42,220 nt of DNA from an uncultured virus (IMG/VR IMGVR_UViG_2061766007_000300). Taxonomy: Duplodnaviria; Heunggongvirae; Uroviricota; Caudoviricetes. A program made the position numbers and the translations under genes. Under the pieces are notes generated by a model. The model made no database searches. It was not told where the DNA came from and saw nothing but the letters and a program-made list of their open reading frames with translations. This document shows positions 1 to 42,220 of the stretch, one piece after another. How positions within the stretch are numbered: position 1 is the stretch's first letter; the number at the start of each line of letters is the position of its first letter. Location of the stretch: IMG/VR virus record IMGVR_UViG_2061766007_000300. One strand, 5' to 3'.

Positions 1-12
1 AAATATTATTCT

Positions 13-230
13 TTAAATTTTCTCTAACCCTACCACATACTCATTTGCATTAAGTTTTATCGTTTTAACGCCCTGCGCGCTTCGAGATAGAGTAGGAACC
101 TCAGTTAGTGCAAATCGAATTTGGGATACATTAGAGGTAACGATTAAATCGGTCTCATTAGTAATTCCCTCAAACGCTACTACTTCGTCTCCTTCAACTG
201 TACCTTGGAGTTTACTTCCTTTAGTATTAC
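13..230 (-). pseudogene. Divergent second copy of the gyrA 3' end next to a scaffold gap (probably a strain variant or assembly artefact)
   Basis: NTKGSKLQGTVEGDEV...EYVVGLEKI nearly matches the C-terminus of 1365..3725; abuts the N-gap at 231-240. Confidence 0.7.
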
Positions 231-240
231 NNNNNNNNNN

Positions 241-384
241 GCCCTTAACACCAAGACCAGTCACGACGGGATTCAGATGCTTCGCGTCATTATTCAGCGC
301 AGCACAGAGCTCCTCCATACTTACGCGTCCACCATTATCACGGATATAGGAAAATACGGCATTCTGTTTTTCAGTCAACTTCAT
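241..384 (-). CDS. Small putative winged-HTH protein, truncated by the gap
   Basis: MKLTEKQNAVFSYIRDNGGRVSMEELCAALN; AGGAG RBS and sigma70-type promoter at 463-491. Confidence 0.55.
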
Positions 385-488
385 AATTGTTTTTACACTC
401 CTTAAAATATATATTGTTTTGTATTTAATAGATGACTTTCGTCATTTATTATCTTATATAATAATTATAACATAAATTTTAAATAAAA

Positions 489-1208
489 TCAAATTATAAG
501 ATATTTATTATTTAAAATATCTTTAATAGTAATTTTACTTATGTCTTTATAAGGAATTCTTATTAAATCTATCCCTTTTTCTTTTGTATATTTGTTTTTT
601 ATAGAATCAGCTTTTTGAACTTCACTTAAAGTTCTGTCAAAATAATTATCAGCAACTTTTGATATATGCTATAAACCATCAACTTCAATTAAGCGGTTGT
701 AATCTGGTAAATAGAAATCGAAACGATATGGAGTAAAATTATCTTTTATACTAACTAAATCTTTAAAAGTTTTTTCTTTCTAATAGGAAATATTATTTTC
801 TTTTAATAAAGATTCTACAATATTCTCTCCATTTGAGGACCTTTTACATCCACAAGAACTTATATTATTTCCGGTTAACTATTTACTTTTAATAATAATT
901 TCTTTACCACAGTCACATTTGCATAAATAAGCAACATGAGGACCAATATTATCTACTCTTTTTATAACAGTTAAATATCCAAATCTTTTCCCTGTTAAAT
1001 CAATCCAATTATTTTTTCCAACTGTTTTTCCATAGCAACCGCAAGACTATGTGTGCCCACTTCGTAAATACGTACCGGTAACTATAGTTTTATTACCACA
1101 ATCACAAAGACATTTCCATCTAGCTTGTCCTCTAGAGTCACTCTCTACTCTTTTAATTACAACTAAATGGCCATATCTATTTCCAGTTTCATCTATAACT
1201 TTACTCAT
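489..1208 (-). CDS. Free-standing homing-type endonuclease (CDCG/SCGC repeats plus C-terminal PD-(D/E)xK/Vsr-like domain), code 15
   Basis: 240-codon frame when TAG=Gln; WKCLCDCG, SGHT(Q)SCGC, YRFDFYL...IEVDG; paralogous to 7666..8421. Confidence 0.8.
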
Positions 1209-1364
1209 ATATAATTTCCTCCGAATGAAATTAAATAAAGGTGAGACTTGCTTTCGGACGCATTATCTCGAAAGTTAATTACTCTTTCGCTTCTCTCAAC
1301 TTTCTATAATAATTATATCACGATTTTAATAAAAATTCAAATTTTGGGGTTTATACTTTAAAAT

Positions 1365-3725
1365 TTAAATCTTTTCTAATCCTACAACATACTCGTTATT
1401 ATTTAGTTTAATAACTTTTACGCCCTGCGCGCTACGAGAAAGAGTAGGAACTTCAGCTAGCGCGAATCTAATTTGGGATACATTAGAAGTAACTATTAGG
1501 TCTACTTCTGCGCCAATGCCCTCAAATGCGATTACTTCGTCTCCTTCAACTGTACCTTGGAGTTTACTTCCTTTAGTATTACGATTAGTATATGAGAACT
1601 CAGAGATAGGAGTTTGCTTTGCCAAGCCCTTCTTCGTTACAGATATAATCGTCTTTGTCTCATTACTTAGAGGGCGCGCGCCTTGTACGTATGCACCAGC
1701 ATTTAATTTCATACATTTAATACCTTTTGCAATACGTCCAACTGCCGCCACATCATTTGTCTTAACCATAATAAAGTTTCCATCGGAAGAAAGAATACCA
1801 CAATCAGTATCGTCATTACCGAAGAAAACCGATACAATACTATCGTTATCCTCTAAATTAATCGCTCGCGCGCTATTACCACGTTTAAGGTAGTACTCGG
1901 ATAAAAGCGATTTCTTTAAGAGTCCATTTCTAGTAACAAAATAAATATTTTTATTTGTATTTTTTGCGTAGATAGCGGCGTTACAAATATTTTCATTATT
2001 TATCGTAGTCACATATTGGGAAATATAAGTTTTCTCGTTAATCGGGAGGTCACTAAGTTTTACTTGGAAGAAGTTCCCACGATTAGAGAAGAATAGTGCA
2101 ACGTCGGTTGTATCTCCGATTTCTGTCCCAACTACATATTCTCCTTTTTCTAGCTTAAGTTTTGTACCTACTCCGCCACGTCTTTGAGAGTATAGAGTTG
2201 AACTTTCGGTTACGAAAATTCCGCCTTTATTTGTAAAACTAAGAATAAGATTTCTAACTTCTGTAGGTTCTTCTTCGCTTTCGGTTGAGATATTTAGAAT
2301 TTTAGTGCGGCGCGCATCACCGAATTTAGCCGCTACATCTTTCCATCCTTTAATAAGTTCATTATTAAATAGAATTTCGTCGCCTAAAATTTGTTCGAGC
2401 GCACTAATTTTTTCAAGTAAGTCATTTTTTTCGCCGTACAGCTTAGTTACCTCCAGATGGGCTAATCGGCTCAATCGGAGTTCGAGTACTGCTTTCGCTT
2501 GGTCAGCATCAAGAAGAAATTCCTTTTGAAGTCGCGCACTAGCTTCTGCGGTAGAACTCGACGTCTTAACTACTTCGACTACTTCTTCAATACGAGCAAT
2601 ACAAACTAGAAGTCCATCGATAATATGGACGCGGAACTTCATCTTATTCAGATCATGTTCAAAACCACGACGATATACAACCTTCTCGTGGTCAATGTGC
2701 GCTTGAAGTGCCTCGCGCCATGTAAACACTTTAGGATATTTACCACCATCAAGCATAGTAAGGTTAATACCATAGTAATACTGGAGCGAAGTATTTTTAT
2801 ATAAATACTTTAATACCTTATCTGGATTTGCTTTCTTTGTAAGATAAATCTTAATCAACGGTGTCGCGCCAGTTAAGTCATTAAAGCGTTCAATTCCAGG
2901 GTTGTCTTCTGATTCTATGAGTTCTTCAAGCTGTTTACAAATAGTATTTGTATAAACAGAATAAGGAATTTCTTTTACTACAAAGCATCTTTCAGCCGCA
3001 TCAAATTCAACAACACTTCTCAACTTACAAGCTGGTCCATTACCAACACGCAGGCTTTCCTTTACTTCATCTGCATTAAGCAAAATTGCACCAGTGGCAA
3101 AGTCGGGCGCGCAGTAAATATCATCAAAATCGCAGTCCGGATTTTGAATAAGATTAATAAGTGCATTATTAAGTTCTTTTAGATTAAACTGCGGGATAGA
3201 ACTTGCAAGACCTACTGCGATACCGCTTGTACCATTGCAAAGATTATAGAATCCTTTTGATGGAAGAACTGCGGGGTATTGTTTAGTATTATCATAGCTA
3301 TCGCGCCACTCTGTAATAGTATCTTTATCAATATCTGTAAAAAGAATATTAGAAAGTGCGGACAGACGACTTTCTGTATAACGCATAGCAGCCCAGTTAC
3401 CACTTTCAATAAGAGAGCCAGAGTTACCCTTTACATCTACGAGTGGATAGCGCATAGCGAATCTTTGTCCGGCGCGCATAATAATTCCTTCACAGCTTGA
3501 ATCGCCATGAATATAGAAATCTGCCATAGCCATACCAACAGCATTGGCGGTTTTCTTATAAGGATTATTATGGGTAAGTTTATGAAGAAGCATTGAATAA
3601 AATATTTGGCGCGCAGAAGGCTTGAGTCCATCGCGCGCGTCAACAAGTGCGCGAGACTGAATTACCATGCCCGCGTATTGTGCAAAAGATTCTTTTATTA
3701 TATTATTTAATTCACTCATTTTCAT
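1365..3725 (-). CDS. gyrA: Type IIA topoisomerase/DNA gyrase subunit A
   Basis: DARDGLKP, YIHGDSS, AAMRYTE catalytic Tyr, GyrA-box QRRGGVG, C-terminal pinwheel repeats. Confidence 0.95.
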   Translation of the reverse strand: MKMSELNNIIKESFAQYAGMVIQSRALVDARDGLKPSARQIFYSMLLHKLTHNNPYKKTANAVGMAMADFYIHGDSSCEGIIMRAGQRFAMRYPLVDVKGNSGSLIESGNWAAMRYTESRLSALSNILFTDIDKDTITEWRDSYDNTKQYPAVLPSKGFYNLCNGTSGIAVGLASSIPQFNLKELNNALINLIQNPDCDFDDIYCAPDFATGAILLNADEVKESLRVGNGPACKLRSVVEFDAAERCFVVKEIPYSVYTNTICKQLEELIESEDNPGIERFNDLTGATPLIKIYLTKKANPDKVLKYLYKNTSLQYYYGINLTMLDGGKYPKVFTWREALQAHIDHEKVVYRRGFEHDLNKMKFRVHIIDGLLVCIARIEEVVEVVKTSSSTAEASARLQKEFLLDADQAKAVLELRLSRLAHLEVTKLYGEKNDLLEKISALEQILGDEILFNNELIKGWKDVAAKFGDARRTKILNISTESEEEPTEVRNLILSFTNKGGIFVTESSTLYSQRRGGVGTKLKLEKGEYVVGTEIGDTTDVALFFSNRGNFFQVKLSDLPINEKTYISQYVTTINNENICNAAIYAKNTNKNIYFVTRNGLLKKSLLSEYYLKRGNSARAINLEDNDSIVSVFFGNDDTDCGILSSDGNFIMVKTNDVAAVGRIAKGIKCMKLNAGAYVQGARPLSNETKTIISVTKKGLAKQTPISEFSYTNRNTKGSKLQGTVEGDEVIAFEGIGAEVDLIVTSNVSQIRFALAEVPTLSRSAQGVKVIKLNNNEYVVGLEKI

Positions 3726-3912
3726 ACCTTACCATAATTAATCCGTAAGATGGTGGAAGTAGGCCAATTTCATATATTTCTTCAGTAGTTAAAATTTTTA
3801 AAAAAGAATAACTATATAATTTTTCTTTTAAAAAGGTCCAAATATCTACTGTAAAAATATCACCTTTCTTAAATTTATAAGTTAAACTTTCTTTATTATT
3901 TAATTCACTCAT
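3712..3912 (-). CDS. Hypothetical protein whose N-terminus MSELNN duplicates that of GyrA
   Basis: 66-aa ORF overlapping both neighbouring genes. Confidence 0.6.
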   Translation of the reverse strand: MSELNNKESLTYKFKKGDIFTVDIWTFLKEKLYSYSFLKILTTEEIYEIGLLPPSYGLIMVRYENE

Positions 3913-4352
3913 TCTTCTTCGTCCTCTTCGTCATCATTCCATTCCCACTCATCCTCTTCTACATAATATACGCCTACTGCTTCTTCATCATATTCTTTAA
4001 AAGGCATACCGTATTTACATTCCCAAGGAGTTCCAGGGTATACAAAATCATTATATTTTTTTGTATATGTAGTTACTGTATTCTCACCTTTATAATGAGT
4101 AATAATATCATAATTATATTCTTCGTCAGTTAAAAGTTCTGGTAAATTCTCTTCTACCCATTTCTTTGGTGCAGCGATACACCAATTAACAGACATATCA
4201 ATATTACCAGTTACTACAACAAGTTTATTTTCTTTAACCCAATTTTCATTACTAAATTTATGAGAATTTATTAATTCTTCATATTTATCTCCAATAGGAT
4301 AATCTCTACCGCTGAACCAATTATTAAAAGAAAAATAAATTATATTATCCAT
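3909..4352 (-). CDS. Hypothetical protein with acidic C-terminus
   Basis: 147-aa ORF with GAGG RBS. Confidence 0.75.
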   Translation of the reverse strand: MDNIIYFSFNNWFSGRDYPIGDKYEELINSHKFSNENWVKENKLVVVTGNIDMSVNWCIAAPKKWVEENLPELLTDEEYNYDIITHYKGENTVTTYTKKYNDFVYPGTPWECKYGMPFKEYDEEAVGVYYVEEDEWEWNDDEEDEEE

Positions 4353-4527
4353 TTTTTGGTTTCCTCACTTTTACACCTTCATAAAATCCTTTTAAATAAT
4401 CATAATCTAATTCAAATTGATTTTGTTCACAAAATATACCATCATAAAAACCCCTTAAAAAACTATAAGTTGGTTCTATCAGTCTAAGTGGTTGTTGATT
4501 AATTTTATTTAAAAGTTCTCTTGTTTC

Positions 4528-4713
4528 TTACCCAGTTTTTTCCTATAATTGCTTAATTGCATTTACAGCATCTTTGCCGAGCTGTTGAACATCACATCTA
4601 TATTTATCTTCATAAGGTGTATTTATACAATACGGGCAATCTTTTTTATCACAATAATGATATATTATATTATGACCTTTGCAGAGTAATTTATCAATCA
4701 AATATTCATTCAT
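4528..4713 (-). CDS. Small Cys-containing hypothetical protein, code 15
   Basis: ATG overlaps the gyrB stop; 62 codons with one TAG. Confidence 0.4.
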
Positions 4714-5090
4714 TCTGTAATCTCCGAAAAATCAATATTATTAAAAATAAATTCTTTTCTTGGTTTTACATCTTCGCCCATCAAATCATAAAGAATACCA
4801 AGCGCGTCATCGCTATATTCCATAGCTTCCATACGCTGGTACTGTTCAGTAAACATAGATGCTCGTGCGGTTTCAGCCGGCAATTCACCGAGACCTTTCG
4901 CGCGCGTTACTTCACCTTTAATCTTACCGCGCACAGCGTTAAACTCCGCGTCATCAAAATAGTAACTTTCTTGCTTACCATTATTAACAATATAAAGTGG
5001 TGAGCGCAACCAGCACAGACGACCTTCTTTAATAAACTGCGGCGCAAGATAAGTCAGTGCAGCCATAATTAGAAGTCCAATATGGTATCC
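4710..5090 (-). CDS. gyrB: Gyrase/topo II subunit B, exon 2
   Basis: GYHIGLLIM...SPLY...RAKGLGE...LMGEDVKPRKEFI; continues the TOPRIM motif TDADSD|GYHI. Confidence 0.93.
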   Translation of the reverse strand, partial: GYHIGLLIMAALTYLAPQFIKEGRLCWLRSPLYIVNNGKQESYYFDDAEFNAVRGKIKGEVTRAKGLGELPAETARASMFTEQYQRMEAMEYSDDALGILYDLMGEDVKPRKEFIFNNIDFSEITE

Positions 5091-6215
5091 CAACGTAATC
5101 CAATGTTTCCATTGGCGCAGACTATATGTTACTCACTTGTGTGAGAATACTCTTTCCACCTACGTACCAATAGTAAGTGTACTCTCCTTCCGGGAGATAG
5201 TCGTTACAGGCTTCATTTATTAACCCAAATGCCTTGTTTTTTCTTATATATTGGAAGGTCTTTATAGGTGCGGCCCCACAATATTTGTTGTAATGTTTGA
5301 TAATTACATCNNNNNNNNNNGTCTTTTGTTTTTTCTTGTATATTGGGAGGTTTTTATAGGTGCGGCCCCACAATATTTGTTGTAATGTTTGATAATTACA
5401 TCTATCTTTATAATCATTATAGATACTGCGCGCATCTTCGTTTACATATCGTTCGCGCATTTTAATTACTTCTTCTGAAGTAAATTTTGCTATTTCAGAT
5501 TTACTGCCATCAGTTGCATGGAACTTATAATAGTTTAGATTTTCTTCGGTATAAACTTCTGGTTTGATTTCTTTCCAAGTTGTTCCGTCCCAAATACTTG
5601 CGAAAGTATCAAAACTAACTTTATCTTCAAATTGCTTATAAACTTCTTTTCGACGCATATGCTCATCATAGCATTCTCTTATATAAGCAACATCTTGATT
5701 TGTTAATTTAGTTCTACCGTTATTTTCTCCTCTATTATTGCCGCCACCAGCGCTACAATTATAACCAATTCCTTTAAATGTATTATAATATGCTATCCAA
5801 TAAATTTCTTTCTCATCGAGTTCTTCTAATTTACATTCTTCGATGATTTCAAATTTAAAGGCATCTGCGCCGTATTTCTAAATAGCAATTTCTATTGGTA
5901 TATCTTTTTTAGTTTTATGTTCTTGGAAACGTCTTTCTATATTGTTACTTTGTCCAATATAAGACTTTCCATTACTGATTTTTGTTATTTTATAAATGCC
6001 TATCATTGCGGCACCTCCACAATTTAGTAGGCTTGGGTTAATTCTGATTCCCACGGGATCTGCGTGCCCGCAAAGGGTTTAGCTTCTCTTACCACCATAA
6101 TCTTTCGATTTAGTTGCCCGTTAGCCTCTATATATAAGTAGAATATGTAAACCATCACTACAAATTTTTGAGACCCCGTTGGTTAACGGAAAAGTATTTA
6201 CAGACAGTTTTATTT
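5091..6215 (-). mobile_element. Group I intron in gyrB
   Basis: Exon 1 ends in U (GAU), intron ends in G; P7 elements ACGACUA and AUAUAGUC near the 3' end; splicing restores DADSDGYHI in frame. Confidence 0.9.
5213..6006 (-). CDS. Intron-encoded GIY-YIG homing endonuclease, code 15; 3' end duplicated across the gap at 5311-5320
   Basis: MIGIYKITKISNGKSYIGQS; in-frame TAG in IAI(Q)KYG; late-promoter motif at 6133-6140. Confidence 0.85.
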
Positions 6216-7685
6216 ATCTGAGTCAGCGTCGGTACAGATGGCTAGCCGTCCGTACCGCAACTTATTCTTGTCGTATTTCCCTGGCACAATATTCATCGCA
6301 CTCAAAAGAAGTTTAATTTCTTCGTTCTCAAAAATCTTTTCTTCGGGATTTGACAAGCAATTAATAATCTTACCCCTAATTGCTAAGATACCATACTTCT
6401 TGTAATCACGTGCCTGAGCCATACCGCCCATAGCACTATTACCTTCAACAATAAGAAGAGTTGAGTCTTGTCCAAGAAACTCCGCATCCTTTAACTTATC
6501 AGATGCAAAAACCTTTTTCTTTTGATTCTTTTCGATTTCCTTTGAAGCATTAAGAACTTGCTGGCGCGCCTTCTCCGCCGCAGCTTCCGCGCGAGCTACC
6601 TTCTGGAGTAATTCAACTACTTGGTCAAAATCAGCGCGCCGCTTTATATAAAAATCTTTAAGGGCGTTTGTTATTGCTGCTGATGTTGCAGTACGCGCCT
6701 CTGGATTGGCAAGAGCTGTCTTTTGTTGGTTTGTAAATTGACCCATTCGTACTTTAACACTTACAAATCCGTCCAATACATTACGAATAGTTTCACCTTC
6801 ATACTTTTCTTTACTTAAACTATTAAAAGTTTTAGTAAGAGAAGTTTTAAAACCACTTATAAAAGCGCCGCCGTCTGGCATAAACAAATTATTTGCGTAA
6901 CCACGAATTTGGCCGTTTTTACTTACCCATTGAAGTGCAAGTTCAACTTTACAATCATCTGTTTCATATTGATATGAAAATGGTGCGGATAATCTATTTT
7001 CTTTAGACAACCCATCTATAAGACCGCTTTGAGAATAAAACTCTTCTTGCGCGTCGTCAACATTTAAAATAATATGTAGTCCTGTAGAGAACATTGCCAT
7101 TTCTTTAAGTGTCGCGCGCAAAGCATCTATATCAATGAATATATCTCCATACACACGTGCATCTGGTTTATATTGAATCAATGTACCAGTTTCATCATTA
7201 CCGGGATGCTCTTTTACATCACAATCAGCATGCGCGCCCTCTTCGTCAGAGTGGAAGGACTGGAAGTATATTTTATTATCACGATATACTTCTACTGATA
7301 ACCACTCGGCTGTATGACAAACAATTTTATTACCCTCGCCGTTAATACCTACCGCGCTAGAATATACACCTTCTGTATGCTTACCACCTGAGTGTGGAAT
7401 AAGAAAAGCAGCAGTAAGTGAATTGATACCATCATCACGAATACCAACTGGAATACCGCGCATATTATCTTGCACCCAAATTTCTCTATTTTTAGTATCT
7501 AATTTAATAATTAATTTAGGATTTTTAGGTTTATATACTTCATACTCGTCTTGAACATTTACAATAAGTTCGCGCAATCCGAGATTAATAGCTTCTTGAC
7601 GGTCTGCAGAGAGATACATTCCTATCTTTTCTCGGAACGCGCGCCCTGCGGATAGAGAAACTATATCATTCGCCGTATAATTCAC
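6216..7685 (-). CDS. gyrB: Gyrase/topo II subunit B, exon 1
   Basis: GTG start after GGAGG; GHKL motifs (ELIVN, DNMRGIP, HSGGK), TOPRIM VEGNSA, IRGKIIN, ICTDADSD. Confidence 0.93.
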
Positions 7686-8421
7686 GAGTGATTTCCTCCA
7701 ATCTTTCTTCAATATCTTCTAAATAAGTTATATAATATAGTTTTATATTATTTTTTTGACAATAATCAAATTTTTCTTTATCACGCCTTTGTCTTTCAAT
7801 AAAAGATTCTTCTGTATTCCAACTATCTACTCTCCATTTAAAATGAATATCACCTTGGTATTCTATTAAACCTAATAAATCATTATTTTCATTAAATAAG
7901 GCAAAATCAAATTGATAAGGTTTTGTTATACAAATAAAATCTTTAAATGAATACTCACTTTCATATTTATAATGATGGCTATTTAACCATTTAGTAATAG
8001 TTACATTGCCTACTGAATTAATACAACCACAAGATTTAGTATCTCCAAAATTTAAATATTGATGTTGTACTTCACATACATTACCACAGTCGCACTGACA
8101 TTTCCAAAGGCGTCTTCTTTTTCCGTTCGCTCCAGTAATGAAACCGGCTTCTTCTAAAACTACTAACTTACCAAATCTTAACCCTGTTAAATCTCCGCCT
8201 CTTTGTAGATTAGATTGAATTGCCCTTTCTTTTTGATAGCAACCGCAAGATTTGGTATTACCAGAGCGTAAATGTTTTCCTAATACTATAACTTCATTAC
8301 CACAATCACATTTACATTTCCACATGGCACGTCCGTCTTTACTATTCGGTGCACGCTCTATTACGGTTAAATACCCATATTTATTACCAATTTCATTTTT
8401 TAAACTAGACATATTCATCAC
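7666..8421 (-). CDS. Free-standing homing-type endonuclease (CDCG repeats plus PD-(D/E)xK-like domain)
   Basis: Two WKCxCDCG...KSCGC modules, FDFAL...IEYQG; late-promoter motif at 8428-8435; overlaps the gyrB start. Confidence 0.85.
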   Translation of the reverse strand: MMNMSSLKNEIGNKYGYLTVIERAPNSKDGRAMWKCKCDCGNEVIVLGKHLRSGNTKSCGCYQKERAIQSNLQRGGDLTGLRFGKLVVLEEAGFITGANGKRRRLWKCQCDCGNVCEVQHQYLNFGDTKSCGCINSVGNVTITKWLNSHHYKYESEYSFKDFICITKPYQFDFALFNENNDLLGLIEYQGDIHFKWRVDSWNTEESFIERQRRDKEKFDYCQKNNIKLYYITYLEDIEERLEEITRELYGE

Positions 8422-8475
8422 CTCATATATAAGTAGAACTGGCTTAAATGGGATATATAAATTTAGTCCAGTTTT

Positions 8476-8649
8476 TTAATATCTCTCTATTTTTATAATT
8501 TCTCTTTTTCCATTTTCATAAACTTTTATAGTTTTTTCGGTAACATAACGAAAGCCATAACTAATTTCACGATAAATAATGTATGGTGATGATTTTACTT
8601 TTTTAAGTGGATTAAACTCTGAATTATTTATTCCATAATTATTATTCAT
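8476..8649 (-). CDS. Small hypothetical protein
   Basis: 58 codons, GAGG RBS, overlaps the upstream gene. Confidence 0.45.
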   Translation of the reverse strand: MNNNYGINNSEFNPLKKVKSSPYIIYREISYGFRYVTEKTIKVYENGKREIIKIERY

Positions 8650-9025
8650 TTTTTTCCTCTTCTTCTAAATTAGCTAAATGAATTAATAATCCTTTACATT
8701 TATAACCATTCTCTGCTAAATATTTTTTATATTCTTCATAATATATTTTATCAAGATAATATTCATGATTATACAAATCCTATAAAGCGCACAAAGCTAT
8801 AAATTTCCATTTATCTAATTCATCTATTTTAGCTATTTCTTCATAGCTATGAAAATCAAATCCCTCTGCGCAACTAGTACATCTATAATTACCAAATTTT
8901 GGCTCTATTTTAATTTTAGAATTAAAAAGTAAATCGGTTGGATTTGACTCTCTTACTAACTAATTTACATCTATATTATTATAATCTAATTGTTTTCTTT
9001 TGGGTGGGCTACCAAATATTTTCAT
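8642..9025 (-). CDS. Hypothetical protein, code 15
   Basis: 128-codon frame with TAG=Gln; ATGA overlap with the upstream gene. Confidence 0.6.
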
Positions 9026-9228
9026 TTTAACTTCTCCAATATCTAATCTAACTTATTAATTATATCTTCATTCTCTTTATGGAGTTTTTCTATTTCTTGC
9101 ACTAATCCAATTATAATTTTTTTAATAAATTCTTCGTATTTCTAATCTTTATCTAAATTTTCTATCTATGCGAAGAATCCCATAAGAGTTATTACATCTA
9201 AAAAATCAAACTATTGATTTTCGTTCAT
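9022..9228 (-). CDS. Small coiled-coil hypothetical protein, code 15
   Basis: 69 codons with several in-frame TAG; fills the gap between neighbours. Confidence 0.55.
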
Positions 9229-9700
9229 TTTCTTTTTTCCTCTCCTTAAGAAATTCTTTTAATTCTTTTTGTTCTTTTTCAAATTCTTTAGAAAGATAAA
9301 TTGCATACGCACTTTTAATATTACTCCAATCTTTTTCAGTAATGCCTCCGCGTAGAAACTTCTCAAAAAGATTATAATAACAAATTTTCATATAATCTTT
9401 ATCCATCCAACCTTTATAAATTTCTTCGATTGGAAAAATAGTATAATCCTTACAAATACTACAAATCTTATCCCAAACTTTATCCATAGTACGATAGCCT
9501 CTTCTGCTCATTTCTGCGCGAACGGCAGCCGCGTATGTAATAAAATAGGAAAGCGGATATTCAATAACTGGATTTACTAATATATGATTAGGAGTACCTT
9601 TAATATTGATATTACCTGCGATACTAGAAAGTTCTCTCCATTGAGCTACTAATTGCTCGCGTGGTAATGCAGTAATAAGGTCTTTGTGCCACATTCTCAT
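9206..9700 (-). CDS. Pyrimidine-dimer DNA glycosylase (DenV/endonuclease V-like family)
   Basis: MRMWHKDLITALPREQLVAQWRE...EMSRRGY family pattern; sigma70-type promoter at 9731-9759. Confidence 0.8.
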   Translation of the reverse strand: MRMWHKDLITALPREQLVAQWRELSSIAGNINIKGTPNHILVNPVIEYPLSYFITYAAAVRAEMSRRGYRTMDKVWDKICSICKDYTIFPIEEIYKGWMDKDYMKICYYNLFEKFLRGGITEKDWSNIKSAYAIYLSKEFEKEQKELKEFLKERKKENERKSIV

Positions 9701-9863
9701 AAAAAATCTACTCCTTCCTATTCTATAATTATTATACCATAATTTTAATAAAAAGTCAAATTATAAATTATAATTATAACTTAAACTTATAGAGCGCGCG
9801 ATGTAAAAATCTACTTAATATTAGTAGGATTATGTCCTAAATTTTTATATGAGGTATATAATA

Positions 9864-10352
9864 ATGAGAATTAGAAATATTTGCGAGTATGTACTTAATA
9901 CTCCGGAGAGTATTAATATTAATGTTCTTAAGTAGATGATAACCCAGTATGGAGAAAGCGTTCAAAATGAGTTATCTTCTTATACTCTTGATGTAAATAT
10001 TAACGCTAATACTGATTTACTTGGAAAGAAAATTGGAGATTTACAAAAAGACGTATTTATTGACGATGGAAAGTTTTATGGAAAACTTTATTATGTAACT
10101 AATTATACTGGATTTTCTGGTGACCCTTCTGAGCAGAATGGATATTATATTTGCTTCCATGTTGCATGTGACGGCGCAGATTATATAAAAGTGAATGGAG
10201 TTACACTTGATGAAGATGGTATTCATATTATTATTATTCGAAATATAAATAAAGAAAATAAAGCAACCATCGAAATTAAAAAGAGTAGTAATATCTACAC
10301 TGATGAAATTAGTTTTGGCGGACTTAAATTTATTGGAAAGAAAGAAGCATAA
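9864..10352 (+). CDS. Hypothetical late (possibly virion) protein, code 15
   Basis: GAGGT RBS, ATG at 9864 reading through TAG into the ORF at 9936; TACTTA late motif at 9812. Confidence 0.7.
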
Positions 10353-10362
10353 ATTAATAATT

Positions 10363-10391
10363 AAAAAGAGAGGTTAATACCTCTCTTTTTT
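10363..10391. terminator. Bidirectional intrinsic terminator
   Basis: AAAAAGAGAGGT-taat-ACCTCTCTTTTT between convergent genes. Confidence 0.85.
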
Positions 10392-10543
10392 ATATCTCAT
10401 AATTTGGTGGAACGAAGTTATCCGCCCTTACCCACTTCCAATTATCTTTATACCACATAAGGAACATAAGTTGGTTATAATATTCATCGTATCTTACGTC
10501 TAAAACTTGGTAGATACCGTGGTCGCCATATTTATATTTAACT

Positions 10544-10738
10544 TTAAACATTAAAATCTCCTAATACTTGATTTTTATCTACTCCACAAATATAATCTAA
10601 ACTATCTTCATTATAAATTATAAAACCACGGCATACTGCACGCGTTCCTCTATCATACCACCCAATCAAGCTAATGGTTATTCCATTTTCTTGTGTTTTC
10701 ATTAAAGGTTCTTTAAACCACGTAAATTTATTTTCCAT
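10544..10738 (-). CDS. Small hypothetical protein
   Basis: 65 codons directly after the helicase stop. Confidence 0.5.
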   Translation of the reverse strand: MENKFTWFKEPLMKTQENGITISLIGWYDRGTRAVCRGFIIYNEDSLDYICGVDKNQVLGDFNV

Positions 10739-10740
10739 TC

Positions 10741-11793
10741 TTATTCCCAACTTTCAATATTTTTTCTTTTTTTTTGATAGACCCAGTATAAATTATTTCT
10801 TGCGCGCGTTGCAGCTACATATGCGAGTCTAATTTCTTCATCTTTCCACATATTTGCGCCAATAACGATTACATTATTCGCTTCAAGTCCTTTCGCAGTA
10901 TGGATAGTAAGGATTTTAACTGCGTCAGAATTAACTAATTCCTCTAACTCATTAAAACTTTTTCCACCGCGTTTAAAAGTTATATTCGGAATTTTATAAC
11001 TATCAAGAATATATTTAACCGATTCAATCTAATCATTAGTTCGAGTTAATATAAACCAATTTTTCATCGGTTCTTTAGAATTACGTAATATATCTACTAT
11101 TGTTCTTAGATTATACTCTACCCAAGTAACTTGTCCAGGTATTCTAACTCGCATCGGAACGCTATCATCATACATATGAGATTTAGTACGAGTTATAATT
11201 CCTTTCGCAAAATTTAAAATATTATATCCATTACGATAATTCTCATTAAGATTATATACTTGGACGCCCGGCGCGCCAGCTATGTTTTCTAATAAGTCTG
11301 GACGAGCGCCGTTCCATTCATAAATACATTGGCGAGTATCTCCGACATAGAGAAATCCTTTTGGATTAAGTAAATTAAAAAATTCCCATTCCTTATCTGA
11401 GCAATCCTATGCCTCATCTACAATAAGATAATCTACTGGTTTTACGCAATCCGGATATTTCTTAACCATAGCAAATAACATATCAAACTTTTCATCATTT
11501 ACATAGCGCGCAGCCTATTCATGGTGCCCGCTCGCGCAAAGTAAGTTATATGCGTATGCGTGAATAGTTCCAATAAATAATCCTTTAAAACTTCCAATTC
11601 TCTAACTCATTTCATTTGCGGCCGCTACAGTAAAAGTTATAATAACTAATCGCTCCGGCGCGATTCCACGCCCAAGCATAACTTTTGCTCTTTCGCTTAC
11701 GACTGCGGTTTTTCCACTAGCCGCCGCAGAAATTACTACTATTTTATCTTCAAGAGACTATACTATTTCTTCTTGTTTTCTACTTAGTTCCAT
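10741..11793 (-). CDS. Compact UvrD/Rep-like SF1 helicase, code 15
   Basis: AAASGKT, ITFTVAAA, GTIHAY, VDEA(TAG=Q)D, VGDTRQCIY, NENYRN, TIHTAKGLEA, YVAATRAR; 351 codons. Confidence 0.92.
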
Positions 11794-11919
11794 ACGTATA
11801 CCTTTTTAAAAACTTACAACCGCCGCATCCATTATGATTTTTACAAGCCCAGCAATTATCTGTATCTGCCCAAAACCATTGCGGTGGTTGGGGTCTTTGT
11901 TTTCTTATTTTATATTTTA

Positions 11920-12957
11920 TTACCCGCCCTATTTCTAATTAAGTAAAGTAGTAGCTCCATACTACTCTATCCAATATTTTTCTCGTTCTCCTAATTTCTC
12001 TTTTGGAACTTCTTCTAAAATCTAAAAAGTAAAATTCCAAATTCCATCGCGCGCCATCTTAGTGTGGAGAGAGCTATGAGCAATAGTTCCGACGCCATAA
12101 GCCGACTTACAATGTTCCTACCATCTATTATTTATATCGGTAGACTTCCCAATATAAATTTCTCCAGTAGGAATATAAGTTATAATATAAATCCCACTAG
12201 GTTTTTTATTATTTAAAACTCTCTTTTCCATTTCTAATAATGGCCGTCTAATATAGCAGTCAAACGCGGCTTTATGAAGAACCTCTTTATTATTAAATTT
12301 ATGCTCTATTTCTTTTATTATTTTTAAATCTTCTATTTCATTATCTGTAAGCTATATACGATAAAAATCGGTATTTTCCTAAGCCTCTTTTTCTCGTAAT
12401 ACCTACTAGTTAACTACTTCACGCCGCTTACGAAAATCTTCAAGTATTTCTAATATATCTTTATATTCCTATTCTGCTATTTCCTATTTATTTTTATATT
12501 CCTATATAAAATTCTCGGCGGCCGCCCTCTAATCAGATATATATTTCTCTATTTCACTGTCTATCTCTCTTTTTCTATCATTATACATATTCTTGAAATA
12601 GTCTTTTATCTACTATTCCTAAGATTCCTTATAACTTCCGAGTTCGCGCGAGATAGAATCTTTTGCGGCCTATGTAGCAGATTTAGAATATTCTAACTAA
12701 GCTTTTAAATTATCCTAATAATCTTTATATTCCTAAAATAATTTTTCTTTTTTCTCTATATATTCTTCCTAAAGACTCTCATTCCTTTCTTTAAAAATAT
12801 TATTTAATTCGTCATGTACGTTATTTATATATTTCTATTTTTCTTCTTCTAAAATATTTATTTCTTTTAGATAATTTTTATTTCTTTTTATATATATTAT
12901 AAGGAAAAAGAGTAATAGAAAAGAAATAATAGAGAGTCCTATAATAATATAACCCAT
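11920..12957 (-). CDS. Membrane-anchored coiled-coil protein with C-terminal GIY-YIG domain, code 15
   Basis: Hydrophobic N-terminus, long E/K/Q-rich helix with many TAG, SGIYIITYIPTGEIYIGKS; 346 codons. Confidence 0.8.
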
Positions 12958-13029
12958 ATAATATATATTTCTCCTATATTTCTATATATATTATACCATA
13001 AATTATATTAAAAGTCAAATTTAAATAAT

Positions 13030-13061
13030 AAAAAAGAAAGCTAAATTTATAGCTTTCTTTT
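13030..13061 (-). terminator. Intrinsic terminator
   Basis: AAAAGAAAGCTA-loop-TAGCTTTCTTTT just downstream of 13069..13566. Confidence 0.75.
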
Positions 13062-13068
13062 ACTAAAA

Positions 13069-13566
13069 TTATTTAGTTAAATCTATCTCTTCTAAAACTA
13101 CTGTCCAAGTTGAAATCTCGTTCCAAATCTCAGTAATATAACTATTTCCCTTTAAAACTCCATAGTCATGATATAACTTAATAAAACATTTCTTATCATA
13201 CTATAAAATTTTCTTGTAAGGAAGATACTTATAATAAATATCCGTCATTTCTTTCCGAAGAACATCTTTCTAGGCTTCAATAATATTATCTAATTTATCT
13301 AAAATTTGCTAGTCCGACTCTTCAAAGTGCTTAACAAGTGGTGGTACAAATTCCTCAACAAAGGCGTCAGTAAATTCTTTATACTATTTATGAGCAGCCT
13401 CATAATTCTCCTTTTCTTTTTCTTTCTTGCGCTTTTTAGCCCATTCTGTATGCTCGGTAGCTTTTCTAAAAGTTTCAGCGCCTATATAAATAAGAATTAC
13501 AAGTCCGCCAATGAAACTGGCGATTTGTGAAAGAGGCCACTTAGAAATAATTTCAAAAATTCCCAT
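13069..13566 (-). CDS. Membrane protein with N-terminal TM helix (holin-associated-like), code 15
   Basis: 166 codons with TAG=Gln; YHDYGVLKGNSY; late motif at 13581-13588. Confidence 0.7.
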
Positions 13567-13605
13567 ACTATCACCTCATACATAAGTAGGGTTAAAGTAT
13601 AGAAA

Positions 13606-13983
13606 TTATAAATTTTTCGGTACTTTTATTCTATCATTATGCCAGCGAGAGGTAACAAGGTATTTCTTCTATATTAAATTATTATAATTTTTAATACTAT
13701 TATTGTCTAAATCCCAATATGGAATTCTATATAGTGGTATATTATGCGCGAGAGCATAAGAATTTTTACGTCTATCTCGTTCCTTCTAAGCTTTAAGTTC
13801 CTATTCGCCTCTTATTGGTTTGAAATGAAACTATCCATCAATTTCTAGAATCGTATTTGTAGAGGGAATATAGAAATCATATCTATATTTTCCTCCTCTT
13901 AAATCGCTAAAAGTTTTTTCTCGCTAAAATTTGATGGCGGCCGCCTTCAAGATTTTAACTATTTTTTCTTCATAACTACTCAT
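13606..13983 (-). CDS. Vsr/DUF559-like PD-(D/E)xK endonuclease, code 15
   Basis: F(Q)REKTF...YRYDFYIP...LEIDG(Q)FHF...LYRIPYWD; 126 codons. Confidence 0.8.
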
Positions 13984-13985
13984 AA

Positions 13986-15074
13986 TTAATCGTGGAAGAT
14001 TTTTTCATAAGTACAATCTTCCATATTTAAATCAGGACGCAACTGAACCATTTTTGCGTGACGTAATGCTTTATTTCCATCCGTAAACTGCATAGCTCCA
14101 ACTTCCAAACACTTACCAGTATAATCTCGATAGTTCCCTTTAATTTCTTCGCTTAATCCACTTAGCCATCCAAGCGGATAAACTTTTCCGTCTTTTAATA
14201 CAGCGATTTCTAGACTGCCTGCGATACCCATAAAATACGATTTAGTAACCGGTTGAATAGGTTTACCTACCATATAATCTCTATAATACGTACCCTCAAG
14301 CTTTTCTCCTGTTACTGGATTCTCCCAATATTGCCAACTTGGAAGTGAAATACCACTATAAATACGTGTAGGTGCCTGCGCGCGCCCTGTAAAGAAACAA
14401 TCGAGCGTTTCACTAAGTTCTTTTTTAATTTTAAGCGTTTGTCGTGCTGGACGTTTACCTGGCTGATAACAAGTTCCTTTTTTAGTTATAACTACACCTT
14501 CGCCGCCCTCTGCGAGAATAAGCTGAAGTTGATTCCAAAGTTCTTCTCCCTCAGAATAATCTGCCCATTCTTGGAAACCATCACCATGCCTGCGTTGACA
14601 ATCTAAAAGACTTTTAATTCTATCTTCAATTATTAAATCAAGATAAGATACTCCATTATAGGCTAGTATATCAAAAATATAATAATGAAGTTTCGGGCCT
14701 GATTCTTGGCGCGCGATAGCTTTTTCTTTAAGACACCCCATAATAGAAGTTACTTTATTACTACCTTCATTTCCCGGAAAATAAATTTCTCCTATAAGAC
14801 AAGTTCCATTTGGAAGAGATTTAAAGAATGGATGAAGTTGTGGAACCCAATCAAATTTATTAAGATAATCTCCGCCTACTCCTTTCGACCGCCCTAAAAG
14901 TTCCATATTCCCATTTTCATCTTTCCAAAACTTATAGAACGCGCCGTCTATTTTACGAGCTCCTACATAATTTCCACTAAAAATCATATTCTTAGCTTCT
15001 ATTTTTGGGTCTACTTTAGCATTTGCGCCAAATGTCCAATAGCGTTGGGGTTCTAATTCGTGAAAATTATACAT
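13986..15074 (-). CDS. ATP-dependent DNA ligase
   Basis: Motif I KIDG, LIGEIY, YIFDIL, EGVVI, LKIK, OB-fold LRH...RPD. Confidence 0.9.
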   Translation of the reverse strand: MYNFHELEPQRYWTFGANAKVDPKIEAKNMIFSGNYVGARKIDGAFYKFWKDENGNMELLGRSKGVGGDYLNKFDWVPQLHPFFKSLPNGTCLIGEIYFPGNEGSNKVTSIMGCLKEKAIARQESGPKLHYYIFDILAYNGVSYLDLIIEDRIKSLLDCQRRHGDGFQEWADYSEGEELWNQLQLILAEGGEGVVITKKGTCYQPGKRPARQTLKIKKELSETLDCFFTGRAQAPTRIYSGISLPSWQYWENPVTGEKLEGTYYRDYMVGKPIQPVTKSYFMGIAGSLEIAVLKDGKVYPLGWLSGLSEEIKGNYRDYTGKCLEVGAMQFTDGNKALRHAKMVQLRPDLNMEDCTYEKIFHD

Positions 15075-15258
15075 TATATACTCCTTATATATTTTAATTT
15101 ATTTATAAATATATATATCTTTCCTATTATATTATATTTACTTTTTTGTTCTTACATTTTTATTATACCATAAATTTTATCGAATTTCAAATTTTTCCTA
15201 CGATGCGGCCCTTTAAAAGTTTGTGGCCGAATTTTATAAAGTTAATATGAGTTTATTC

Positions 15259-15272
15259 TACTTATACTATAG
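15259..15272 (+). promoter_or_regulatory. Putative phage late promoter (TACTTATA-N3-TAG)
   Basis: Same motif precedes the endolysin and several endonuclease genes. Confidence 0.65.
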
Positions 15273-15314
15273 AGTATTATTAAATATTTGTGATAACCTT
15301 TGGAGGTGTAGTAA

Positions 15315-15668
15315 ATGTATAAAATTAATGGTACTACAATTTCTTTAACCAGAGGGGATACTTTAAAGGTTAATATAACTTTAACTACTAAAGATAAAAA
15401 TCCATATACTCCAGTGGCAGCAGATAGAATAAGGTTTGCGTTAAAGAGTGCTAAAATGAATGTAAATAAAACTGAATTTACAGATAAAGAACCTTTAATT
15501 ACAAAAGATATACCTTATAATACTATGTAGTTAAAGTTAGACCCCGAAGATACAAAAAATTTACCTTTTGGAAATTATAAATATGATTTGCAGATTACTT
15601 TTGCAAATAATGAAGTAGATACCTTTATTGATAATGCTGATTTTATAATAACTCCAGAGGTATGGTAA
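15315..15668 (+). CDS. BppU-N-like baseplate/tail protein, code 15
   Basis: ISLTRGDT...LDPEDT..LPFGNYKYDLQI...DTFI. Confidence 0.75.
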
Positions 15669-15669
15669 A

Positions 15670-15849
15670 ATGGGTAATTTAATTGGGAAATTATCTTCGC
15701 CTGGTAGTCTAATTGGTAAATTGTCTCCTGTGGGCAATTTAATAGGTATTTTATCTATTGATGATAAAGCATTAAAAGGGATTCTTACAATTCCTAAAGA
15801 TATAATGCCACCATCCTATAATGGTGAAAATTTAATTATTTAGAGTTAA
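15670..15849 (+). CDS. Small structural hypothetical protein, code 15
   Basis: Repeated GxLIGKLS; 60 codons. Confidence 0.55.
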
Positions 15850-15865
15850 TAAGGAGTAAAAAGAT

Positions 15866-16198
15866 ATGATATATAGAGGCACAACTCCAAGACATTATTT
15901 TGAGTTTCCGTTTGAATCAAATGAAGTAGCCGCGCTCTATATTTCTTATATGCAAAAAGGTCAAATAAGGGTCGAAAAAGAGCTTTCAGATGTTACTTTT
16001 GACCCTATTAATGGTCTTATTTAGGTAGACTTAACCCAAGAAGATACTCTTGCTTTTGAAAAATATAGTTGGTTAGATAAATAGCGGGATTCTCTTATAC
16101 TTATTCAAATTCGTACTAAATTAACGAATGGAGAATGTTGGGTAACCGATATGATGAAAGATAGGTTGGGCGATGTGCTTAAAGACGGGGTGATATAA
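15866..16198 (+). CDS. Tail-associated Ig-like hypothetical protein, code 15
   Basis: MIYRGTTP...LTQEDTL...QIR...LKDGVI; AAGGAG RBS; TAATG coupling. Confidence 0.7.
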
Positions 16199-16383
16199 TG
16201 GGAAAGATTTATACCACTGAAGATAAAGTTTTTAAACCAACGTATAGAAAAGACGATGAAGGTATTTTTAAAACTACTTTTAAAGAAGTTAGTAATCGTC
16301 AAGAAGTAGAGCCAGGAATAATTATAATTTTTGATGGCGGTGATGTATATGGTTACGAAAAAGATCTTAAGGACTGTATTTAA
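16198..16383 (+). CDS. Small hypothetical protein
   Basis: Coupled 61-aa ORF with IFDGGD near its end. Confidence 0.55.
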   Translation: MGKIYTTEDKVFKPTYRKDDEGIFKTTFKEVSNRQEVEPGIIIIFDGGDVYGYEKDLKDCI

Positions 16384-16672
16384 GCTTCGCCGCGCGACTG
16401 AGCAAGAATGGGAAGAAGTTAACCCAATTTTAGATTTGGGCGAACCAGGATATGCATATGATATTTAGAGATTAAAAATAGGGAATGGTGTAGACCATTG
16501 GCATGATTTAAGGTATATTGATATATCTACATCTGAGCTTTTGGAGCTAGTTAGTTAGTTAAGTGTTGAAGATTTAGCTGATGGCGCGGACTATGCTAAA
16601 AAAGAATACGTTGATTAGAATTTTGAAGATTTGATAATAGATTGCGGTACTAGTACCACTGTAATTTATTAA
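16349..16672 (+). CDS. Tail-fibre N-terminal module (Mtd/hyaluronidase-N-like), code 15
   Basis: LRRATEQEW..NPILDLGEPG...LKIGNG...W.DL.Y. Confidence 0.75.
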
Positions 16673-16684
16673 GGTGGTGATTTT

Positions 16685-17047
16685 ATGGGAGTTAAAGAGG
16701 CTAGAATAAAATTAAAAAGAGATACTACCGCGAATTGGAATAATGCACGAGGCTTCATTCCATTGGAAGGAGAACTTATAGTTTATAATGATTATACTAC
16801 TATAAGAAAAATAATTGACGGAATAGAAAAAAATGTTATTATACCTGCCATAAAAATTGGCGATGGACGTGCGTATGTACAAGATTTGCCGTTTGTAAAT
16901 GATGATTTAAGGGATTAGATTTTAAATCATATTAATAATCCCGAAATTCACGTTACTATGGCAGAAAAATTATTTTGGAATAATAAATTAAATGTGAATG
17001 ACAACTCTGAAGTTGTTAATGAAGCATTAATTTTTAATAGAAATTAA
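16685..17047 (+). CDS. Tail-fibre N-terminal module (Mtd/hyaluronidase-N-like), code 15
   Basis: KRDTTANW...PLEGELIVY...KIGDG...DLPF...HINNPEIHVT. Confidence 0.75.
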
Positions 17048-17061
17048 AGGAGATAAGAAAT

Positions 17062-18426
17062 ATGCCATATGTCGATGTAAATGTTCCTGTTATAGATAGA
17101 ATAACTTTACCTTCAGGTAATACTTATTATATCGCAGATAGGGAAATTAGAGACGTTGTAGATACTCTAAGTCAGGCTATTGCGGGTGGTGTATCTTTTG
17201 TAATAGCCTGGGATGGAACAAGTACTCCAGTAGTTGCAAATATTCCTGCCGGAGTAGTTGTTACATATTAGGATACTGATTATACTGGTACTTTAAGTAC
17301 TAGTAGCGCGCAAGCTGGTGCGTTTTATCTTGTGAAGTCTGCAACTTAGGCAGGCGGCGCGCTGGATAAATATGATGAATATGTGCCGGTTGGCGCGGAA
17401 GGTAGTAAAGTTTGGGAAAAAATTGGAGATACTTAGATAGATTTAACAAATATAGTAACTGGTGTGAGTCTTACTAAGTAGACCGATACTGTAATTGGTA
17501 CTGATGCGACTTTTACTATTACTTAGCCTACCGTTGCGCTTTCTACTGGTGCTACCGCTGGGACAGGTGTTATAAGTGTTGCTACGGGTATTACCAGTGT
17601 TACTGACCCAAGTACTACGTTATCTGCTGAAGCTTCTTCCGCTACGGGGCGCGCGCAATTTGTACAGAGTGTAAGTACAACTAAAATTTCTGCGAGTGCA
17701 AGTGGCGGTGCGGTCAGTGCAAGTGGAGATAATGTAACTGCGTTGACAGGATTAGGCACTCCTAGTACTGAAAATGCGGTTAAGTCTGTTACTCCTACTA
17801 CAAAGAAATTAGCGGTTACTACAGTAACTGGTGTAAGTGGAAGTACAACGCCGAATGTAGTTAAAACTAGAACTTCGCAGACTACTGCGGATGGTAGTGG
17901 AACAGCTAGTACGACTAATACAGATTGGCTTAAAGGTGTAAGTGTTAGTAATGGAGTTTTAACGATTGGTGCTGCGACATTAGATACACAAACAACGTAT
18001 TCTGCTGACGCCCCAAGTAGTATTACAATTCCTACTGCTGCTTCAAGTGCGACAACGGTAGCTACAGGTAGTACAACTACTACCGGTAGTGGTGCAGATA
18101 TTGTGACAGATGTAAGCGTTGGAGATACATTTAGTGCGGTCACTGGTTATGCAAGTCCAACAACTGATACAGTCCTTGGTACTGCTTCTAGTTTTAATGT
18201 AACTAATCCTACCGTTACTATTGCGAGCGGGTCTACTGGTGATGTTACAGTGGCCACTGGTGGTACTACTAAATATATGGCGGCCGCTACTTCTGGTACT
18301 GGAGTTACACCTACCACAACAAATATTAAGGCTACAGCCTCTGGTGCAAACACTCAGTGGAATAATAAGGATAGCGTTACGGTTCTTAAAGATACTACTG
18401 ATGTTAGTGTTACTAAGGGAACTTAA
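17062..18426 (+). CDS. Thr/Ser/Gly-rich tail-fibre-like protein, code 15
   Basis: 455-codon frame joining two track ORFs via TAG; YDEYV...WEKIG motif. Confidence 0.8.
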
Positions 18427-18446
18427 TTAAATTTTAGAAGTTTTCG

Positions 18447-18490
18447 TATACAGCGCGGGTCGCATAATTTTATACGATTCGCGCTGTATA
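18447..18490. other. Long intergenic inverted repeat (stem-loop)
   Basis: TATACAGCGCGGGTCG...CGATTCGCGCTGTATA. Confidence 0.6.
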
Positions 18491-18513
18491 AGCGATTAAA
18501 GGAGTAAAAAGGT

Positions 18514-18672
18514 ATGCCAAACGAAACGATTTCTTAGGTTCAATTACCTAATGGTAATATTTATGATATAGTAGGCAAAGCTGCGGCCATTGATTCCACT
18601 TATAATAGTACCACTAAAACCGTTACTTTAACTGTTGGTACTTTAGAGGATGCTGATAATACGGCATATTAA
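18514..18672 (+). CDS. Small tail-associated protein, code 15
   Basis: IS(Q)VQLPNGNIYDI; AGGAG RBS. Confidence 0.6.
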
Positions 18673-18674
18673 TT

Positions 18675-19631
18675 ATGGCGAAAGTTTCAATTACTGAATA
18701 GTATCTTGAAGATATAGCGGATGCTATTAGAAGTAAAAGTAGTAGCAGCACGACATATACTCCCTCTCAAATGGCAGCAGCGATATTGGCAATTCCAACA
18801 GGTGGAACAATAAATAATCAGAATAAGGCAGTTACTCCTAATGAAACAGAATAGAGCATAACTTATGATAGTGGATATACTGGATTGGGTACGGTTACGG
18901 TAGGGGCGATTAGTTCTACTTATGTAGGTAGTGGAATTACTAGAAGAAGTTCTACTGATTTAACTGCCTCTGGAGCAACAGTTTCTGTGCCTGCTGGTTA
19001 TTATGAAGAAGCTGCGAGTAAATCAGTTAGTACAATGACACTTCCTACTTCTGCAAGTGCGAGCGCGACGAGTGGTTATACAAGTAAAGCAACTATTTCT
19101 CGTTCCATTTCTGACCAATATATAAATATTCCTATAGGTTATAATACAGCAGGTGGATATTATAAAATAAGTGCGGTAGCTAATGGTAGTACAACGGCGC
19201 CGGCTAGTATAAGTGGAAGTTCTGCCACAGTTTCTACTGGAACAAATACAATAACTCTTTCTAAAACGATTAGTGTTACTCCTACTGTAAGTGCTGGTTA
19301 TATAAGTTCTGGCACGGCTGGTAATAGTTCTGTTAGTTTAACCGCTTCTGTTGCTACAAAAGCGGCCACAACTTATCATCCATCCACAACCGCGCAATCT
19401 ATATCTAGTGGGACTTATTTAACAGGAGCTTAGACAATTAATGCGGTAACTACTTCAAATCTAAGTGCAAGTAATATAGTTTCTGGTGTAACGATAAAAG
19501 TTGGGGATAGTTCTGATGATGATTGTGTTGCAAGTGTAACTGGTAATGTAGTTTTACAAAATTACTATACCGGAAGTTCTGCTCCTTCTTCTTCTTTAGG
19601 AAGTAATGGAGATTTATATCTTCAGAGTTAA
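18675..19631 (+). CDS. Ser/Thr-rich tail-fibre protein, code 15
   Basis: 319 codons; LEDIADAIR...QMAAAI; ends GSNGDLYLQS. Confidence 0.8.
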
Positions 19632-19642
19632 GGGGGTAGATT

Positions 19643-20980
19643 ATGGCGACGATGACATTGCATCCAACTCAGCTTAATAATGCTGCCAGTTCATATTTAA
19701 CTATTACTGATTAGAATAATATGTATACCGATACAAGCAGTACTACATATGCTACTATTCAGAATACGAACGCTTCAACATCCAATAGATATATTTATCT
19801 TAAAGGATTTAATTTTGATGATCTTCCTACCGGGGCCGAAGTAAGTTCTTTTACTGTTAAGATAAAAGGTTATTATAGCGGTGGTTCACAGCAAACTTTA
19901 TATTTGTGTAATAATACAACCACGCAAACAGGAGCAACGGCTACGGGTTTAACAACAACAACCAAAACCAGAGAATTTTCAAAAGGCTCTTTAACCTGGG
20001 ACACTATAAGCAGTTGGGGAGATAATTTTTCAATAAGAATAAACTGTAGAAGAGGAAGCAGAAATACGGTAGCATACTATTATATTTATGGTGCTGAGAT
20101 CGAGGTTACCTATACATTACCGGTCTTCTATGATATTACAACTTCCACAACTACTGGAACAATTTCTCCGTCAGGAACAACTTCTGTGAGAGAAGGAGAA
20201 AATTTTACTCTGACTATAGAAGCCAGTAATCCTACAGTAACCGATAATAATATTGATGTTACTTCTCAGATTCAGAGAATAACTGATAGTTCTACAACTT
20301 ATATTCCTTACGATTATTCAAATACAGGATTTAATATAAGCAATATCAATAATGCATATAGTGATATTACCGATTCTACTTATGCAGATTGCAGTTTATC
20401 AGGAAAAACAACAGGGAACTTATATTTGGTTCTAGGACCTGTTAACCTTCCATCCAGTGCAACGATAACCAATATTACATGCTAGGCCAGTTTATAGATA
20501 AGTAGGAATGGTTCATCGTCAAGTATGACTGCTTCATGCCAGATGTATAGTGGGAACACATCAAAAGGTTCTTCAACTACATTAGTATCAAGTGCATAGG
20601 ACGTTGCTCGTACAACATACACGCTTAATATAGGTAGTTGGACCGCTTCGGAATTGGAGAATGCTCGTTTTTACTTGACAATGTATAACGGAGCCTCAAG
20701 TACTGTAAGACATGTATATGTTTATGGTATTTCTTTTACTATTACATATACCATAAGTGGTGAAGTTTATACTTATACACTAACCAATGTAAGAGTTAAT
20801 CATACGATTATTGTAAATGCGGGGTCTGCCCCTAGTAAAAAAATTTATGTGAAAATTAATAATACTTGGACTCAATATTCAAAAATTTATAAAAAAGTTA
20901 ATGGGAGTTGGGTTGAGTAGTCTAGTTCTACTTGGGCGACTCTATTTGATACAAATACAAATTATAGAAAAATGGAGTAA
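19643..20980 (+). CDS. Putative receptor-binding/tail protein, code 15
   Basis: 446-codon frame joining track ORFs; ends IYVKINNTW...KKVNGSW. Confidence 0.8.
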
Positions 20981-20991
20981 GGAGAAAGAAA

Positions 20992-21675
20992 ATGGCTTTA
21001 ATTGGTGAAATGAAATATTTATAGATAGGAAGTAATGTATATGAAATTCCAACCAGTGAACTTCCTATCGCTTCTTCTTCTACTCTTGGTGGGATAAAGG
21101 TTGGAACTAATTTAAGTATAGACGATAGTACGGGAGTTTTAAGTGTAACGGGGATTCCTACTATTTCAATAACTCGAAATTTAACAAGTGGAACAAAATC
21201 TGCTACAATAAATGTAAATGGGGCAGATTATGATATTTATTCAGAAACAAATACAGATACGAAAGTAACATAGGTCCCATTAAATGGACTAAATTCAAGT
21301 AAAGGATTATTATTTACTCCTTTAGTTGGCACGTAGCATACAGATACTGTATATACTTCAAATAAAATATTGTATAATGAGAATTCATCAACTTTATATA
21401 TTTATAGTTTCGATGGAACCAAATATGGTTATTATAAGTTTGATTCATTATATTTAAAAAATTCAGCTACTTCATATGGCGGGTTGCTAAGAACTGCCAA
21501 TGTGACTGCAGATAGAACTTATACATTACCCGATGCAACTGGAACTATAGCACTAACCTCTGATATACCTACCTAGGCGAGTATTAATAGTTCTGGCCTA
21601 ATAACATATAAAAATTCCAGCGGTACTTCGTTATTTACTTTATAGTTGCCGCTATATAGTGGGGGCGTAAGTTAA
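20992..21675 (+). CDS. Tail-fibre protein, code 15
   Basis: LPIASSSTLGGIKVG repeat and TLPDATGTIALTSDIP motif; 228 codons. Confidence 0.78.
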
Positions 21676-21676
21676 A

Positions 21677-22234
21677 ATGCCTGATGTAATAATAACTTAT
21701 AAAAATTCTACGATTGCGGATATATCTAATTCTGGTTCTATAGTATTAAAAACCGCGGATAAATACTGCGAAGAGGATATTATAACTACTTATAATAAAA
21801 TAGTTGGAGAAGAAGGTATTCCTATTGCCACAAAAGGGGCGGTAGAAAATAATTCTATCTCTATTATTCCTTCTGTTACAAATATAGGCGGATATATTGC
21901 CGGTGGTACAAGAACCGGCTCAGCCGTTACGGTATCTGCAAACGAACTTGTAAATGGAACAAAGACAATTTCTAGTAGTGGAATAACAGATGTAACTAAT
22001 TATGCGTCGGTCTCTGTCCCTGCGGGAAGTGCGACAATTACTGGGACTACCGTTACTGTAAATCCTAATATTTCAGTTAGTTCAAATGGGGTAATTACTG
22101 CGATTATAAGTAGTTCATAGACTATAACTCCAATTATTTTAGAAGGATATATTTCAGCTGGAACAGAAGGAACAATTTTAGTTAGTGGTAGTAAAACATA
22201 GTAGCTGCCACTATATAACGGGGGGGTAGAGTAA
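21677..22234 (+). CDS. Tail-fibre module protein, code 15
   Basis: 186 codons; shares modules with 22234.. and 25051..; TAATG coupling. Confidence 0.75.
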
Positions 22235-23871
22235 TGCCGGTTTATGGAGATACTGCAGAACTTTATAGTAATTATAGTTCAAATAATAATACACGTTTAG
22301 TTTATTGCGCATGGGGTACTCCACTTCCTACTATTGAATCAGCGGGTGGAACCGCCCCAACAGGATATACTTTTAAAGAATGGAATACAAATACGAGTGG
22401 GACAGGAACCTCTTATGCCCCTGGGGATACTACTCCATCAGTAAGTTTTTTATATGCGATATGGGAAGAAATACCTTATGACGTAACTATTTCTTATAAA
22501 GGTTCTACTATTGCTACTATGTCTAGTAGTGGTACTAAAACCCTTAATACGGCTGGAACATATTGCGAAGATGATATTACAATAGATTATACTAAAACTG
22601 GGATGACGGTAGTAGAAACTCTAGACCCTAATGGCGGTACAATAGTAAGTATTAGCGGCGACCCAGTAACTTCTCTTTAGGCTAAAACGGTTATTCCGAC
22701 TAGTCAATCGCAAACTATTAGTGCAGATAGTGGGTATGATGCGATTTCGGAAGTTTTAGTTTAGGGAGATAGTAATTTAATTGGCTCTAATATTGCAAGT
22801 GGAGTTTCAATATTTGGAGTAGTTGGAACTTTTGCAGGTGGCAGTGAAGATTTAAAGAATTTTATAGAATAGTATAATACAATAACTAGTTTTTCAAATT
22901 CAGAAGTAAGCACAATTGGTGGCGGAGCTTTTGCTTGCTGCTACAACCTCACAACAGTGAATTTTCCTTCGTGTACGAGTATTGGTAGTATGGCATTTGT
23001 TTATTGTTATAGTCTTACAACGGTGAGTTTCCCTTCATGTACGAATATCGGTGATAGCGCATTTTAGTATTGTTCCAATCTTATAACAGTAAGTTTTTCT
23101 TCGTGTACGAGTATTGGTAGCTACGCATTTTAGGATTGCTTTAGTCTTACAACGGTGAGTTTCCCTTCATGTACGAATATCGGTGATAACGCATTTGCTC
23201 ATTGTTACAGCCTTGCAACAGTGGACTTTCCTTCATGCACGAGTATCGGTAGTAACGCATTTTAGGATTGCTTTAGTCTTACAACGGTGAGTTTTCCATT
23301 GTGCACTAGTGTCAATGATTATGCATTTGCTTTTTGTACCAGTCTTACAACAGTAGATATTCCTTTGTATACGAGTATCGGTGACGGGATATTTTATAAT
23401 TGTACCAGTCTTACAACAGTAGATATTCCTTTGTGTACGAGTATTGGTAGCTACGCATTTGCTTATTGTTACAATCTTACAACGGTAAGCTTTTCTTTGT
23501 GTACGAATATCGGTAGCTACGCATTTTAGAGTTGTTCCAGCCTTGTAACGGTGAGTCTTCCTCTGTGCACAAGTATCGGCATCTACGCATTTTAGTCTTG
23601 TCACAATCTTGCAACGGTGAGCTTTCCTTCGTGCACGGATATCGGTAGCTCCGCATTTCGGTATTGCTATTCTTTAGTTTCTCTATATCTTACTGGGTCG
23701 AGTGTTGCGCGACTTTGGAATTCAAACGCTTTTTCCTCTACACCAATCGCAAGATACACCACTTCAACCGGCGGCGTTTACGGGAGTATTTTCGTTCCGT
23801 CCTCATTATATTCGACCTATATAGCATCAACTAACTGGACATACTTCTCGTCTCGAATTGTAAGCGTATAA
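22234..23871 (+). CDS. BspA-type leucine-rich-repeat (LRR_5) protein with an InlB-B-like repeat, code 15
   Basis: 546 codons; GYTFKEWNT; tandem 22-aa CTSIGxxAFxxCxxLTTVSFP repeats. Confidence 0.88.
22900..23670 (+). repeat. Tandem 66-bp LRR-coding repeats
   Basis: Recurrent TGTACGAGTATCGGTAGCTACGCATTT...CTTACAACGGTGAGTTT units. Confidence 0.85.
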
Positions 23872-23975
23872 AATTAATATAAAACGGGTAGCATAAGGGT
23901 CGCGCCCTAAGTGAGATAATGTGCCATAACACAAGCCGTTTAATAAATATAATAAATATTTTTATGGAGGTATTT

Positions 23976-25016
23976 ATGAAACTTCAAATTTTAGTTCCCC
24001 AATATCACGAAACAGACGAAATTATTAAACCTTTATTAGATTCAATCGCATTACAATAGGCAGTTTCTATGGAAGAAATAGGAGTTATAATTTGTAATGA
24101 TGGGTCAGATGTTCGTCTTTCAGAAAAACTTTTAAATTCTTATCCTTTTAAAGTTGAATATTATCTTGAGCCTCATCGTGGCGTAAGTGGCACTCGTAAT
24201 GCATGTTTTAATCATGCGACCGCAGATTATGTAATGTTTTGTGATGCGGATGATATGTTCTGTAATGTATGCGGTTTATGGATAATATTTAGAGAAATGC
24301 AAGGGAATGGGTTTGATAGCTTAGTTTCGGTATTTATTGAAGAATCACGTCTTCCGCAAGATATGCCTGAGCAAAGAGATTAGATGGGGAATGTAGTGAT
24401 GCCCGCTATGAAAAAGGGCAGTCCAATGTTTATTAACCATGATATGGATTCAACATTTGTCCATGGAAAAGTTCATCGTCGTCAATATTTACTTAACCAA
24501 AATATTCGTTGGAATGAGAAGCTTACTATCCATGAAGATAGTTTCTTTAATATCCAATGCTAGAATCTTTCAACAAATGTAAAGTATTGCTAGACGCCAT
24601 TTTATTTATGGAAATGGAGAGATGAAAGTGTTTGTCGGCATGACCCGAAATATATACTTAAAACTTATAAAAATATGATTGATAGTAACGATGCGCTTGT
24701 AGATGAATTTTTGAAGCGTAACGTAAAAAATAAAGCTATGTTCTTTACTGGGTTCCTTATTTTTGATGCGTATTATTTAATGAATAAACCTGAATGGCGC
24801 GATTAGGAAAATAAAGAATATAGAGATAGTACGGAAAAATATTTTGCAAAGTATTATAAAAAGAGAAAGAAATTATGGAATCAAATTTCTGATAGTGATA
24901 AAATGCAAATATCTAACCAAATTCGTACTCGTTCGGTAAATGAAGGAATGATGATGGAGAATGTTACGATTGACAATTGGTTAAAACATATTGAAAAACT
25001 TAACAAAGATAGATAA
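23976..25016 (+). CDS. Family 2 glycosyltransferase, code 15
   Basis: ILVPQY, ICNDGSD, GVSGTRN, MFCDADD, HEDS; 347 codons. Confidence 0.9.
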
Positions 25017-25050
25017 ATATAGAAATATATTTAAAAAGTGAGGTAGAAAA

Positions 25051-25956
25051 ATGGCTGTTGCAAAAGTCATATTAAATGGAAATACTTTAATTGATGTTAC
25101 GGATAAAACTGTAGCTAGTTCAAATTTAGTATCTCCAAATACCGCATTGGGCGCCGATGGAACAACTGTGACCGGCGCGTTAGTAGCAAAAAGTGCGTCA
25201 GATGTAACTGTGTCTGGCGCTACAACAACAATACCTGCGGGAGTTTATTCTTCACAGGTTTAGAAAACAGTTAGTAGCGGGACGGCGGGAACGCCTACTG
25301 CAACGAAAGGGACAGTTAGTAGTAATTCTGTTACTGTCACGCCGTCTGTTACAAATACTACAGGATATATTACCGGTGGAACTTTAACAGGTACCGCAGT
25401 GAATGTATCAGCTTCCGAATTGGTTAGTGGTACTAAAAATATTACGGCCTCCGGAACAGTTGATGTAACGAACTATGCATCAGCATCCGTAGCGGCAGGT
25501 TCTGTATCTATTTCTGCTACTACTATTACAGCGAATCCAACTATTAATATAAATGATACTACAGGTGTAATTACAGCATCGAATAATACTACATAGAACG
25601 TTACTCCTACCGTGAGTGCAGGATACGTTTCAAGCGGTACGGCGGGGACAATTACGGTTAGTGGAAGTAATACGTTAACAATTCCTCCGTGGAGTGGGGG
25701 AAGCTATGGGAAAATTATAATTACGCTTACAGTTAGTGGGTCAAGTTATTCTGCGGAAAGTGGCATGACATGGGAATAGTTTATTGCGAGTGAATATAAT
25801 ACAGCAAATTGGGTAGTAGGTAGTGATGGATATATTTATCCTAGTAGTGGTGGTCGACATAATTTAGCATATAGGATTGACTAGGGTCCGGATATATATA
25901 TTAAAAAAAATGATATTGTCGACCCTAATATAATTTATATTTGGTCCATGTGGTAA
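25051..25956 (+). CDS. Tail-fibre module protein, code 15
   Basis: 302 codons; PTATKGTVS...ELVSGTK...DVTNYAS module shared with 21677.. Confidence 0.75.
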
Positions 25957-25985
25957 TATATAGTATTATAATGAGGTGAAATAAA

Positions 25986-27171
25986 ATGGCGTTAGATAAA
26001 TTAATAGATAGCGCGCGTCTTGACGGCGCATTATCCGCCACTGCAACCGCTATTCTTTCAAAAACCGGTGGTTCAACTCCTTTGACATGGGATATGGATG
26101 AAGGTTTCGCTGATGTAATAGAAGATATCCCAACAGGCGGAGGCGGAGACAGTTCAAAAGACTTCATCGAGCAACATAATTGGATAACAAGTTTTACAGA
26201 TAGCACAATAAGTGTCATTGGAGCAGGGGCATTTGCATATTGCTATAGCCTTACAGAGGTAAGTATTCCTTCGTGCACAAGTATCGGTAGCTACGCATTT
26301 TAGTAGTGTCTCAAACTTACAACGGCGAGTTTTTCTTTGTGTACGAGTATCGGTAGCTACGCATTTTCTAATTGTTCTAGNNNNNNNNNNAAGTTTCCCT
26401 TCGTGCACAAGTATCGGTGGCTACGCATTTTATTCTTGTTACAATCTTACAACGGTAAGTTTCCCTTCATGTACGAATATCGGTGGCTACGCATTTTAGT
26501 ATTGTTCCAGGCTTACAACGGTAAATTTCCCTTCGTGCACGACTATTGGTAACTACGCATTTTATTCTTGTTCCAAACTTACAACGGTAAGTATTCCTTT
26601 GTGTACGAGTATCGGTGCCTACGCATTTTAGAGTTGTTTTAGTCTTACAACGGTAAGTTTTTCTTCGTGTACGTATATCGGTAACTACGCATTTTCTAAT
26701 TGCTCTAGTCTTACAACGGTAAGTATTCCTTTGTGTACGAGTATTGATAATGGTGCATTTACATGGTGTTCCAATCTTACAACGGTAAGCTTTTCTTTGT
26801 GTACGAGTATCGGTAGCTACGCATTTTCTAATTGTTCTAGTCTTACAACGGTGAGTCTTCCTCTGTGTACGAGTATCAAGAACTAGGTATTTGCATTTTG
26901 TTCCAGCCTTACAACGGTGAGCTTTCCTTCGTGTACGAGTATCGGTAGCTTCACATTCAGAGCATGCTATCGTCTAGTGTCTTTGTATCTTACTGGTTCA
27001 AGCATTGCATTTTTGTCGAATTCAAATGCATTTTCATCAACTCCAATAGAAGGATATACGACTTATACTAATGGAGTTTACGGGAGCATTTTCGTTCCAT
27101 CCTCATTATATTCGTCCTATATCGCATCGACAAACTGGACATATTTCTCATCTCGATTCGTGAGTGTATAA
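25986..27171 (+). CDS. Second BspA-type LRR_5 protein, code 15; contains an N-gap
   Basis: Same 22-aa repeats and near-identical C-terminal cap (SLYLTGSS...GSIFVPSSLY...NWTYFSSR). Confidence 0.85.
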
Positions 27172-27204
27172 ATAATTAATATAAAACGGGGTGAGTTTTT
27201 AATT

Positions 27205-27384
27205 ATGAGTAATTATTTAACAACAGGTATAGAATTAACTTCTATTGCTAATGCTATTCATACTGTGGGAGGTACTTCGGCTTCGTTAATATATCCGAGT
27301 GGGTTTATTAGTGCGATTTAGGGAATTTAGCCGAGTTTAGAAAGTTTAACGATAAATGAAAATAGGAGATTAAATGTATGGTAA
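27205..27384 (+). CDS. Small tail-fibre N-terminal-like protein, code 15
   Basis: LTSIANAI...LIYPSGFISAI(Q)GI. Confidence 0.55.
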
Positions 27385-27617
27385 TTTATGAACGTATAAA
27401 AGATACCGATTTAATTCTTGCATATTCAAACAATAATATGAAGATACGCTCCGATGAAACTGGAGCTATATATGAAGAAGCAATAGATCCAGATTTCTGT
27501 AATAGGACTTATACAGAAACAGATGAACCAATAGATGATATACTAACTTCTGAGCAAATAGTTGAAACTATTTTTGGAAATGGAGAAATTTCTGAGCAGT
27601 CGGAGGAAGAAGAATGA
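27378..27617 (+). CDS. Small tail-fibre chaperone-like hypothetical protein
   Basis: AYS...ETGAIYEEAID...RTYTETDEPI; AGGAG RBS. Confidence 0.65.
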   Translation: MVIYERIKDTDLILAYSNNNMKIRSDETGAIYEEAIDPDFCNRTYTETDEPIDDILTSEQIVETIFGNGEISEQSEEEE

Positions 27618-28027
27618 TTAGATTTACTAAACGATAGGCCGAAAAATATCGAGCCTTAATGAATAAAGCGGCGAATAGTTTAGACGATTCTGATGCGGCT
27701 TATGCCCCGATGCTTTTTGAAAGATGGGAAGAAGGAGTTTTATATGTAGTCGGCGCGCGAGTATGTTATGACGATAAGCTTTATAAAGTTTTAATCGAGC
27801 ATACTTCTTAGAGTGATTGGACGCCCGACGTATCTCCATCCTTATTTGCAGAGGTTCTTATTCCTGACCCAACCGTTATTCCTGAGTGGGTACAACCGAG
27901 TTCTACTAATCCATATATGATGGGTGATAAAGTTCGTCATAATAATAAAATATGGATTTCTATTGCGGACTATAATGTATGGGAACCCGGAGTTTACGGT
28001 TGGGATGAAGTTATAGAAAATAATTAA
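27614..28027 (+). CDS. CBM5/12-like carbohydrate-binding domain protein, code 15
   Basis: LYKVLIEHTS(Q)SDWTPDVSPSLF; WVQP...YMMGDKV...NVWEPGVYGW. Confidence 0.8.
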
Positions 28028-28041
28028 AGGGGTAAGTAATA

Positions 28042-28308
28042 ATGTATTATATTGTTATTGAAATTTAGAAGTCATTAATAAACAACGAAGTTAATGTCGC
28101 TTAGATAACTACTGTACATCCTACTCGTAGTGAAGCAGAACAAAAATACCATACAGTATTATCTTACGCCGCAGTTTCTGGCCTTTTATCTCATTCTGCG
28201 ACAATGTTGGATGAGAAGGGCTATTATATTAAGAGTGAATGCTATGTAACTAATCCGCCCGAGCCAGAACCGGAGCCAGAACCCGAAGTAAATAATGGAA
28301 AAGAATAA
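28042..28308 (+). CDS. Hypothetical protein with PE-repeat tail, code 15
   Basis: 89 codons ending PEPEPEPEP. Confidence 0.65.
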
Positions 28309-28310
28309 AA

Positions 28311-28345
28311 TAAAAGACTACGTATTAAATACGTAGTCTTTTTTA
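28311..28345. terminator. Bidirectional intrinsic terminator
   Basis: AAAAGACTACGTAT-taa-ATACGTAGTCTTTT between convergent units. Confidence 0.85.
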
Positions 28346-28879
28346 TTAATTATTATATTTTTTATCTTTCATAAACTCTCGTGCCTAAGCTTCTAACTAT
28401 TCTAATGTTCCATTATTTGCAATAACCATATCGTATAAATCTGGATTAAAATTCTCATATTTATCCGCACTATTATCTAAACTTTCTTGCGACGCGCGCT
28501 AGATAAGTATAGCTTGTGCATTAAAAGCAGTACGGAACTTTTCTATCTCAGAAGGTTCCCTTACATCAATAAAGAAAATTAATCTATCACTATCATAATC
28601 TCTCATGTCCATCCAACGACAAATAGTTCTTATATAGTTACTTACATCTTTAAATGGATAATTATTATAGTCTATTAAAAGCTATTTTAAATCCGCTAAA
28701 AACTTGCGGTCTTTCGGTTCTTTGTTTCCATCCCATCCACACTACTTTGCGATTTTTTTAACTCCGTCAATAGAAGAATAAATTCTTACATAAACGGGAT
28801 TTAGCGCAAAGCAGTAGTTCTCAAAAGTAGTTTTACCACTTCCAAGTTAAGGAAGGCCATTAATTATATAGACCTTCAT
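28346..28879 (-). CDS. P-loop (deoxy)nucleoside monophosphate kinase-like protein, code 15, with an in-frame TAA at codon 11
   Basis: MKVYIINGLP*LGSGKTT; KIAK(Q)CGWDG..DRKFLADLK; FFIDVREP; IANNGTLE. Confidence 0.75.
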
Positions 28880-29840
28880 TTATCATCACCTACCTTAGAT
28901 ATTCTAAATTTAATTTATTATAATCAGTATATTTAATTTCTATTAAAGGAATATTATTTAACTAACAATATTCTTTTTTTAATAAATCTCTTTTGTGTAA
29001 TTCTTGTAATTCTAAATCATTGTACCATGGCGCGAGGTGCATTTTTTTATACTCATCAAAATAATGTTGTTCACCCTAATATTCTATTAAACCAATTAAT
29101 TTATTTTCTGTATCAAAAATAGCAAAATCAAAATATAATGGCAATGGAGAATCTTTAGAATAGTCTCTTAAATTAGTAAAAGAAAATTGAGTTTTAAAAT
29201 TACATTTAAGCTCTTGTAAAATGCTCTATATTTTCTATTCACCTTTCGACTTTAAACACCCACATGATTGACATAATCCACTACGTAGTGATTTAGAAGT
29301 AGTTATTTTTAAATTACCGCAATCGCATTGGCATAACCACAAAAATCTATTATCAGAGTTTTTTCCAACATAAGAAAGAACTGTTAATTTACCATATTTG
29401 TTTCCAGTTTCATCTACAAAATTATTTTCTATCTTTTTCTATTTTGCACATTCATCACAACATTTATTTTTTCTTCTGTTTAAATTGGTTGTAGATAAAT
29501 ATATTATATTCCCACATTTACAAATACATTTCCAAATTCTTGATTTTTTCCCATCTTTTTTATTATCTTCTTTAAATAAAGAATCTATATATAAATTACC
29601 AATTTGTTGTCCAGCTAAATCTCCACCAGCGCGCGTAATATTAGACTCTTTAGCGCGTTCTCTCTACAAACATCCACATGATTTTGTATTGCCGTTGCGT
29701 AATGAAGTCCCAGAAACATCAACTTCATTACCACAATCACATCTACAATGCCAATATGCTTGCCCTTTACGACTTTCTACTTTATATAATACAGTTAAAC
29801 GCCCGTATTTATTGCCAATTTCATTTATAATTCTACCCAT
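28860..29840 (-). CDS. Free-standing homing-type endonuclease (CDCG repeats plus PD-(D/E)xK-like domain), code 15
   Basis: 327 codons; paralogous to 489..1208 and 7666..8421; late motif at 29867-29874. Confidence 0.82.
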
Positions 29841-29922
29841 AATAATACCTCTTTTTTCTTTCTAAATATAAGTGATAGTTATTATAAATGGGTATACTAA
29901 AATGGATACCATTTATCATATT

Positions 29923-29961
29923 TTATTTTCCTGGGAGGCCATTAATCAGGTATATTCTCAC
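29923..29961 (-). pseudogene. Orphan 5' end of the kinase gene (MRIYLINGLPGK*)
   Basis: GGAGG RBS plus GTG; peptide matches the downstream kinase N-terminus up to the P-loop. Confidence 0.7.
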
Positions 29962-30166
29962 GTATTTCCTCCTTTTTTAAATGGACATCAAGTCTTAAAA
30001 TTTCTTCGGTTTCTGCATCCCTTTCATAATCAACGCGATAGATTGTCCATTTTTTACTAAGTAATTCTAAAATTTTCTCATTTTGGATTTCTATTTCTGT
30101 AATAGTATCTTTTGGAAGATAAGTAGTATAATATAAAGTATGCCCTTTAGTTCCATTTTTCATCAT
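29942..30166 (-). CDS. Hypothetical protein
   Basis: 74-aa ORF with AGGAG RBS. Confidence 0.6.
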   Translation of the reverse strand: MMKNGTKGHTLYYTTYLPKDTITEIEIQNEKILELLSKKWTIYRVDYERDAETEEILRLDVHLKKEEIRENIPD

Positions 30167-30173
30167 TATATAT

Positions 30174-30401
30174 TTATCTCCTAAGTTCTACTAATTGTAT
30201 ACTATCTAATTTTTGTTTTAAGTGATGCGCGGCTTCTTCGTTCCAAGCATTATAGGATTCTATTGTCATTAGAGCTTCGGTTAAATCGGCTATAAGTTTA
30301 TCCTAGCACTTAGGGTATAGGCGCGCCTAGTATGGACAATTATCGCAAGGCTAGTTATTATCTGTACATCGTAAACCTATATCAATTAACTTCTCATACA
30401 T
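30174..30401 (-). CDS. Small Cys-rich hypothetical protein, code 15
   Basis: 76 codons; C...CDNCPY...C. Confidence 0.55.
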
Positions 30402-30862
30402 TCGGCGGCACCTCGTTTTGCGAGTTTATCTACTAATTCATTTTGTTCAATTCCTTGATGACCGGCGCATTTAATAAACATAATATCGAAGTCGTCGAAA
30501 TATGGAATTAAAATTTCCCATAAATCTTTATTAGCAACGGGCTTTTTACTACTATTTACCCATCCGTTATTCTTCCAATTTTTATACCAGCCTTCATTAT
30601 AGCAGTTTATAAGATATGCGCTGTCGCTAATTATATGAATACATTTCGTTTTTCCGTAGAAGGCGCGCGCCGCTTCAATTCCTTTAATAGCGGCCATAAG
30701 TTCCATTCGATTATTAGTAGTTCCGGCTTCTCCACCATAACCACTCACAACGGCACCTTCTAAATCAAGAAACATATAGGCCCATCCACCGCGCGCCTTA
30801 GATGTCCCATTTGCGCTCGTCGCACCATCAGTATAAACTTCAATAAAATCTTTCTTACTCAT
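30386..30862 (-). CDS. rnhA: Ribonuclease HI
   Basis: YTDG, TTNNRMEL, SDSAY, W..NGW...PVANKDLW, GH...NELVDKLA. Confidence 0.95.
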   Translation of the reverse strand: MSKKDFIEVYTDGATSANGTSKARGGWAYMFLDLEGAVVSGYGGEAGTTNNRMELMAAIKGIEAARAFYGKTKCIHIISDSAYLINCYNEGWYKNWKNNGWVNSSKKPVANKDLWEILIPYFDDFDIMFIKCAGHQGIEQNELVDKLAKRGAAECMRS

Positions 30863-31229
30863 TTATATATTCCCAAACTTCTTTCCAAATTTCGTGCGGC
30901 GCGCCCTGTGCGTCTGATATATCATCTAACCACTCATTTACATGACGACCACTTTCATTATTACGCATACGACCAAATAATTTATTTTTAAATAAAGAGT
31001 TATATTCTCTTAAAATATGAATATATTGCCATAACCCACAATCTAATACTACTTTGGTTTGATGCATCTGACTTACTGTAATTGCCATTTTTATACATAT
31101 CTTAGACTCAATATTATCTGCGACACCTGTAATATAAATATTATTATTATGCCGCTGCGCTTCTCCCCACATATTAATATATAATATATTAGTAAGTAGG
31201 CTATATTTCTTCTCTAATTCTTTATCCAT
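30855..31229 (-). CDS. Hypothetical protein
   Basis: 124-aa ORF after the sigma70-type promoter at 31263-31291. Confidence 0.7.
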   Translation of the reverse strand: MDKELEKKYSLLTNILYINMWGEAQRHNNNIYITGVADNIESKICIKMAITVSQMHQTKVVLDCGLWQYIHILREYNSLFKNKLFGRMRNNESGRHVNEWLDDISDAQGAPHEIWKEVWEYINE

Positions 31230-31356
31230 AATAATATATATTCTCCTTCTAATTCTACTATAATTATACCATATTTTTAATTAAATTGCAAATTTGTAGA
31301 CTTTTTATTCTAAATCTTTACTTATATCTAGGCGAAATATTTATGGAGGTATAAAT

Positions 31357-32425
31357 ATGAAGTTTAGACGAACTATTAAATTAGGTATGTCTGGGCCAGA
31401 CGTTTTATATATAAAAAAGTAGTTATTCGCGCTTGGGATGTACGACAGTAAAATAAAACGCATTATAAGTAATAAATTTCGTGTAGATAGTGTAAATGCT
31501 ACTAAAAATTTTTAGAATACTTATGATAGTATAAATGAAGGTCCTTTAGAAGTTACTGGGACTATATATGAAGCGTGCTGGGATGCGATTGAAGCCGCGG
31601 TAAGAGGCGAAATAAAACCAAAAGATGACCCGACACCGTCTCCAGAGCCAACTCCAGAACCGACTCCTACTCCTACTCCTACGCCTAGTGGTCTTTTAGA
31701 TTCTTATACTTGGATTACTCCTTCTAAGCGAAAAGTAATAGAATAGGACTTACTAGAAACTTGTGAAATGCGGCGTAATATATGTCTTGAAATACTTAAA
31801 TATGCGTTTGACCCAGATTTACGTGCTGGGAATGATGTAAGAGCTTTATATATGTGGGGCGGCAATTTATATAATACCGATTTAAAACTTAATATTGCGA
31901 CTAAAGCTAAGATAGAAGTTGGTGCGAAGCGCTATCCAGACAAATATAATGGCGGGCGAAAAGAATGGATGTTAAGTGAGGTAGAAAAAAATCCAAATTT
32001 AGCTGCTTCTGATTGTAGTGGAATGGAAGTAGGTTGGCTTCGTAAGTTTAAATTAACTAGTAATAAATTTGACTAGAACGCAAATAGCTTGGGTAGTACT
32101 TAGTTTTCAGCTAAATGTAGTAAAGAGGAAGCTTAGCCAGGTACATTCGCGCATAGAGACGGCCATTTAGGGACTTACGTCGGCGGCGGATATATTGTTG
32201 AGTTCGTGGGCGGCGCATATGGATGTTAGTTAACTGCGCGCGACAAGCGTAAAGTATGGAATTTCGTTGAAGGTAGAACTTAGACGATGAGTGCGTGGCA
32301 AGATTATTGGAATTTTAAGGAGCTTTTAAAGTATGACAGTTANNNNNNNNNNGGGTAAAACTTAGACAATGAGCGCGTGGCAAGATTATTGGAATTTTAA
32401 GGAGCTTTTAAAGTATGACAGTTAA
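31357..32425 (+). CDS. Endolysin: peptidoglycan-binding domain, PT/PE linker, NlpC/P60 domain, code 15; 3' end duplicated across the gap at 32343-32352
   Basis: GMSGPDV..IKK(Q)LFALG; YMWGG, SDCSG, GHLGTYVGGG; multiple in-frame TAG; late motif at 31319. Confidence 0.85.
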
Positions 32426-32768
32426 AGACGATTTCATTAAAAAAGTTTTAATTTGTATGTTTGTCTTTCTTACAATTTTTACTATCGGAATGATAATTAT
32501 TTTCCTTTAGACTGGAAGTACTCCTGATACTTTGATTGTAGCAGTTTTTGGTGCTTGCATGGGAGAATATTCTATCTGCGGTATTATTAAGAGGACAAAA
32601 GAGAAAGAAAAGACTGAAAGGATGAAGGAAGGGTTTGTAGAAGACCCGGAGAAATACTTCGAAGATGAAGTAGAAGAAACTGATGTAGGCGGCACAGTAT
32701 TTGAGCCATTAAGTTCGTACTTAAGTACTGCGCATGAAGAAGATATAGAATAGGAGGCTATTGATTAA
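32415..32768 (+). CDS. Putative holin (two TM helices), code 15
   Basis: 118 codons with a TAG between the TM helices; reading through the TAG at 32751 ends in TAATG coupling to the next gene. Confidence 0.7.
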
Positions 32769-33196
32769 TGGATACTGAATTTTTGTATGATTTATTTGTA
32801 CAGTTTGCTCCTCAGATTATTGAACTTATAATTCTTGTAGTTGGTATTTTAATTGTAAATGGACTTCGTAAACAAGGTGCAAATAAAGAACAAATTGCTT
32901 TAGTGGAGGAAGCTTATGCGATTCTTTCGAGGGCGGCGCGCACAACTAACCAAGTATGGGTAGAGGCCATTAAAGAGGCCGGCGGGAAACTTTCTGAAGA
33001 GGAGGCAGCTAAGGCCAGAGCAGATACAATTAGGGTATTTAAAGAAATGATTACTGAATCTATGGTATTTGCTATTGAGAAGCTTTATGGGTCCGTTGAT
33101 AAGTGGATTGAACTGAACCTTGAGAGCGCGGTTAATGAAGTTAAAGATGTTTTTCTTGTAGCGGAAGACTATGAGATAGAAGAAGAGGGAGAATAA
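32768..33196 (+). CDS. Putative LL-H-like holin
   Basis: N-terminal TM; A..TNQVWV...K...IE..LESAVNE pattern; located in the lysis cassette. Confidence 0.7.
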   Translation: MDTEFLYDLFVQFAPQIIELIILVVGILIVNGLRKQGANKEQIALVEEAYAILSRAARTTNQVWVEAIKEAGGKLSEEEAAKARADTIRVFKEMITESMVFAIEKLYGSVDKWIELNLESAVNEVKDVFLVAEDYEIEEEGE

Positions 33197-33271
33197 ATTT
33201 TAAGGTTTTTAAAACTTGAAAATTTTATAAAATTATAGTATTTGCGTGCGGGCGCGCGTATATTTAATAGG

Positions 33272-33306
33272 AAGAGAAAGTTAGATTTTAACTTTCTCTT
33301 TTTTTA
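33272..33306 (+). terminator. Intrinsic terminator after the lysis cassette
   Basis: AAGAGAAAGTTA-loop-TAACTTTCTCTTTTTTT. Confidence 0.8.
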
Positions 33307-33340
33307 TCTTAAATCAAATTTTAAAAATTTATTTTTAATT

Positions 33341-33369
33341 TTGAAAAGCTTTAAAATTTATGCTATAAT
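33341..33369 (+). promoter_or_regulatory. Sigma70/sigmaA-type early promoter
   Basis: TTGAAA-17 bp-TATAAT with extended TG. Confidence 0.85.
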
Positions 33370-33385
33370 TATTATAGAATAAAAA

Positions 33386-33430
33386 AAGATATTTACGGCA
33401 AATATTTATGGCGCAAATAAAAAATATCTT
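33386..33430 (+). promoter_or_regulatory. Leader stem-loop carrying the AGAY..ACGGCAAAU motif
   Basis: AAGATATT/AATATCTT stem; motif shared with the elements at 37728 and 38550. Confidence 0.6.
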
Positions 33431-33445
33431 GTAGAAGGAGAATTT

Positions 33446-34933
33446 ATGAATAAGTTTACGAATGCGATTAAAGAAACTACTTCCCAGAAGCTGACGGAGA
33501 ATGGAGCCTTTGCGTATAATACTACGGAAAGTGACCTTTTGGATTTGTTTGCGGAGATTGGTGCGTTGCGCCCGAGAACTGAGGCGGAAATTACTGAAAA
33601 GTTCGAGAGAGCTTTTAAGGAAGATGCGACTCTCGCTATGCGTATGGCTTTCTATGCGCGTGACGTAAGATTCGGCGGACTCGGTGAGCGCCGGACGTTC
33701 CGTATTATCCTTAAGTGGATTTGCGAAAATTATCCGGAACTTGCTACGGCTAATATTCCGAATATTACTACTTTCGGTCGTTTCGATGACCTCTATACTT
33801 ATGTTGGTACAGAGGCAGAAGAGGCTATGTGGAAGTATATGTATACGACTCTTACAAATGACTATGAGCGTATGCTTGAGGGTAAGCCGATTTCTCTTCT
33901 TGCTAAGTGGCTGAAGTCCATTAATACCTCTAGCCGTGAATCTCGTAAGCTCGCTCGCCTTACGCTTAAGAACCTCGGCTTCCATAACGAACGCCATTAT
34001 CGTAAGGTTTTGGCTCGTATGAGGGATTACCTTAATGTAGTTGAAAATCGTATGAGCGCGCAGGAGTGGGATAAGATTAACTATTCTCAGGTTCCGGCTT
34101 ATGCGATTAAGAACTATGGTAGCGCTTTTGCAAAGCATGATTACGAGCGGTGGAACCAGTACCTTAAGGACTTGCAGAAGGGTACTACTAAGGTTAATGC
34201 GAGTACTTTGTATCCGTATGATTTGGTTCACCAGTATATGGATAAGTACTATGGTGATAGCTATGGTCCTAATACTCTTACCGAAGCCCAGTGGAAGGCT
34301 CTACCGGATTATGTGGGTGATGGTGCTAATGTAATGGTTATGGCTGATGTTAGCGGTTCGATGATGGGGCGTCCGATGGAAACTTCGATTGGTCTTGCGG
34401 CGTACTTCGCGCAGCGTAACCATGGTCCGTTTGCGGGTCTTTTCCTTACGTTTACCGACATTCCTCGGTACATCCATGTGCGGAGTGATGATAAGCTCTA
34501 TACTATGATTAATAAGATTCGTCAGAACGTCGGTTATAATACCAATTTGGATAAGGCTTTTAATCTTATTTTGGATACGGCTCTTAATAATCACGTTCCT
34601 CAAGAGGACTTACCTCGCGCGCTTGTAGTTGTCTCTGATATGGAGATTGACTCCTATGTGAGATACCATGGGTTAGATTTCGTTAAGACTTGGAGAGAGC
34701 GGTTTAAGGCGTATGGGTATGAGCTTCCTCAGCTTGTACTCTGGAATGTGGAGGCGCGCAACGATACGTTCCTTACGAAGATGGCGACTAAGGGAGTTAC
34801 TTTCCTTTCTGGTCAGAGTGCATCTACGTTCAGAAGCCTTATCGATACGTTGAACTGTAAGAGTGCGTATGAGGCAATGGTGAAGGTTCTTATGAACCCC
34901 GCCTATGACGTAGTAGTTACTAAGGTAGCATAA
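33446..34933 (+). CDS. DUF2828-family, TROVE/Ro60-like protein with C-terminal vWA domain
   Basis: TENGA, ARDVRFGGLGER, GRFDDL, LLAKWL, LYPYDLV, MIDAS DVSGSM, SDME; no in-frame TAG. Confidence 0.85.
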   Translation: MNKFTNAIKETTSQKLTENGAFAYNTTESDLLDLFAEIGALRPRTEAEITEKFERAFKEDATLAMRMAFYARDVRFGGLGERRTFRIILKWICENYPELATANIPNITTFGRFDDLYTYVGTEAEEAMWKYMYTTLTNDYERMLEGKPISLLAKWLKSINTSSRESRKLARLTLKNLGFHNERHYRKVLARMRDYLNVVENRMSAQEWDKINYSQVPAYAIKNYGSAFAKHDYERWNQYLKDLQKGTTKVNASTLYPYDLVHQYMDKYYGDSYGPNTLTEAQWKALPDYVGDGANVMVMADVSGSMMGRPMETSIGLAAYFAQRNHGPFAGLFLTFTDIPRYIHVRSDDKLYTMINKIRQNVGYNTNLDKAFNLILDTALNNHVPQEDLPRALVVVSDMEIDSYVRYHGLDFVKTWRERFKAYGYELPQLVLWNVEARNDTFLTKMATKGVTFLSGQSASTFRSLIDTLNCKSAYEAMVKVLMNPAYDVVVTKVA

Positions 34934-34938
34934 GTTAT

Positions 34939-35136
34939 ATGAAAAATCTTATTGTTCTCCATGAAGATTTTGGTAAAGAGGAGCCAATAACTTTATATAT
35001 TGACCCCTCTTTTGTAACTTATGTAAGAAAGGCTATTTTAAACGATAATACTTATATTCATTTTTCGGATGGCCATTCAATAACAGTAACGGAAAATATT
35101 AATTACGTTTATCAAAAAATTTGGGAAATTAATTAA
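34939..35136 (+). CDS. Small hypothetical protein
   Basis: 65-aa ORF in the same operon. Confidence 0.6.
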   Translation: MKNLIVLHEDFGKEEPITLYIDPSFVTYVRKAILNDNTYIHFSDGHSITVTENINYVYQKIWEIN

Positions 35137-35137
35137 T

Positions 35138-35302
35138 ATGGAAGATAAGTCTTATACTTTTTCTAATTGGGAACGAAAATTTATTAGAGATATGGTTAAT
35201 TATTTAAGGAAAAATGGAGTCCTTATTTATGACGAAAGTAATCGATATAGGGGCGCGGAGGCTATTTTGGCGGAAGTGCGCGCGAAATTTGAAAATTCTT
35301 AA
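35138..35302 (+). CDS. Small hypothetical protein
   Basis: 55 codons immediately after the previous stop. Confidence 0.5.
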   Translation: MEDKSYTFSNWERKFIRDMVNYLRKNGVLIYDESNRYRGAEAILAEVRAKFENS

Positions 35303-35317
35303 ATTTTATGATATAAT
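35289..35317 (+). promoter_or_regulatory. Sigma70-type early promoter
   Basis: TTGAAA-17-TATAAT with extended TG. Confidence 0.8.
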
Positions 35318-35348
35318 TATATTATAAGATTAAGAAAGGAATTAAAAT

Positions 35349-35657
35349 ATGGCAAATAAGCGAGCAACTTATAAAGTAGAGTTTAGTTTCGATGGATTGT
35401 CCCTTGCGGAGCAGGATAGACTTTATAGAGTCCTTGGAAGTGTTCTTTCCCAGGATTTGAAAGACCATATGAATATTAAGGTTACGGATTTGATTGGTGG
35501 CATGCATGATATTTTTTCTAATAAAGGTGTGCGGCCAGATGGTATTATTTGTGATAATTGTCCGTATGTAGATTGCGCGGACTGTAAACTTTGGAAGAAA
35601 GTAGTAGAACTAAATAAAGAGAAAGAAGAGAAGGAGAAGAATAGTTCTAATGGATAA
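35349..35657 (+). CDS. Hypothetical protein with a CxxCxxxxCxxC motif
   Basis: 102-aa ORF, AAGGA RBS. Confidence 0.7.
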   Translation: MANKRATYKVEFSFDGLSLAEQDRLYRVLGSVLSQDLKDHMNIKVTDLIGGMHDIFSNKGVRPDGIICDNCPYVDCADCKLWKKVVELNKEKEEKEKNSSNG

Positions 35658-36156
35658 TAGTTCTTATCGTTATAATGTTGACCCTGAGAAGGGTGTTACG
35701 GCTTGTATCGTAAAGCATAGAGACTTTGAAGAACTCGTTGAGGATTATGCGCTAAATAAGGTTTTTCGTATTATTGCGAATAATAAGGCGCGCCGTATTG
35801 GTTTGAATAACTTGGCACATAGTGTACTTAATAATTATGTTAAGCCTGCTATTGAGAAGGCCATTGGTGGCGGTGACGCGCATACTCTTGCTCGTTGCAA
35901 TTATGAGAAGGAAGAGGTTTTTGATGAAGAGTATGGTATGCTGTTGGCGGCCCGTCGTATGGATTTGCTGGTTGCTCGGACGGCATTGAGCGTACTGGAT
36001 ACGTGGCTTCAGGATATTGAGTTTATTGAAACCGCTATTGGTGAGCGTGGATATAATATTGAGAATTATATGTTCGCGCTGAAGCGAGATTTGAAGGAAC
36101 TTACTATGGACCCCGTAGAAGAAGAAGTTTCTGATTGCGGAAGTTGTGAGATTTAA
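35650..36156 (+). CDS. Hypothetical phage protein
   Basis: 168 aa; ARC...FDEEYG.LLA..R motif. Confidence 0.75.
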   Translation: MDNSSYRYNVDPEKGVTACIVKHRDFEELVEDYALNKVFRIIANNKARRIGLNNLAHSVLNNYVKPAIEKAIGGGDAHTLARCNYEKEEVFDEEYGMLLAARRMDLLVARTALSVLDTWLQDIEFIETAIGERGYNIENYMFALKRDLKELTMDPVEEEVSDCGSCEI

Positions 36157-36199
36157 ATAAAATTTTAGAGCGGCCGCCCTCTAAGTAGGCGGCATATAT

Positions 36200-36334
36200 G
36201 GGGGCGTGGTGGAATCGGCAGACACAACGGACTTAACGGTATGAGGCAAACCGTAGTAGGGTTATCACCTACCATATCGACCAAATCCGTTTTGCTTTAC
36301 GCGAGTGTGGGTTCAAGTCCCACCGCCCCTACCA
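36200..36334 (+). tRNA. tRNA-Leu(UAA) interrupted by a 47-nt tRNA-like insert (36237-36283)
   Basis: Class II cloverleaf, anticodon stem ACGGA/TCCGT, loop CTTAA|AA after removal, GTTCAAGT T-loop, ACCA end. Confidence 0.85.
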
Positions 36335-36505
36335 TTTAATTTGGATACGCATAGGCTTGGGTAAGAGGACCCTATAAGTAGTTGATAGTGGAACAATAAC
36401 CTATACGTAATATCACTAGTTCGAATTTTAAAATTCGTACCATTTTTTTATATTCGTATTATAATTAATTTACTTATAATTAGAGAAAATAAAGGAGAAT
36501 TTTTT

Positions 36506-37486
36506 ATGATAGGAATATATAAAATAACAAATAAAGTTAATGGAAAAAGTTATATTGGTTAGTCTGTTGATATAATGGATAGATGGAAATCTCATAGAAA
36601 TAAACCATTTAACTAGAATAGTAAAGATTATGACTCTCTTTTTTATAGGGCAATTCGTAAATATGGGTTAGAAAATTTTGACTTTGAAATAATAGAAGAA
36701 TGTAAAAAAGAAGAATTAAATGAAAAAGAAAGATATTGGATAAAATTTTATCATACCTATGCTGGTGATATTGATAATAACGGTTACAATTTAACTTTGG
36801 GTGGAGAAACAAATGCAGTAACGCAGCAATAGATAGATAATGCAGAAGAAATAAAACAATTATTATTAACTACTCAAATAACTTAGGTAGAAATAGGTAA
36901 AAAATTTGGCTTAAGTCATGCTTCAGTTAGTTATATTAATAATGGAAGAGCTTGGCATGATGATAATTTAATTTATCCATTGAGAGAGCCCGTTGGAGTT
37001 ACTCCTAAGGAAATTAGAGAAAAAGAATGTTTTTGTGTTGATTGTGGAAAATAGATAACTAATAAAGCTAAACGTTGTTATGAATGTAATTTATTATATT
37101 TAAAAGAAAAGAACCGAAAATAGCCTCCGGTCACAAGGGATGAATTAGAAAAACTTCTTTTACAAAATAATGGTAATTTTGTAGAAGTAGGTAAAGTTTT
37201 TAATTTAACAGATAATGCTATTCGTAAATGGTGTGACAAGTTCGGTCTATCAAGACATTCTAATGATTATAAAGAGAAAAAAGAAAAACCTAAGAAATCT
37301 TTTGAAATTAAAAAAGTTATAATGTTAGATATTAACACCGGAGAAGAGTTAAAAGAATTTGCTAATTCAGAATAGGCAGGCGCGTATCTAGGAAAAACTT
37401 CTGGCACGCATATTCGAGAAGCGGCCGCAGGAAAAAGAAAAACTGCATATGGATATAAATGGAAATTTAAAAATGTGGCGGAGTAA
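36506..37486 (+). CDS. GIY-YIG homing endonuclease with NUMOD-like C-terminus, code 15
   Basis: MIGIYKITNKVNGKSYIG(Q)S; GYNLTLGG; TAYGYKWKF; 327 codons; late motif at 36471. Confidence 0.88.
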
Positions 37487-37551
37487 CTCAAAAGGAGAGT
37501 GCCATCTTTACACGGTGGAAGTTGAGATTGCAAAATTCTCCTCCGCTACCA
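37477..37551 (+). tRNA. tRNA-Val(UAC)
   Basis: CCATC-TTTACAC-GGTGG anticodon arm; ACCA end; atypical T-loop. Confidence 0.82.
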
Positions 37552-37644
37552 GGGGAGCGAGAGAAGCTAGCTTATTAGTACCATATGCTACGATAAGTTG
37601 GTGAAACAATAGTCTAGATGATATCTCGTAAGAACTCCCTACCA
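37552..37644 (+). ncRNA. CCA-terminated structured RNA that is not a cloverleaf
   Basis: GGGGAG/CTCCCT-ACCA acceptor-like stem; CGAGA/TCTCG and CTTAT/ATAAG inner stems. Confidence 0.55.
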
Positions 37645-37645
37645 A

Positions 37646-37719
37646 TGGGACCTAGTATAAAGGTAGTACTTCTGTCTCCAAAACAGAAAGTCTCCGTTCG
37701 AGTCGGAGGGTTCCGGCCA
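37646..37719 (+). tRNA. tRNA-Trp(CCA)
   Basis: TCTGT-CTCCAAA-ACAGA; TTCGAGT T-loop; GCCA end. Confidence 0.9.
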
Positions 37720-37727
37720 TTAATTTT

Positions 37728-37836
37728 TAGACGCGTGAACAGCGAATTTAGGATGAATAGCTTAACGGTTTAAGCATCTATTATTTAATAGAAGACTGTC
37801 GGTTCAAATCCGGCTTTACCCGCACATTTGCGTCTA
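37728..37836 (+). ncRNA. Y-RNA-like element enclosing a degenerate tRNA cloverleaf
   Basis: TAGACGCG/TGCGTCTA closing stem, ACAGCGAAT motif, inner D arm and GGTTCAAATCC T arm, 6-nt anticodon loop, no CCA. Confidence 0.65.
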
Positions 37837-37854
37837 GTATATAAGGAGAATTCT

Positions 37855-38031
37855 ATGGAAAGTAATAATATAGAATTTGTAAATTTAAATCTTTATTACG
37901 AAAAACTTAAAGAGTGCGAGTAGTGCGCGCTCTTTTATTTAGAATGTAGAGGGCCTACGGTTATAGAACCATTTTGCCCTAAACAGAATGGATTTATTCC
38001 TATATAGGGAGTAATAGAATAGGGATTTTAA
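37855..38031 (+). CDS. Small Cys-containing hypothetical protein, code 15
   Basis: AAGGAG RBS; 59 codons. Confidence 0.5.
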
Positions 38032-38050
38032 AATTTAGGATTTTTAAATC

Positions 38051-38079
38051 TTGAAATTTTTTTAAAATTCTGATATAAT
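38051..38079 (+). promoter_or_regulatory. Sigma70-type early promoter
   Basis: TTGAAA-17-TATAAT with extended TG. Confidence 0.82.
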
Positions 38080-38109
38080 ATTTATAGAAAGTTAAGAGAA
38101 AAACTTTTT

Positions 38110-38316
38110 GAGCTGGCCAGCACCGCGCTGCAGAAAGCTCGTTAAACACGGGGCTGCGGTAAAGCGTTAACACGAGGTTTTATGGTTTGAACTAGGGTAT
38201 TTTACCCCATGCGGAAAACGCTATAGAAAGAAGCGAAGGGAAACCATAAACTGGATACAGACCCAGTATAAAAAGGTGTCGCGCTAATAGACCGCAAGTT
38301 CGCAATAGTCTATTAC
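38110..38316 (+). ncRNA. Unassigned GC-rich structured RNA
   Basis: Follows a promoter, no credible ORF; stems GAGCT/AGCTC, TTTATGGTTT/AAACCATAAA, TAATAGAC/GTCTATTA. Confidence 0.5.
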
Positions 38317-38318
38317 TT

Positions 38319-38481
38319 GGGAATGTAGCTCAGCCCGGTAGAGCCCGCGCCTGTAGTAAATTGGTGTAATAGCGCACATTGGGGCCGGTGATTCGTTCAC
38401 AGTCCCGAAGGAACAAGTGCAATTCTTGTATTTACTTCCATAAGCGCGTTGTCGTAGGATCGAAGCCTACCGTTCCCGCCA
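38319..38481 (+). tRNA. tRNA-Asn(GUU) interrupted by an 86-nt nested tRNA-like insert (38355-38440)
   Basis: GGGAATG/CGTTCCC-G-CCA; stem CGCGC/GCGCG; loop CTGT|TAA after removal; G73 fits Asn. Confidence 0.8.
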
Positions 38482-38549
38482 TAGGGCGCTCGCATTTATT
38501 GGTCTCTTTGATTTGCGCCCATTCATAAAAGAGCAAATGTAGACCACAA

Positions 38550-38673
38550 TAGATACGTACAGCAAATATATTCATTCGATCTGCAAAATCGCGTGTCGTG
38601 GGTTCAAATCCCATCGGAACTTTCGAGTTCTGTAACTCAGTCTGGTAGAGTAGTATATGAAAAAACGTATCTA
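38550..38673 (+). ncRNA. YrlA/Y-RNA-like RNA containing a circularly permuted tRNA (GCA anticodon-like arm)
   Basis: TAGATACG/CGTATCTA stem, ACAGCAAAT; order anticodon arm, T arm, acceptor stem closed by TTCG, D arm. Confidence 0.75.
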
Positions 38674-38808
38674 GAAAATTTTATAGGGAGTAGAGTAACG
38701 GCACCCCTAATTAATAGACTTATCACCTATTTAATTAAAGGCTCTAATATTATAAGTAGTATGGAGTGATAACCAGAACAATGTAATATTATCCATACCG
38801 TGAAACCT

Positions 38809-38886
38809 CGGGATGTAGGGTAAGAGGCAACCCGCCTGTTTTGGGGACAGGAGATTTTGCTACTTCGAGTGTAGTCGTCCCGACCA
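38809..38886 (+). tRNA. tRNA-Pro(UGG)
   Basis: CGGGATG/CGTCCCG-ACCA; CCTGT-TTTGGGG-ACAGG. Confidence 0.9.
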
Positions 38887-38979
38887 ATTTGGAACCCAAG
38901 ACTATAATTATGACTAAATTATTATAGTCTATTTTATTATTTTTTACTTATAATTAGAGAAAAATAAAGGAGAAAAATT

Positions 38980-39561
38980 ATGAGTAAAAAATTAACTAAT
39001 GAAGAAGTATAGTTACGTATAAAGGAATATTTTTTATAGGATGTGAAATTAGTTTCTGATTATAAAAATAATAAAACTAATATAAGATTACATTGTAACG
39101 AGTGTGGATACGAATGGGAAACGAGGCCGACTTAGGTGATTTATCCAGATTATGAACACTCTTGTCCTAATTGCAAGTTTGAAAGTACTGGGATAATAGT
39201 AACTTGTGCTTATTGTGGAAAAGAAATAAGAAGAACTAACCACGCAATAAATAAAAATTAGAGCGGTTATTATTATTGTAGTCGTGAATGTGGTAATCGA
39301 CATAAAAATATGCTTCGTAAGCAAAGTGGTGAATGGGACCAGTCTTTAAATTATCGACTACGCGCATTTGAAAATTTAGAACACAGGTGCGTTGTTTGTG
39401 GATGGGATGAGGATGAAAGAATTTTGGAAGTCCATCATAAAGATGAGGATAGAGCTAATAATGATTTATCTAATTTAGTAATTTTATGTCCGACCTGTCA
39501 TAGAAAAATTACTTTAGGTTATTATTTGTTAACTGAAGATTATCAGTTAATAGAGAAATAA
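38980..39561 (+). CDS. HNH endonuclease with N-terminal Zn ribbons, code 15
   Basis: 194 codons; CVVCG...LEVHHKD..RANN...NLVILCPTCH; late motif at 38945. Confidence 0.85.
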
Positions 39562-39573
39562 AGGATAAAATTT

Positions 39574-40020
39574 ATGCCTCAATCAAAAATAAATGTTAAA
39601 GAACTTAGAAAATTAAAAGGAACTAAATGTTGTAATTGTGGTGATGAATGCGGTGATAATATTATTTTTCATCATATTATACCTATAAGTATAGGTGGGA
39701 ATGATATTGAAAGTAATATTGTACCATTATGTACTTTATGCCATAATTTATTACATGGAATTAGCAAAGATGGAAAAATTTCTCATTCAGAATTAACCAA
39801 AAGAGGAATTGAACGTGCAAGAGCCGAAGGAAAACAGATTGGTGGCGTTAAGGGTTCAACTTATAATGTGAAGAAAAAGGAAAAAGCTATAGAAATAATT
39901 AAAAAATATTCTATTACTTTTGGTGGTCCTTTAAATAATTTAGAATGTATGCAAATGGCAGACATTTCTAACGGAACTTTTTATAAATATCTTAGAGAAT
40001 TAAAAAAGGATTAGAAATAA
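39574..40020 (+). CDS. HNH endonuclease with resolvase-like C-terminal HTH
   Basis: HHIIPISIGG...NIVPLCTLCHNLLH; TKRGIERARAEGK; ends at TAA after TAG readthrough. Confidence 0.82.
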
Positions 40021-40080
40021 TCGTACTAAAAACTCCTAAACCTTTGCGGGTAGTATAGGCTAAATCCGCCTCCTTTTTAT

Positions 40081-40156
40081 GCGCCCGTAGCTCAGTGGAT
40101 AGAGCAAGGGCCTTCTAAGCCCTGTGTCGTGCGTTCGAGTCGCACCGGGCGTGCCA
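40081..40156 (+). tRNA. tRNA-Arg(UCU)
   Basis: Canonical cloverleaf, AGGGC-CTTCTAA-GCCCT, GCCA end. Confidence 0.95.
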
Positions 40157-40188
40157 ACGTATTAAAAGAAAGGATATAGGATATTTAT

Positions 40189-40275
40189 GGGTAGATATGC
40201 CTAGTAGCGAGGGCCCGTGACTGTAAATCACGTACACAAGAAACATCGATGGTGCAATTCCATCTCTGCCCACCA
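40189..40275 (+). tRNA. tRNA-Tyr(GUA)
   Basis: CGTGA-CTGTAAA-TCACG, long variable arm, ACCA end. Confidence 0.9.
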
Positions 40276-40344
40276 TTAGTAAATAGTAAACTAAAAAGTG
40301 TCTGAACAAAAGCCAAATAGAGTGAGGTTTATTATTTACTCTTT

Positions 40345-40415
40345 CCGCTATTCGTATAACAGTAGTACGTCAGGCCTCCAACCTGAGAGCGCGAGGGCGG
40401 CACTCGCATGGCGGT
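40345..40415 (+). tRNA. Atypical tRNA-Gly(UCC) lacking encoded CCA
   Basis: CCGCTAT/ATGGCGG-T; TCAGG-CCTCCAA-CCTGA; C33 and T-loop GGCGGCA are non-canonical. Confidence 0.65.
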
Positions 40416-40416
40416 C

Positions 40417-40466
40417 GGTTACAAGAACCAGCCTTCTCGTGGCGTAACTGTTTTAACTAATGGTTC
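40417..40466 (+). ncRNA. Minimal HDV-like (theta) ribozyme
   Basis: P1 GGTTAC/GTAACT with G1-U wobble, P2 GAACCA/TGGTTC, P3 GCC/GGC, L3 TTCTCGT, C-TAA before P2'. Confidence 0.78.
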
Positions 40467-40550
40467 AAATTTTTAAAAATGGTCCAAATTTTTATACTCT
40501 TTTTATTATTTTTTTACTTATAATTAGAAGAAAATAATAAGGAGTTTTTT

Positions 40551-41294
40551 ATGATAGGAATTTATAAAATAGAGAACTTAGTAAATCATAAATTATATGT
40601 TGGGCAAAGTATTGACATAGAAGAAAGATATAAATAGCATATTTATAAAGCTTTTAATAATAATGAACGAGCATACAATTCAGCAATTCACCAAGCTTTT
40701 AGAAAATATGGAATCGAAAATTTTAAATTAGAAGTGATTGAATAGTGTAATATTGATGAATTAGATGAAAAAGAGATATATTGGATTAAATAGTTAGATA
40801 CTATTTCTCCTAATGGATATAATATATCATTAGGCGGCCAATTTAATAAAGCTTCTAATAAAAGATTTTGTCCCTTATGCGGTGAAGTTATGACTAAAGG
40901 AGCAGATTTGTGCTTAAATTGCTATTTAAAAGAAAAGTCTAAACATCTACCAAGCGCTGAAGAATTAAAAGAAAAATTAATAGAATATAATGGTAATTTT
41001 ACTCAAGTTGGTAAATTATATGGCGTAATAGATAATTCAGTTAGAAAGTGGTGTAAAAAATACGGTATGCCGTATCATAGTAGCGATTATAAAGTAAAGC
41101 CACAAAAAAAACCAAATAAAATTCCAGTAGATTAGTTAGATCCAAATACCGGAGATATAATCCAAACTTTTGAAAGTGCTAATGCTGCTGCGCACTCTTT
41201 GGGGAAAAACCGTGGTAGTCATATAACAGAAGCATGTCAAGGAAAATTTAATATTATTTATGGATATAGATGGTAGTATCATAAAGATTTTTAA
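40551..41294 (+). CDS. GIY-YIG homing endonuclease, code 15
   Basis: MIGIYKIENLVNHKLYVGQS; PNGYNISLGG; 248 codons; late motif at 40515. Confidence 0.88.
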
Positions 41295-41296
41295 TT

Positions 41297-41325
41297 TTGA
41301 CTTTTTCTTAAATTTTTGGTATAAT
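41297..41325 (+). promoter_or_regulatory. Sigma70-type early promoter
   Basis: TTGACT-17-TATAAT with extended TG. Confidence 0.82.
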
Positions 41326-41358
41326 ATATATAGAAAATGAGAAAGGGATAAAAAAAAT

Positions 41359-41547
41359 ATGGCTAAAAGATTTCCTGAAGTTGGCGATGCAATCCATATT
41401 TATCATATGTTCGGAGAGTCTGAATATAATGATACAGAAGGTGTTGTAACTCGTATCGATGATATGGGACAAATTCACGGGACTTGGGGCGGTCTTGCTC
41501 TTGTACCTGGTGATGATTACGAAATCATCGAAGAAGATGAACTATAA
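41359..41547 (+). CDS. DUF4314-like small protein
   Basis: GD.I....M.GE...EGVV..IDDMGQIHGTWGGLALVPGDD. Confidence 0.7.
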   Translation: MAKRFPEVGDAIHIYHMFGESEYNDTEGVVTRIDDMGQIHGTWGGLALVPGDDYEIIEEDEL

Positions 41548-41584
41548 TATATATATAGAAAGTTAAGAGAAAGGGAAAAGTAAT

Positions 41585-41818
41585 ATGAGTCATTACTATA
41601 CTAAAGAGAAGTCTTACGAAGAAGAACTCGAATGGTATCGTAGTCGCATAGAGTTTTATCGTGCGCGGTGGGATAAGTGTTGTAGGCTCGATAAAGAGTA
41701 TTGTAACTATCTTGAGCGCTGGTTTAGTAATGATAGGTGTGATGGTGCGCCGGACTACGAAACAAGAGTTTTGTGGAAGCGTTTGCCGATGGCTTATAAT
41801 ACTTATTGCTTTGAATAA
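41585..41818 (+). CDS. Hypothetical protein
   Basis: 77-aa ORF with AAGGG RBS. Confidence 0.6.
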   Translation: MSHYYTKEKSYEEELEWYRSRIEFYRARWDKCCRLDKEYCNYLERWFSNDRCDGAPDYETRVLWKRLPMAYNTYCFE

Positions 41819-41822
41819 TTTT

Positions 41823-41911
41823 GGCTTCGTGGCTGAGAGGTCGATAGCGGCGCCCTGCTAAGGCGTTGAAGGCTTTGCTTTCCGGTAGTTCGAATCTACC
41901 CGAAGTCGCCA
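41823..41911 (+). tRNA. tRNA-Ser(GCU)
   Basis: GCGCC-CTGCTAA-GGCGT, long variable arm, GCCA end. Confidence 0.93.
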
Positions 41912-41913
41912 AT

Positions 41914-41988
41914 GGTCCCTTCGTCTAATGGCAAGGACGCAAGATTTTCATTCTTGCAATATGGGTTCGACTCCCGTAGGGGCTACCA
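41914..41988 (+). tRNA. tRNA-Glu(UUC)
   Basis: CAAGA-TTTTCAT-TCTTG, ACCA end. Confidence 0.93.
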
Positions 41989-41996
41989 TAATTTAT

Positions 41997-42072
41997 GCCA
42001 AAGTAGCTCAGTTGGTAGAGCAGCGCACTTGTAATGCGCAGGTCAAGAGTCCGAGTCTCTTCTTTGGCTCCA
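41997..42072 (+). tRNA. tRNA-Thr(UGU)
   Basis: GCGCA-CTTGTAA-TGCGC, TCCA end. Confidence 0.93.
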
Positions 42073-42220
42073 AAGTCTGCGGGACTATAAGCCGCTACCA
42101 GGACTATAAGAAATTATAGGTTGGTACTTCCTTAGATAAGATAATAAACTAAGGCGGTCGCGTCGAAACAGCGTATAGTATGGGTGAGCTTATTTAACTA
42201 TTTTGGGAACGATTAATAGT

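Follow-up and report, generated by a model that had tools for sequence, protein, structure and literature searches.

Polymorphism of the target site provides immunity against the free-standing homing endonucleases (HEs) of T-even phages, which are encoded by the seg and mob genes. The gene 39/mobA/gene 60 element of phage T4 is reportedly the subject of the work of Bonocora et al. in 2011, and synthetic stop-hop constructs are said to go back to O'Connor et al. in 1989. Unaided stop-hops in Escherichia coli are of low efficiency. In the excerpted text of Manning & Atkins (bioRxiv 10.1101/2022.08.31.505936), the T4 element contains a 50-nt translational bypass, its insert blocks self-cleavage by MobA and persists after the loss of the HE, P-site re-pairing has latitude, and MobE and nrdA are mentioned as well. 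A 2016 review, again in excerpt, describes synthetic stop-hops in which 9 nt give one residue, states for natural in-frame stop hopping that "no occurences are known", and includes the terminase of Streptomyces phage Hau3 as a short UUA-linked candidate bypass, proposed and not proven (PMC5009743). Further literature searches found no natural in-frame stop-hop in print, and in-frame stop-hopping has so far been shown with synthetic constructs only.

The locus presented here lies in a 42-kb window, that is, the whole stretch of 42,220 nt of viral DNA that was analysed, and it resembles the T4 mobA/gene 60 element in several respects. An HE gene adjoins a conserved gene of DNA metabolism, a piece of that gene is split off upstream and, as far as the excerpt describes T4, both systems have a stop-led, untranslatable insert within conserved coding sequence, at or near the (here presumed) endonuclease target, which remains in phages without the endonuclease or having lost it. 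As in gene 60, the (proposed) take-off codon is followed by a stop (CCU UAA). On the contrary, the gap is of 6 nt and not of 50, neither a conserved take-off hairpin nor a long nascent-peptide signal is present, and the endonuclease is of PHROG 374/559 with a DUF2726-like nuclease domain. The target is the P-loop of a kinase instead of a topoisomerase, an apparently dead stub of 11 codons takes the place of a functional subunit upstream, and bypass and immunity are here putative.

Similarly to the synthetic stop-hops, the order is codon, stop, codon and in-frame resumption, with a product two residues shorter than that of readthrough; those constructs, however, were artificial and used codons of the same tRNA, whereas the landing proposed here needs a G-U pair in the middle position. 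The two codons are not readable by one tRNA under normal wobble, which also separates this case from those of the gene 60 type. In accordance with the T-even seg and mob HEs, the endonuclease gene is intergenic, just upstream of its presumed target gene and sporadic among close relatives, with apparently co-converted flanking markers and putatively resistant target variants (e.g., a substitution cluster at the related locus L028), but resistance would here come from an in-frame insertion that contains a stop and lies in an essential motif, and not from a set of silent substitutions. For the terminase gene of phage Hau3, in the excerpt of the review, a hop over a short gap in the coding sequence is likewise proposed. 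There, the gap depends on the UUA codon, rare in high-GC hosts, and shifts the frame, whereas the present gap is in-frame, begins at a stop codon and belongs to an AT-rich phage reading TAG as Gln.

Anatomy of the interrupted kinase gene

The locus consists of the following features.

28312..28342, no strand: bidirectional terminator-like hairpin just 3′ of the kinase gene, conserved in relatives
28343..28348, minus: true stop of the kinase, tandem TAA TAA
28346..28879, minus: dNMP-kinase-like gene
28349..28843, minus: kinase body, GSGKTT... to ...KYNN, with 5 TAG=Gln codons
28844..28849, minus: six-base insert TAA CTT, read from the sequence; in-frame stop TAA (28849-28847) and proposed landing codon CTT (28846-28844)
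28850..28852, minus: CCT, proposed take-off codon
28850..28879, minus: kinase codons 1-10, MKVYIINGLP, strand beta-1; ATG at 28879
28884..28897, minus: native kinase ribosome-binding region TAAGGTAGGTGATG, from the alignment, common to relatives without the endonuclease
28860..29840, minus: homing endonuclease gene, 326 aa with 7 TAG=Gln codons, from its translation
29923..29961, minus: probable relic of a kinase 5′ end, GTG-RIYLINGLPGK-TAA (TAA 29925-29923)
29959..29974, minus: Shine-Dalgarno (SD) sequence AAGGAGG (29974-29968) and GTG start (29961-29959) of the relic, from the sequence

The phage of the window is a TAG=Gln recoded, AT-rich rumen phage. The reading of TAG as Gln is needed to open 44 long ORFs (at least 110 aa), in which TAG makes up 138 of the 351 Gln codons, and in the alignment of kinase alleles TAG swaps with CAG and with CAA at the same codon positions. 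An earlier, sequence-only reading of this DNA had described the SD/GTG fragment, the endonuclease ORF and a second start followed by TAA CTT, and all of these are present. It had also called the rest of the frame intact, which holds with TAG as Gln but not otherwise, given 7 in-frame TAGs in the endonuclease and 5 in the kinase body. The normal stop is TAA, which closes 39 of the 44 ORFs, and a C after the terminal TAA is uncommon (3 of 39). General ochre suppression is therefore unlikely, and the context of the insert is atypical for termination. No other gene of the window was convincingly interrupted by one TAA; nine pairs of neighbors in the same frame are ordinary adjacent genes, in which an RBS-like sequence follows the stop. 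Among GenBank phages, the search for close relatives returned short matches to the HE repeats only.

The kinase body matches phrog_139 (E=3.5e-8) and reaches 24.8 bits against PF21448, for which the cut-off is 27.1. Modelled with AF2 (pLDDT 87), the kinase of L002, a relative without the insert, retrieved 3lw7, 3ch4 and 1dek with Foldseek, each with probability 1.00; 1DEK is T4 gp1. The model indicates a P-loop fold resembling dNMP kinase, in which Walker A is placed between beta-1 and alpha-1. Sequence searches of the PDB with the HE and the kinase profile gave nothing useful. The kinase profile also found two distant matches in genome contigs, namely Clostridia and Oscillospiraceae MAG contigs, a weak hint to the host.

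The CCT-TAA-CTT of the window stands where close relatives show CCA, and the reading frame is identical on either side of the TAA. Removal of the 6 nt gives GLPGSGKTT, as had been noticed from the sequence, in agreement with GLPRSGKTT and GLPKSGKTT of insert-free relatives. The GxxxxGK[ST] spacing, and with it a canonical Walker A, is obtained solely when these bases are skipped, and all 19 insert-free homologues have a gap in the two alignment columns of the insert. Over codons 1-10, the window differs from the related locus L001 by three synonymous changes and two Ile-to-Val replacements.

Spread of the insert and selection on its carriers

Contigs of four other studies span the site with 0 gaps each (X5 28340-30171, X8 28303-29479, X6 28808-29246 and X7 28724-28876), and no indel is listed at 28844-28849. 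The identical 9 nt, CCT TAA CTT, are found in L001/L010, L013, L015 and L018, so that TAACTT is confirmed both by other studies and by related loci. In detail, the insert is located in 5 of the 11 readable loci of the clade with at least 70% identity, plus the window, and is missing in the other 6 and in all 25 more distant kinase loci that were read. In all five insert-bearing loci and the window, UAA comes directly after CCU. The endonuclease is not upstream of the kinase in any of the 11 related loci, and the flanks fetched for the insert-bearing ones contain no HE. An exact 15-mer scan of viral contigs gave 42 loci, one of which is a kinase (the L001 contig) and the remainder chance matches, while a degenerate insert pattern had 0 matches in genome contigs. 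The sharing of the same 9 nt by all alleles could mean recent lateral spread and not selection for a hop signal.

Around the insert, the hairpin CTTCC-TTAACTT-GGAAG, with the stop in its loop, exists in the window as had been described, but it is absent from the minimum-energy fold and is not conserved. It is weakened in L001 and L015, and also by 28841 T>A in X5-X7, that is, in three of the four independent window-like contig sets.

The dN/dS values (NG86, with TAG=Q) are low for insert-bearing alleles. The pair L001-L013 shows 0.034, from 13 synonymous and 2 nonsynonymous changes, all 3′ of the stop; the respective values are 0.095 for L001-L015, 0.127 for window-L001 and 0.169 for window-L015, and insert-free pairs range from 0.03 to 0.08. 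The insert-bearing lineages are three, deeply diverged (dS>1.4) and all of low dN/dS. A second stop or frameshift occurs in none of the alleles, and codons 1-10, 5′ of the stop, likewise evolve as coding sequence. Judged from these substitutions, purifying selection acts on the insert-bearing kinase 5′ as well as 3′ of the stop. As there is no other defect, dN/dS stays at 0.03-0.17 and the insert is independently kept, neither an assembly error nor a pseudogene under relaxed selection, the two objections foreseen in the sequence-only reading, accounts for the locus. Its view that the gene is no simple pseudogene and needs a route past the TAA was borne out, since purifying selection on both sides means that ribosomes must get past the stop.

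The endonuclease and the upstream fragment

The endonuclease combines three Cys-rich DNA-binding repeats with a nuclease domain at its C-terminus, and the stop of its gene overlaps the start region of the kinase. Its profile matches are phrog_374 (E=4e-47), phrog_559 (E=2e-29) and phrog_9084, "homing endonuclease" (E=1e-17), and DUF2726 scores 21.8 bits, under the cut-off of 24.7. In G001 and G002, paralogues precede other replication genes. With its own ORF, no intron or intein and a sporadic distribution among close relatives, it is a free-standing HE. The late promoter suggested ahead of it is not above background (20 promoter-like sites versus 13.9 +/- 4.1 in shuffles). The proposal of a cassette carrying a re-coded N-terminus was also abandoned, as the second start and its RBS belong to the donor lineage, in which they are the normal start of the kinase, with homology to that of L001/L002.

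The nearest relative of the HE that was found, in L028 (47% identity), immediately precedes a kinase of 39% identity and overlaps its start, whereas no kinase lies within 2.5 kb at any of the 84 loci with more distant HE relatives. In the L028 kinase, 9 of the 15 bases in the codons immediately 5′ of the insert position are changed, compared with 6-9 of 146 elsewhere (versus L027 and L031; p about 1e-6, for a 15-nt window picked post hoc). Among HE-less relatives these 15 bases show 0-2 differences from one another. L015 carries the insert without the HE, but the last ~14 HE codons are fused to its RNase H gene, with an identical stretch of 16 nt; this HE 3′-end remnant is a hit-and-run footprint. 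L001 changes its affinity across the insert: over the 30 nt on the 5′ side it resembles L015 (2 differences, vs 7 to L002), and over the 492 nt on the 3′ side L002 (41 differences vs 126; Fisher p=0.0018), which places a recombination breakpoint at the insert.

The start of the upstream fragment overlaps the 3′ end of a 74-aa ORF (30166-29942), and its homology to the kinase stops at GGAA, 4 nt beyond the insert position. In run X8 it has a 1-nt deletion at 29932 and thus is not constrained. The fragment seems to be a decaying relic of the invaded recipient gene, ending at the presumed cut site. Relatives of the 74-aa ORF, sought in order to reach the intact kinase of the recipient, were not found.

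Proposed history, proposed stop-hop and other explanations

From this arrangement we infer the following history. An HE targeting the P-loop-coding DNA of a dNMP-kinase-like gene would have invaded a TAG=Gln rumen phage and cut the recipient kinase within its P-loop codons. Repair would have copied the donor HE gene along with the 5′ end of the donor kinase, and the first 11 codons of the recipient would have remained as a dead stub (29961-29923). The donor-type kinase has TAA CTT precisely at the presumed cut site, which it most likely renders uncuttable, so that the element is proposed to spare its own genome. The insert may also move alone between related phages by short gene-conversion tracts.

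For translation, peptidyl-tRNA-Pro would pause on CCU, with UAA-C in the A site as a poor termination context. The tRNA-Pro would then release and re-pair with CUU, the triplet after the stop (C-G, a U-G wobble and an unchanged third base), and decoding would restart at GGA, so that CCU UAA CUU yields one proline and Walker A GLPGSGKTT is made. The N-terminal peptide of the hop product would be VYIINGLPGSGK, and that of the readthrough product VYIINGLP-X-LGSGK. Take-off would be from a Pro codon (CCU) and landing on a Leu codon (CUU), a non-synonymous pair, and tRNA-Pro needs a middle-position G-U. No conserved take-off hairpin was found around the insert, no SD-like element stands out, and a nascent-peptide signal has no room because only 10 residues are made before the stop. 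A hop from the first CUU to the second, with matched codons and a 9-nt gap, was rejected because its product, NGL-GSGKTT, loses Pro and the Walker A spacing. Re-initiation past the stop was also rejected, as there is no in-frame start between the TAA and the GKTT codons; out-of-frame UUG/GUG after the stop are not conserved. That the insert shields the target site from the HE and is crossed by a +6 stop-hop is given a chance somewhat short of even.

The main rival to the hop is readthrough of UAA, in which a near-cognate or phage-encoded suppressor tRNA adds an amino acid at the stop, CUU gives Leu and the GLP-X-L-GSGKTT kinase still works; the history of HE and immunity is unchanged under it. 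It agrees with the same frame on both sides of the TAA, with the weak termination context of Pro-UAA-C (TAA+C 3 of 39), and with a phage that already suppresses UAG and has odd tRNAs. The AF2 model of its product keeps the fold with a local drop in confidence (mean pLDDT 87.0 vs 87.1; residues 11-20, 84 vs 93), and therefore does not discriminate between hop and readthrough. We nevertheless consider readthrough unlikely. No tRNA with a UUA anticodon is present within the window, strong ochre suppression would be costly with TAA closing 39 of 44 ORFs, none of the 19 insert-free homologues has any residue in the two columns, and the product is without the canonical GxxxxGK[ST] spacing. A CUA suppressor, expected in TAG=Q phages, does not read UAA under the wobble rules, and none is found among the tRNAs of the window. 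An odd tRNA with a 6-nt anticodon loop was rejected as a UAA reader because no UUA anticodon can be drawn; its homologue was not found in G001 or G002 (both incomplete), and the 9-10 tRNA genes of G001 (contig ~65% complete) include no Pro or suppressor tRNA. The insert could instead be a repair scar or immunity mark that kills the kinase, the ORF seeming conserved through recency or recombination with intact alleles. Mosaic recombination is evident among alleles, the insert sits in an essential motif and the gene may be dispensable; against this stand the three diverged insert lineages (dS>1.4) with low dN/dS and no second lesion, the excess of synonymous changes between L001 and L013 (13 to 2, every one 3′ of the stop) and the coding-like evolution of the 10 codons 5′ of it, which make such a scar quite improbable.

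Removal of the six bases before translation, either from RNA (as a micro-intron, or by an endonuclease and a ligase acting on a loop) or in part of the DNA population, is still less probable, and only slightly credible. At least one phage tRNA gene has a 47-nt insertion in its anticodon loop, so some RNA cutting and joining may act in infected cells, but we know of no splicing system that takes out 6 nt, there is no conserved structure around the insert, and contigs of four runs, in which rare variants are dropped, show no 6-nt deletion variant. Among 24 runs, no RNA run carrying the sequence is listed. The upstream fragment, with its own SD and start and its end in P-loop codons, had also raised the thought of a first exon, the endonuclease being intronic and splicing joining ...GLPG to SGKTT. 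This is hardly tenable. The group I core that the sequence-only reading had not seen is indeed lacking, a permissive Rfam scan of 28300-30200 finding no intron family, group I or II, even at E<=10. There is no room, with only 82 nt 5′ and 0 nt 3′ of the HE ORF, the possible 5′ splice sites are without U, the fragment bears the X8 deletion, and four related loci have the insert with neither fragment nor endonuclease gene.

Returning to the stop-hop, we tentatively suggest, with rather more doubt than confidence, a natural in-frame stop-hop with a landing in a different codon family, whose six-base gap is a portable HE shield that travels between rumen phages, alone or along with the HE, in conversion tracts a few dozen bases long. 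The case is small and directly testable, consisting of nine bases, an assayable enzyme, and natural alleles, some with the gap and some lacking it, from phages that co-occur. Tied to HE conflict, the gap would extend the self-immunity principle of T4 mobA/gene 60 to another gene and nuclease family and to a different scale. Annotators of recoded phages should bear in mind that a gene seemingly broken by a single stop may be intact. If the proposal is true, minimal bypass elements need neither hairpin nor nascent-peptide signal, and such bypasses may be common endonuclease-immunity marks concealed in "broken" phage genes.

Gene order and genetic code of the region

The kinase and endonuclease genes lie on the minus strand, in the following arrangement.

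Features of the kinase region, read from the sequence
30166-29942, minus: ORF of 74 aa
29974-29968, minus: ribosome-binding site (RBS) AAGGAGG
29961 (GTG) to 29925-29923 (TAA), minus: upstream fragment GTG-RIYLINGLPGK-TAA
82 nt, minus: spacer between the fragment and the endonuclease ORF
29840-28860, minus: endonuclease ORF of 326 aa, its end overlapped by the kinase start
28879 (ATG), minus: kinase start, MKVYIINGLP
28849-28847, minus: TAA, stop codon of the insert
28846-28844, minus: CTT, second codon of the insert, then GSGKTTFENYC...
28348-28343, minus: tandem TAA TAA, end of the kinase
28342-28312: bidirectional terminator-like hairpin behind the kinase

Seven in-frame TAGs in the 326-aa ORF and five in the kinase body leave both open only with TAG as a sense codon, and translation with TAG as Gln gives long ORFs all along the window. 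Across the 44 non-overlapping ORFs that reach 110 aa or more, 138 of the 351 Gln codons are TAG, and the stop is TAA in 39 ORFs and TGA in five; the window is therefore that of a TAG-to-Gln recoded phage with TAA as its normal stop. The TAG load is uneven (22 in the 345-aa ORF at 11920-12957, minus; none in some long ORFs, e.g., 1365-3725 and 6210-7712), which may reflect a partitioning of early and late genes. The public runs containing this stretch are gut metagenomes, from bovine or other animal sources.

No suppressor tRNA with a CUA anticodon was found within the window. Three plus-strand tRNA loci are unusual. The gene at 36200-36334 (Rfam, 44 bits) has a long variable arm and a 47-50 nt anticodon-loop insertion, shorter than a group I intron could be; excision at different points would leave UAA (Leu), UCA (opal-reading) or CCA as the anticodon. 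The tRNA-like gene at 37751-37823 (Rfam, 46.6 bits) has only six bases, UAUUUA, in its anticodon loop and a single mismatch in the acceptor; ARAGORN assigns it no anticodon, and no homologue was found in the incomplete phage contigs G001 and G002. At 38319-38481, a tRNA-Tyr(GTA) interrupted by an 86-nt intron is predicted in the intron mode of ARAGORN, without an Rfam match at the gathering score; a second, uninterrupted tRNA-Tyr is located at 40189-40272.

The six-base insert and the kinase that carries it

The six bases TAACTT are genuine. Contigs from runs of four other studies cover the site without gaps (X5, a single contig over 28340-30171 with 37 substitutions; X8, 28303-29479; X6, 28808-29246; X7, 28724-28876), and no indel is listed at 28844-28849 in these contigs, which drop rare variants. 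The insert is also shared by relatives. The P-loop was readable in 36 kinase loci from viral and metagenome contigs, after exclusion of L017 and L038, whose 5′ end is missing. Eleven of them are at least 70% identical to the window, and five of these carry GGC CTT CCT TAA CTT exactly: L001, L010, L013 and L018, with AGA as the next codon, and L015, with AAT (GGA in the window); L001 and L010 are one 83,932-nt contig present in two collections. The other six (L002, L008, L009, L011, L012 and L014) are insert-free, read GGC/GGT CTT CCA AGA/AAA and encode GLPRSGKTT or GLPKSGKTT. The contigs of L010 and L011 come from one metagenome record series, so both states co-occur. In all 25 more distant loci, GxxxxGKTT/GKDS is uninterrupted.

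The body 3′ of the insert weakly matches dNMP kinase profiles (PF21448, 24.8 bits against a cut-off of 27.1; phrog_139, E=3.5e-8). The AF2 model of the insert-free L002, made with 19 homologues, has a pLDDT of 87, and its top Foldseek matches are the P-loop nucleotide kinases 3lw7, 3ch4 and 7xnd, with T4 dNMP kinase (1dek) at rank 5. In this model, beta-1 spans residues 2-8, alpha-1 starts at residue 14, and the insert position falls between residues 10 and 11, within the Walker A loop. Two distant kinase matches occur in Clostridia-class MAG contigs. In a distant clade (L025/L026, at ~3001), a TAG (Gln) lies within the Walker A loop, NG-Q-GGSGKTT.

Selection was estimated by Nei-Gojobori dN/dS with TAG as Gln, leaving out duplicates (L010, L011 and L012) and the partial L018. 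Among the insert-bearing alleles, dN/dS is 0.034 for L001-L013 (13 synonymous and two non-synonymous changes), 0.095 for L001-L015, and 0.127 and 0.169 for the window against L001 and L015, respectively, both with dS >1.4; insert-free pairs (L002, L008, L009 and L014) give 0.03-0.08. As the sequence-only reading held, the frame is otherwise intact, with no further TAA, TGA or frameshift in any allele compared. Codons 1-10 differ between the window and L001 by three synonymous changes and two Ile-to-Val replacements, a coding-like pattern before the stop. Since dN/dS is low, a second lesion is missing and the first codons change as coding sequence, the kinase is probably translated on both sides of the stop, in one frame, from the ATG.

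Passage of the stop codon

A six-base stop-hop, in which tRNA-Pro slips from CCU to CUU over the UAA, is given a little less than an even chance. The skip is the sole outcome that both keeps the invariant Walker A spacing of the family, GxxxxGK[ST], and reproduces exactly the protein made by the insert-free sisters. The tRNA-Pro (anticodon NGG) would re-pair on CUU with a C-G pair at the first position, a U-G wobble in the middle and an unchanged third base. Where insert-free alleles read CCA, every insert-bearing one reads CCT, and the codons on either side of the stop therefore share their third base. P-site proline slows termination. As proline occupies the P site and only 3 of the 39 genuine TAA stops in the window ORFs are followed by C, the context favours recoding. 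In synthetic stop-hops, nine bases yield a single residue (PMC5009743), and CCU UAA CUU is built on the same plan. The same 2016 review called natural in-frame stop-hopping unknown, and no later published case was found in open-access papers and bioRxiv.

The sequence-only reading had proposed a ribosomal hop; the restoration of the family Walker A by a 6-nt skip stands, whereas matched codons and a take-off hairpin are missing. CCU and CUU are not synonymous, while the take-off and landing codons of the gene 60-type cases described in bioRxiv 10.1101/2022.08.31.505936 all are; the same source notes latitude in P-site re-pairing, with larger deviations in yeast mitochondria. The hairpin suggested around the UAA is absent from the minimum-energy structure and lacks conservation. 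When the ribosome reaches the stop, the nascent chain has only ten residues, which leaves no possibility of a long nascent-peptide signal.

Readthrough of the UAA, giving a P-loop two residues longer, is the main rival and is considered unlikely. In the AF2 model of the readthrough protein, the fold is retained and confidence falls only locally (residues 11-20, from 93 to 84), but the two extra columns are empty in all 19 insert-free homologues of a 20-sequence alignment. General ochre suppression, as one route to readthrough, is disfavoured by TAA ending 39 of 44 ORFs and by the lack of a UUA-anticodon tRNA in the window. An inactive gene, or simple pseudogene, is decidedly improbable, given the dN/dS of 0.034-0.169 in insert-bearing pairs and no other lesion. 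Removal of the six bases at the nucleic-acid level is very remote. Splicing of the upstream fragment to the body, another earlier suggestion, is next to negligible: no intron family matched at E<=10, in agreement with the earlier remark that no group I core is visible, the available space could not hold such a core, the fragment shows no constraint, and the insert occurs in relatives that lack the fragment. Re-initiation is unlikely, as the stretch from the stop to GKTT contains no start codon in frame. The remaining probability is reserved for mechanisms not thought of.

When the insert-bearing alleles are folded as a consensus, the RBS region of the kinase, UAAGGUAGGU (28884-28897, minus), pairs with GGCCUUCCUUA (28847-28858, minus). 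The helix gains three pairs from the inserted UUA and its 3′ arm resembles the 16S anti-SD end; by this model the insert might also damp initiation.

The endonuclease and the movement of the insert

The 326-aa ORF matches PHROGs annotated as HNH or homing endonucleases (phrog_374, E=4e-47; phrog_559, E=2e-29; phrog_9084, E=1e-17) and, below threshold, the nuclease-related DUF2726. Its motifs suggest three Cys-rich DNA-binding repeats and a C-terminal restriction-endonuclease-like domain. In tblastn against all kinase loci, the closest relative (47% identity) is in L028, where it immediately precedes a kinase that shares just 39% identity with that of the window, the endonuclease stop overlapping the kinase ATG. 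The family has 549 confirmed relatives in IMG/VR (best identity 39%), and in the 84 loci fetched for these remoter relatives, no kinase lies within 2.5 kb; a neighbouring kinase is therefore a feature of this endonuclease lineage alone. The L028 kinase is flanked on both sides by paralogous endonucleases, at 1973-2950 (47%) and 3763-4674 (36% to that of the window).

Compared with the endonuclease-less L027 and L031, the L028 kinase differs at 9 of the 15 bases of GTT AAC GGN AAR CCT, the codons directly 5′ of the insert position of the window, and at only 6-9 of the next 146 bases (Fisher p about 1e-6 to 1e-7, a descriptive value, the 15-nt window having been picked after seeing the alignment). 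The same 15 bases show 0-2 differences among endonuclease-less relatives. Clustered target-site changes beside a free-standing homing endonuclease are a classical sign of self-immunity, as in the T-even seg and mob genes. The endonuclease thus seems to home to the kinase gene, where its putative cut site would lie. Paralogous endonucleases of G001 (L085, 934-2001) and G002 (L084, 1282-2028) share this life style, being directly upstream of a PHP-domain polymerase-like and a GyrB/topoisomerase-like gene, respectively, whose N-termini look intact.

The second kinase start had been read as a replacement N-terminus carried by the cassette. It is the donor lineage's own start: together with its RBS, TAAGGTAGGTGATG, it shares homology with the normal start of the kinase in L001, L002 and others, where the upstream gene is a small zinc-ribbon gene or RNase H. 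The fragment at 29961-29923 is a different allele (RIYLINGLPG) with its own SD, its start overlaps the preceding ORF as in a resident gene, and its similarity to the kinase ends at GGAA, four bases past the insert position; in X8, it has lost one nucleotide, at 29932. These features mark it as a probable relic of the resident kinase, not constrained. In the simplest history, the resident kinase would have been cut within its P-loop codons and the break repaired homologously on the 3′ side and illegitimately on the 5′ side, copying in the donor endonuclease and kinase start and stranding the first 11 resident kinase codons.

In the fetched flanks of the five insert-bearing loci (short for L015 and L018), no endonuclease homologue was found. 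In L015, which has the insert and lacks the endonuclease, the RNase H ORF (3-524) ends in ...KYNKLNSDFIRQVMQNEG and the window endonuclease in ...DYNKLNLEYLRQVMINEG; the extension of ~14 codons matches the C-terminal tail of the endonuclease, and the two share 16 identical nt at an equal distance to the kinase ATG. The RNase H tail is an apparent deletion footprint of the endonuclease, by which two genes were fused. L001 differs from L015 and L002 at two and seven positions, respectively, in the 30 nt 5′ of the insert, and at 126 and 41 in the 492 nt 3′ of it (Fisher p=0.0018). A recombination breakpoint thus appears to coincide with the insert, as expected if breaks at this site give rise to short conversion tracts that spread the insert.

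The element would work like a miniature T4 mobA/gene 60 cassette, yet it does not belong to that family: matched codons and a take-off hairpin are lacking, its nuclease is of another family and its target gene is different. In T4, the bypass insert is described as blocking self-cleavage and as kept after endonuclease loss (bioRxiv 10.1101/2022.08.31.505936), and the insert of the window likewise persists in phages without the endonuclease. By this analogy, the insert may act as immunity against the endonuclease.

Follow-up and report, generated by a model that had tools for sequence, protein, structure and literature searches.

RESULTS

A tRNA-Leu(UAA) gene split by a mini-tRNA

In an uncultured bovine gut (rumen) phage, a gene for tRNA-Leu(UAA) is interrupted within its anticodon loop by a 47-nt insert that is itself shaped like a small tRNA, and inserts following the same rule split tRNA genes in six distinct events among this phage and its relatives. 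Inserts of this class are complete non-decoding mini-tRNAs, which run from base +1 of an acceptor-like stem to a CCA end. We consider it probable that the insert is removed and that the tRNA works, whatever the enzymes involved. A more specific reading, which we hold with a little more doubt than belief, is that the insert is an intron-like and probably mobile element, the ends of which would be cut by tRNA end-processing enzymes and the exons of which would be sealed by an ATP-dependent RNA ligase, with the enzymes named here as candidates.

The window (IMG/VR record IMGVR_UViG_2061766007_000300, i.e., the whole stretch of 42,220 nucleotides that was analyzed) is part of this phage. TAG is read as a sense codon, as many frames, those of homing endonucleases among them, would otherwise be closed. 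The tRNA array begins at position 36200, and GIY-YIG and HNH genes lie between its tRNA genes. At 1.3 kb upstream of the array lies the gene of a DUF2828/vWA protein (PHROG "RNA-binding protein"), which found no match in a PDB sequence search.

The tRNA-Leu(UAA) gene, of the long-arm type, occupies positions 36200-36334 (135 nt), and its anticodon loop is split by the 47-nt insert at 36237-36283. The first-pass annotation had described an interrupted tRNA-Leu(UAA) at this place, and the description holds: the sequence is as stated, and the outer tRNA is matched by the Rfam tRNA model (RF00005), which spans the insert end to end (36200-36331, 44.1 bits versus a gathering score of 29) and is covered over all of its 71 positions (1-71). 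When introns were disallowed, ARAGORN missed the gene; when introns were allowed, it reported a 135-nt gene with a 47-nt intron. The parts of the gene, with the evidence for each, are as follows:

36200..36236, + strand: 5' exon of tRNA-Leu(UAA), comprising the acceptor 5' strand, the D arm, the anticodon stem 5' strand ACGGA and the loop bases CTTAA (Rfam tRNA match, ARAGORN with introns)
36237..36283, + strand: 47-nt tRNA-shaped insert (direct reading, fold, rule scan, ARAGORN on the joined exons)
36237..36243, + strand: inner acceptor-like 5' strand CGGTATG (pairs with 36273-36279 in the minimum-energy and centroid folds)
36245..36252, + strand: weak 2-bp hairpin GG-CAAA-CC, the "vestigial D hairpin" (minimum-energy fold only)
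36256..36272, + strand: T-arm-like hairpin with a 5-bp stem GTAGG/CCTAC and a 7-nt loop GTTATCA (fold; directly abuts the acceptor 3' strand)
36273..36279, + strand: inner acceptor-like 3' strand CATATCG (fold)
36280..36283, + strand: inner discriminator A plus CCA, the last bases of the insert (direct reading, rule scan)
36284..36334, + strand: 3' exon of tRNA-Leu(UAA), comprising the loop bases AA, the anticodon stem 3' strand TCCGT, the long variable arm and the T arm, and ending with the acceptor 3' strand, A73 and an encoded CCA (Rfam match, ARAGORN with introns)

When the two exons are joined in silico, ARAGORN run without introns calls a plain tRNA-Leu(taa) with a standard cloverleaf and a 7-nt anticodon loop, which confirms the earlier claim that removal of the 47 nt restores a CUUAAAA loop. 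The placement of the insert slides by one A, i.e., 36236-36282 (loop position 35/36) gives the same product as 36237-36283 (36/37). Depending on the offset, removal of 47 bases would give UAA, UCA or CCA as the anticodon, and the default ARAGORN junction, two bases leftward, would give UCA (a SeC call).

The relatives of the phage help to set the junction. In the nearest one (locus L004, flanking protein 92% identical), the 5' exon of tRNA-Leu is identical over the first 34 nt compared and the 3' exon is 94% identical. A 411-nt insertion lies there between U34 and A35, with an Rfam group I intron match (44.5 bits, E = 4e-10), two bases upstream of the insert site of the window (one base if the insert is slid). 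The ligated exons of L004 give the same loop as the restored tRNA-Leu of the window, all 20 distinct tRNA(UAA) genes of the clade have the same anticodon loop, and the loop-masked exon body of the window gene finds its best match among tRNA-Leu(UAA) genes. Because these three lines of evidence agree, we read the anticodon as UAA and place the insert at 36/37. Group I introns are also found in the tRNA-Leu genes of L009 (61.8 bits), L010 and L011, with HNH genes inside the L010 and L011 introns, and the gene is uninterrupted in L002, L005, L006, L007, L013 and L033. Since the relatives carry either an uninterrupted gene or a group I intron at 34/35, interruptions of this tRNA-Leu are tolerated when they can be spliced.

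Shape of the 47-nt insert

Folded alone, the insert has as its minimum-energy structure a 7-bp terminal stem with a G3.U70 pair, a 5-bp/7-nt hairpin and a free ACCA, in agreement with the acceptor stem, hairpin and ACCA end proposed in the first-pass annotation. Twelve linker bases lie between the 5' acceptor strand and the hairpin, and the segment layout is 7-12-5-7-5-7-4. When all 135 nt are folded as one transcript, the outer anticodon stem is present alongside the inner helix. The fold energy is ordinary (z = −1.36, with 17 of 200 shuffles folding as well): the signal of this insert is its topology and geometry, not its stability.

Two further elements of the tRNA likeness stand only in part. 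The proposed vestigial D hairpin is present in the minimum-energy fold but is weak (2 bp) and absent from the centroid. The proposed T arm is a 5-bp/7-nt hairpin abutting the acceptor 3' strand, but its loop is not a canonical T-loop: on direct reading, the signature (first base U, fifth base A) is absent. In its predicted fold, the insert has the layout of a minihelix substrate of bacterial RNase P, i.e., a 7-bp acceptor stem coaxial with a 5-bp stem and a single-stranded 3' NCCA.

No second copy of this insert was found: a BLAST search against all loci returned the window only, and the covariance models R1 and R3 yielded none either. Model R3, built from the 47-nt inserts of relatives, misses the insert of the window at E up to 10 with filters off. 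In an exact-pattern scan of IMG/VR its 5' junction was not found, and a search of the phage isolate collection was negative. Given the lack of a second copy and the miss by the look-alike model, the helices of this particular insert have no covariation support of their own. What the insert shares with the 47-nt inserts of the relatives is architecture and segment lengths, not demonstrable sequence kinship. Charging by AlaRS through the G3.U70 pair was also considered and rejected, as the other five events do not retain this pair.

One rule, six events

The rule followed by the inserts is that each comprises everything from +1 of the inner acceptor stem through CCA. The scanner based on it demanded that the insert open with the 5' strand of a 7-bp stem, that a 5-bp hairpin directly adjoin the 3' strand of this stem and that the insert close with a single discriminator base followed by CCA. 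For the outer tRNA, it demanded a 5-bp anticodon stem and a 7-nt loop with U33 once restored. Relatives were fetched with the DUF2828/vWA protein, which gave 29 metagenome loci and 31 IMG/VR loci (29 of them new); on the new loci, ARAGORN with introns allowed reported further interrupted tRNAs.

The scanner returned 14 matches in 894,546 bases of 62 records, 13 of which lie inside interrupted tRNA genes; the remaining one is false, being a normal tRNA flanked by A+T-rich sequence. The controls gave one match in the reversed sequence and 0, 0 and 1 matches in three local shuffles. Because many loci are near-duplicates of each other, we count the 13 true matches, on 13 contigs of the clade, as six distinct events (Leu three times, Asn, Thr and Gln):

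Window: tRNA-Leu(UAA), 47-nt insert, loop position 36/37
Window and L009: tRNA-Asn(GUU), 86-nt insert, loop position 35/36
L033/L034: tRNA-Thr(UGU), 87-nt insert, loop position 34/35
L047/48/49/56: tRNA-Leu(UAA), 47-nt insert, loop position 32/33
L053/54/55: tRNA-Leu(UAA), 47-nt insert, loop position 32/33
L059: tRNA-Gln(UUG), 51-nt insert, loop position 35/36

Four different loop positions, from 32/33 to 36/37, are thus represented among the six events. Rule-based removal of the insert leaves a plain tRNA according to ARAGORN in all the genes concerned (9/9). In every event (6/6), all the outer stems are intact and removal gives a 7-nt loop, U33 and a fitting anticodon. The default ARAGORN junctions gave Arg, Glu and SeC for the Thr, Gln and window Leu genes, respectively; the loop-masked exon bodies of these genes best match Thr(UGU), Gln(UUG) and Leu(UAA) genes, as the rule predicts. 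Overall, ARAGORN either missed, or named SeC, Tyr, Arg or Glu, genes that are Leu, Asn, Thr or Gln.

The first-pass annotation had noted that the Leu and Asn inserts of the window are unrelated in sequence and follow the same +1-to-CCA rule, which was borne out. It had also argued that two such cases speak for a shared mechanism rather than chance. The four further events and the 14 matches versus 0-1 in the controls support and extend the case for a common rule beyond chance, with RNase P as a candidate enzyme.

Among the interruptions reported by ARAGORN, three were discarded or set aside: in our reading, i(34,181) of L041 is false, as it spans the 3' end of an adjoining tRNA, and i(36,90) of the same locus is false, having no plausible acceptor stem; i(34,14) of L002 has a poor anticodon stem. 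The tRNA at 8567-8671 of L041, in contrast, is real, and its rod-like extension of 31 nt represents another type of insert. In a separate observation, eight tRNA-Leu genes and three unrelated places in IMG/VR were found to contain the 18-nt hairpin motif of the L047/L053 family.

The tRNA-Asn(GUU) gene of the same array

The second interrupted gene of the window carries a longer insert:

38319..38481, + strand: tRNA-Asn(GUU) gene (ARAGORN with introns, rule scan)
38355-38440, + strand: 86-nt cloverleaf-like insert in this gene, between anticodon bases 35 and 36

The identical insert is present in L009, and no match to it was found in an exact-pattern scan of IMG/VR. An insert-less allele also exists: DNA contigs of runs X5 and X6 join position 38354 to 38450 through nine letters, and these are the start of an L009-type 3' exon, so that the allele lacks the insert precisely. 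For this gene, the comparison of the loop-masked exon body was ambiguous.

Between the Asn genes of the window and L009, 9 of the 77 exon positions differ and none of the 86 insert positions does (P = 9e-4 if differences fell at random). In our reading of the alignment, six of the nine exon differences compensate each other pairwise, in one pair of the acceptor stem and two pairs of the anticodon stem. An identical insert in diverged exons suggests, as far as these two copies tell, a recent spread.

Constraint on inserts and exons, and signs of mobility

In the five 47-nt inserts, 9 of the 12 inner pairs have changed on both sides, with 100% of the positions still paired; as this alignment was partly picked by a scanner that demands pairing, the latter value is partly built in. 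The same interrupted genes were found by ARAGORN, which is blind to the inner fold. The 86- and 87-nt inserts are homologous to each other: 8 of their 27 pairs have changed on both sides with 96% pairing, including three of the seven acceptor pairs and four of the five T-stem pairs, the D arm and the long non-decoding arm are nearly identical, and the T-loop signature is kept. The covariance model built from them also matches genuine tRNAs (18-33 bits), and the element is therefore tRNA-shaped.

The 47-nt inserts of L047 and L053-55 have their linker and hairpin sequence in common, and their acceptor stems are wholly different and fully paired. The 51-nt insert of L059 was left out when model R3 was built, and the model matches it (22.4 bits, E = 0.003). 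The insert families have no conserved sequence core in common.

Two widely differing types of outer tRNA-Leu gene, one of 77 nt and the other of 87 nt, have related inserts at a shared site. The complete genome G005 encodes 13 tRNAs, and its sole tRNA-Leu(UAA) gene is the interrupted one. Furthermore, across 29 IMG/VR records, each insert family occurs once per record, only within the anticodon loop and never free-standing. The compensation within exons, the shared site, the sole Leu(UAA) copy and the distribution of the inserts together argue for outer tRNAs that stay functional and for an exchange of inserts from genome to genome. On these comparisons, the inserts probably behave as mobile or exchangeable elements at the DNA level.

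RNA ligases and other candidate enzymes

Within the 42 kb of the window there is no RNA ligase, the only gene of this kind being DNA-ligase-like. In the clade as a whole, three RNA ligase types are present, i.e., Rnl2-like (L062), OB-fold plus ligase (L063) and T4 Rnl1-like (L064). Matches to PF09414 ligases were obtained in 13 of 16 phage records. These ligases are not specific to insert carriers: of 10 relatives whose loci showed no such insert, 9 have them as well.

The Rnl1-type ligase (PF09511) is more restricted (7 of 25 records). It is present in all four searched carriers of the 32/33 Leu inserts (G004, G025, G005 and G006), and the other three records with it (G012, G013 and G022) form one lineage that has only the different, rod-like 31-nt hairpin-type tRNA insert. 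It is absent from all 15 records that show neither a rule-type nor a hairpin-type insert, and also from G003, G017 and G030, of which G003 has the OB-fold ligase. As the carriers make up about three lineages, we take the association between Rnl1-type ligases and inserts as a hint and not as a test.

In three lineages, the Rnl1-type gene adjoins a conserved kinase-like gene and lies 6-13 kb from the interrupted tRNA. Two of the kinase-like proteins were compared (26% identity, E = 6e-11); they have no Pfam match, and the nearest named Atlas clusters are kinase families, which is a weak lead.

Other searches for processing enzymes were negative: the tRNA splicing endonuclease EndA/Sen (PF01974) was found in 0 of 25 related phage records, RNase Z-like Lactamase_B_2 (metallo-beta-lactamase) in 0 of 25 records and RtcB in 0 of 6. 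A reverse transcriptase is present in 5 of 25 records, none of which is an insert carrier, and a phage-encoded route of retro-insertion thus gains no support.

DISCUSSION

A possible splicing scheme

The junctions follow the ends of the insert and not its place in the host loop, a bulge-helix-bulge cannot form and no catalytic core is shared between insert families. Enzymes recognizing tRNA ends offer the simplest scheme. An acceptor/T minihelix with a 3' NCCA is a substrate of bacterial RNase P, and both RNase P and RNase Z leave 3'-OH and 5'-phosphate ends. Within the transcript, the minihelix would fold next to the outer tRNA. The host RNase P would cut at the 5' end of the inner acceptor stem, leaving the 5' exon with a 3'-OH, and an endonuclease of the RNase Z/BN type would cut right after the inner CCA, leaving the 3' exon with a 5'-phosphate. 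The body of the outer tRNA would then hold the exon ends together as a nick in the anticodon loop, and an ATP-dependent RNA ligase encoded by the clade (Rnl1, Rnl2 or Rnl5 type) would seal it, the predicted product being a tRNA with the standard CUUAAAA loop. Such 3'-OH and 5'-phosphate ends could be sealed by Rnl-type ligases without healing, and T4 Rnl1 seals anticodon-loop nicks. In this proposal it is the insert, and not the host tRNA, that determines where the cuts fall, and any place in the loop could therefore accommodate it.

The precise endonucleolytic cut after the internal CCA is the weakest step of the scheme. Thermotoga RNase Z and E. coli RNase BN are able to cut after CCA; many RNase Z enzymes are inhibited by it. 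Points against the scheme are that exonucleolytic 3' maturation would destroy the 3' exon and that no RNA ligase gene lies in the 42 kb of the window.

Taken in its widest form, the proposal is that the inserts add a third class of tRNA intron to the self-splicing group I and the bulge-helix-bulge introns: a leaderless mini-tRNA, the own mature ends of which are the splice sites, cut by RNase P and an RNase Z/BN-type enzyme, sealed by a phage ligase, spreading between phage tRNA genes and perhaps protecting them from homing endonucleases. We put this forward tentatively, as a possibility that we ourselves regard as somewhat doubtful. As a speculation, an insert lying beside the group I site may shield the gene from intron homing endonucleases.

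Alternative explanations

The insert might not be an intron at all. The true product could be the mini-tRNA, set free by RNase P together with 3' trimming and serving as a decoy or another non-decoding tRNA mimic, or the locus could yield no useful RNA, with the outer tRNA sacrificed and the insert persisting as a selfish element, e.g., by destroying a homing endonuclease site. Spliced RNA was not seen: two metatranscriptome runs (X20 and X21) and two DNA runs were compared with 35600-42220, none of the joints listed lies at the insert, and the RNA runs gave zero cover at 36042-36262. The tRNA genes here encode CCA, and in many bacteria the 3' ends of CCA-encoding tRNAs are made by exonucleases, a process that would degrade the 3' exon. 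A selfish element would also be at home in an array crowded with GIY-YIG and HNH genes, with mobile group I introns in the same tRNA of the relatives, and the recent spread suggested by the identical Asn insert in diverged exons fits it as well. However, loss of the outer tRNA agrees poorly with intact outer stems, a restorable 7-nt loop, U33 and a fitting anticodon in six events out of six, with the compensatory changes in the exons and with the only Leu(UAA) copy of the complete genome G005 being an interrupted one. Moreover, free-standing copies of the insert would be expected if the mini-tRNA were the product, and none was found. We judge this explanation unlikely. It is also unlikely, to a slightly greater degree, that the insert is excised and the tRNA restored by a dedicated, so far unrecognized endonuclease reading the mini-tRNA shape, with 2',3'-cyclic phosphate and 5'-OH ends healed and sealed by phage RNA repair genes. 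The evidence for functional exons applies equally to this route; the adjacency of the Rnl1-type gene and the kinase-like gene in three lineages with interrupted tRNAs speaks for it, and T4 Rnl1 acts together with a kinase-phosphatase. Yet such an endonuclease was not found (splicing endonuclease domain in 0/25 records, RtcB in 0/6), the kinase-like protein, lacking a Pfam match, may be a protein kinase, and a repair kit against host anticodon nucleases would explain the ligase and kinase genes without any intron.

Chance resemblance, an assembly artefact or the degraded stump of a group I intron is extremely improbable as an explanation and is largely refuted. The insert of the window is a singleton with an ordinary fold energy, and its nearest relative carries a group I intron within this loop, which could point in this direction. 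Chance is opposed by the recurrence of the rule well above the controls, and an artefact by the four runs of the probable source sample, which hold 82-100% of the sampled words of the window (although these runs are not independent of the assembly). As for a stump, the flanks exclude the group I site 34/35 on direct reading, a short-word BLAST search with the insert gives only chance matches of 10-14 nt, and there is no Rfam match to an intron or ribozyme. Small self-cleaving ribozymes (hammerhead, twister, pistol, hatchet and HDV-like) were likewise rejected, having no Rfam match at E up to 10 over 36150-38950.

Implications

To our knowledge, only self-splicing introns are known from the tRNA genes of bacteria and their phages. 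The six events bring together an exact, sequence-independent rule, a free position within the loop, covarying inner stems and ligases of the clade, and the resulting scheme can be tested at the bench, with named cut sites, predicted end chemistry and predicted effects of mutants. If excision by tRNA end-processing enzymes is true, ordinary tRNA maturation enzymes would double as splicing machinery, phage RNA ligases would gain a role beyond repair, and the under-counting and mis-naming of the tRNAs of uncultured phages by standard finders would be explained.

Comparison with known systems

tRNA-shaped modules that direct cleavage are known from other settings. The mascRNA of MALAT1 is a tRNA-like signal cut by RNase P and RNase Z, and plant mitochondrial t-elements are reported to be another (PMC1920247). 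In both, a tRNA-shaped module in a longer transcript sets exact cleavage at its own ends. Unlike the inserts described here, t-elements and mascRNA mark transcript ends, nothing is re-joined and no other tRNA is interrupted.

The sealing step has its nearest parallel in tRNA repair. Pnkp and Rnl1 of phage T4 repair tRNA against the PrrC anticodon nuclease. The likeness consists of a break in the anticodon loop sealed by an Rnl1-type ligase, and Rnl1-type genes occur in carriers of the 32/33 Leu inserts. However, the T4 system repairs damage done by a host nuclease and does not remove an encoded insert, and we know of no link between T4-type tRNA repair and introns.

The protein-spliced introns of archaea and eukaryotes (EndA/Sen, then RtcB or Trl1) are similar in being short, in lying within or close to the anticodon loop and in being excised by proteins before the exons are ligated, as is proposed here. 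The bulge-helix-bulge motif (two 3-nt bulges and a 4-bp helix) was rejected for the insert of the window, as the fold shows a 5-nt by 6-nt internal loop beside a 7-bp helix. In contrast to that motif, the events described here have a 7-bp helix between their junctions, where one side leaves 1-5 bases unpaired and the opposite side five or more. The position ranges from 32/33 to 36/37, the loop is split differently among the six events, and the hosts are presumably bacteria.

The group I intron of tRNA-Leu(UAA) in cyanobacteria and plastids (RF00028) lies at U34/A35, i.e., in the same gene and the same loop. The insert of the window sits one to two bases further 3' and has no sequence likeness to the group I introns of the relatives. 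A group I intron was rejected for the window: a search of 36150-38950 with RF00028 found nothing at E up to 10, only 35/36 and 36/37 are compatible with the flanks, and the insert ends in A and not in G. Furthermore, since the Rfam group I matches of the relatives span 309-399 nt, a 47-nt insert is too small for a group I ribozyme.

Besides one report of 2019, which is the closest precedent, we found no description of such inserts in the literature. That report, on the Lak megaphages, describes "enigmatic" introns of tRNA genes, one of which is said to "encode a possible tRNA"; in the parts of it considered here, no mechanism, rule or ligase link is proposed (Devoto et al. 2019, PMC6784885). 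As described in those parts, the two sets have in common that the inserts lie in the anticodon loop, occur in TAG-recoded gut phages and are not group I introns, and the Lak inserts are likewise identical across samples and present or absent between strains (PMC6784885). The Lak phages are a different lineage, of about 540 kb and 26% G+C according to the same parts (PMC6784885). In Table S6 (A1, A2, C1 and cholera-cohort fragments), compared by eye, the 3' junction is directly preceded by a tRNA-like module in all four insert types (Tyr, Phe, Thr and Gly), as here (PMC6784885). In these listed sequences, a 5' hairpin and an A-rich linker precede the tRNA-like part, so that the 5' junction is not at +1, unlike in all six events described here; the Lak inserts end at or just after the discriminator without CCA, and the Lak tRNAs are listed without CCA, whereas the inserts here end in CCA (PMC6784885). 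For the part of that report compared, a 3' junction at the discriminator is the parallel to be expected if 3'-end processing sets the 3' splice site; the 5' junction, given the hairpin and linker, needs another explanation. Relative to the Lak inserts, those described here are new in being leaderless, in ending with CCA, in their free position within the loop and in belonging to a different phage clade.

Other tRNA and tRNA-like genes with extra bases in related phages

Besides the tRNA genes interrupted by a mini-tRNA, two further kinds of enlarged tRNA or tRNA-like gene were identified among the loci of related phages:
L041 8567-8671 (also in L044 and L058), tRNA with a perfect cloverleaf and a rod-like insert
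L002 13486-13577 (also in L005, L010, and L011), conserved tRNA-like gene, read by ARAGORN as Leu(gag) with a 14-nt intron

In the former, 31 nt lengthen the anticodon arm into a rod of ~19 bp (z = −5.6), and the insert is of the hairpin type, without CCA. The lineage that carries it also encodes an Rnl1-type RNA ligase. The anticodon region of the latter holds ~14 additional bases, the anticodon stem is poor, and the L011 copy of the gene scored 37.5 bits against Rfam. As a separate observation, a peripheral part of the tRNA-Leu group I intron in the related locus L009 (3400-3500) starts out, as judged by eye, like a long-arm tRNA in its 5′ half.

An RNA ligase paired with a kinase-like protein

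The gene for the Rnl1-type ligase, which resembles T4 Rnl1, forms a conserved pair with that of an unannotated kinase-like protein in three related loci:
L064 1231-2337 with 2576-3385, Rnl1-type RNA ligase and kinase-like protein
L062 42-749 with 1384-2364, Rnl1-type RNA ligase and kinase-like protein
L041 19771-21401, Rnl1-type RNA ligase and kinase-like protein

The two kinase-like proteins that were compared share 26% identity (E = 6e-11) and had no match in Pfam; a weak Atlas lead pointed to kinase families. In the related phage record G004, the pair is followed by a second ligase, which is Rnl2-like.

Unusual tRNA genes and structured elements of the array

Several atypical genes and structured-looking elements lie in the tRNA array of the window; one of them is listed with its counterpart in L004:
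36335-36410, 75-nt element immediately 3′ of tRNA-Leu
37477-37548, tRNA-Val(UAC)-like gene with a cloverleaf (Rfam 46.8 bits), overlapping the end of a GIY-YIG frame
37554-37645, 92-nt RNA-like element 3′ of the tRNA-Val(UAC)-like gene, closed by an acceptor-like stem and bearing ACCA
37751-37823, tRNA whose anticodon loop is abnormal (anticodon "tt" in ARAGORN)
L004 7121-7193, counterpart of the previous tRNA in the closest relative, reading AAA
38101-38315, 215-nt structured-looking element just 5′ of tRNA-Asn

The 75-nt element is ~86-91% conserved in L002, L005-L007, and L009-L011, and its part at 36353-36408 is 100% identical in L004. In the relatives, the next tRNA begins right where this element ends, and the closing stem of the element presents compensatory pair changes, as judged by eye. 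The 215-nt element lies upstream of tRNA-Asn in the window, whereas in L009 it is located downstream; in one DNA contig of run X6, 19 other letters stand in its place. Its last 60 nt are matched by contigs from the RNA libraries of runs X20 and X21.

The tRNA-Val(UAC)-like gene was not called by ARAGORN, and the 92-nt element next to it has a counterpart in L004. The tRNA with the abnormal loop may decode in an unusual way, for example through an expanded loop.

TAG recoding and homing-endonuclease-like genes

TAG is a sense codon in this phage: it occurs in frame within GIY-YIG and other genes (36506-37486, 40551-41294, and many further frames). The amino acid read at TAG is probably Gln, and a tRNA with anticodon CUA is present in the related complete genome G005.

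The window also bears a very heavy load of homing-endonuclease-like genes. Further features are:
4710-7712, gyrase B gene split by a GIY-YIG gene
489-1208, 7666-8421, 13606-13983, and 28860-29912, a repeat-bearing protein that occurs four times and has a DUF2726-like endonuclease end

A Y RNA-like element and a DUF2828 protein

Two further features of the window concern a possible Y RNA:
38590-38659 (wider 38560-38700), permuted-looking tRNA matching Rfam YrlA
33446-34933, DUF2828/DUF7788/vWA protein (PHROG 850, "RNA-binding protein"), 3.7 kb upstream of the YrlA-like element

In the former, the order is T arm, acceptor stem capped by a TTCG loop, D arm. Its match to YrlA, the bacterial Y RNA-like family, reached 36.5 bits (E = 1e-5) and thereby falls short of the threshold for that family (69). 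A sequence search of PDB with the DUF2828 protein gave no match. Together, the YrlA-like element and the DUF2828/vWA protein may represent a phage pair of the Ro60-like/Y-RNA kind.

What the first reader, a model, noticed from the sequence alone, without database searches (positions are those of the whole stretch)
38319..38481. A tRNA inside a tRNA: the tRNA-Asn anticodon is split by a complete CCA-ending tRNA mimic
Seen: the 86-nt insert 38355-38440 folds as its own cloverleaf, with acceptor AGTAAAT/ATTTACT, discriminator T plus CCA, D arm GTGT/GCAC, an expanded anticodon arm TTGGG/CCCGA with an internal hairpin, and T arm ACAAG-TGCAATT-CTTGT. Removing exactly this unit (its +1 through CCA) joins CTGT and TAA into the canonical Asn loop CUGUUAA, and the outer G73 fits Asn. 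Known: group I tRNA introns are much longer and end in G; this insert ends in CCA. Inference: a previously undescribed intron class excised by tRNA-processing nucleases (RNase P at the 5' side, a cut after CCA) followed by ligation (RtcB-like). It could shield the gene from anticodon-targeting endonucleases or integration, or time tRNA maturation.
Basis: partly seen in the sequence, partly recalled or inferred. Interest (0 to 1): 0.95.

Follow-up and report, generated by a model that had tools for sequence, protein, structure and literature searches.

The report
tRNA-shaped CCA-ended intron in phage tRNA
A rumen phage's asparagine tRNA gene is split inside its anticodon by an 86-base insert that is itself shaped like a small tRNA ending in CCA, one member of a mobile family that may be cut out by the cell's ordinary tRNA-trimming enzymes.

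Summary
Window 38319-38481 is a tRNA-Asn(GUU) gene with an 86-nt insert (38355-38440) exactly between anticodon nucleotides 35 and 36. A close relative (L024) carries the same gene without the insert, loop CTGTTAA.

The insert has a 7-bp acceptor stem, D-like and anticodon-like stems, a T arm, a discriminator and CCA, flush with both junctions.

It is not a one-off. I found the same design in 19 phage contigs:
- A second case lies in this window: tRNA-Leu(UAA), 47-nt unit at 36237-36283.
- The host genes are tRNA-Asn, Leu, Thr and Gln, at loop positions 32/33, 34/35, 35/36 and 36/37.
- Removing the unit from its +1 through its last three bases always leaves a canonical 7-nt loop; one unit ends CTA instead of CCA.

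The stems covary: 12 of 21 and 9 of 12 pairs change on both sides.

Splicing itself is not shown. RNA contigs show only the unspliced form.

The best reading is RNase P cleavage at the 5' junction, a cut just after CCA, then sealing by an ATP-dependent RNA ligase. RtcB does not fit these ends.

The idea is not wholly new. Devoto et al. 2019 reported 'enigmatic' Lak-phage tRNA introns, one of which may encode a tRNA. This scan also noted other small phage tRNA inserts on other DNA.

The parts
38319..38354 (+). 5' exon of tRNA-Asn(GUU), nucleotides 1-35 (acceptor, D arm, 5' anticodon stem CGCGC, loop CTGT)
   Evidence: Sequence; ARAGORN -i; intron-less allele L024 1842-1918
38355..38440 (+). 86-nt tRNA-shaped intron/insert: acceptor 38355-61 with 38430-36, D-like stem 38364-67 with 38374-77, anticodon-like stem 38379-83 with 38404-08 around a 20-nt loop, T arm 38413-29, discriminator 38437, CCA 38438-40
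   Evidence: Sequence; descriptor scan; covariation with L036 and L031 units; 0 of 20,000 shuffles; weak Rfam tRNA alignment, 11.7 bits
38441..38481 (+). 3' exon of tRNA-Asn(GUU): loop TAA, stem GCGCG, variable loop, T arm, acceptor 3' strand, G73, encoded CCA
36200..36334 (+). tRNA-Leu(UAA), class II, carrying the second tRNA-shaped intron of the window
   Evidence: Rfam tRNA 44.1 bits with a 50-nt loop insertion. ARAGORN -i miscalls it SeC(tca). Intron-less syntenic Leu(TAA) in L036 has loop CTTAAAA
36237..36283 (+). 47-nt mini unit: 7-bp acceptor CGGTATG/CATATCG, 12-nt linker, T arm GTAGG-GTTATCA-CCTAC, discriminator A, CCA. Removal leaves CTTAA+AA (position 36/37; 35/36 cannot be excluded from sequence alone)
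   Evidence: Descriptor scan; minimum-energy fold equals the model; covariation with four other 47-nt units; model R1 52 bits
38552..38672 (+). Context: Y-RNA-like (YrlA-type) element with a tRNA-like module, closed by the stem GATACGT/ACGTATC
   Evidence: Rfam RF02553 36.5 bits, below the gathering score of 69, at 38590-38659. Conserved in L024. RNA contig covers 38554-38704 with 0 mismatches. The closing stem was read by eye
33446..34933 (+). Context: DUF2828/vWA 'RNA-binding' protein gene next to the tRNA array. It served as the anchor to find related phages
   Evidence: phrog_850 E 1.4e-124; PF11443, PF25043; 31 related IMG/VR loci

Best explanation
The 86 nt at 38355-38440 are a member of a mobile family of tRNA-shaped introns that sit in the anticodon loops of tRNA genes of TAG-recoded gut and rumen phages.

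Each unit is an RNase P-type substrate: a 7-bp acceptor stem stacked on a 5-bp T arm, with or without D-like and anticodon-like arms, followed by a discriminator and CCA. Each unit begins and ends exactly at the exon junctions.

Most likely route (inferred):
1. Host RNase P cuts at the unit's +1 (38354/38355). This leaves a 3'-OH on the 5' exon.
2. An endonuclease cuts immediately after CCA (38440/38441). This leaves a 5'-phosphate on the 3' exon.
3. The two tRNA halves stay held together by the acceptor and anticodon stems.
4. An ATP-dependent RNA ligase of the T4 Rnl type, from the phage or the host, seals the nick in the loop.
5. The products are tRNA-Asn(GUU) and a free 86-nt tRNA-like RNA.

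I read the element mainly as a selfish intron. It is tolerated because housekeeping tRNA enzymes remove it cleanly.
For: Shown:
- Precise insertion relative to an intron-less allele in a syntenic close relative, with a compensating exon change.
- The same flush design in every tRNA-like insert I parsed:
  - window Asn, 35/36
  - window Leu, 36/37
  - L031 Thr, 34/35
  - L036/L037 Thr, 34/35
  - L050-type and L056-type Leu, 32/33
  - L062 and L065-type Gln, 35/36
  - L026 Gln, 34/35
- The leftover is always a canonical 7-nt loop with U33 and A37. It matches synteny: Ser-Glu-Thr is conserved in the window, L036 and L031.
- The junction position varies while the unit's ends do not. The intron's own shape therefore defines the cut sites.
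- The window unit is 58 of 87 columns identical to the L036 unit, which sits in a different tRNA (Thr). Acceptor and T stems are rebuilt by compensating changes: 6 of 7 and 4 of 5 pairs. Mini units: 9 of 12 pairs change on both sides and 100% of cells pair.
- L062's outer tRNA has no encoded CCA, but its intron does. The CCA therefore belongs to the intron.
- A covariance model of the mini units found copies only inside tRNA loops in 706,183 nt.

Precedent for the steps:
- RNase Z of methanogens cuts just after an encoded CCA and needs only the acceptor stem (PMC7479834, abstract).
- Acceptor/T-arm minihelices with NCCA are sufficient RNase P substrates, and T4 Rnl1 seals anticodon-loop nicks (both recalled, not from a call).

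Ligases:
- RtcB was found in 0 of 5 intron-bearing contigs.
- Rnl1-type (PF09511) was found in 2 of 5.
- RNA_ligase (PF09414) was found in 4 of 5. One is a 417-aa protein with an OB fold plus the RNA_ligase domain in the closest relative.
Against: - No spliced RNA was seen. In four metatranscriptome runs, the only contig over the gene (X18, 151 nt, depth 3) covers 38318-38425 unspliced, and it may be DNA carry-over. No joint across 38355-38440 was reported. Contigs cannot show absence.
- No RNA ligase, RtcB or kinase/phosphatase was found among the 51 window ORFs scanned. No whole genome is held for the window.
- PF09414 ligases are as common in relatives without intron calls near the anchor gene, 4 of 5. 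The ligase link is therefore not discriminating. PF09511 at 2 of 5 against 0 of 5 is too few to weigh.
- The nucleotides after CCA (U, A, G, G, U, U, G) share no nuclease consensus.
- The L026 unit ends ACTA, not NCCA.
- The folds are not unusually stable (z from -0.3 to -2.5). The window unit's acceptor stem is not in its minimum-energy fold.
- Lak-phage introns have about 25-30 extra nucleotides between the 5' junction and their tRNA-like part, and no CCA. RNase P alone cannot explain that variant.
Confidence: 0.45

Rival explanations
1. The intron is spliced, but by other machinery. Candidates are a dedicated phage (or host) endonuclease that recognises the tRNA-like shape, or chemistry giving 2',3'-cyclic phosphate and 5'-OH ends that host RtcB joins. 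The tRNA shape would then serve as a recognition handle, not as an RNase P substrate.
For: The 3' cut has no assigned enzyme, and the nucleotides after CCA share no consensus. Lak introns cannot be explained by RNase P alone. Many window ORFs have no family match. Bacterial hosts often have RtcB: the control genomes ring in 10 of 14.
Against: No known nuclease family measures both ends of a tRNA-like unit in this way. The conserved NCCA and the 7+5-bp stack are exactly the RNase P determinants (recalled). RtcB was found in 0 of 5 phage contigs.
Confidence: 0.2
2. The unit is excised but the exons are not rejoined. On this reading the gene is a production cassette for the small CCA-ended tRNA-like RNA (a decoy or competitor for tRNA-binding enzymes or defence nucleases). 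The outer tRNA is only a folding and processing scaffold.
For: The phage also carries other tRNA mimics: a YrlA-like RNA at 38590-38659 beside a DUF2828 protein gene. Free-standing tRNA-like genes with the same unusual T arm exist in other viral contigs (L073, L077). The stems of the inner unit are under selection.
Against: In every case the leftover loop is exactly 7 nt, with the anticodon expected from synteny and intact exon stems. This includes compensating exon changes between the intron-bearing and intron-less alleles. A mere scaffold would not need that. These are the only Asn and Leu(UAA) genes in the window's array.
Confidence: 0.15
3. It is a dead insertion. A selfish DNA element derived from a tRNA-like gene has landed in the anticodon loop and inactivated the tRNA, and nothing is spliced.
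For: Presence or absence is polymorphic among close relatives: Asn, Thr and Leu each occur with and without a unit. The window is crowded with homing endonuclease genes. Only the unspliced form was seen in RNA contigs. One unit has a degraded CCA (L026).
Against: Compensating changes keep the inner stems paired across diverged copies. The outer tRNAs stay canonical in 19 contigs. The same tRNA(UAA) loop position is occupied in two very different tRNA bodies (L050 class I-sized, L056 class II). Units are never found off-register by even one base.
Confidence: 0.15
4. The RNA works unspliced, as a two-domain tRNA mimic.
For: Earlier notes of this scan describe phage tRNA mimics with remodelled anticodon arms. 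I did not check them here.
Against: The exact 7-nt leftover and the intron-less alleles argue that the outer gene is an ordinary decoder.
Confidence: 0.05

Closest known systems
'Enigmatic' tRNA introns of Lak megaphages (Devoto et al. 2019, PMC6784885; passages read, Table S6)
   Same: Both are short non-group-I inserts in the anticodon loops of tRNAs of TAG-recoded gut phages, and intron-less variants exist. The Lak Thr(TGT) intron was reported as possibly encoding a tRNA. By eye, all four printed Lak introns end in an acceptor-like stem plus T arm. The Lak 'Tyr(GTA)' host gene looks class I with G73, so it may be Asn split at 35/36 like this one (my inference, not tested).
   Different: Lak units have a 5' hairpin and an A/T-rich spacer before the tRNA-like part. 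They stop at or just after a discriminator, without CCA. Here the unit is flush at both ends and ends in NCCA. No mechanism, family rule or covariation was given in the parts of the paper that I read.
Group I self-splicing introns in bacterial and phage tRNA anticodon loops (e.g. tRNA-Leu(UAA))
   Same: Location in the anticodon loop; mobility; patchy presence among relatives.
   Different: The units are 47-87 nt and have no P3-P9 core. There is no Rfam group I match. The 3' end is CCA, not G.
Archaeal and eukaryal bulge-helix-bulge tRNA introns (splicing endonuclease plus RtcB or Trl1)
   Same: Protein-dependent excision defined by RNA shape; variable positions in some archaea; exon halves are rejoined by a ligase.
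   Different: No bulge-helix-bulge is present. The two junctions face each other across an internal loop (4 nt against 7 nt) between the outer anticodon stem and the inner acceptor stem. The array has a bacterial-type class II tRNA-Tyr. The predicted end chemistry is the opposite one.
tRNA-like processing signals cut by RNase P and RNase Z (mitochondrial tRNA punctuation; MALAT1 mascRNA) - recalled, not from a call
   Same: A tRNA-shaped element embedded in a longer RNA marks where housekeeping tRNA nucleases cut.
   Different: Those systems release flanking RNAs and never rejoin them. Here the flanks are the two halves of another tRNA and must be ligated.
Phage T4 anticodon-loop break and repair (PrrC nuclease, Pnkp, Rnl1) - recalled
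   Same: A nick in a tRNA anticodon loop is sealed by a phage ATP-dependent RNA ligase. Rnl1-type genes occur in 2 of 5 intron-bearing relatives.
   Different: That is repair after an attack by the host, not removal of an encoded insert.
YrlA-type Y RNAs (Rfam RF02553)
   Same: tRNA-like modules in phage non-coding RNA. One lies 110 nt downstream of this gene.
   Different: It is a free-standing RNA with a permuted tRNA-like domain. It is not an intron and does not end in CCA.

Membership tests
Group I intron | Conserved catalytic core (P3-P9), usually 200 nt or more, recognised by Rfam Intron_gpI | tested here: not met
   The insert is 86 nt. There was no group I match at the gathering score, at E<=1 on 35500-42220, or at E<=10 on the insert alone.
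Group I intron | 3'-terminal G of the intron | tested here: not met
   The insert ends in CCA. The junction is fixed by the intron-less allele.
Bulge-helix-bulge (archaeal/eukaryal) tRNA intron | Two 3-nt bulges holding the splice sites, separated by a 4-bp helix | tested here: not met
   By inspection, the 5' site abuts the first pair of a 7-bp helix. The 3' site lies 4 nt after that helix. No staggered 4-bp helix is present.
Bulge-helix-bulge (archaeal/eukaryal) tRNA intron | Host with a splicing endonuclease (archaeon or eukaryote) | tested here: inconclusive
   The host is unknown. The class II tRNA-Tyr at 40189-40272 and the phage gene content point to a bacterial host.
Lak-type phage tRNA intron (Devoto 2019) | Short insert in a phage tRNA anticodon loop that contains a tRNA-like acceptor/T-arm module, with intron-less variants | tested here: met
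   compared by eye with Table S6.
Lak-type phage tRNA intron (Devoto 2019) | 5' hairpin plus A/T-rich spacer before the tRNA-like module; no CCA at the 3' end | tested here: not met
   The window unit starts at its acceptor +1 and ends in TCCA. The Lak sequences were read.
Lak-type phage tRNA intron (Devoto 2019) | Sequence homology to Lak introns | not tested
   Sequences from the paper were not entered into any tool.
tRNA (Rfam RF00005), for the inner unit | Score at or above the gathering threshold of 29 bits; 7-nt anticodon loop | tested here: not met
   Score 11.7 bits, E 5.2 over 4227 families. The anticodon-like loop is 20 nt. ARAGORN does not call it a gene.
RNase P substrate (bacterial) | 12-bp acceptor/T-stem stack, single-stranded 5' leader, 3' NCCA | tested here: met
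   7+5 bp, a leader of loop nucleotides, and NCCA in 7 of the 8 units tabulated. The L065-type (9th) unit also ends ACCA or GCCA.
RNase P substrate (bacterial) | Actual cleavage at +1 | not testable with these tools
   Needs an in vitro or in vivo assay.
Spliced intron (any class) | Ligated exons detectable in RNA | tested here: inconclusive
   Four RNA runs were laid. Only an unspliced contig was seen, and no joint. Contigs cannot show absence.

The most novel reading that the evidence does not exclude
These units are a further class of intron whose splice sites are nothing but the mature 5' and 3' ends of an embedded tRNA mimic. Universal tRNA-maturation nucleases (RNase P and a cut after CCA) do the cutting, and an RNA ligase does the joining. 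The reverse reaction, ligation of the free 5'-phosphate/CCA-3'-OH unit into a nicked anticodon loop, would explain how they hop precisely between different tRNAs and loop positions.
Probability: 0.35. Interest if true: 0.93.

Novelty: new variant of a known kind. Interest (0 to 1): 0.85.

Why it matters
If these units are spliced as proposed, bacteria and their phages have a protein- and RNase P-dependent tRNA splicing route. That route would be distinct from group I self-splicing and from the archaeal and eukaryal endonuclease route.

The route would be built entirely from housekeeping enzymes, and it is directly testable with a 163-nt transcript. It would also explain the 'enigmatic' Lak-phage introns, open since 2019, at least in part.

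There is a practical point too. Gene finders misread these genes:
- ARAGORN calls the Asn gene Tyr.
- It calls the Leu gene SeC(tca).
- It calls the two Thr genes Trp and Arg.
- It calls a Gln gene Glu.

Such calls can mislead inference of suppressor tRNAs and genetic codes in recoded phages.

The design, a self-delimiting cargo RNA released from a tRNA scaffold, is also of interest for RNA engineering.

Tried and rejected
Searches that found nothing or did not help:
- No match of 38280-38500 in 50,697 GenBank phage records (blastn). For 30000-42220, megablast gave only short tRNA-sized matches.
- Exact-pattern scans of IMG/VR with the 5' exon, two intron pieces and a degenerate 'Asn body + CTGTA' pattern all gave 0 hits.
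- In 185,579 species genomes, 20 matches to the T-arm + CCA pattern had 0 of 20 with an acceptor stem. All looked like coding-sequence coincidences.
- No whole genome is held for the window. Metagenome records could not be searched as whole records.

Readings rejected:
- ARAGORN's Tyr(gta) 37/38 reading: the gene is class I with G73, the array already has a class II Tyr(GTA), and the intron-less allele reads GTT.
- Met/Ile (CAT) or Ile (GAT) junctions, for the same reason.
- A known ribozyme or other Rfam family in the insert: only ToxI at 15.9 bits (E 0.66) and tRNA at 11.7 bits.

Inconclusive:
- RNA support. Four runs held small shares. No part of 38426-38481 was covered except at depth about 1, and no joint was seen. 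This says nothing either way.
- A high-depth X18 contig ends at 36236 and runs on as an intron-less Leu-like loop with a different stem. I read it as another organism's tRNA, not as a splice product.
- Ligase co-occurrence is not discriminating.
- Thermodynamic stability z-scores are weak.
- The long insert in L024's tRNA-Leu has no group I match at E<=1, and the contig is cut.

Literature: seven full-text searches and two look-ups in recoding and crAss papers found no description of CCA-ended tRNA-shaped introns or of RNase P-defined splicing. Only Devoto 2019 comes close. Its figures are not held, and bioRxiv supplements are closed.
Full report
WHAT THE WINDOW IS. The 42,220-base window is part of a phage genome. 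It carries topoisomerase II subunits, a helicase, a DNA ligase, tail-fibre-like proteins and many GIY-YIG and HNH homing endonuclease genes (Pfam). TAG is read as a sense codon: for example, the GIY-YIG ORF at 36506-37486 has 7 in-frame TAG. Sequencing runs that hold it are bovine, goat or other gut metagenomes. From 36200 to 42072 lies a + strand tRNA array. No whole genome is held for the window.

THE OBSERVATION.
- The outer gene at 38319-38481 has a 7-bp acceptor stem, a D arm, the anticodon stem CGCGC/GCGCG, a T arm, G73 and an encoded CCA.
- Between CTGT and TAA lie 86 nt (38355-38440). They comprise acceptor AGTAAAT/ATTTACT, D-like stem GTGT/GCAC, a 5-bp stem TTGGG/CCCGA around a 20-nt loop, T arm ACAAG-TGCAATT-CTTGT, a discriminator T and CCA.
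- Default ARAGORN and Rfam miss the gene. ARAGORN with introns allowed finds it but calls it Tyr(gta) with an intron at 37/38.

THE JUNCTION. A scan of metagenome contigs for the gene's 3' half returned L024, a 2,589-nt contig.
- L024 has the same gene order (Val, Trp, an odd tRNA, Asn, the Y-RNA-like element, Pro, Arg, Tyr) and an uninterrupted tRNA-Asn(GTT).
- Its anticodon arm is identical to the window's joined exons: CGCGC-CTGTTAA-GCGCG.
- The two genes differ at 3 of 77 positions. Two of these are the compensating acceptor pair 5:69, A-T to G-C.
- Only an insertion between nucleotides 35 and 36 reproduces that loop.
- The alternative loops (Tyr GTA, Ile GAT, Met/Ile CAT) are excluded. 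The array already has a bacterial-type class II tRNA-Tyr(GTA) at 40189-40272.
- Other intron-less homologues with the same unusual T arm are in L020/L028/L031, L022, L026, L019/L029 and L025.

IT IS A FAMILY. The tRNA-Leu(UAA) gene of the same window (36200-36334) has a 47-nt insert (36237-36283). ARAGORN calls this gene SeC(tca).
- The insert is a 7-bp acceptor (CGGTATG/CATATCG), a 12-nt linker, a T arm (GTAGG-GTTATCA-CCTAC), a discriminator A and CCA. Its removal leaves CTTAAAA.
- I used the neighbouring DUF2828 protein gene as an anchor and fetched 31 related IMG/VR loci.
- ARAGORN made 367 tRNA calls in 29 of them, 19 of these with an intron.
- Ten of the 19 hold a flush tRNA-shaped unit. 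The other nine are three kinds of call in L044/L047/L061. One is a 31-nt hairpin insert of a different type; the other two I did not resolve.
- Further units came from L031, L026 and a scan for a shared T arm.

THE UNITS FOUND. In all, 19 contigs carry such units:

| Unit | Locus | Host tRNA | Loop position | Length |
|---|---|---|---|---|
| A | window | Asn | 35/36 | 86 nt |
| B | window | Leu | 36/37 | 47 nt |
| C | L026 | Gln | 34/35 | 75 nt, ends ACTA |
| D | L031 | Thr | 34/35 | 72 nt |
| E | L036/L037 | Thr | 34/35 | 87 nt |
| F | L050/51/52/59 | tRNA(UAA) | 32/33 | 47 nt |
| G | L056/57/58/L091 | Leu(UAA) | 32/33 | 47 nt |
| H | L062 | Gln | 35/36 | 51 nt |
| I | L065/71/85/92/95 | Gln | 35/36 | 49-50 nt |

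- In every case, deleting the unit from its +1 through its last three bases leaves a 7-nt loop with U33 and A37 (unit I by eye).
- The anticodon read this way fits synteny. Ser(GCT)-Glu(TTC)-Thr is conserved. The Thr gene is intron-less in the window but carries E in L036/L037 and D in L031. L036 has an intron-less Leu(TAA) with loop CTTAAAA.

IS IT MORE THAN CHANCE?
- None of 20,000 dinucleotide shuffles of each of seven units keeps the flush acceptor, abutting T arm and CCA.
- A descriptor scan of 747,710 nt gave 45 hits. Thirteen are the nested units. The other 32 are ordinary tRNAs whose flanks happen to pair.
- Unit A is 58 of 87 columns identical to unit E, which sits in a different tRNA.
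- On the A/E/D alignment, 96.7% of cells pair and 12 of 21 pairs change on both sides (acceptor 6 of 7, T stem 4 of 5). With the partners slid, 1-3 pairs do so.
- On five 47-nt units, 100% of cells pair and 9 of 12 pairs change on both sides, against 0-1 when slid.
- These members were first picked by ARAGORN's outer-tRNA calls, not by their inner pairing. The numbers of sequences are small, however, and I derived the structures from the sequences themselves.
- A covariance model of the mini units, searched over 706,183 nt, found only the known copies plus unit H (25.6 bits, E 0.004), all inside tRNA loops.
- Six viral contigs carry free-standing tRNA-like genes with the same odd T arm, ATTGG-GGCAGTA-CCAAT. 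These are possible relatives or parents of the units.
- None of 20 matches in bacterial and archaeal genomes is such a unit.

EVIDENCE THAT WEAKENS THE STRUCTURAL CASE.
- Rfam's tRNA model gives unit A only 11.7 bits and unit D 13.7 bits.
- The minimum-energy fold of unit A alone uses a competing hairpin instead of the A/U-rich acceptor stem. The fold of the whole precursor mispairs the anticodon stem.
- z-scores run from -0.3 to -2.5. B, F and H fold exactly as modelled.

HOW IT MOST LIKELY WORKS. What is shown:
- The junctions coincide with the mature ends of a tRNA-like unit, whichever loop position is occupied.
- The features under selection are those that bacterial RNase P reads: a 12-bp acceptor/T stack and a 3' NCCA (recalled enzymology).
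- L062's outer tRNA lacks an encoded CCA while its intron has one.

From this I infer the following route.
1. RNase P cuts at +1.
2. A second endonucleolytic cut falls right after CCA.
   - Some RNase Z enzymes cut just after an encoded CCA and need only the acceptor stem (PMC7479834, abstract).
3. Both enzymes leave a 3'-OH and a 5'-phosphate. The nicked anticodon loop would therefore need an ATP-dependent ligase of the T4 Rnl kind, not RtcB.

Gene searches agree with this, but weakly:
- RtcB: 0 of 5 intron-bearing contigs.
- Rnl1-type: 2 of 5, against 0 of 5 relatives without intron calls near the anchor.
- PF09414 ligases: 4 of 5 in both sets. One is a 417-aa protein with an OB fold plus the RNA_ligase domain in the closest relative.
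- The window itself shows no RNA ligase among the 51 ORFs scanned.

WHAT IS NOT SHOWN. Splicing itself is not shown. Of four metatranscriptome runs laid on 36150-40300, one (X18) has a 151-nt contig. It matches 38318-38425 without a mismatch, that is the 5' exon running on into the intron. Its further 43 nt are unlike the window upstream, so a variant phage carries the same allele. No joint over the intron was reported, and coverage of 38426-38481 is almost nil. This may be precursor RNA or DNA carry-over, and it is no evidence against splicing.

RIVAL READINGS. These are splicing by unknown machinery, excision without rejoining (a cassette for a tRNA-like decoy), a dead insertion, and an unspliced mimic. 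They are weighed in their own sections of this report. Two facts speak most strongly for a functioning outer tRNA: the exact 7-nt leftover loops, and the maintained exon and intron pairing across diverged copies.

COMPARISON WITH WHAT IS KNOWN.
- The unit is not a group I intron. It is too small, has no core, has no Rfam match and ends in A.
- It is not a bulge-helix-bulge intron. The junctions face each other across a 4-by-7-nt internal loop.
- The nearest thing in print is Devoto et al. 2019. They write that Lak phage tRNAs have 'highly conserved introns', and that a tRNA-Thr(TGT) intron 'itself may encode a tRNA', with intron-less variants.
- In their Table S6, all four intron types end, by my eye, in an acceptor-like stem plus T arm. 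They have a 5' hairpin and spacer and no CCA.
- Their 'Tyr(GTA)' host gene looks like a class I, G73 tRNA. It may really be Asn split at 35/36, as here. This is my inference and was not tested.
- Seven full-text searches and two look-ups found no paper that states the flush-end rule, the CCA, the mini form, the mobility among tRNAs or an RNase P-based route.
- Earlier notes of this scan describe other small phage tRNA inserts (rod-shaped, hairpin) on other DNA. They gave me the lead to the Devoto paper.

VERDICT. It is wrong on the ligase chemistry and overstated on novelty. I rate the find as a new variant of a barely described kind, of high interest because it makes a new splicing route directly testable.

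Noticed in passing
window 36200-36334 (unit 36237-36283): A second tRNA of the window, Leu(UAA), carries a 47-nt acceptor/T-arm/ACCA mini unit in its anticodon loop. ARAGORN miscalls the gene SeC(tca), which could be mistaken for a TGA suppressor.
   Followed up: yes
window 38552-38672; gene 33446-34933: A Y-RNA-like (YrlA-type) element lies 110 nt downstream of the Asn gene: Rfam RF02553 36.5 bits, below the gathering score. It is conserved in L024 and covered by an RNA contig without a mismatch. A DUF2828/vWA 'RNA-binding' protein gene lies just upstream of the array.
   Followed up: partly
window 37751-37823; L024 803-875: A tRNA-shaped gene with a 6-nt anticodon loop: ARAGORN 'tRNA-???(tt)', Rfam tRNA 46.6 bits. 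Its counterpart in L024 has a different loop and is called Phe(aaa).
   Followed up: no
window 38260-38315: A 52-56-nt piece just upstream of the Asn gene occurs in several RNA contigs of three runs, at depth up to 29, with unlike sequence on both sides. It contains an 8-bp inverted repeat (TAATAGAC/GTCTATTA). There is no Rfam match at E<=5. The stretch 38100-38175 is conserved with L024 and looks non-coding.
   Followed up: partly
L024 1-330: In this close relative the 3' half of the tRNA-Leu(UAA) gene is preceded by at least 270 nt of unrelated sequence (the contig is cut), where the window has the 47-nt unit. This is a different, longer insert, with no group I match at E<=1.
   Followed up: partly
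L044/L047/L061 8567-8671: A U73 tRNA with a CTTCC..AA loop (Gly(UCC)-like) holds a 31-nt hairpin insert that is not tRNA-shaped. A second kind of small insert therefore occurs in the same group of phages.
   Followed up: no
L073, L088, L104; L077, L078, L112; L067: Free-standing tRNA-like genes with the unusual T arm ATTGG-GGCAGTA-CCAAT that ARAGORN does not call. L073 has two in tandem with Gln-like loops. L067 lacks CCA.
   Followed up: no
window 5029-7712: The topoisomerase II large-subunit ORF (6210-7712) stops short, and a GIY-YIG endonuclease ORF (5029-6054) follows. This looks like an intron- or endonuclease-split gene. The window holds at least five GIY-YIG and several HNH endonuclease ORFs.
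   Followed up: no
L036 12569-12645; L031 10807-10880: Relatives carry a tRNA with anticodon CTA (ARAGORN 'Pyl'), the expected TAG suppressor. None lies in the window's part of the array.
   Followed up: no
window 231-240, 5311-5320, 26381-26390, 32343-32352: Four runs of ten N interrupt ORFs (masked bases or scaffold gaps).
   Followed up: no
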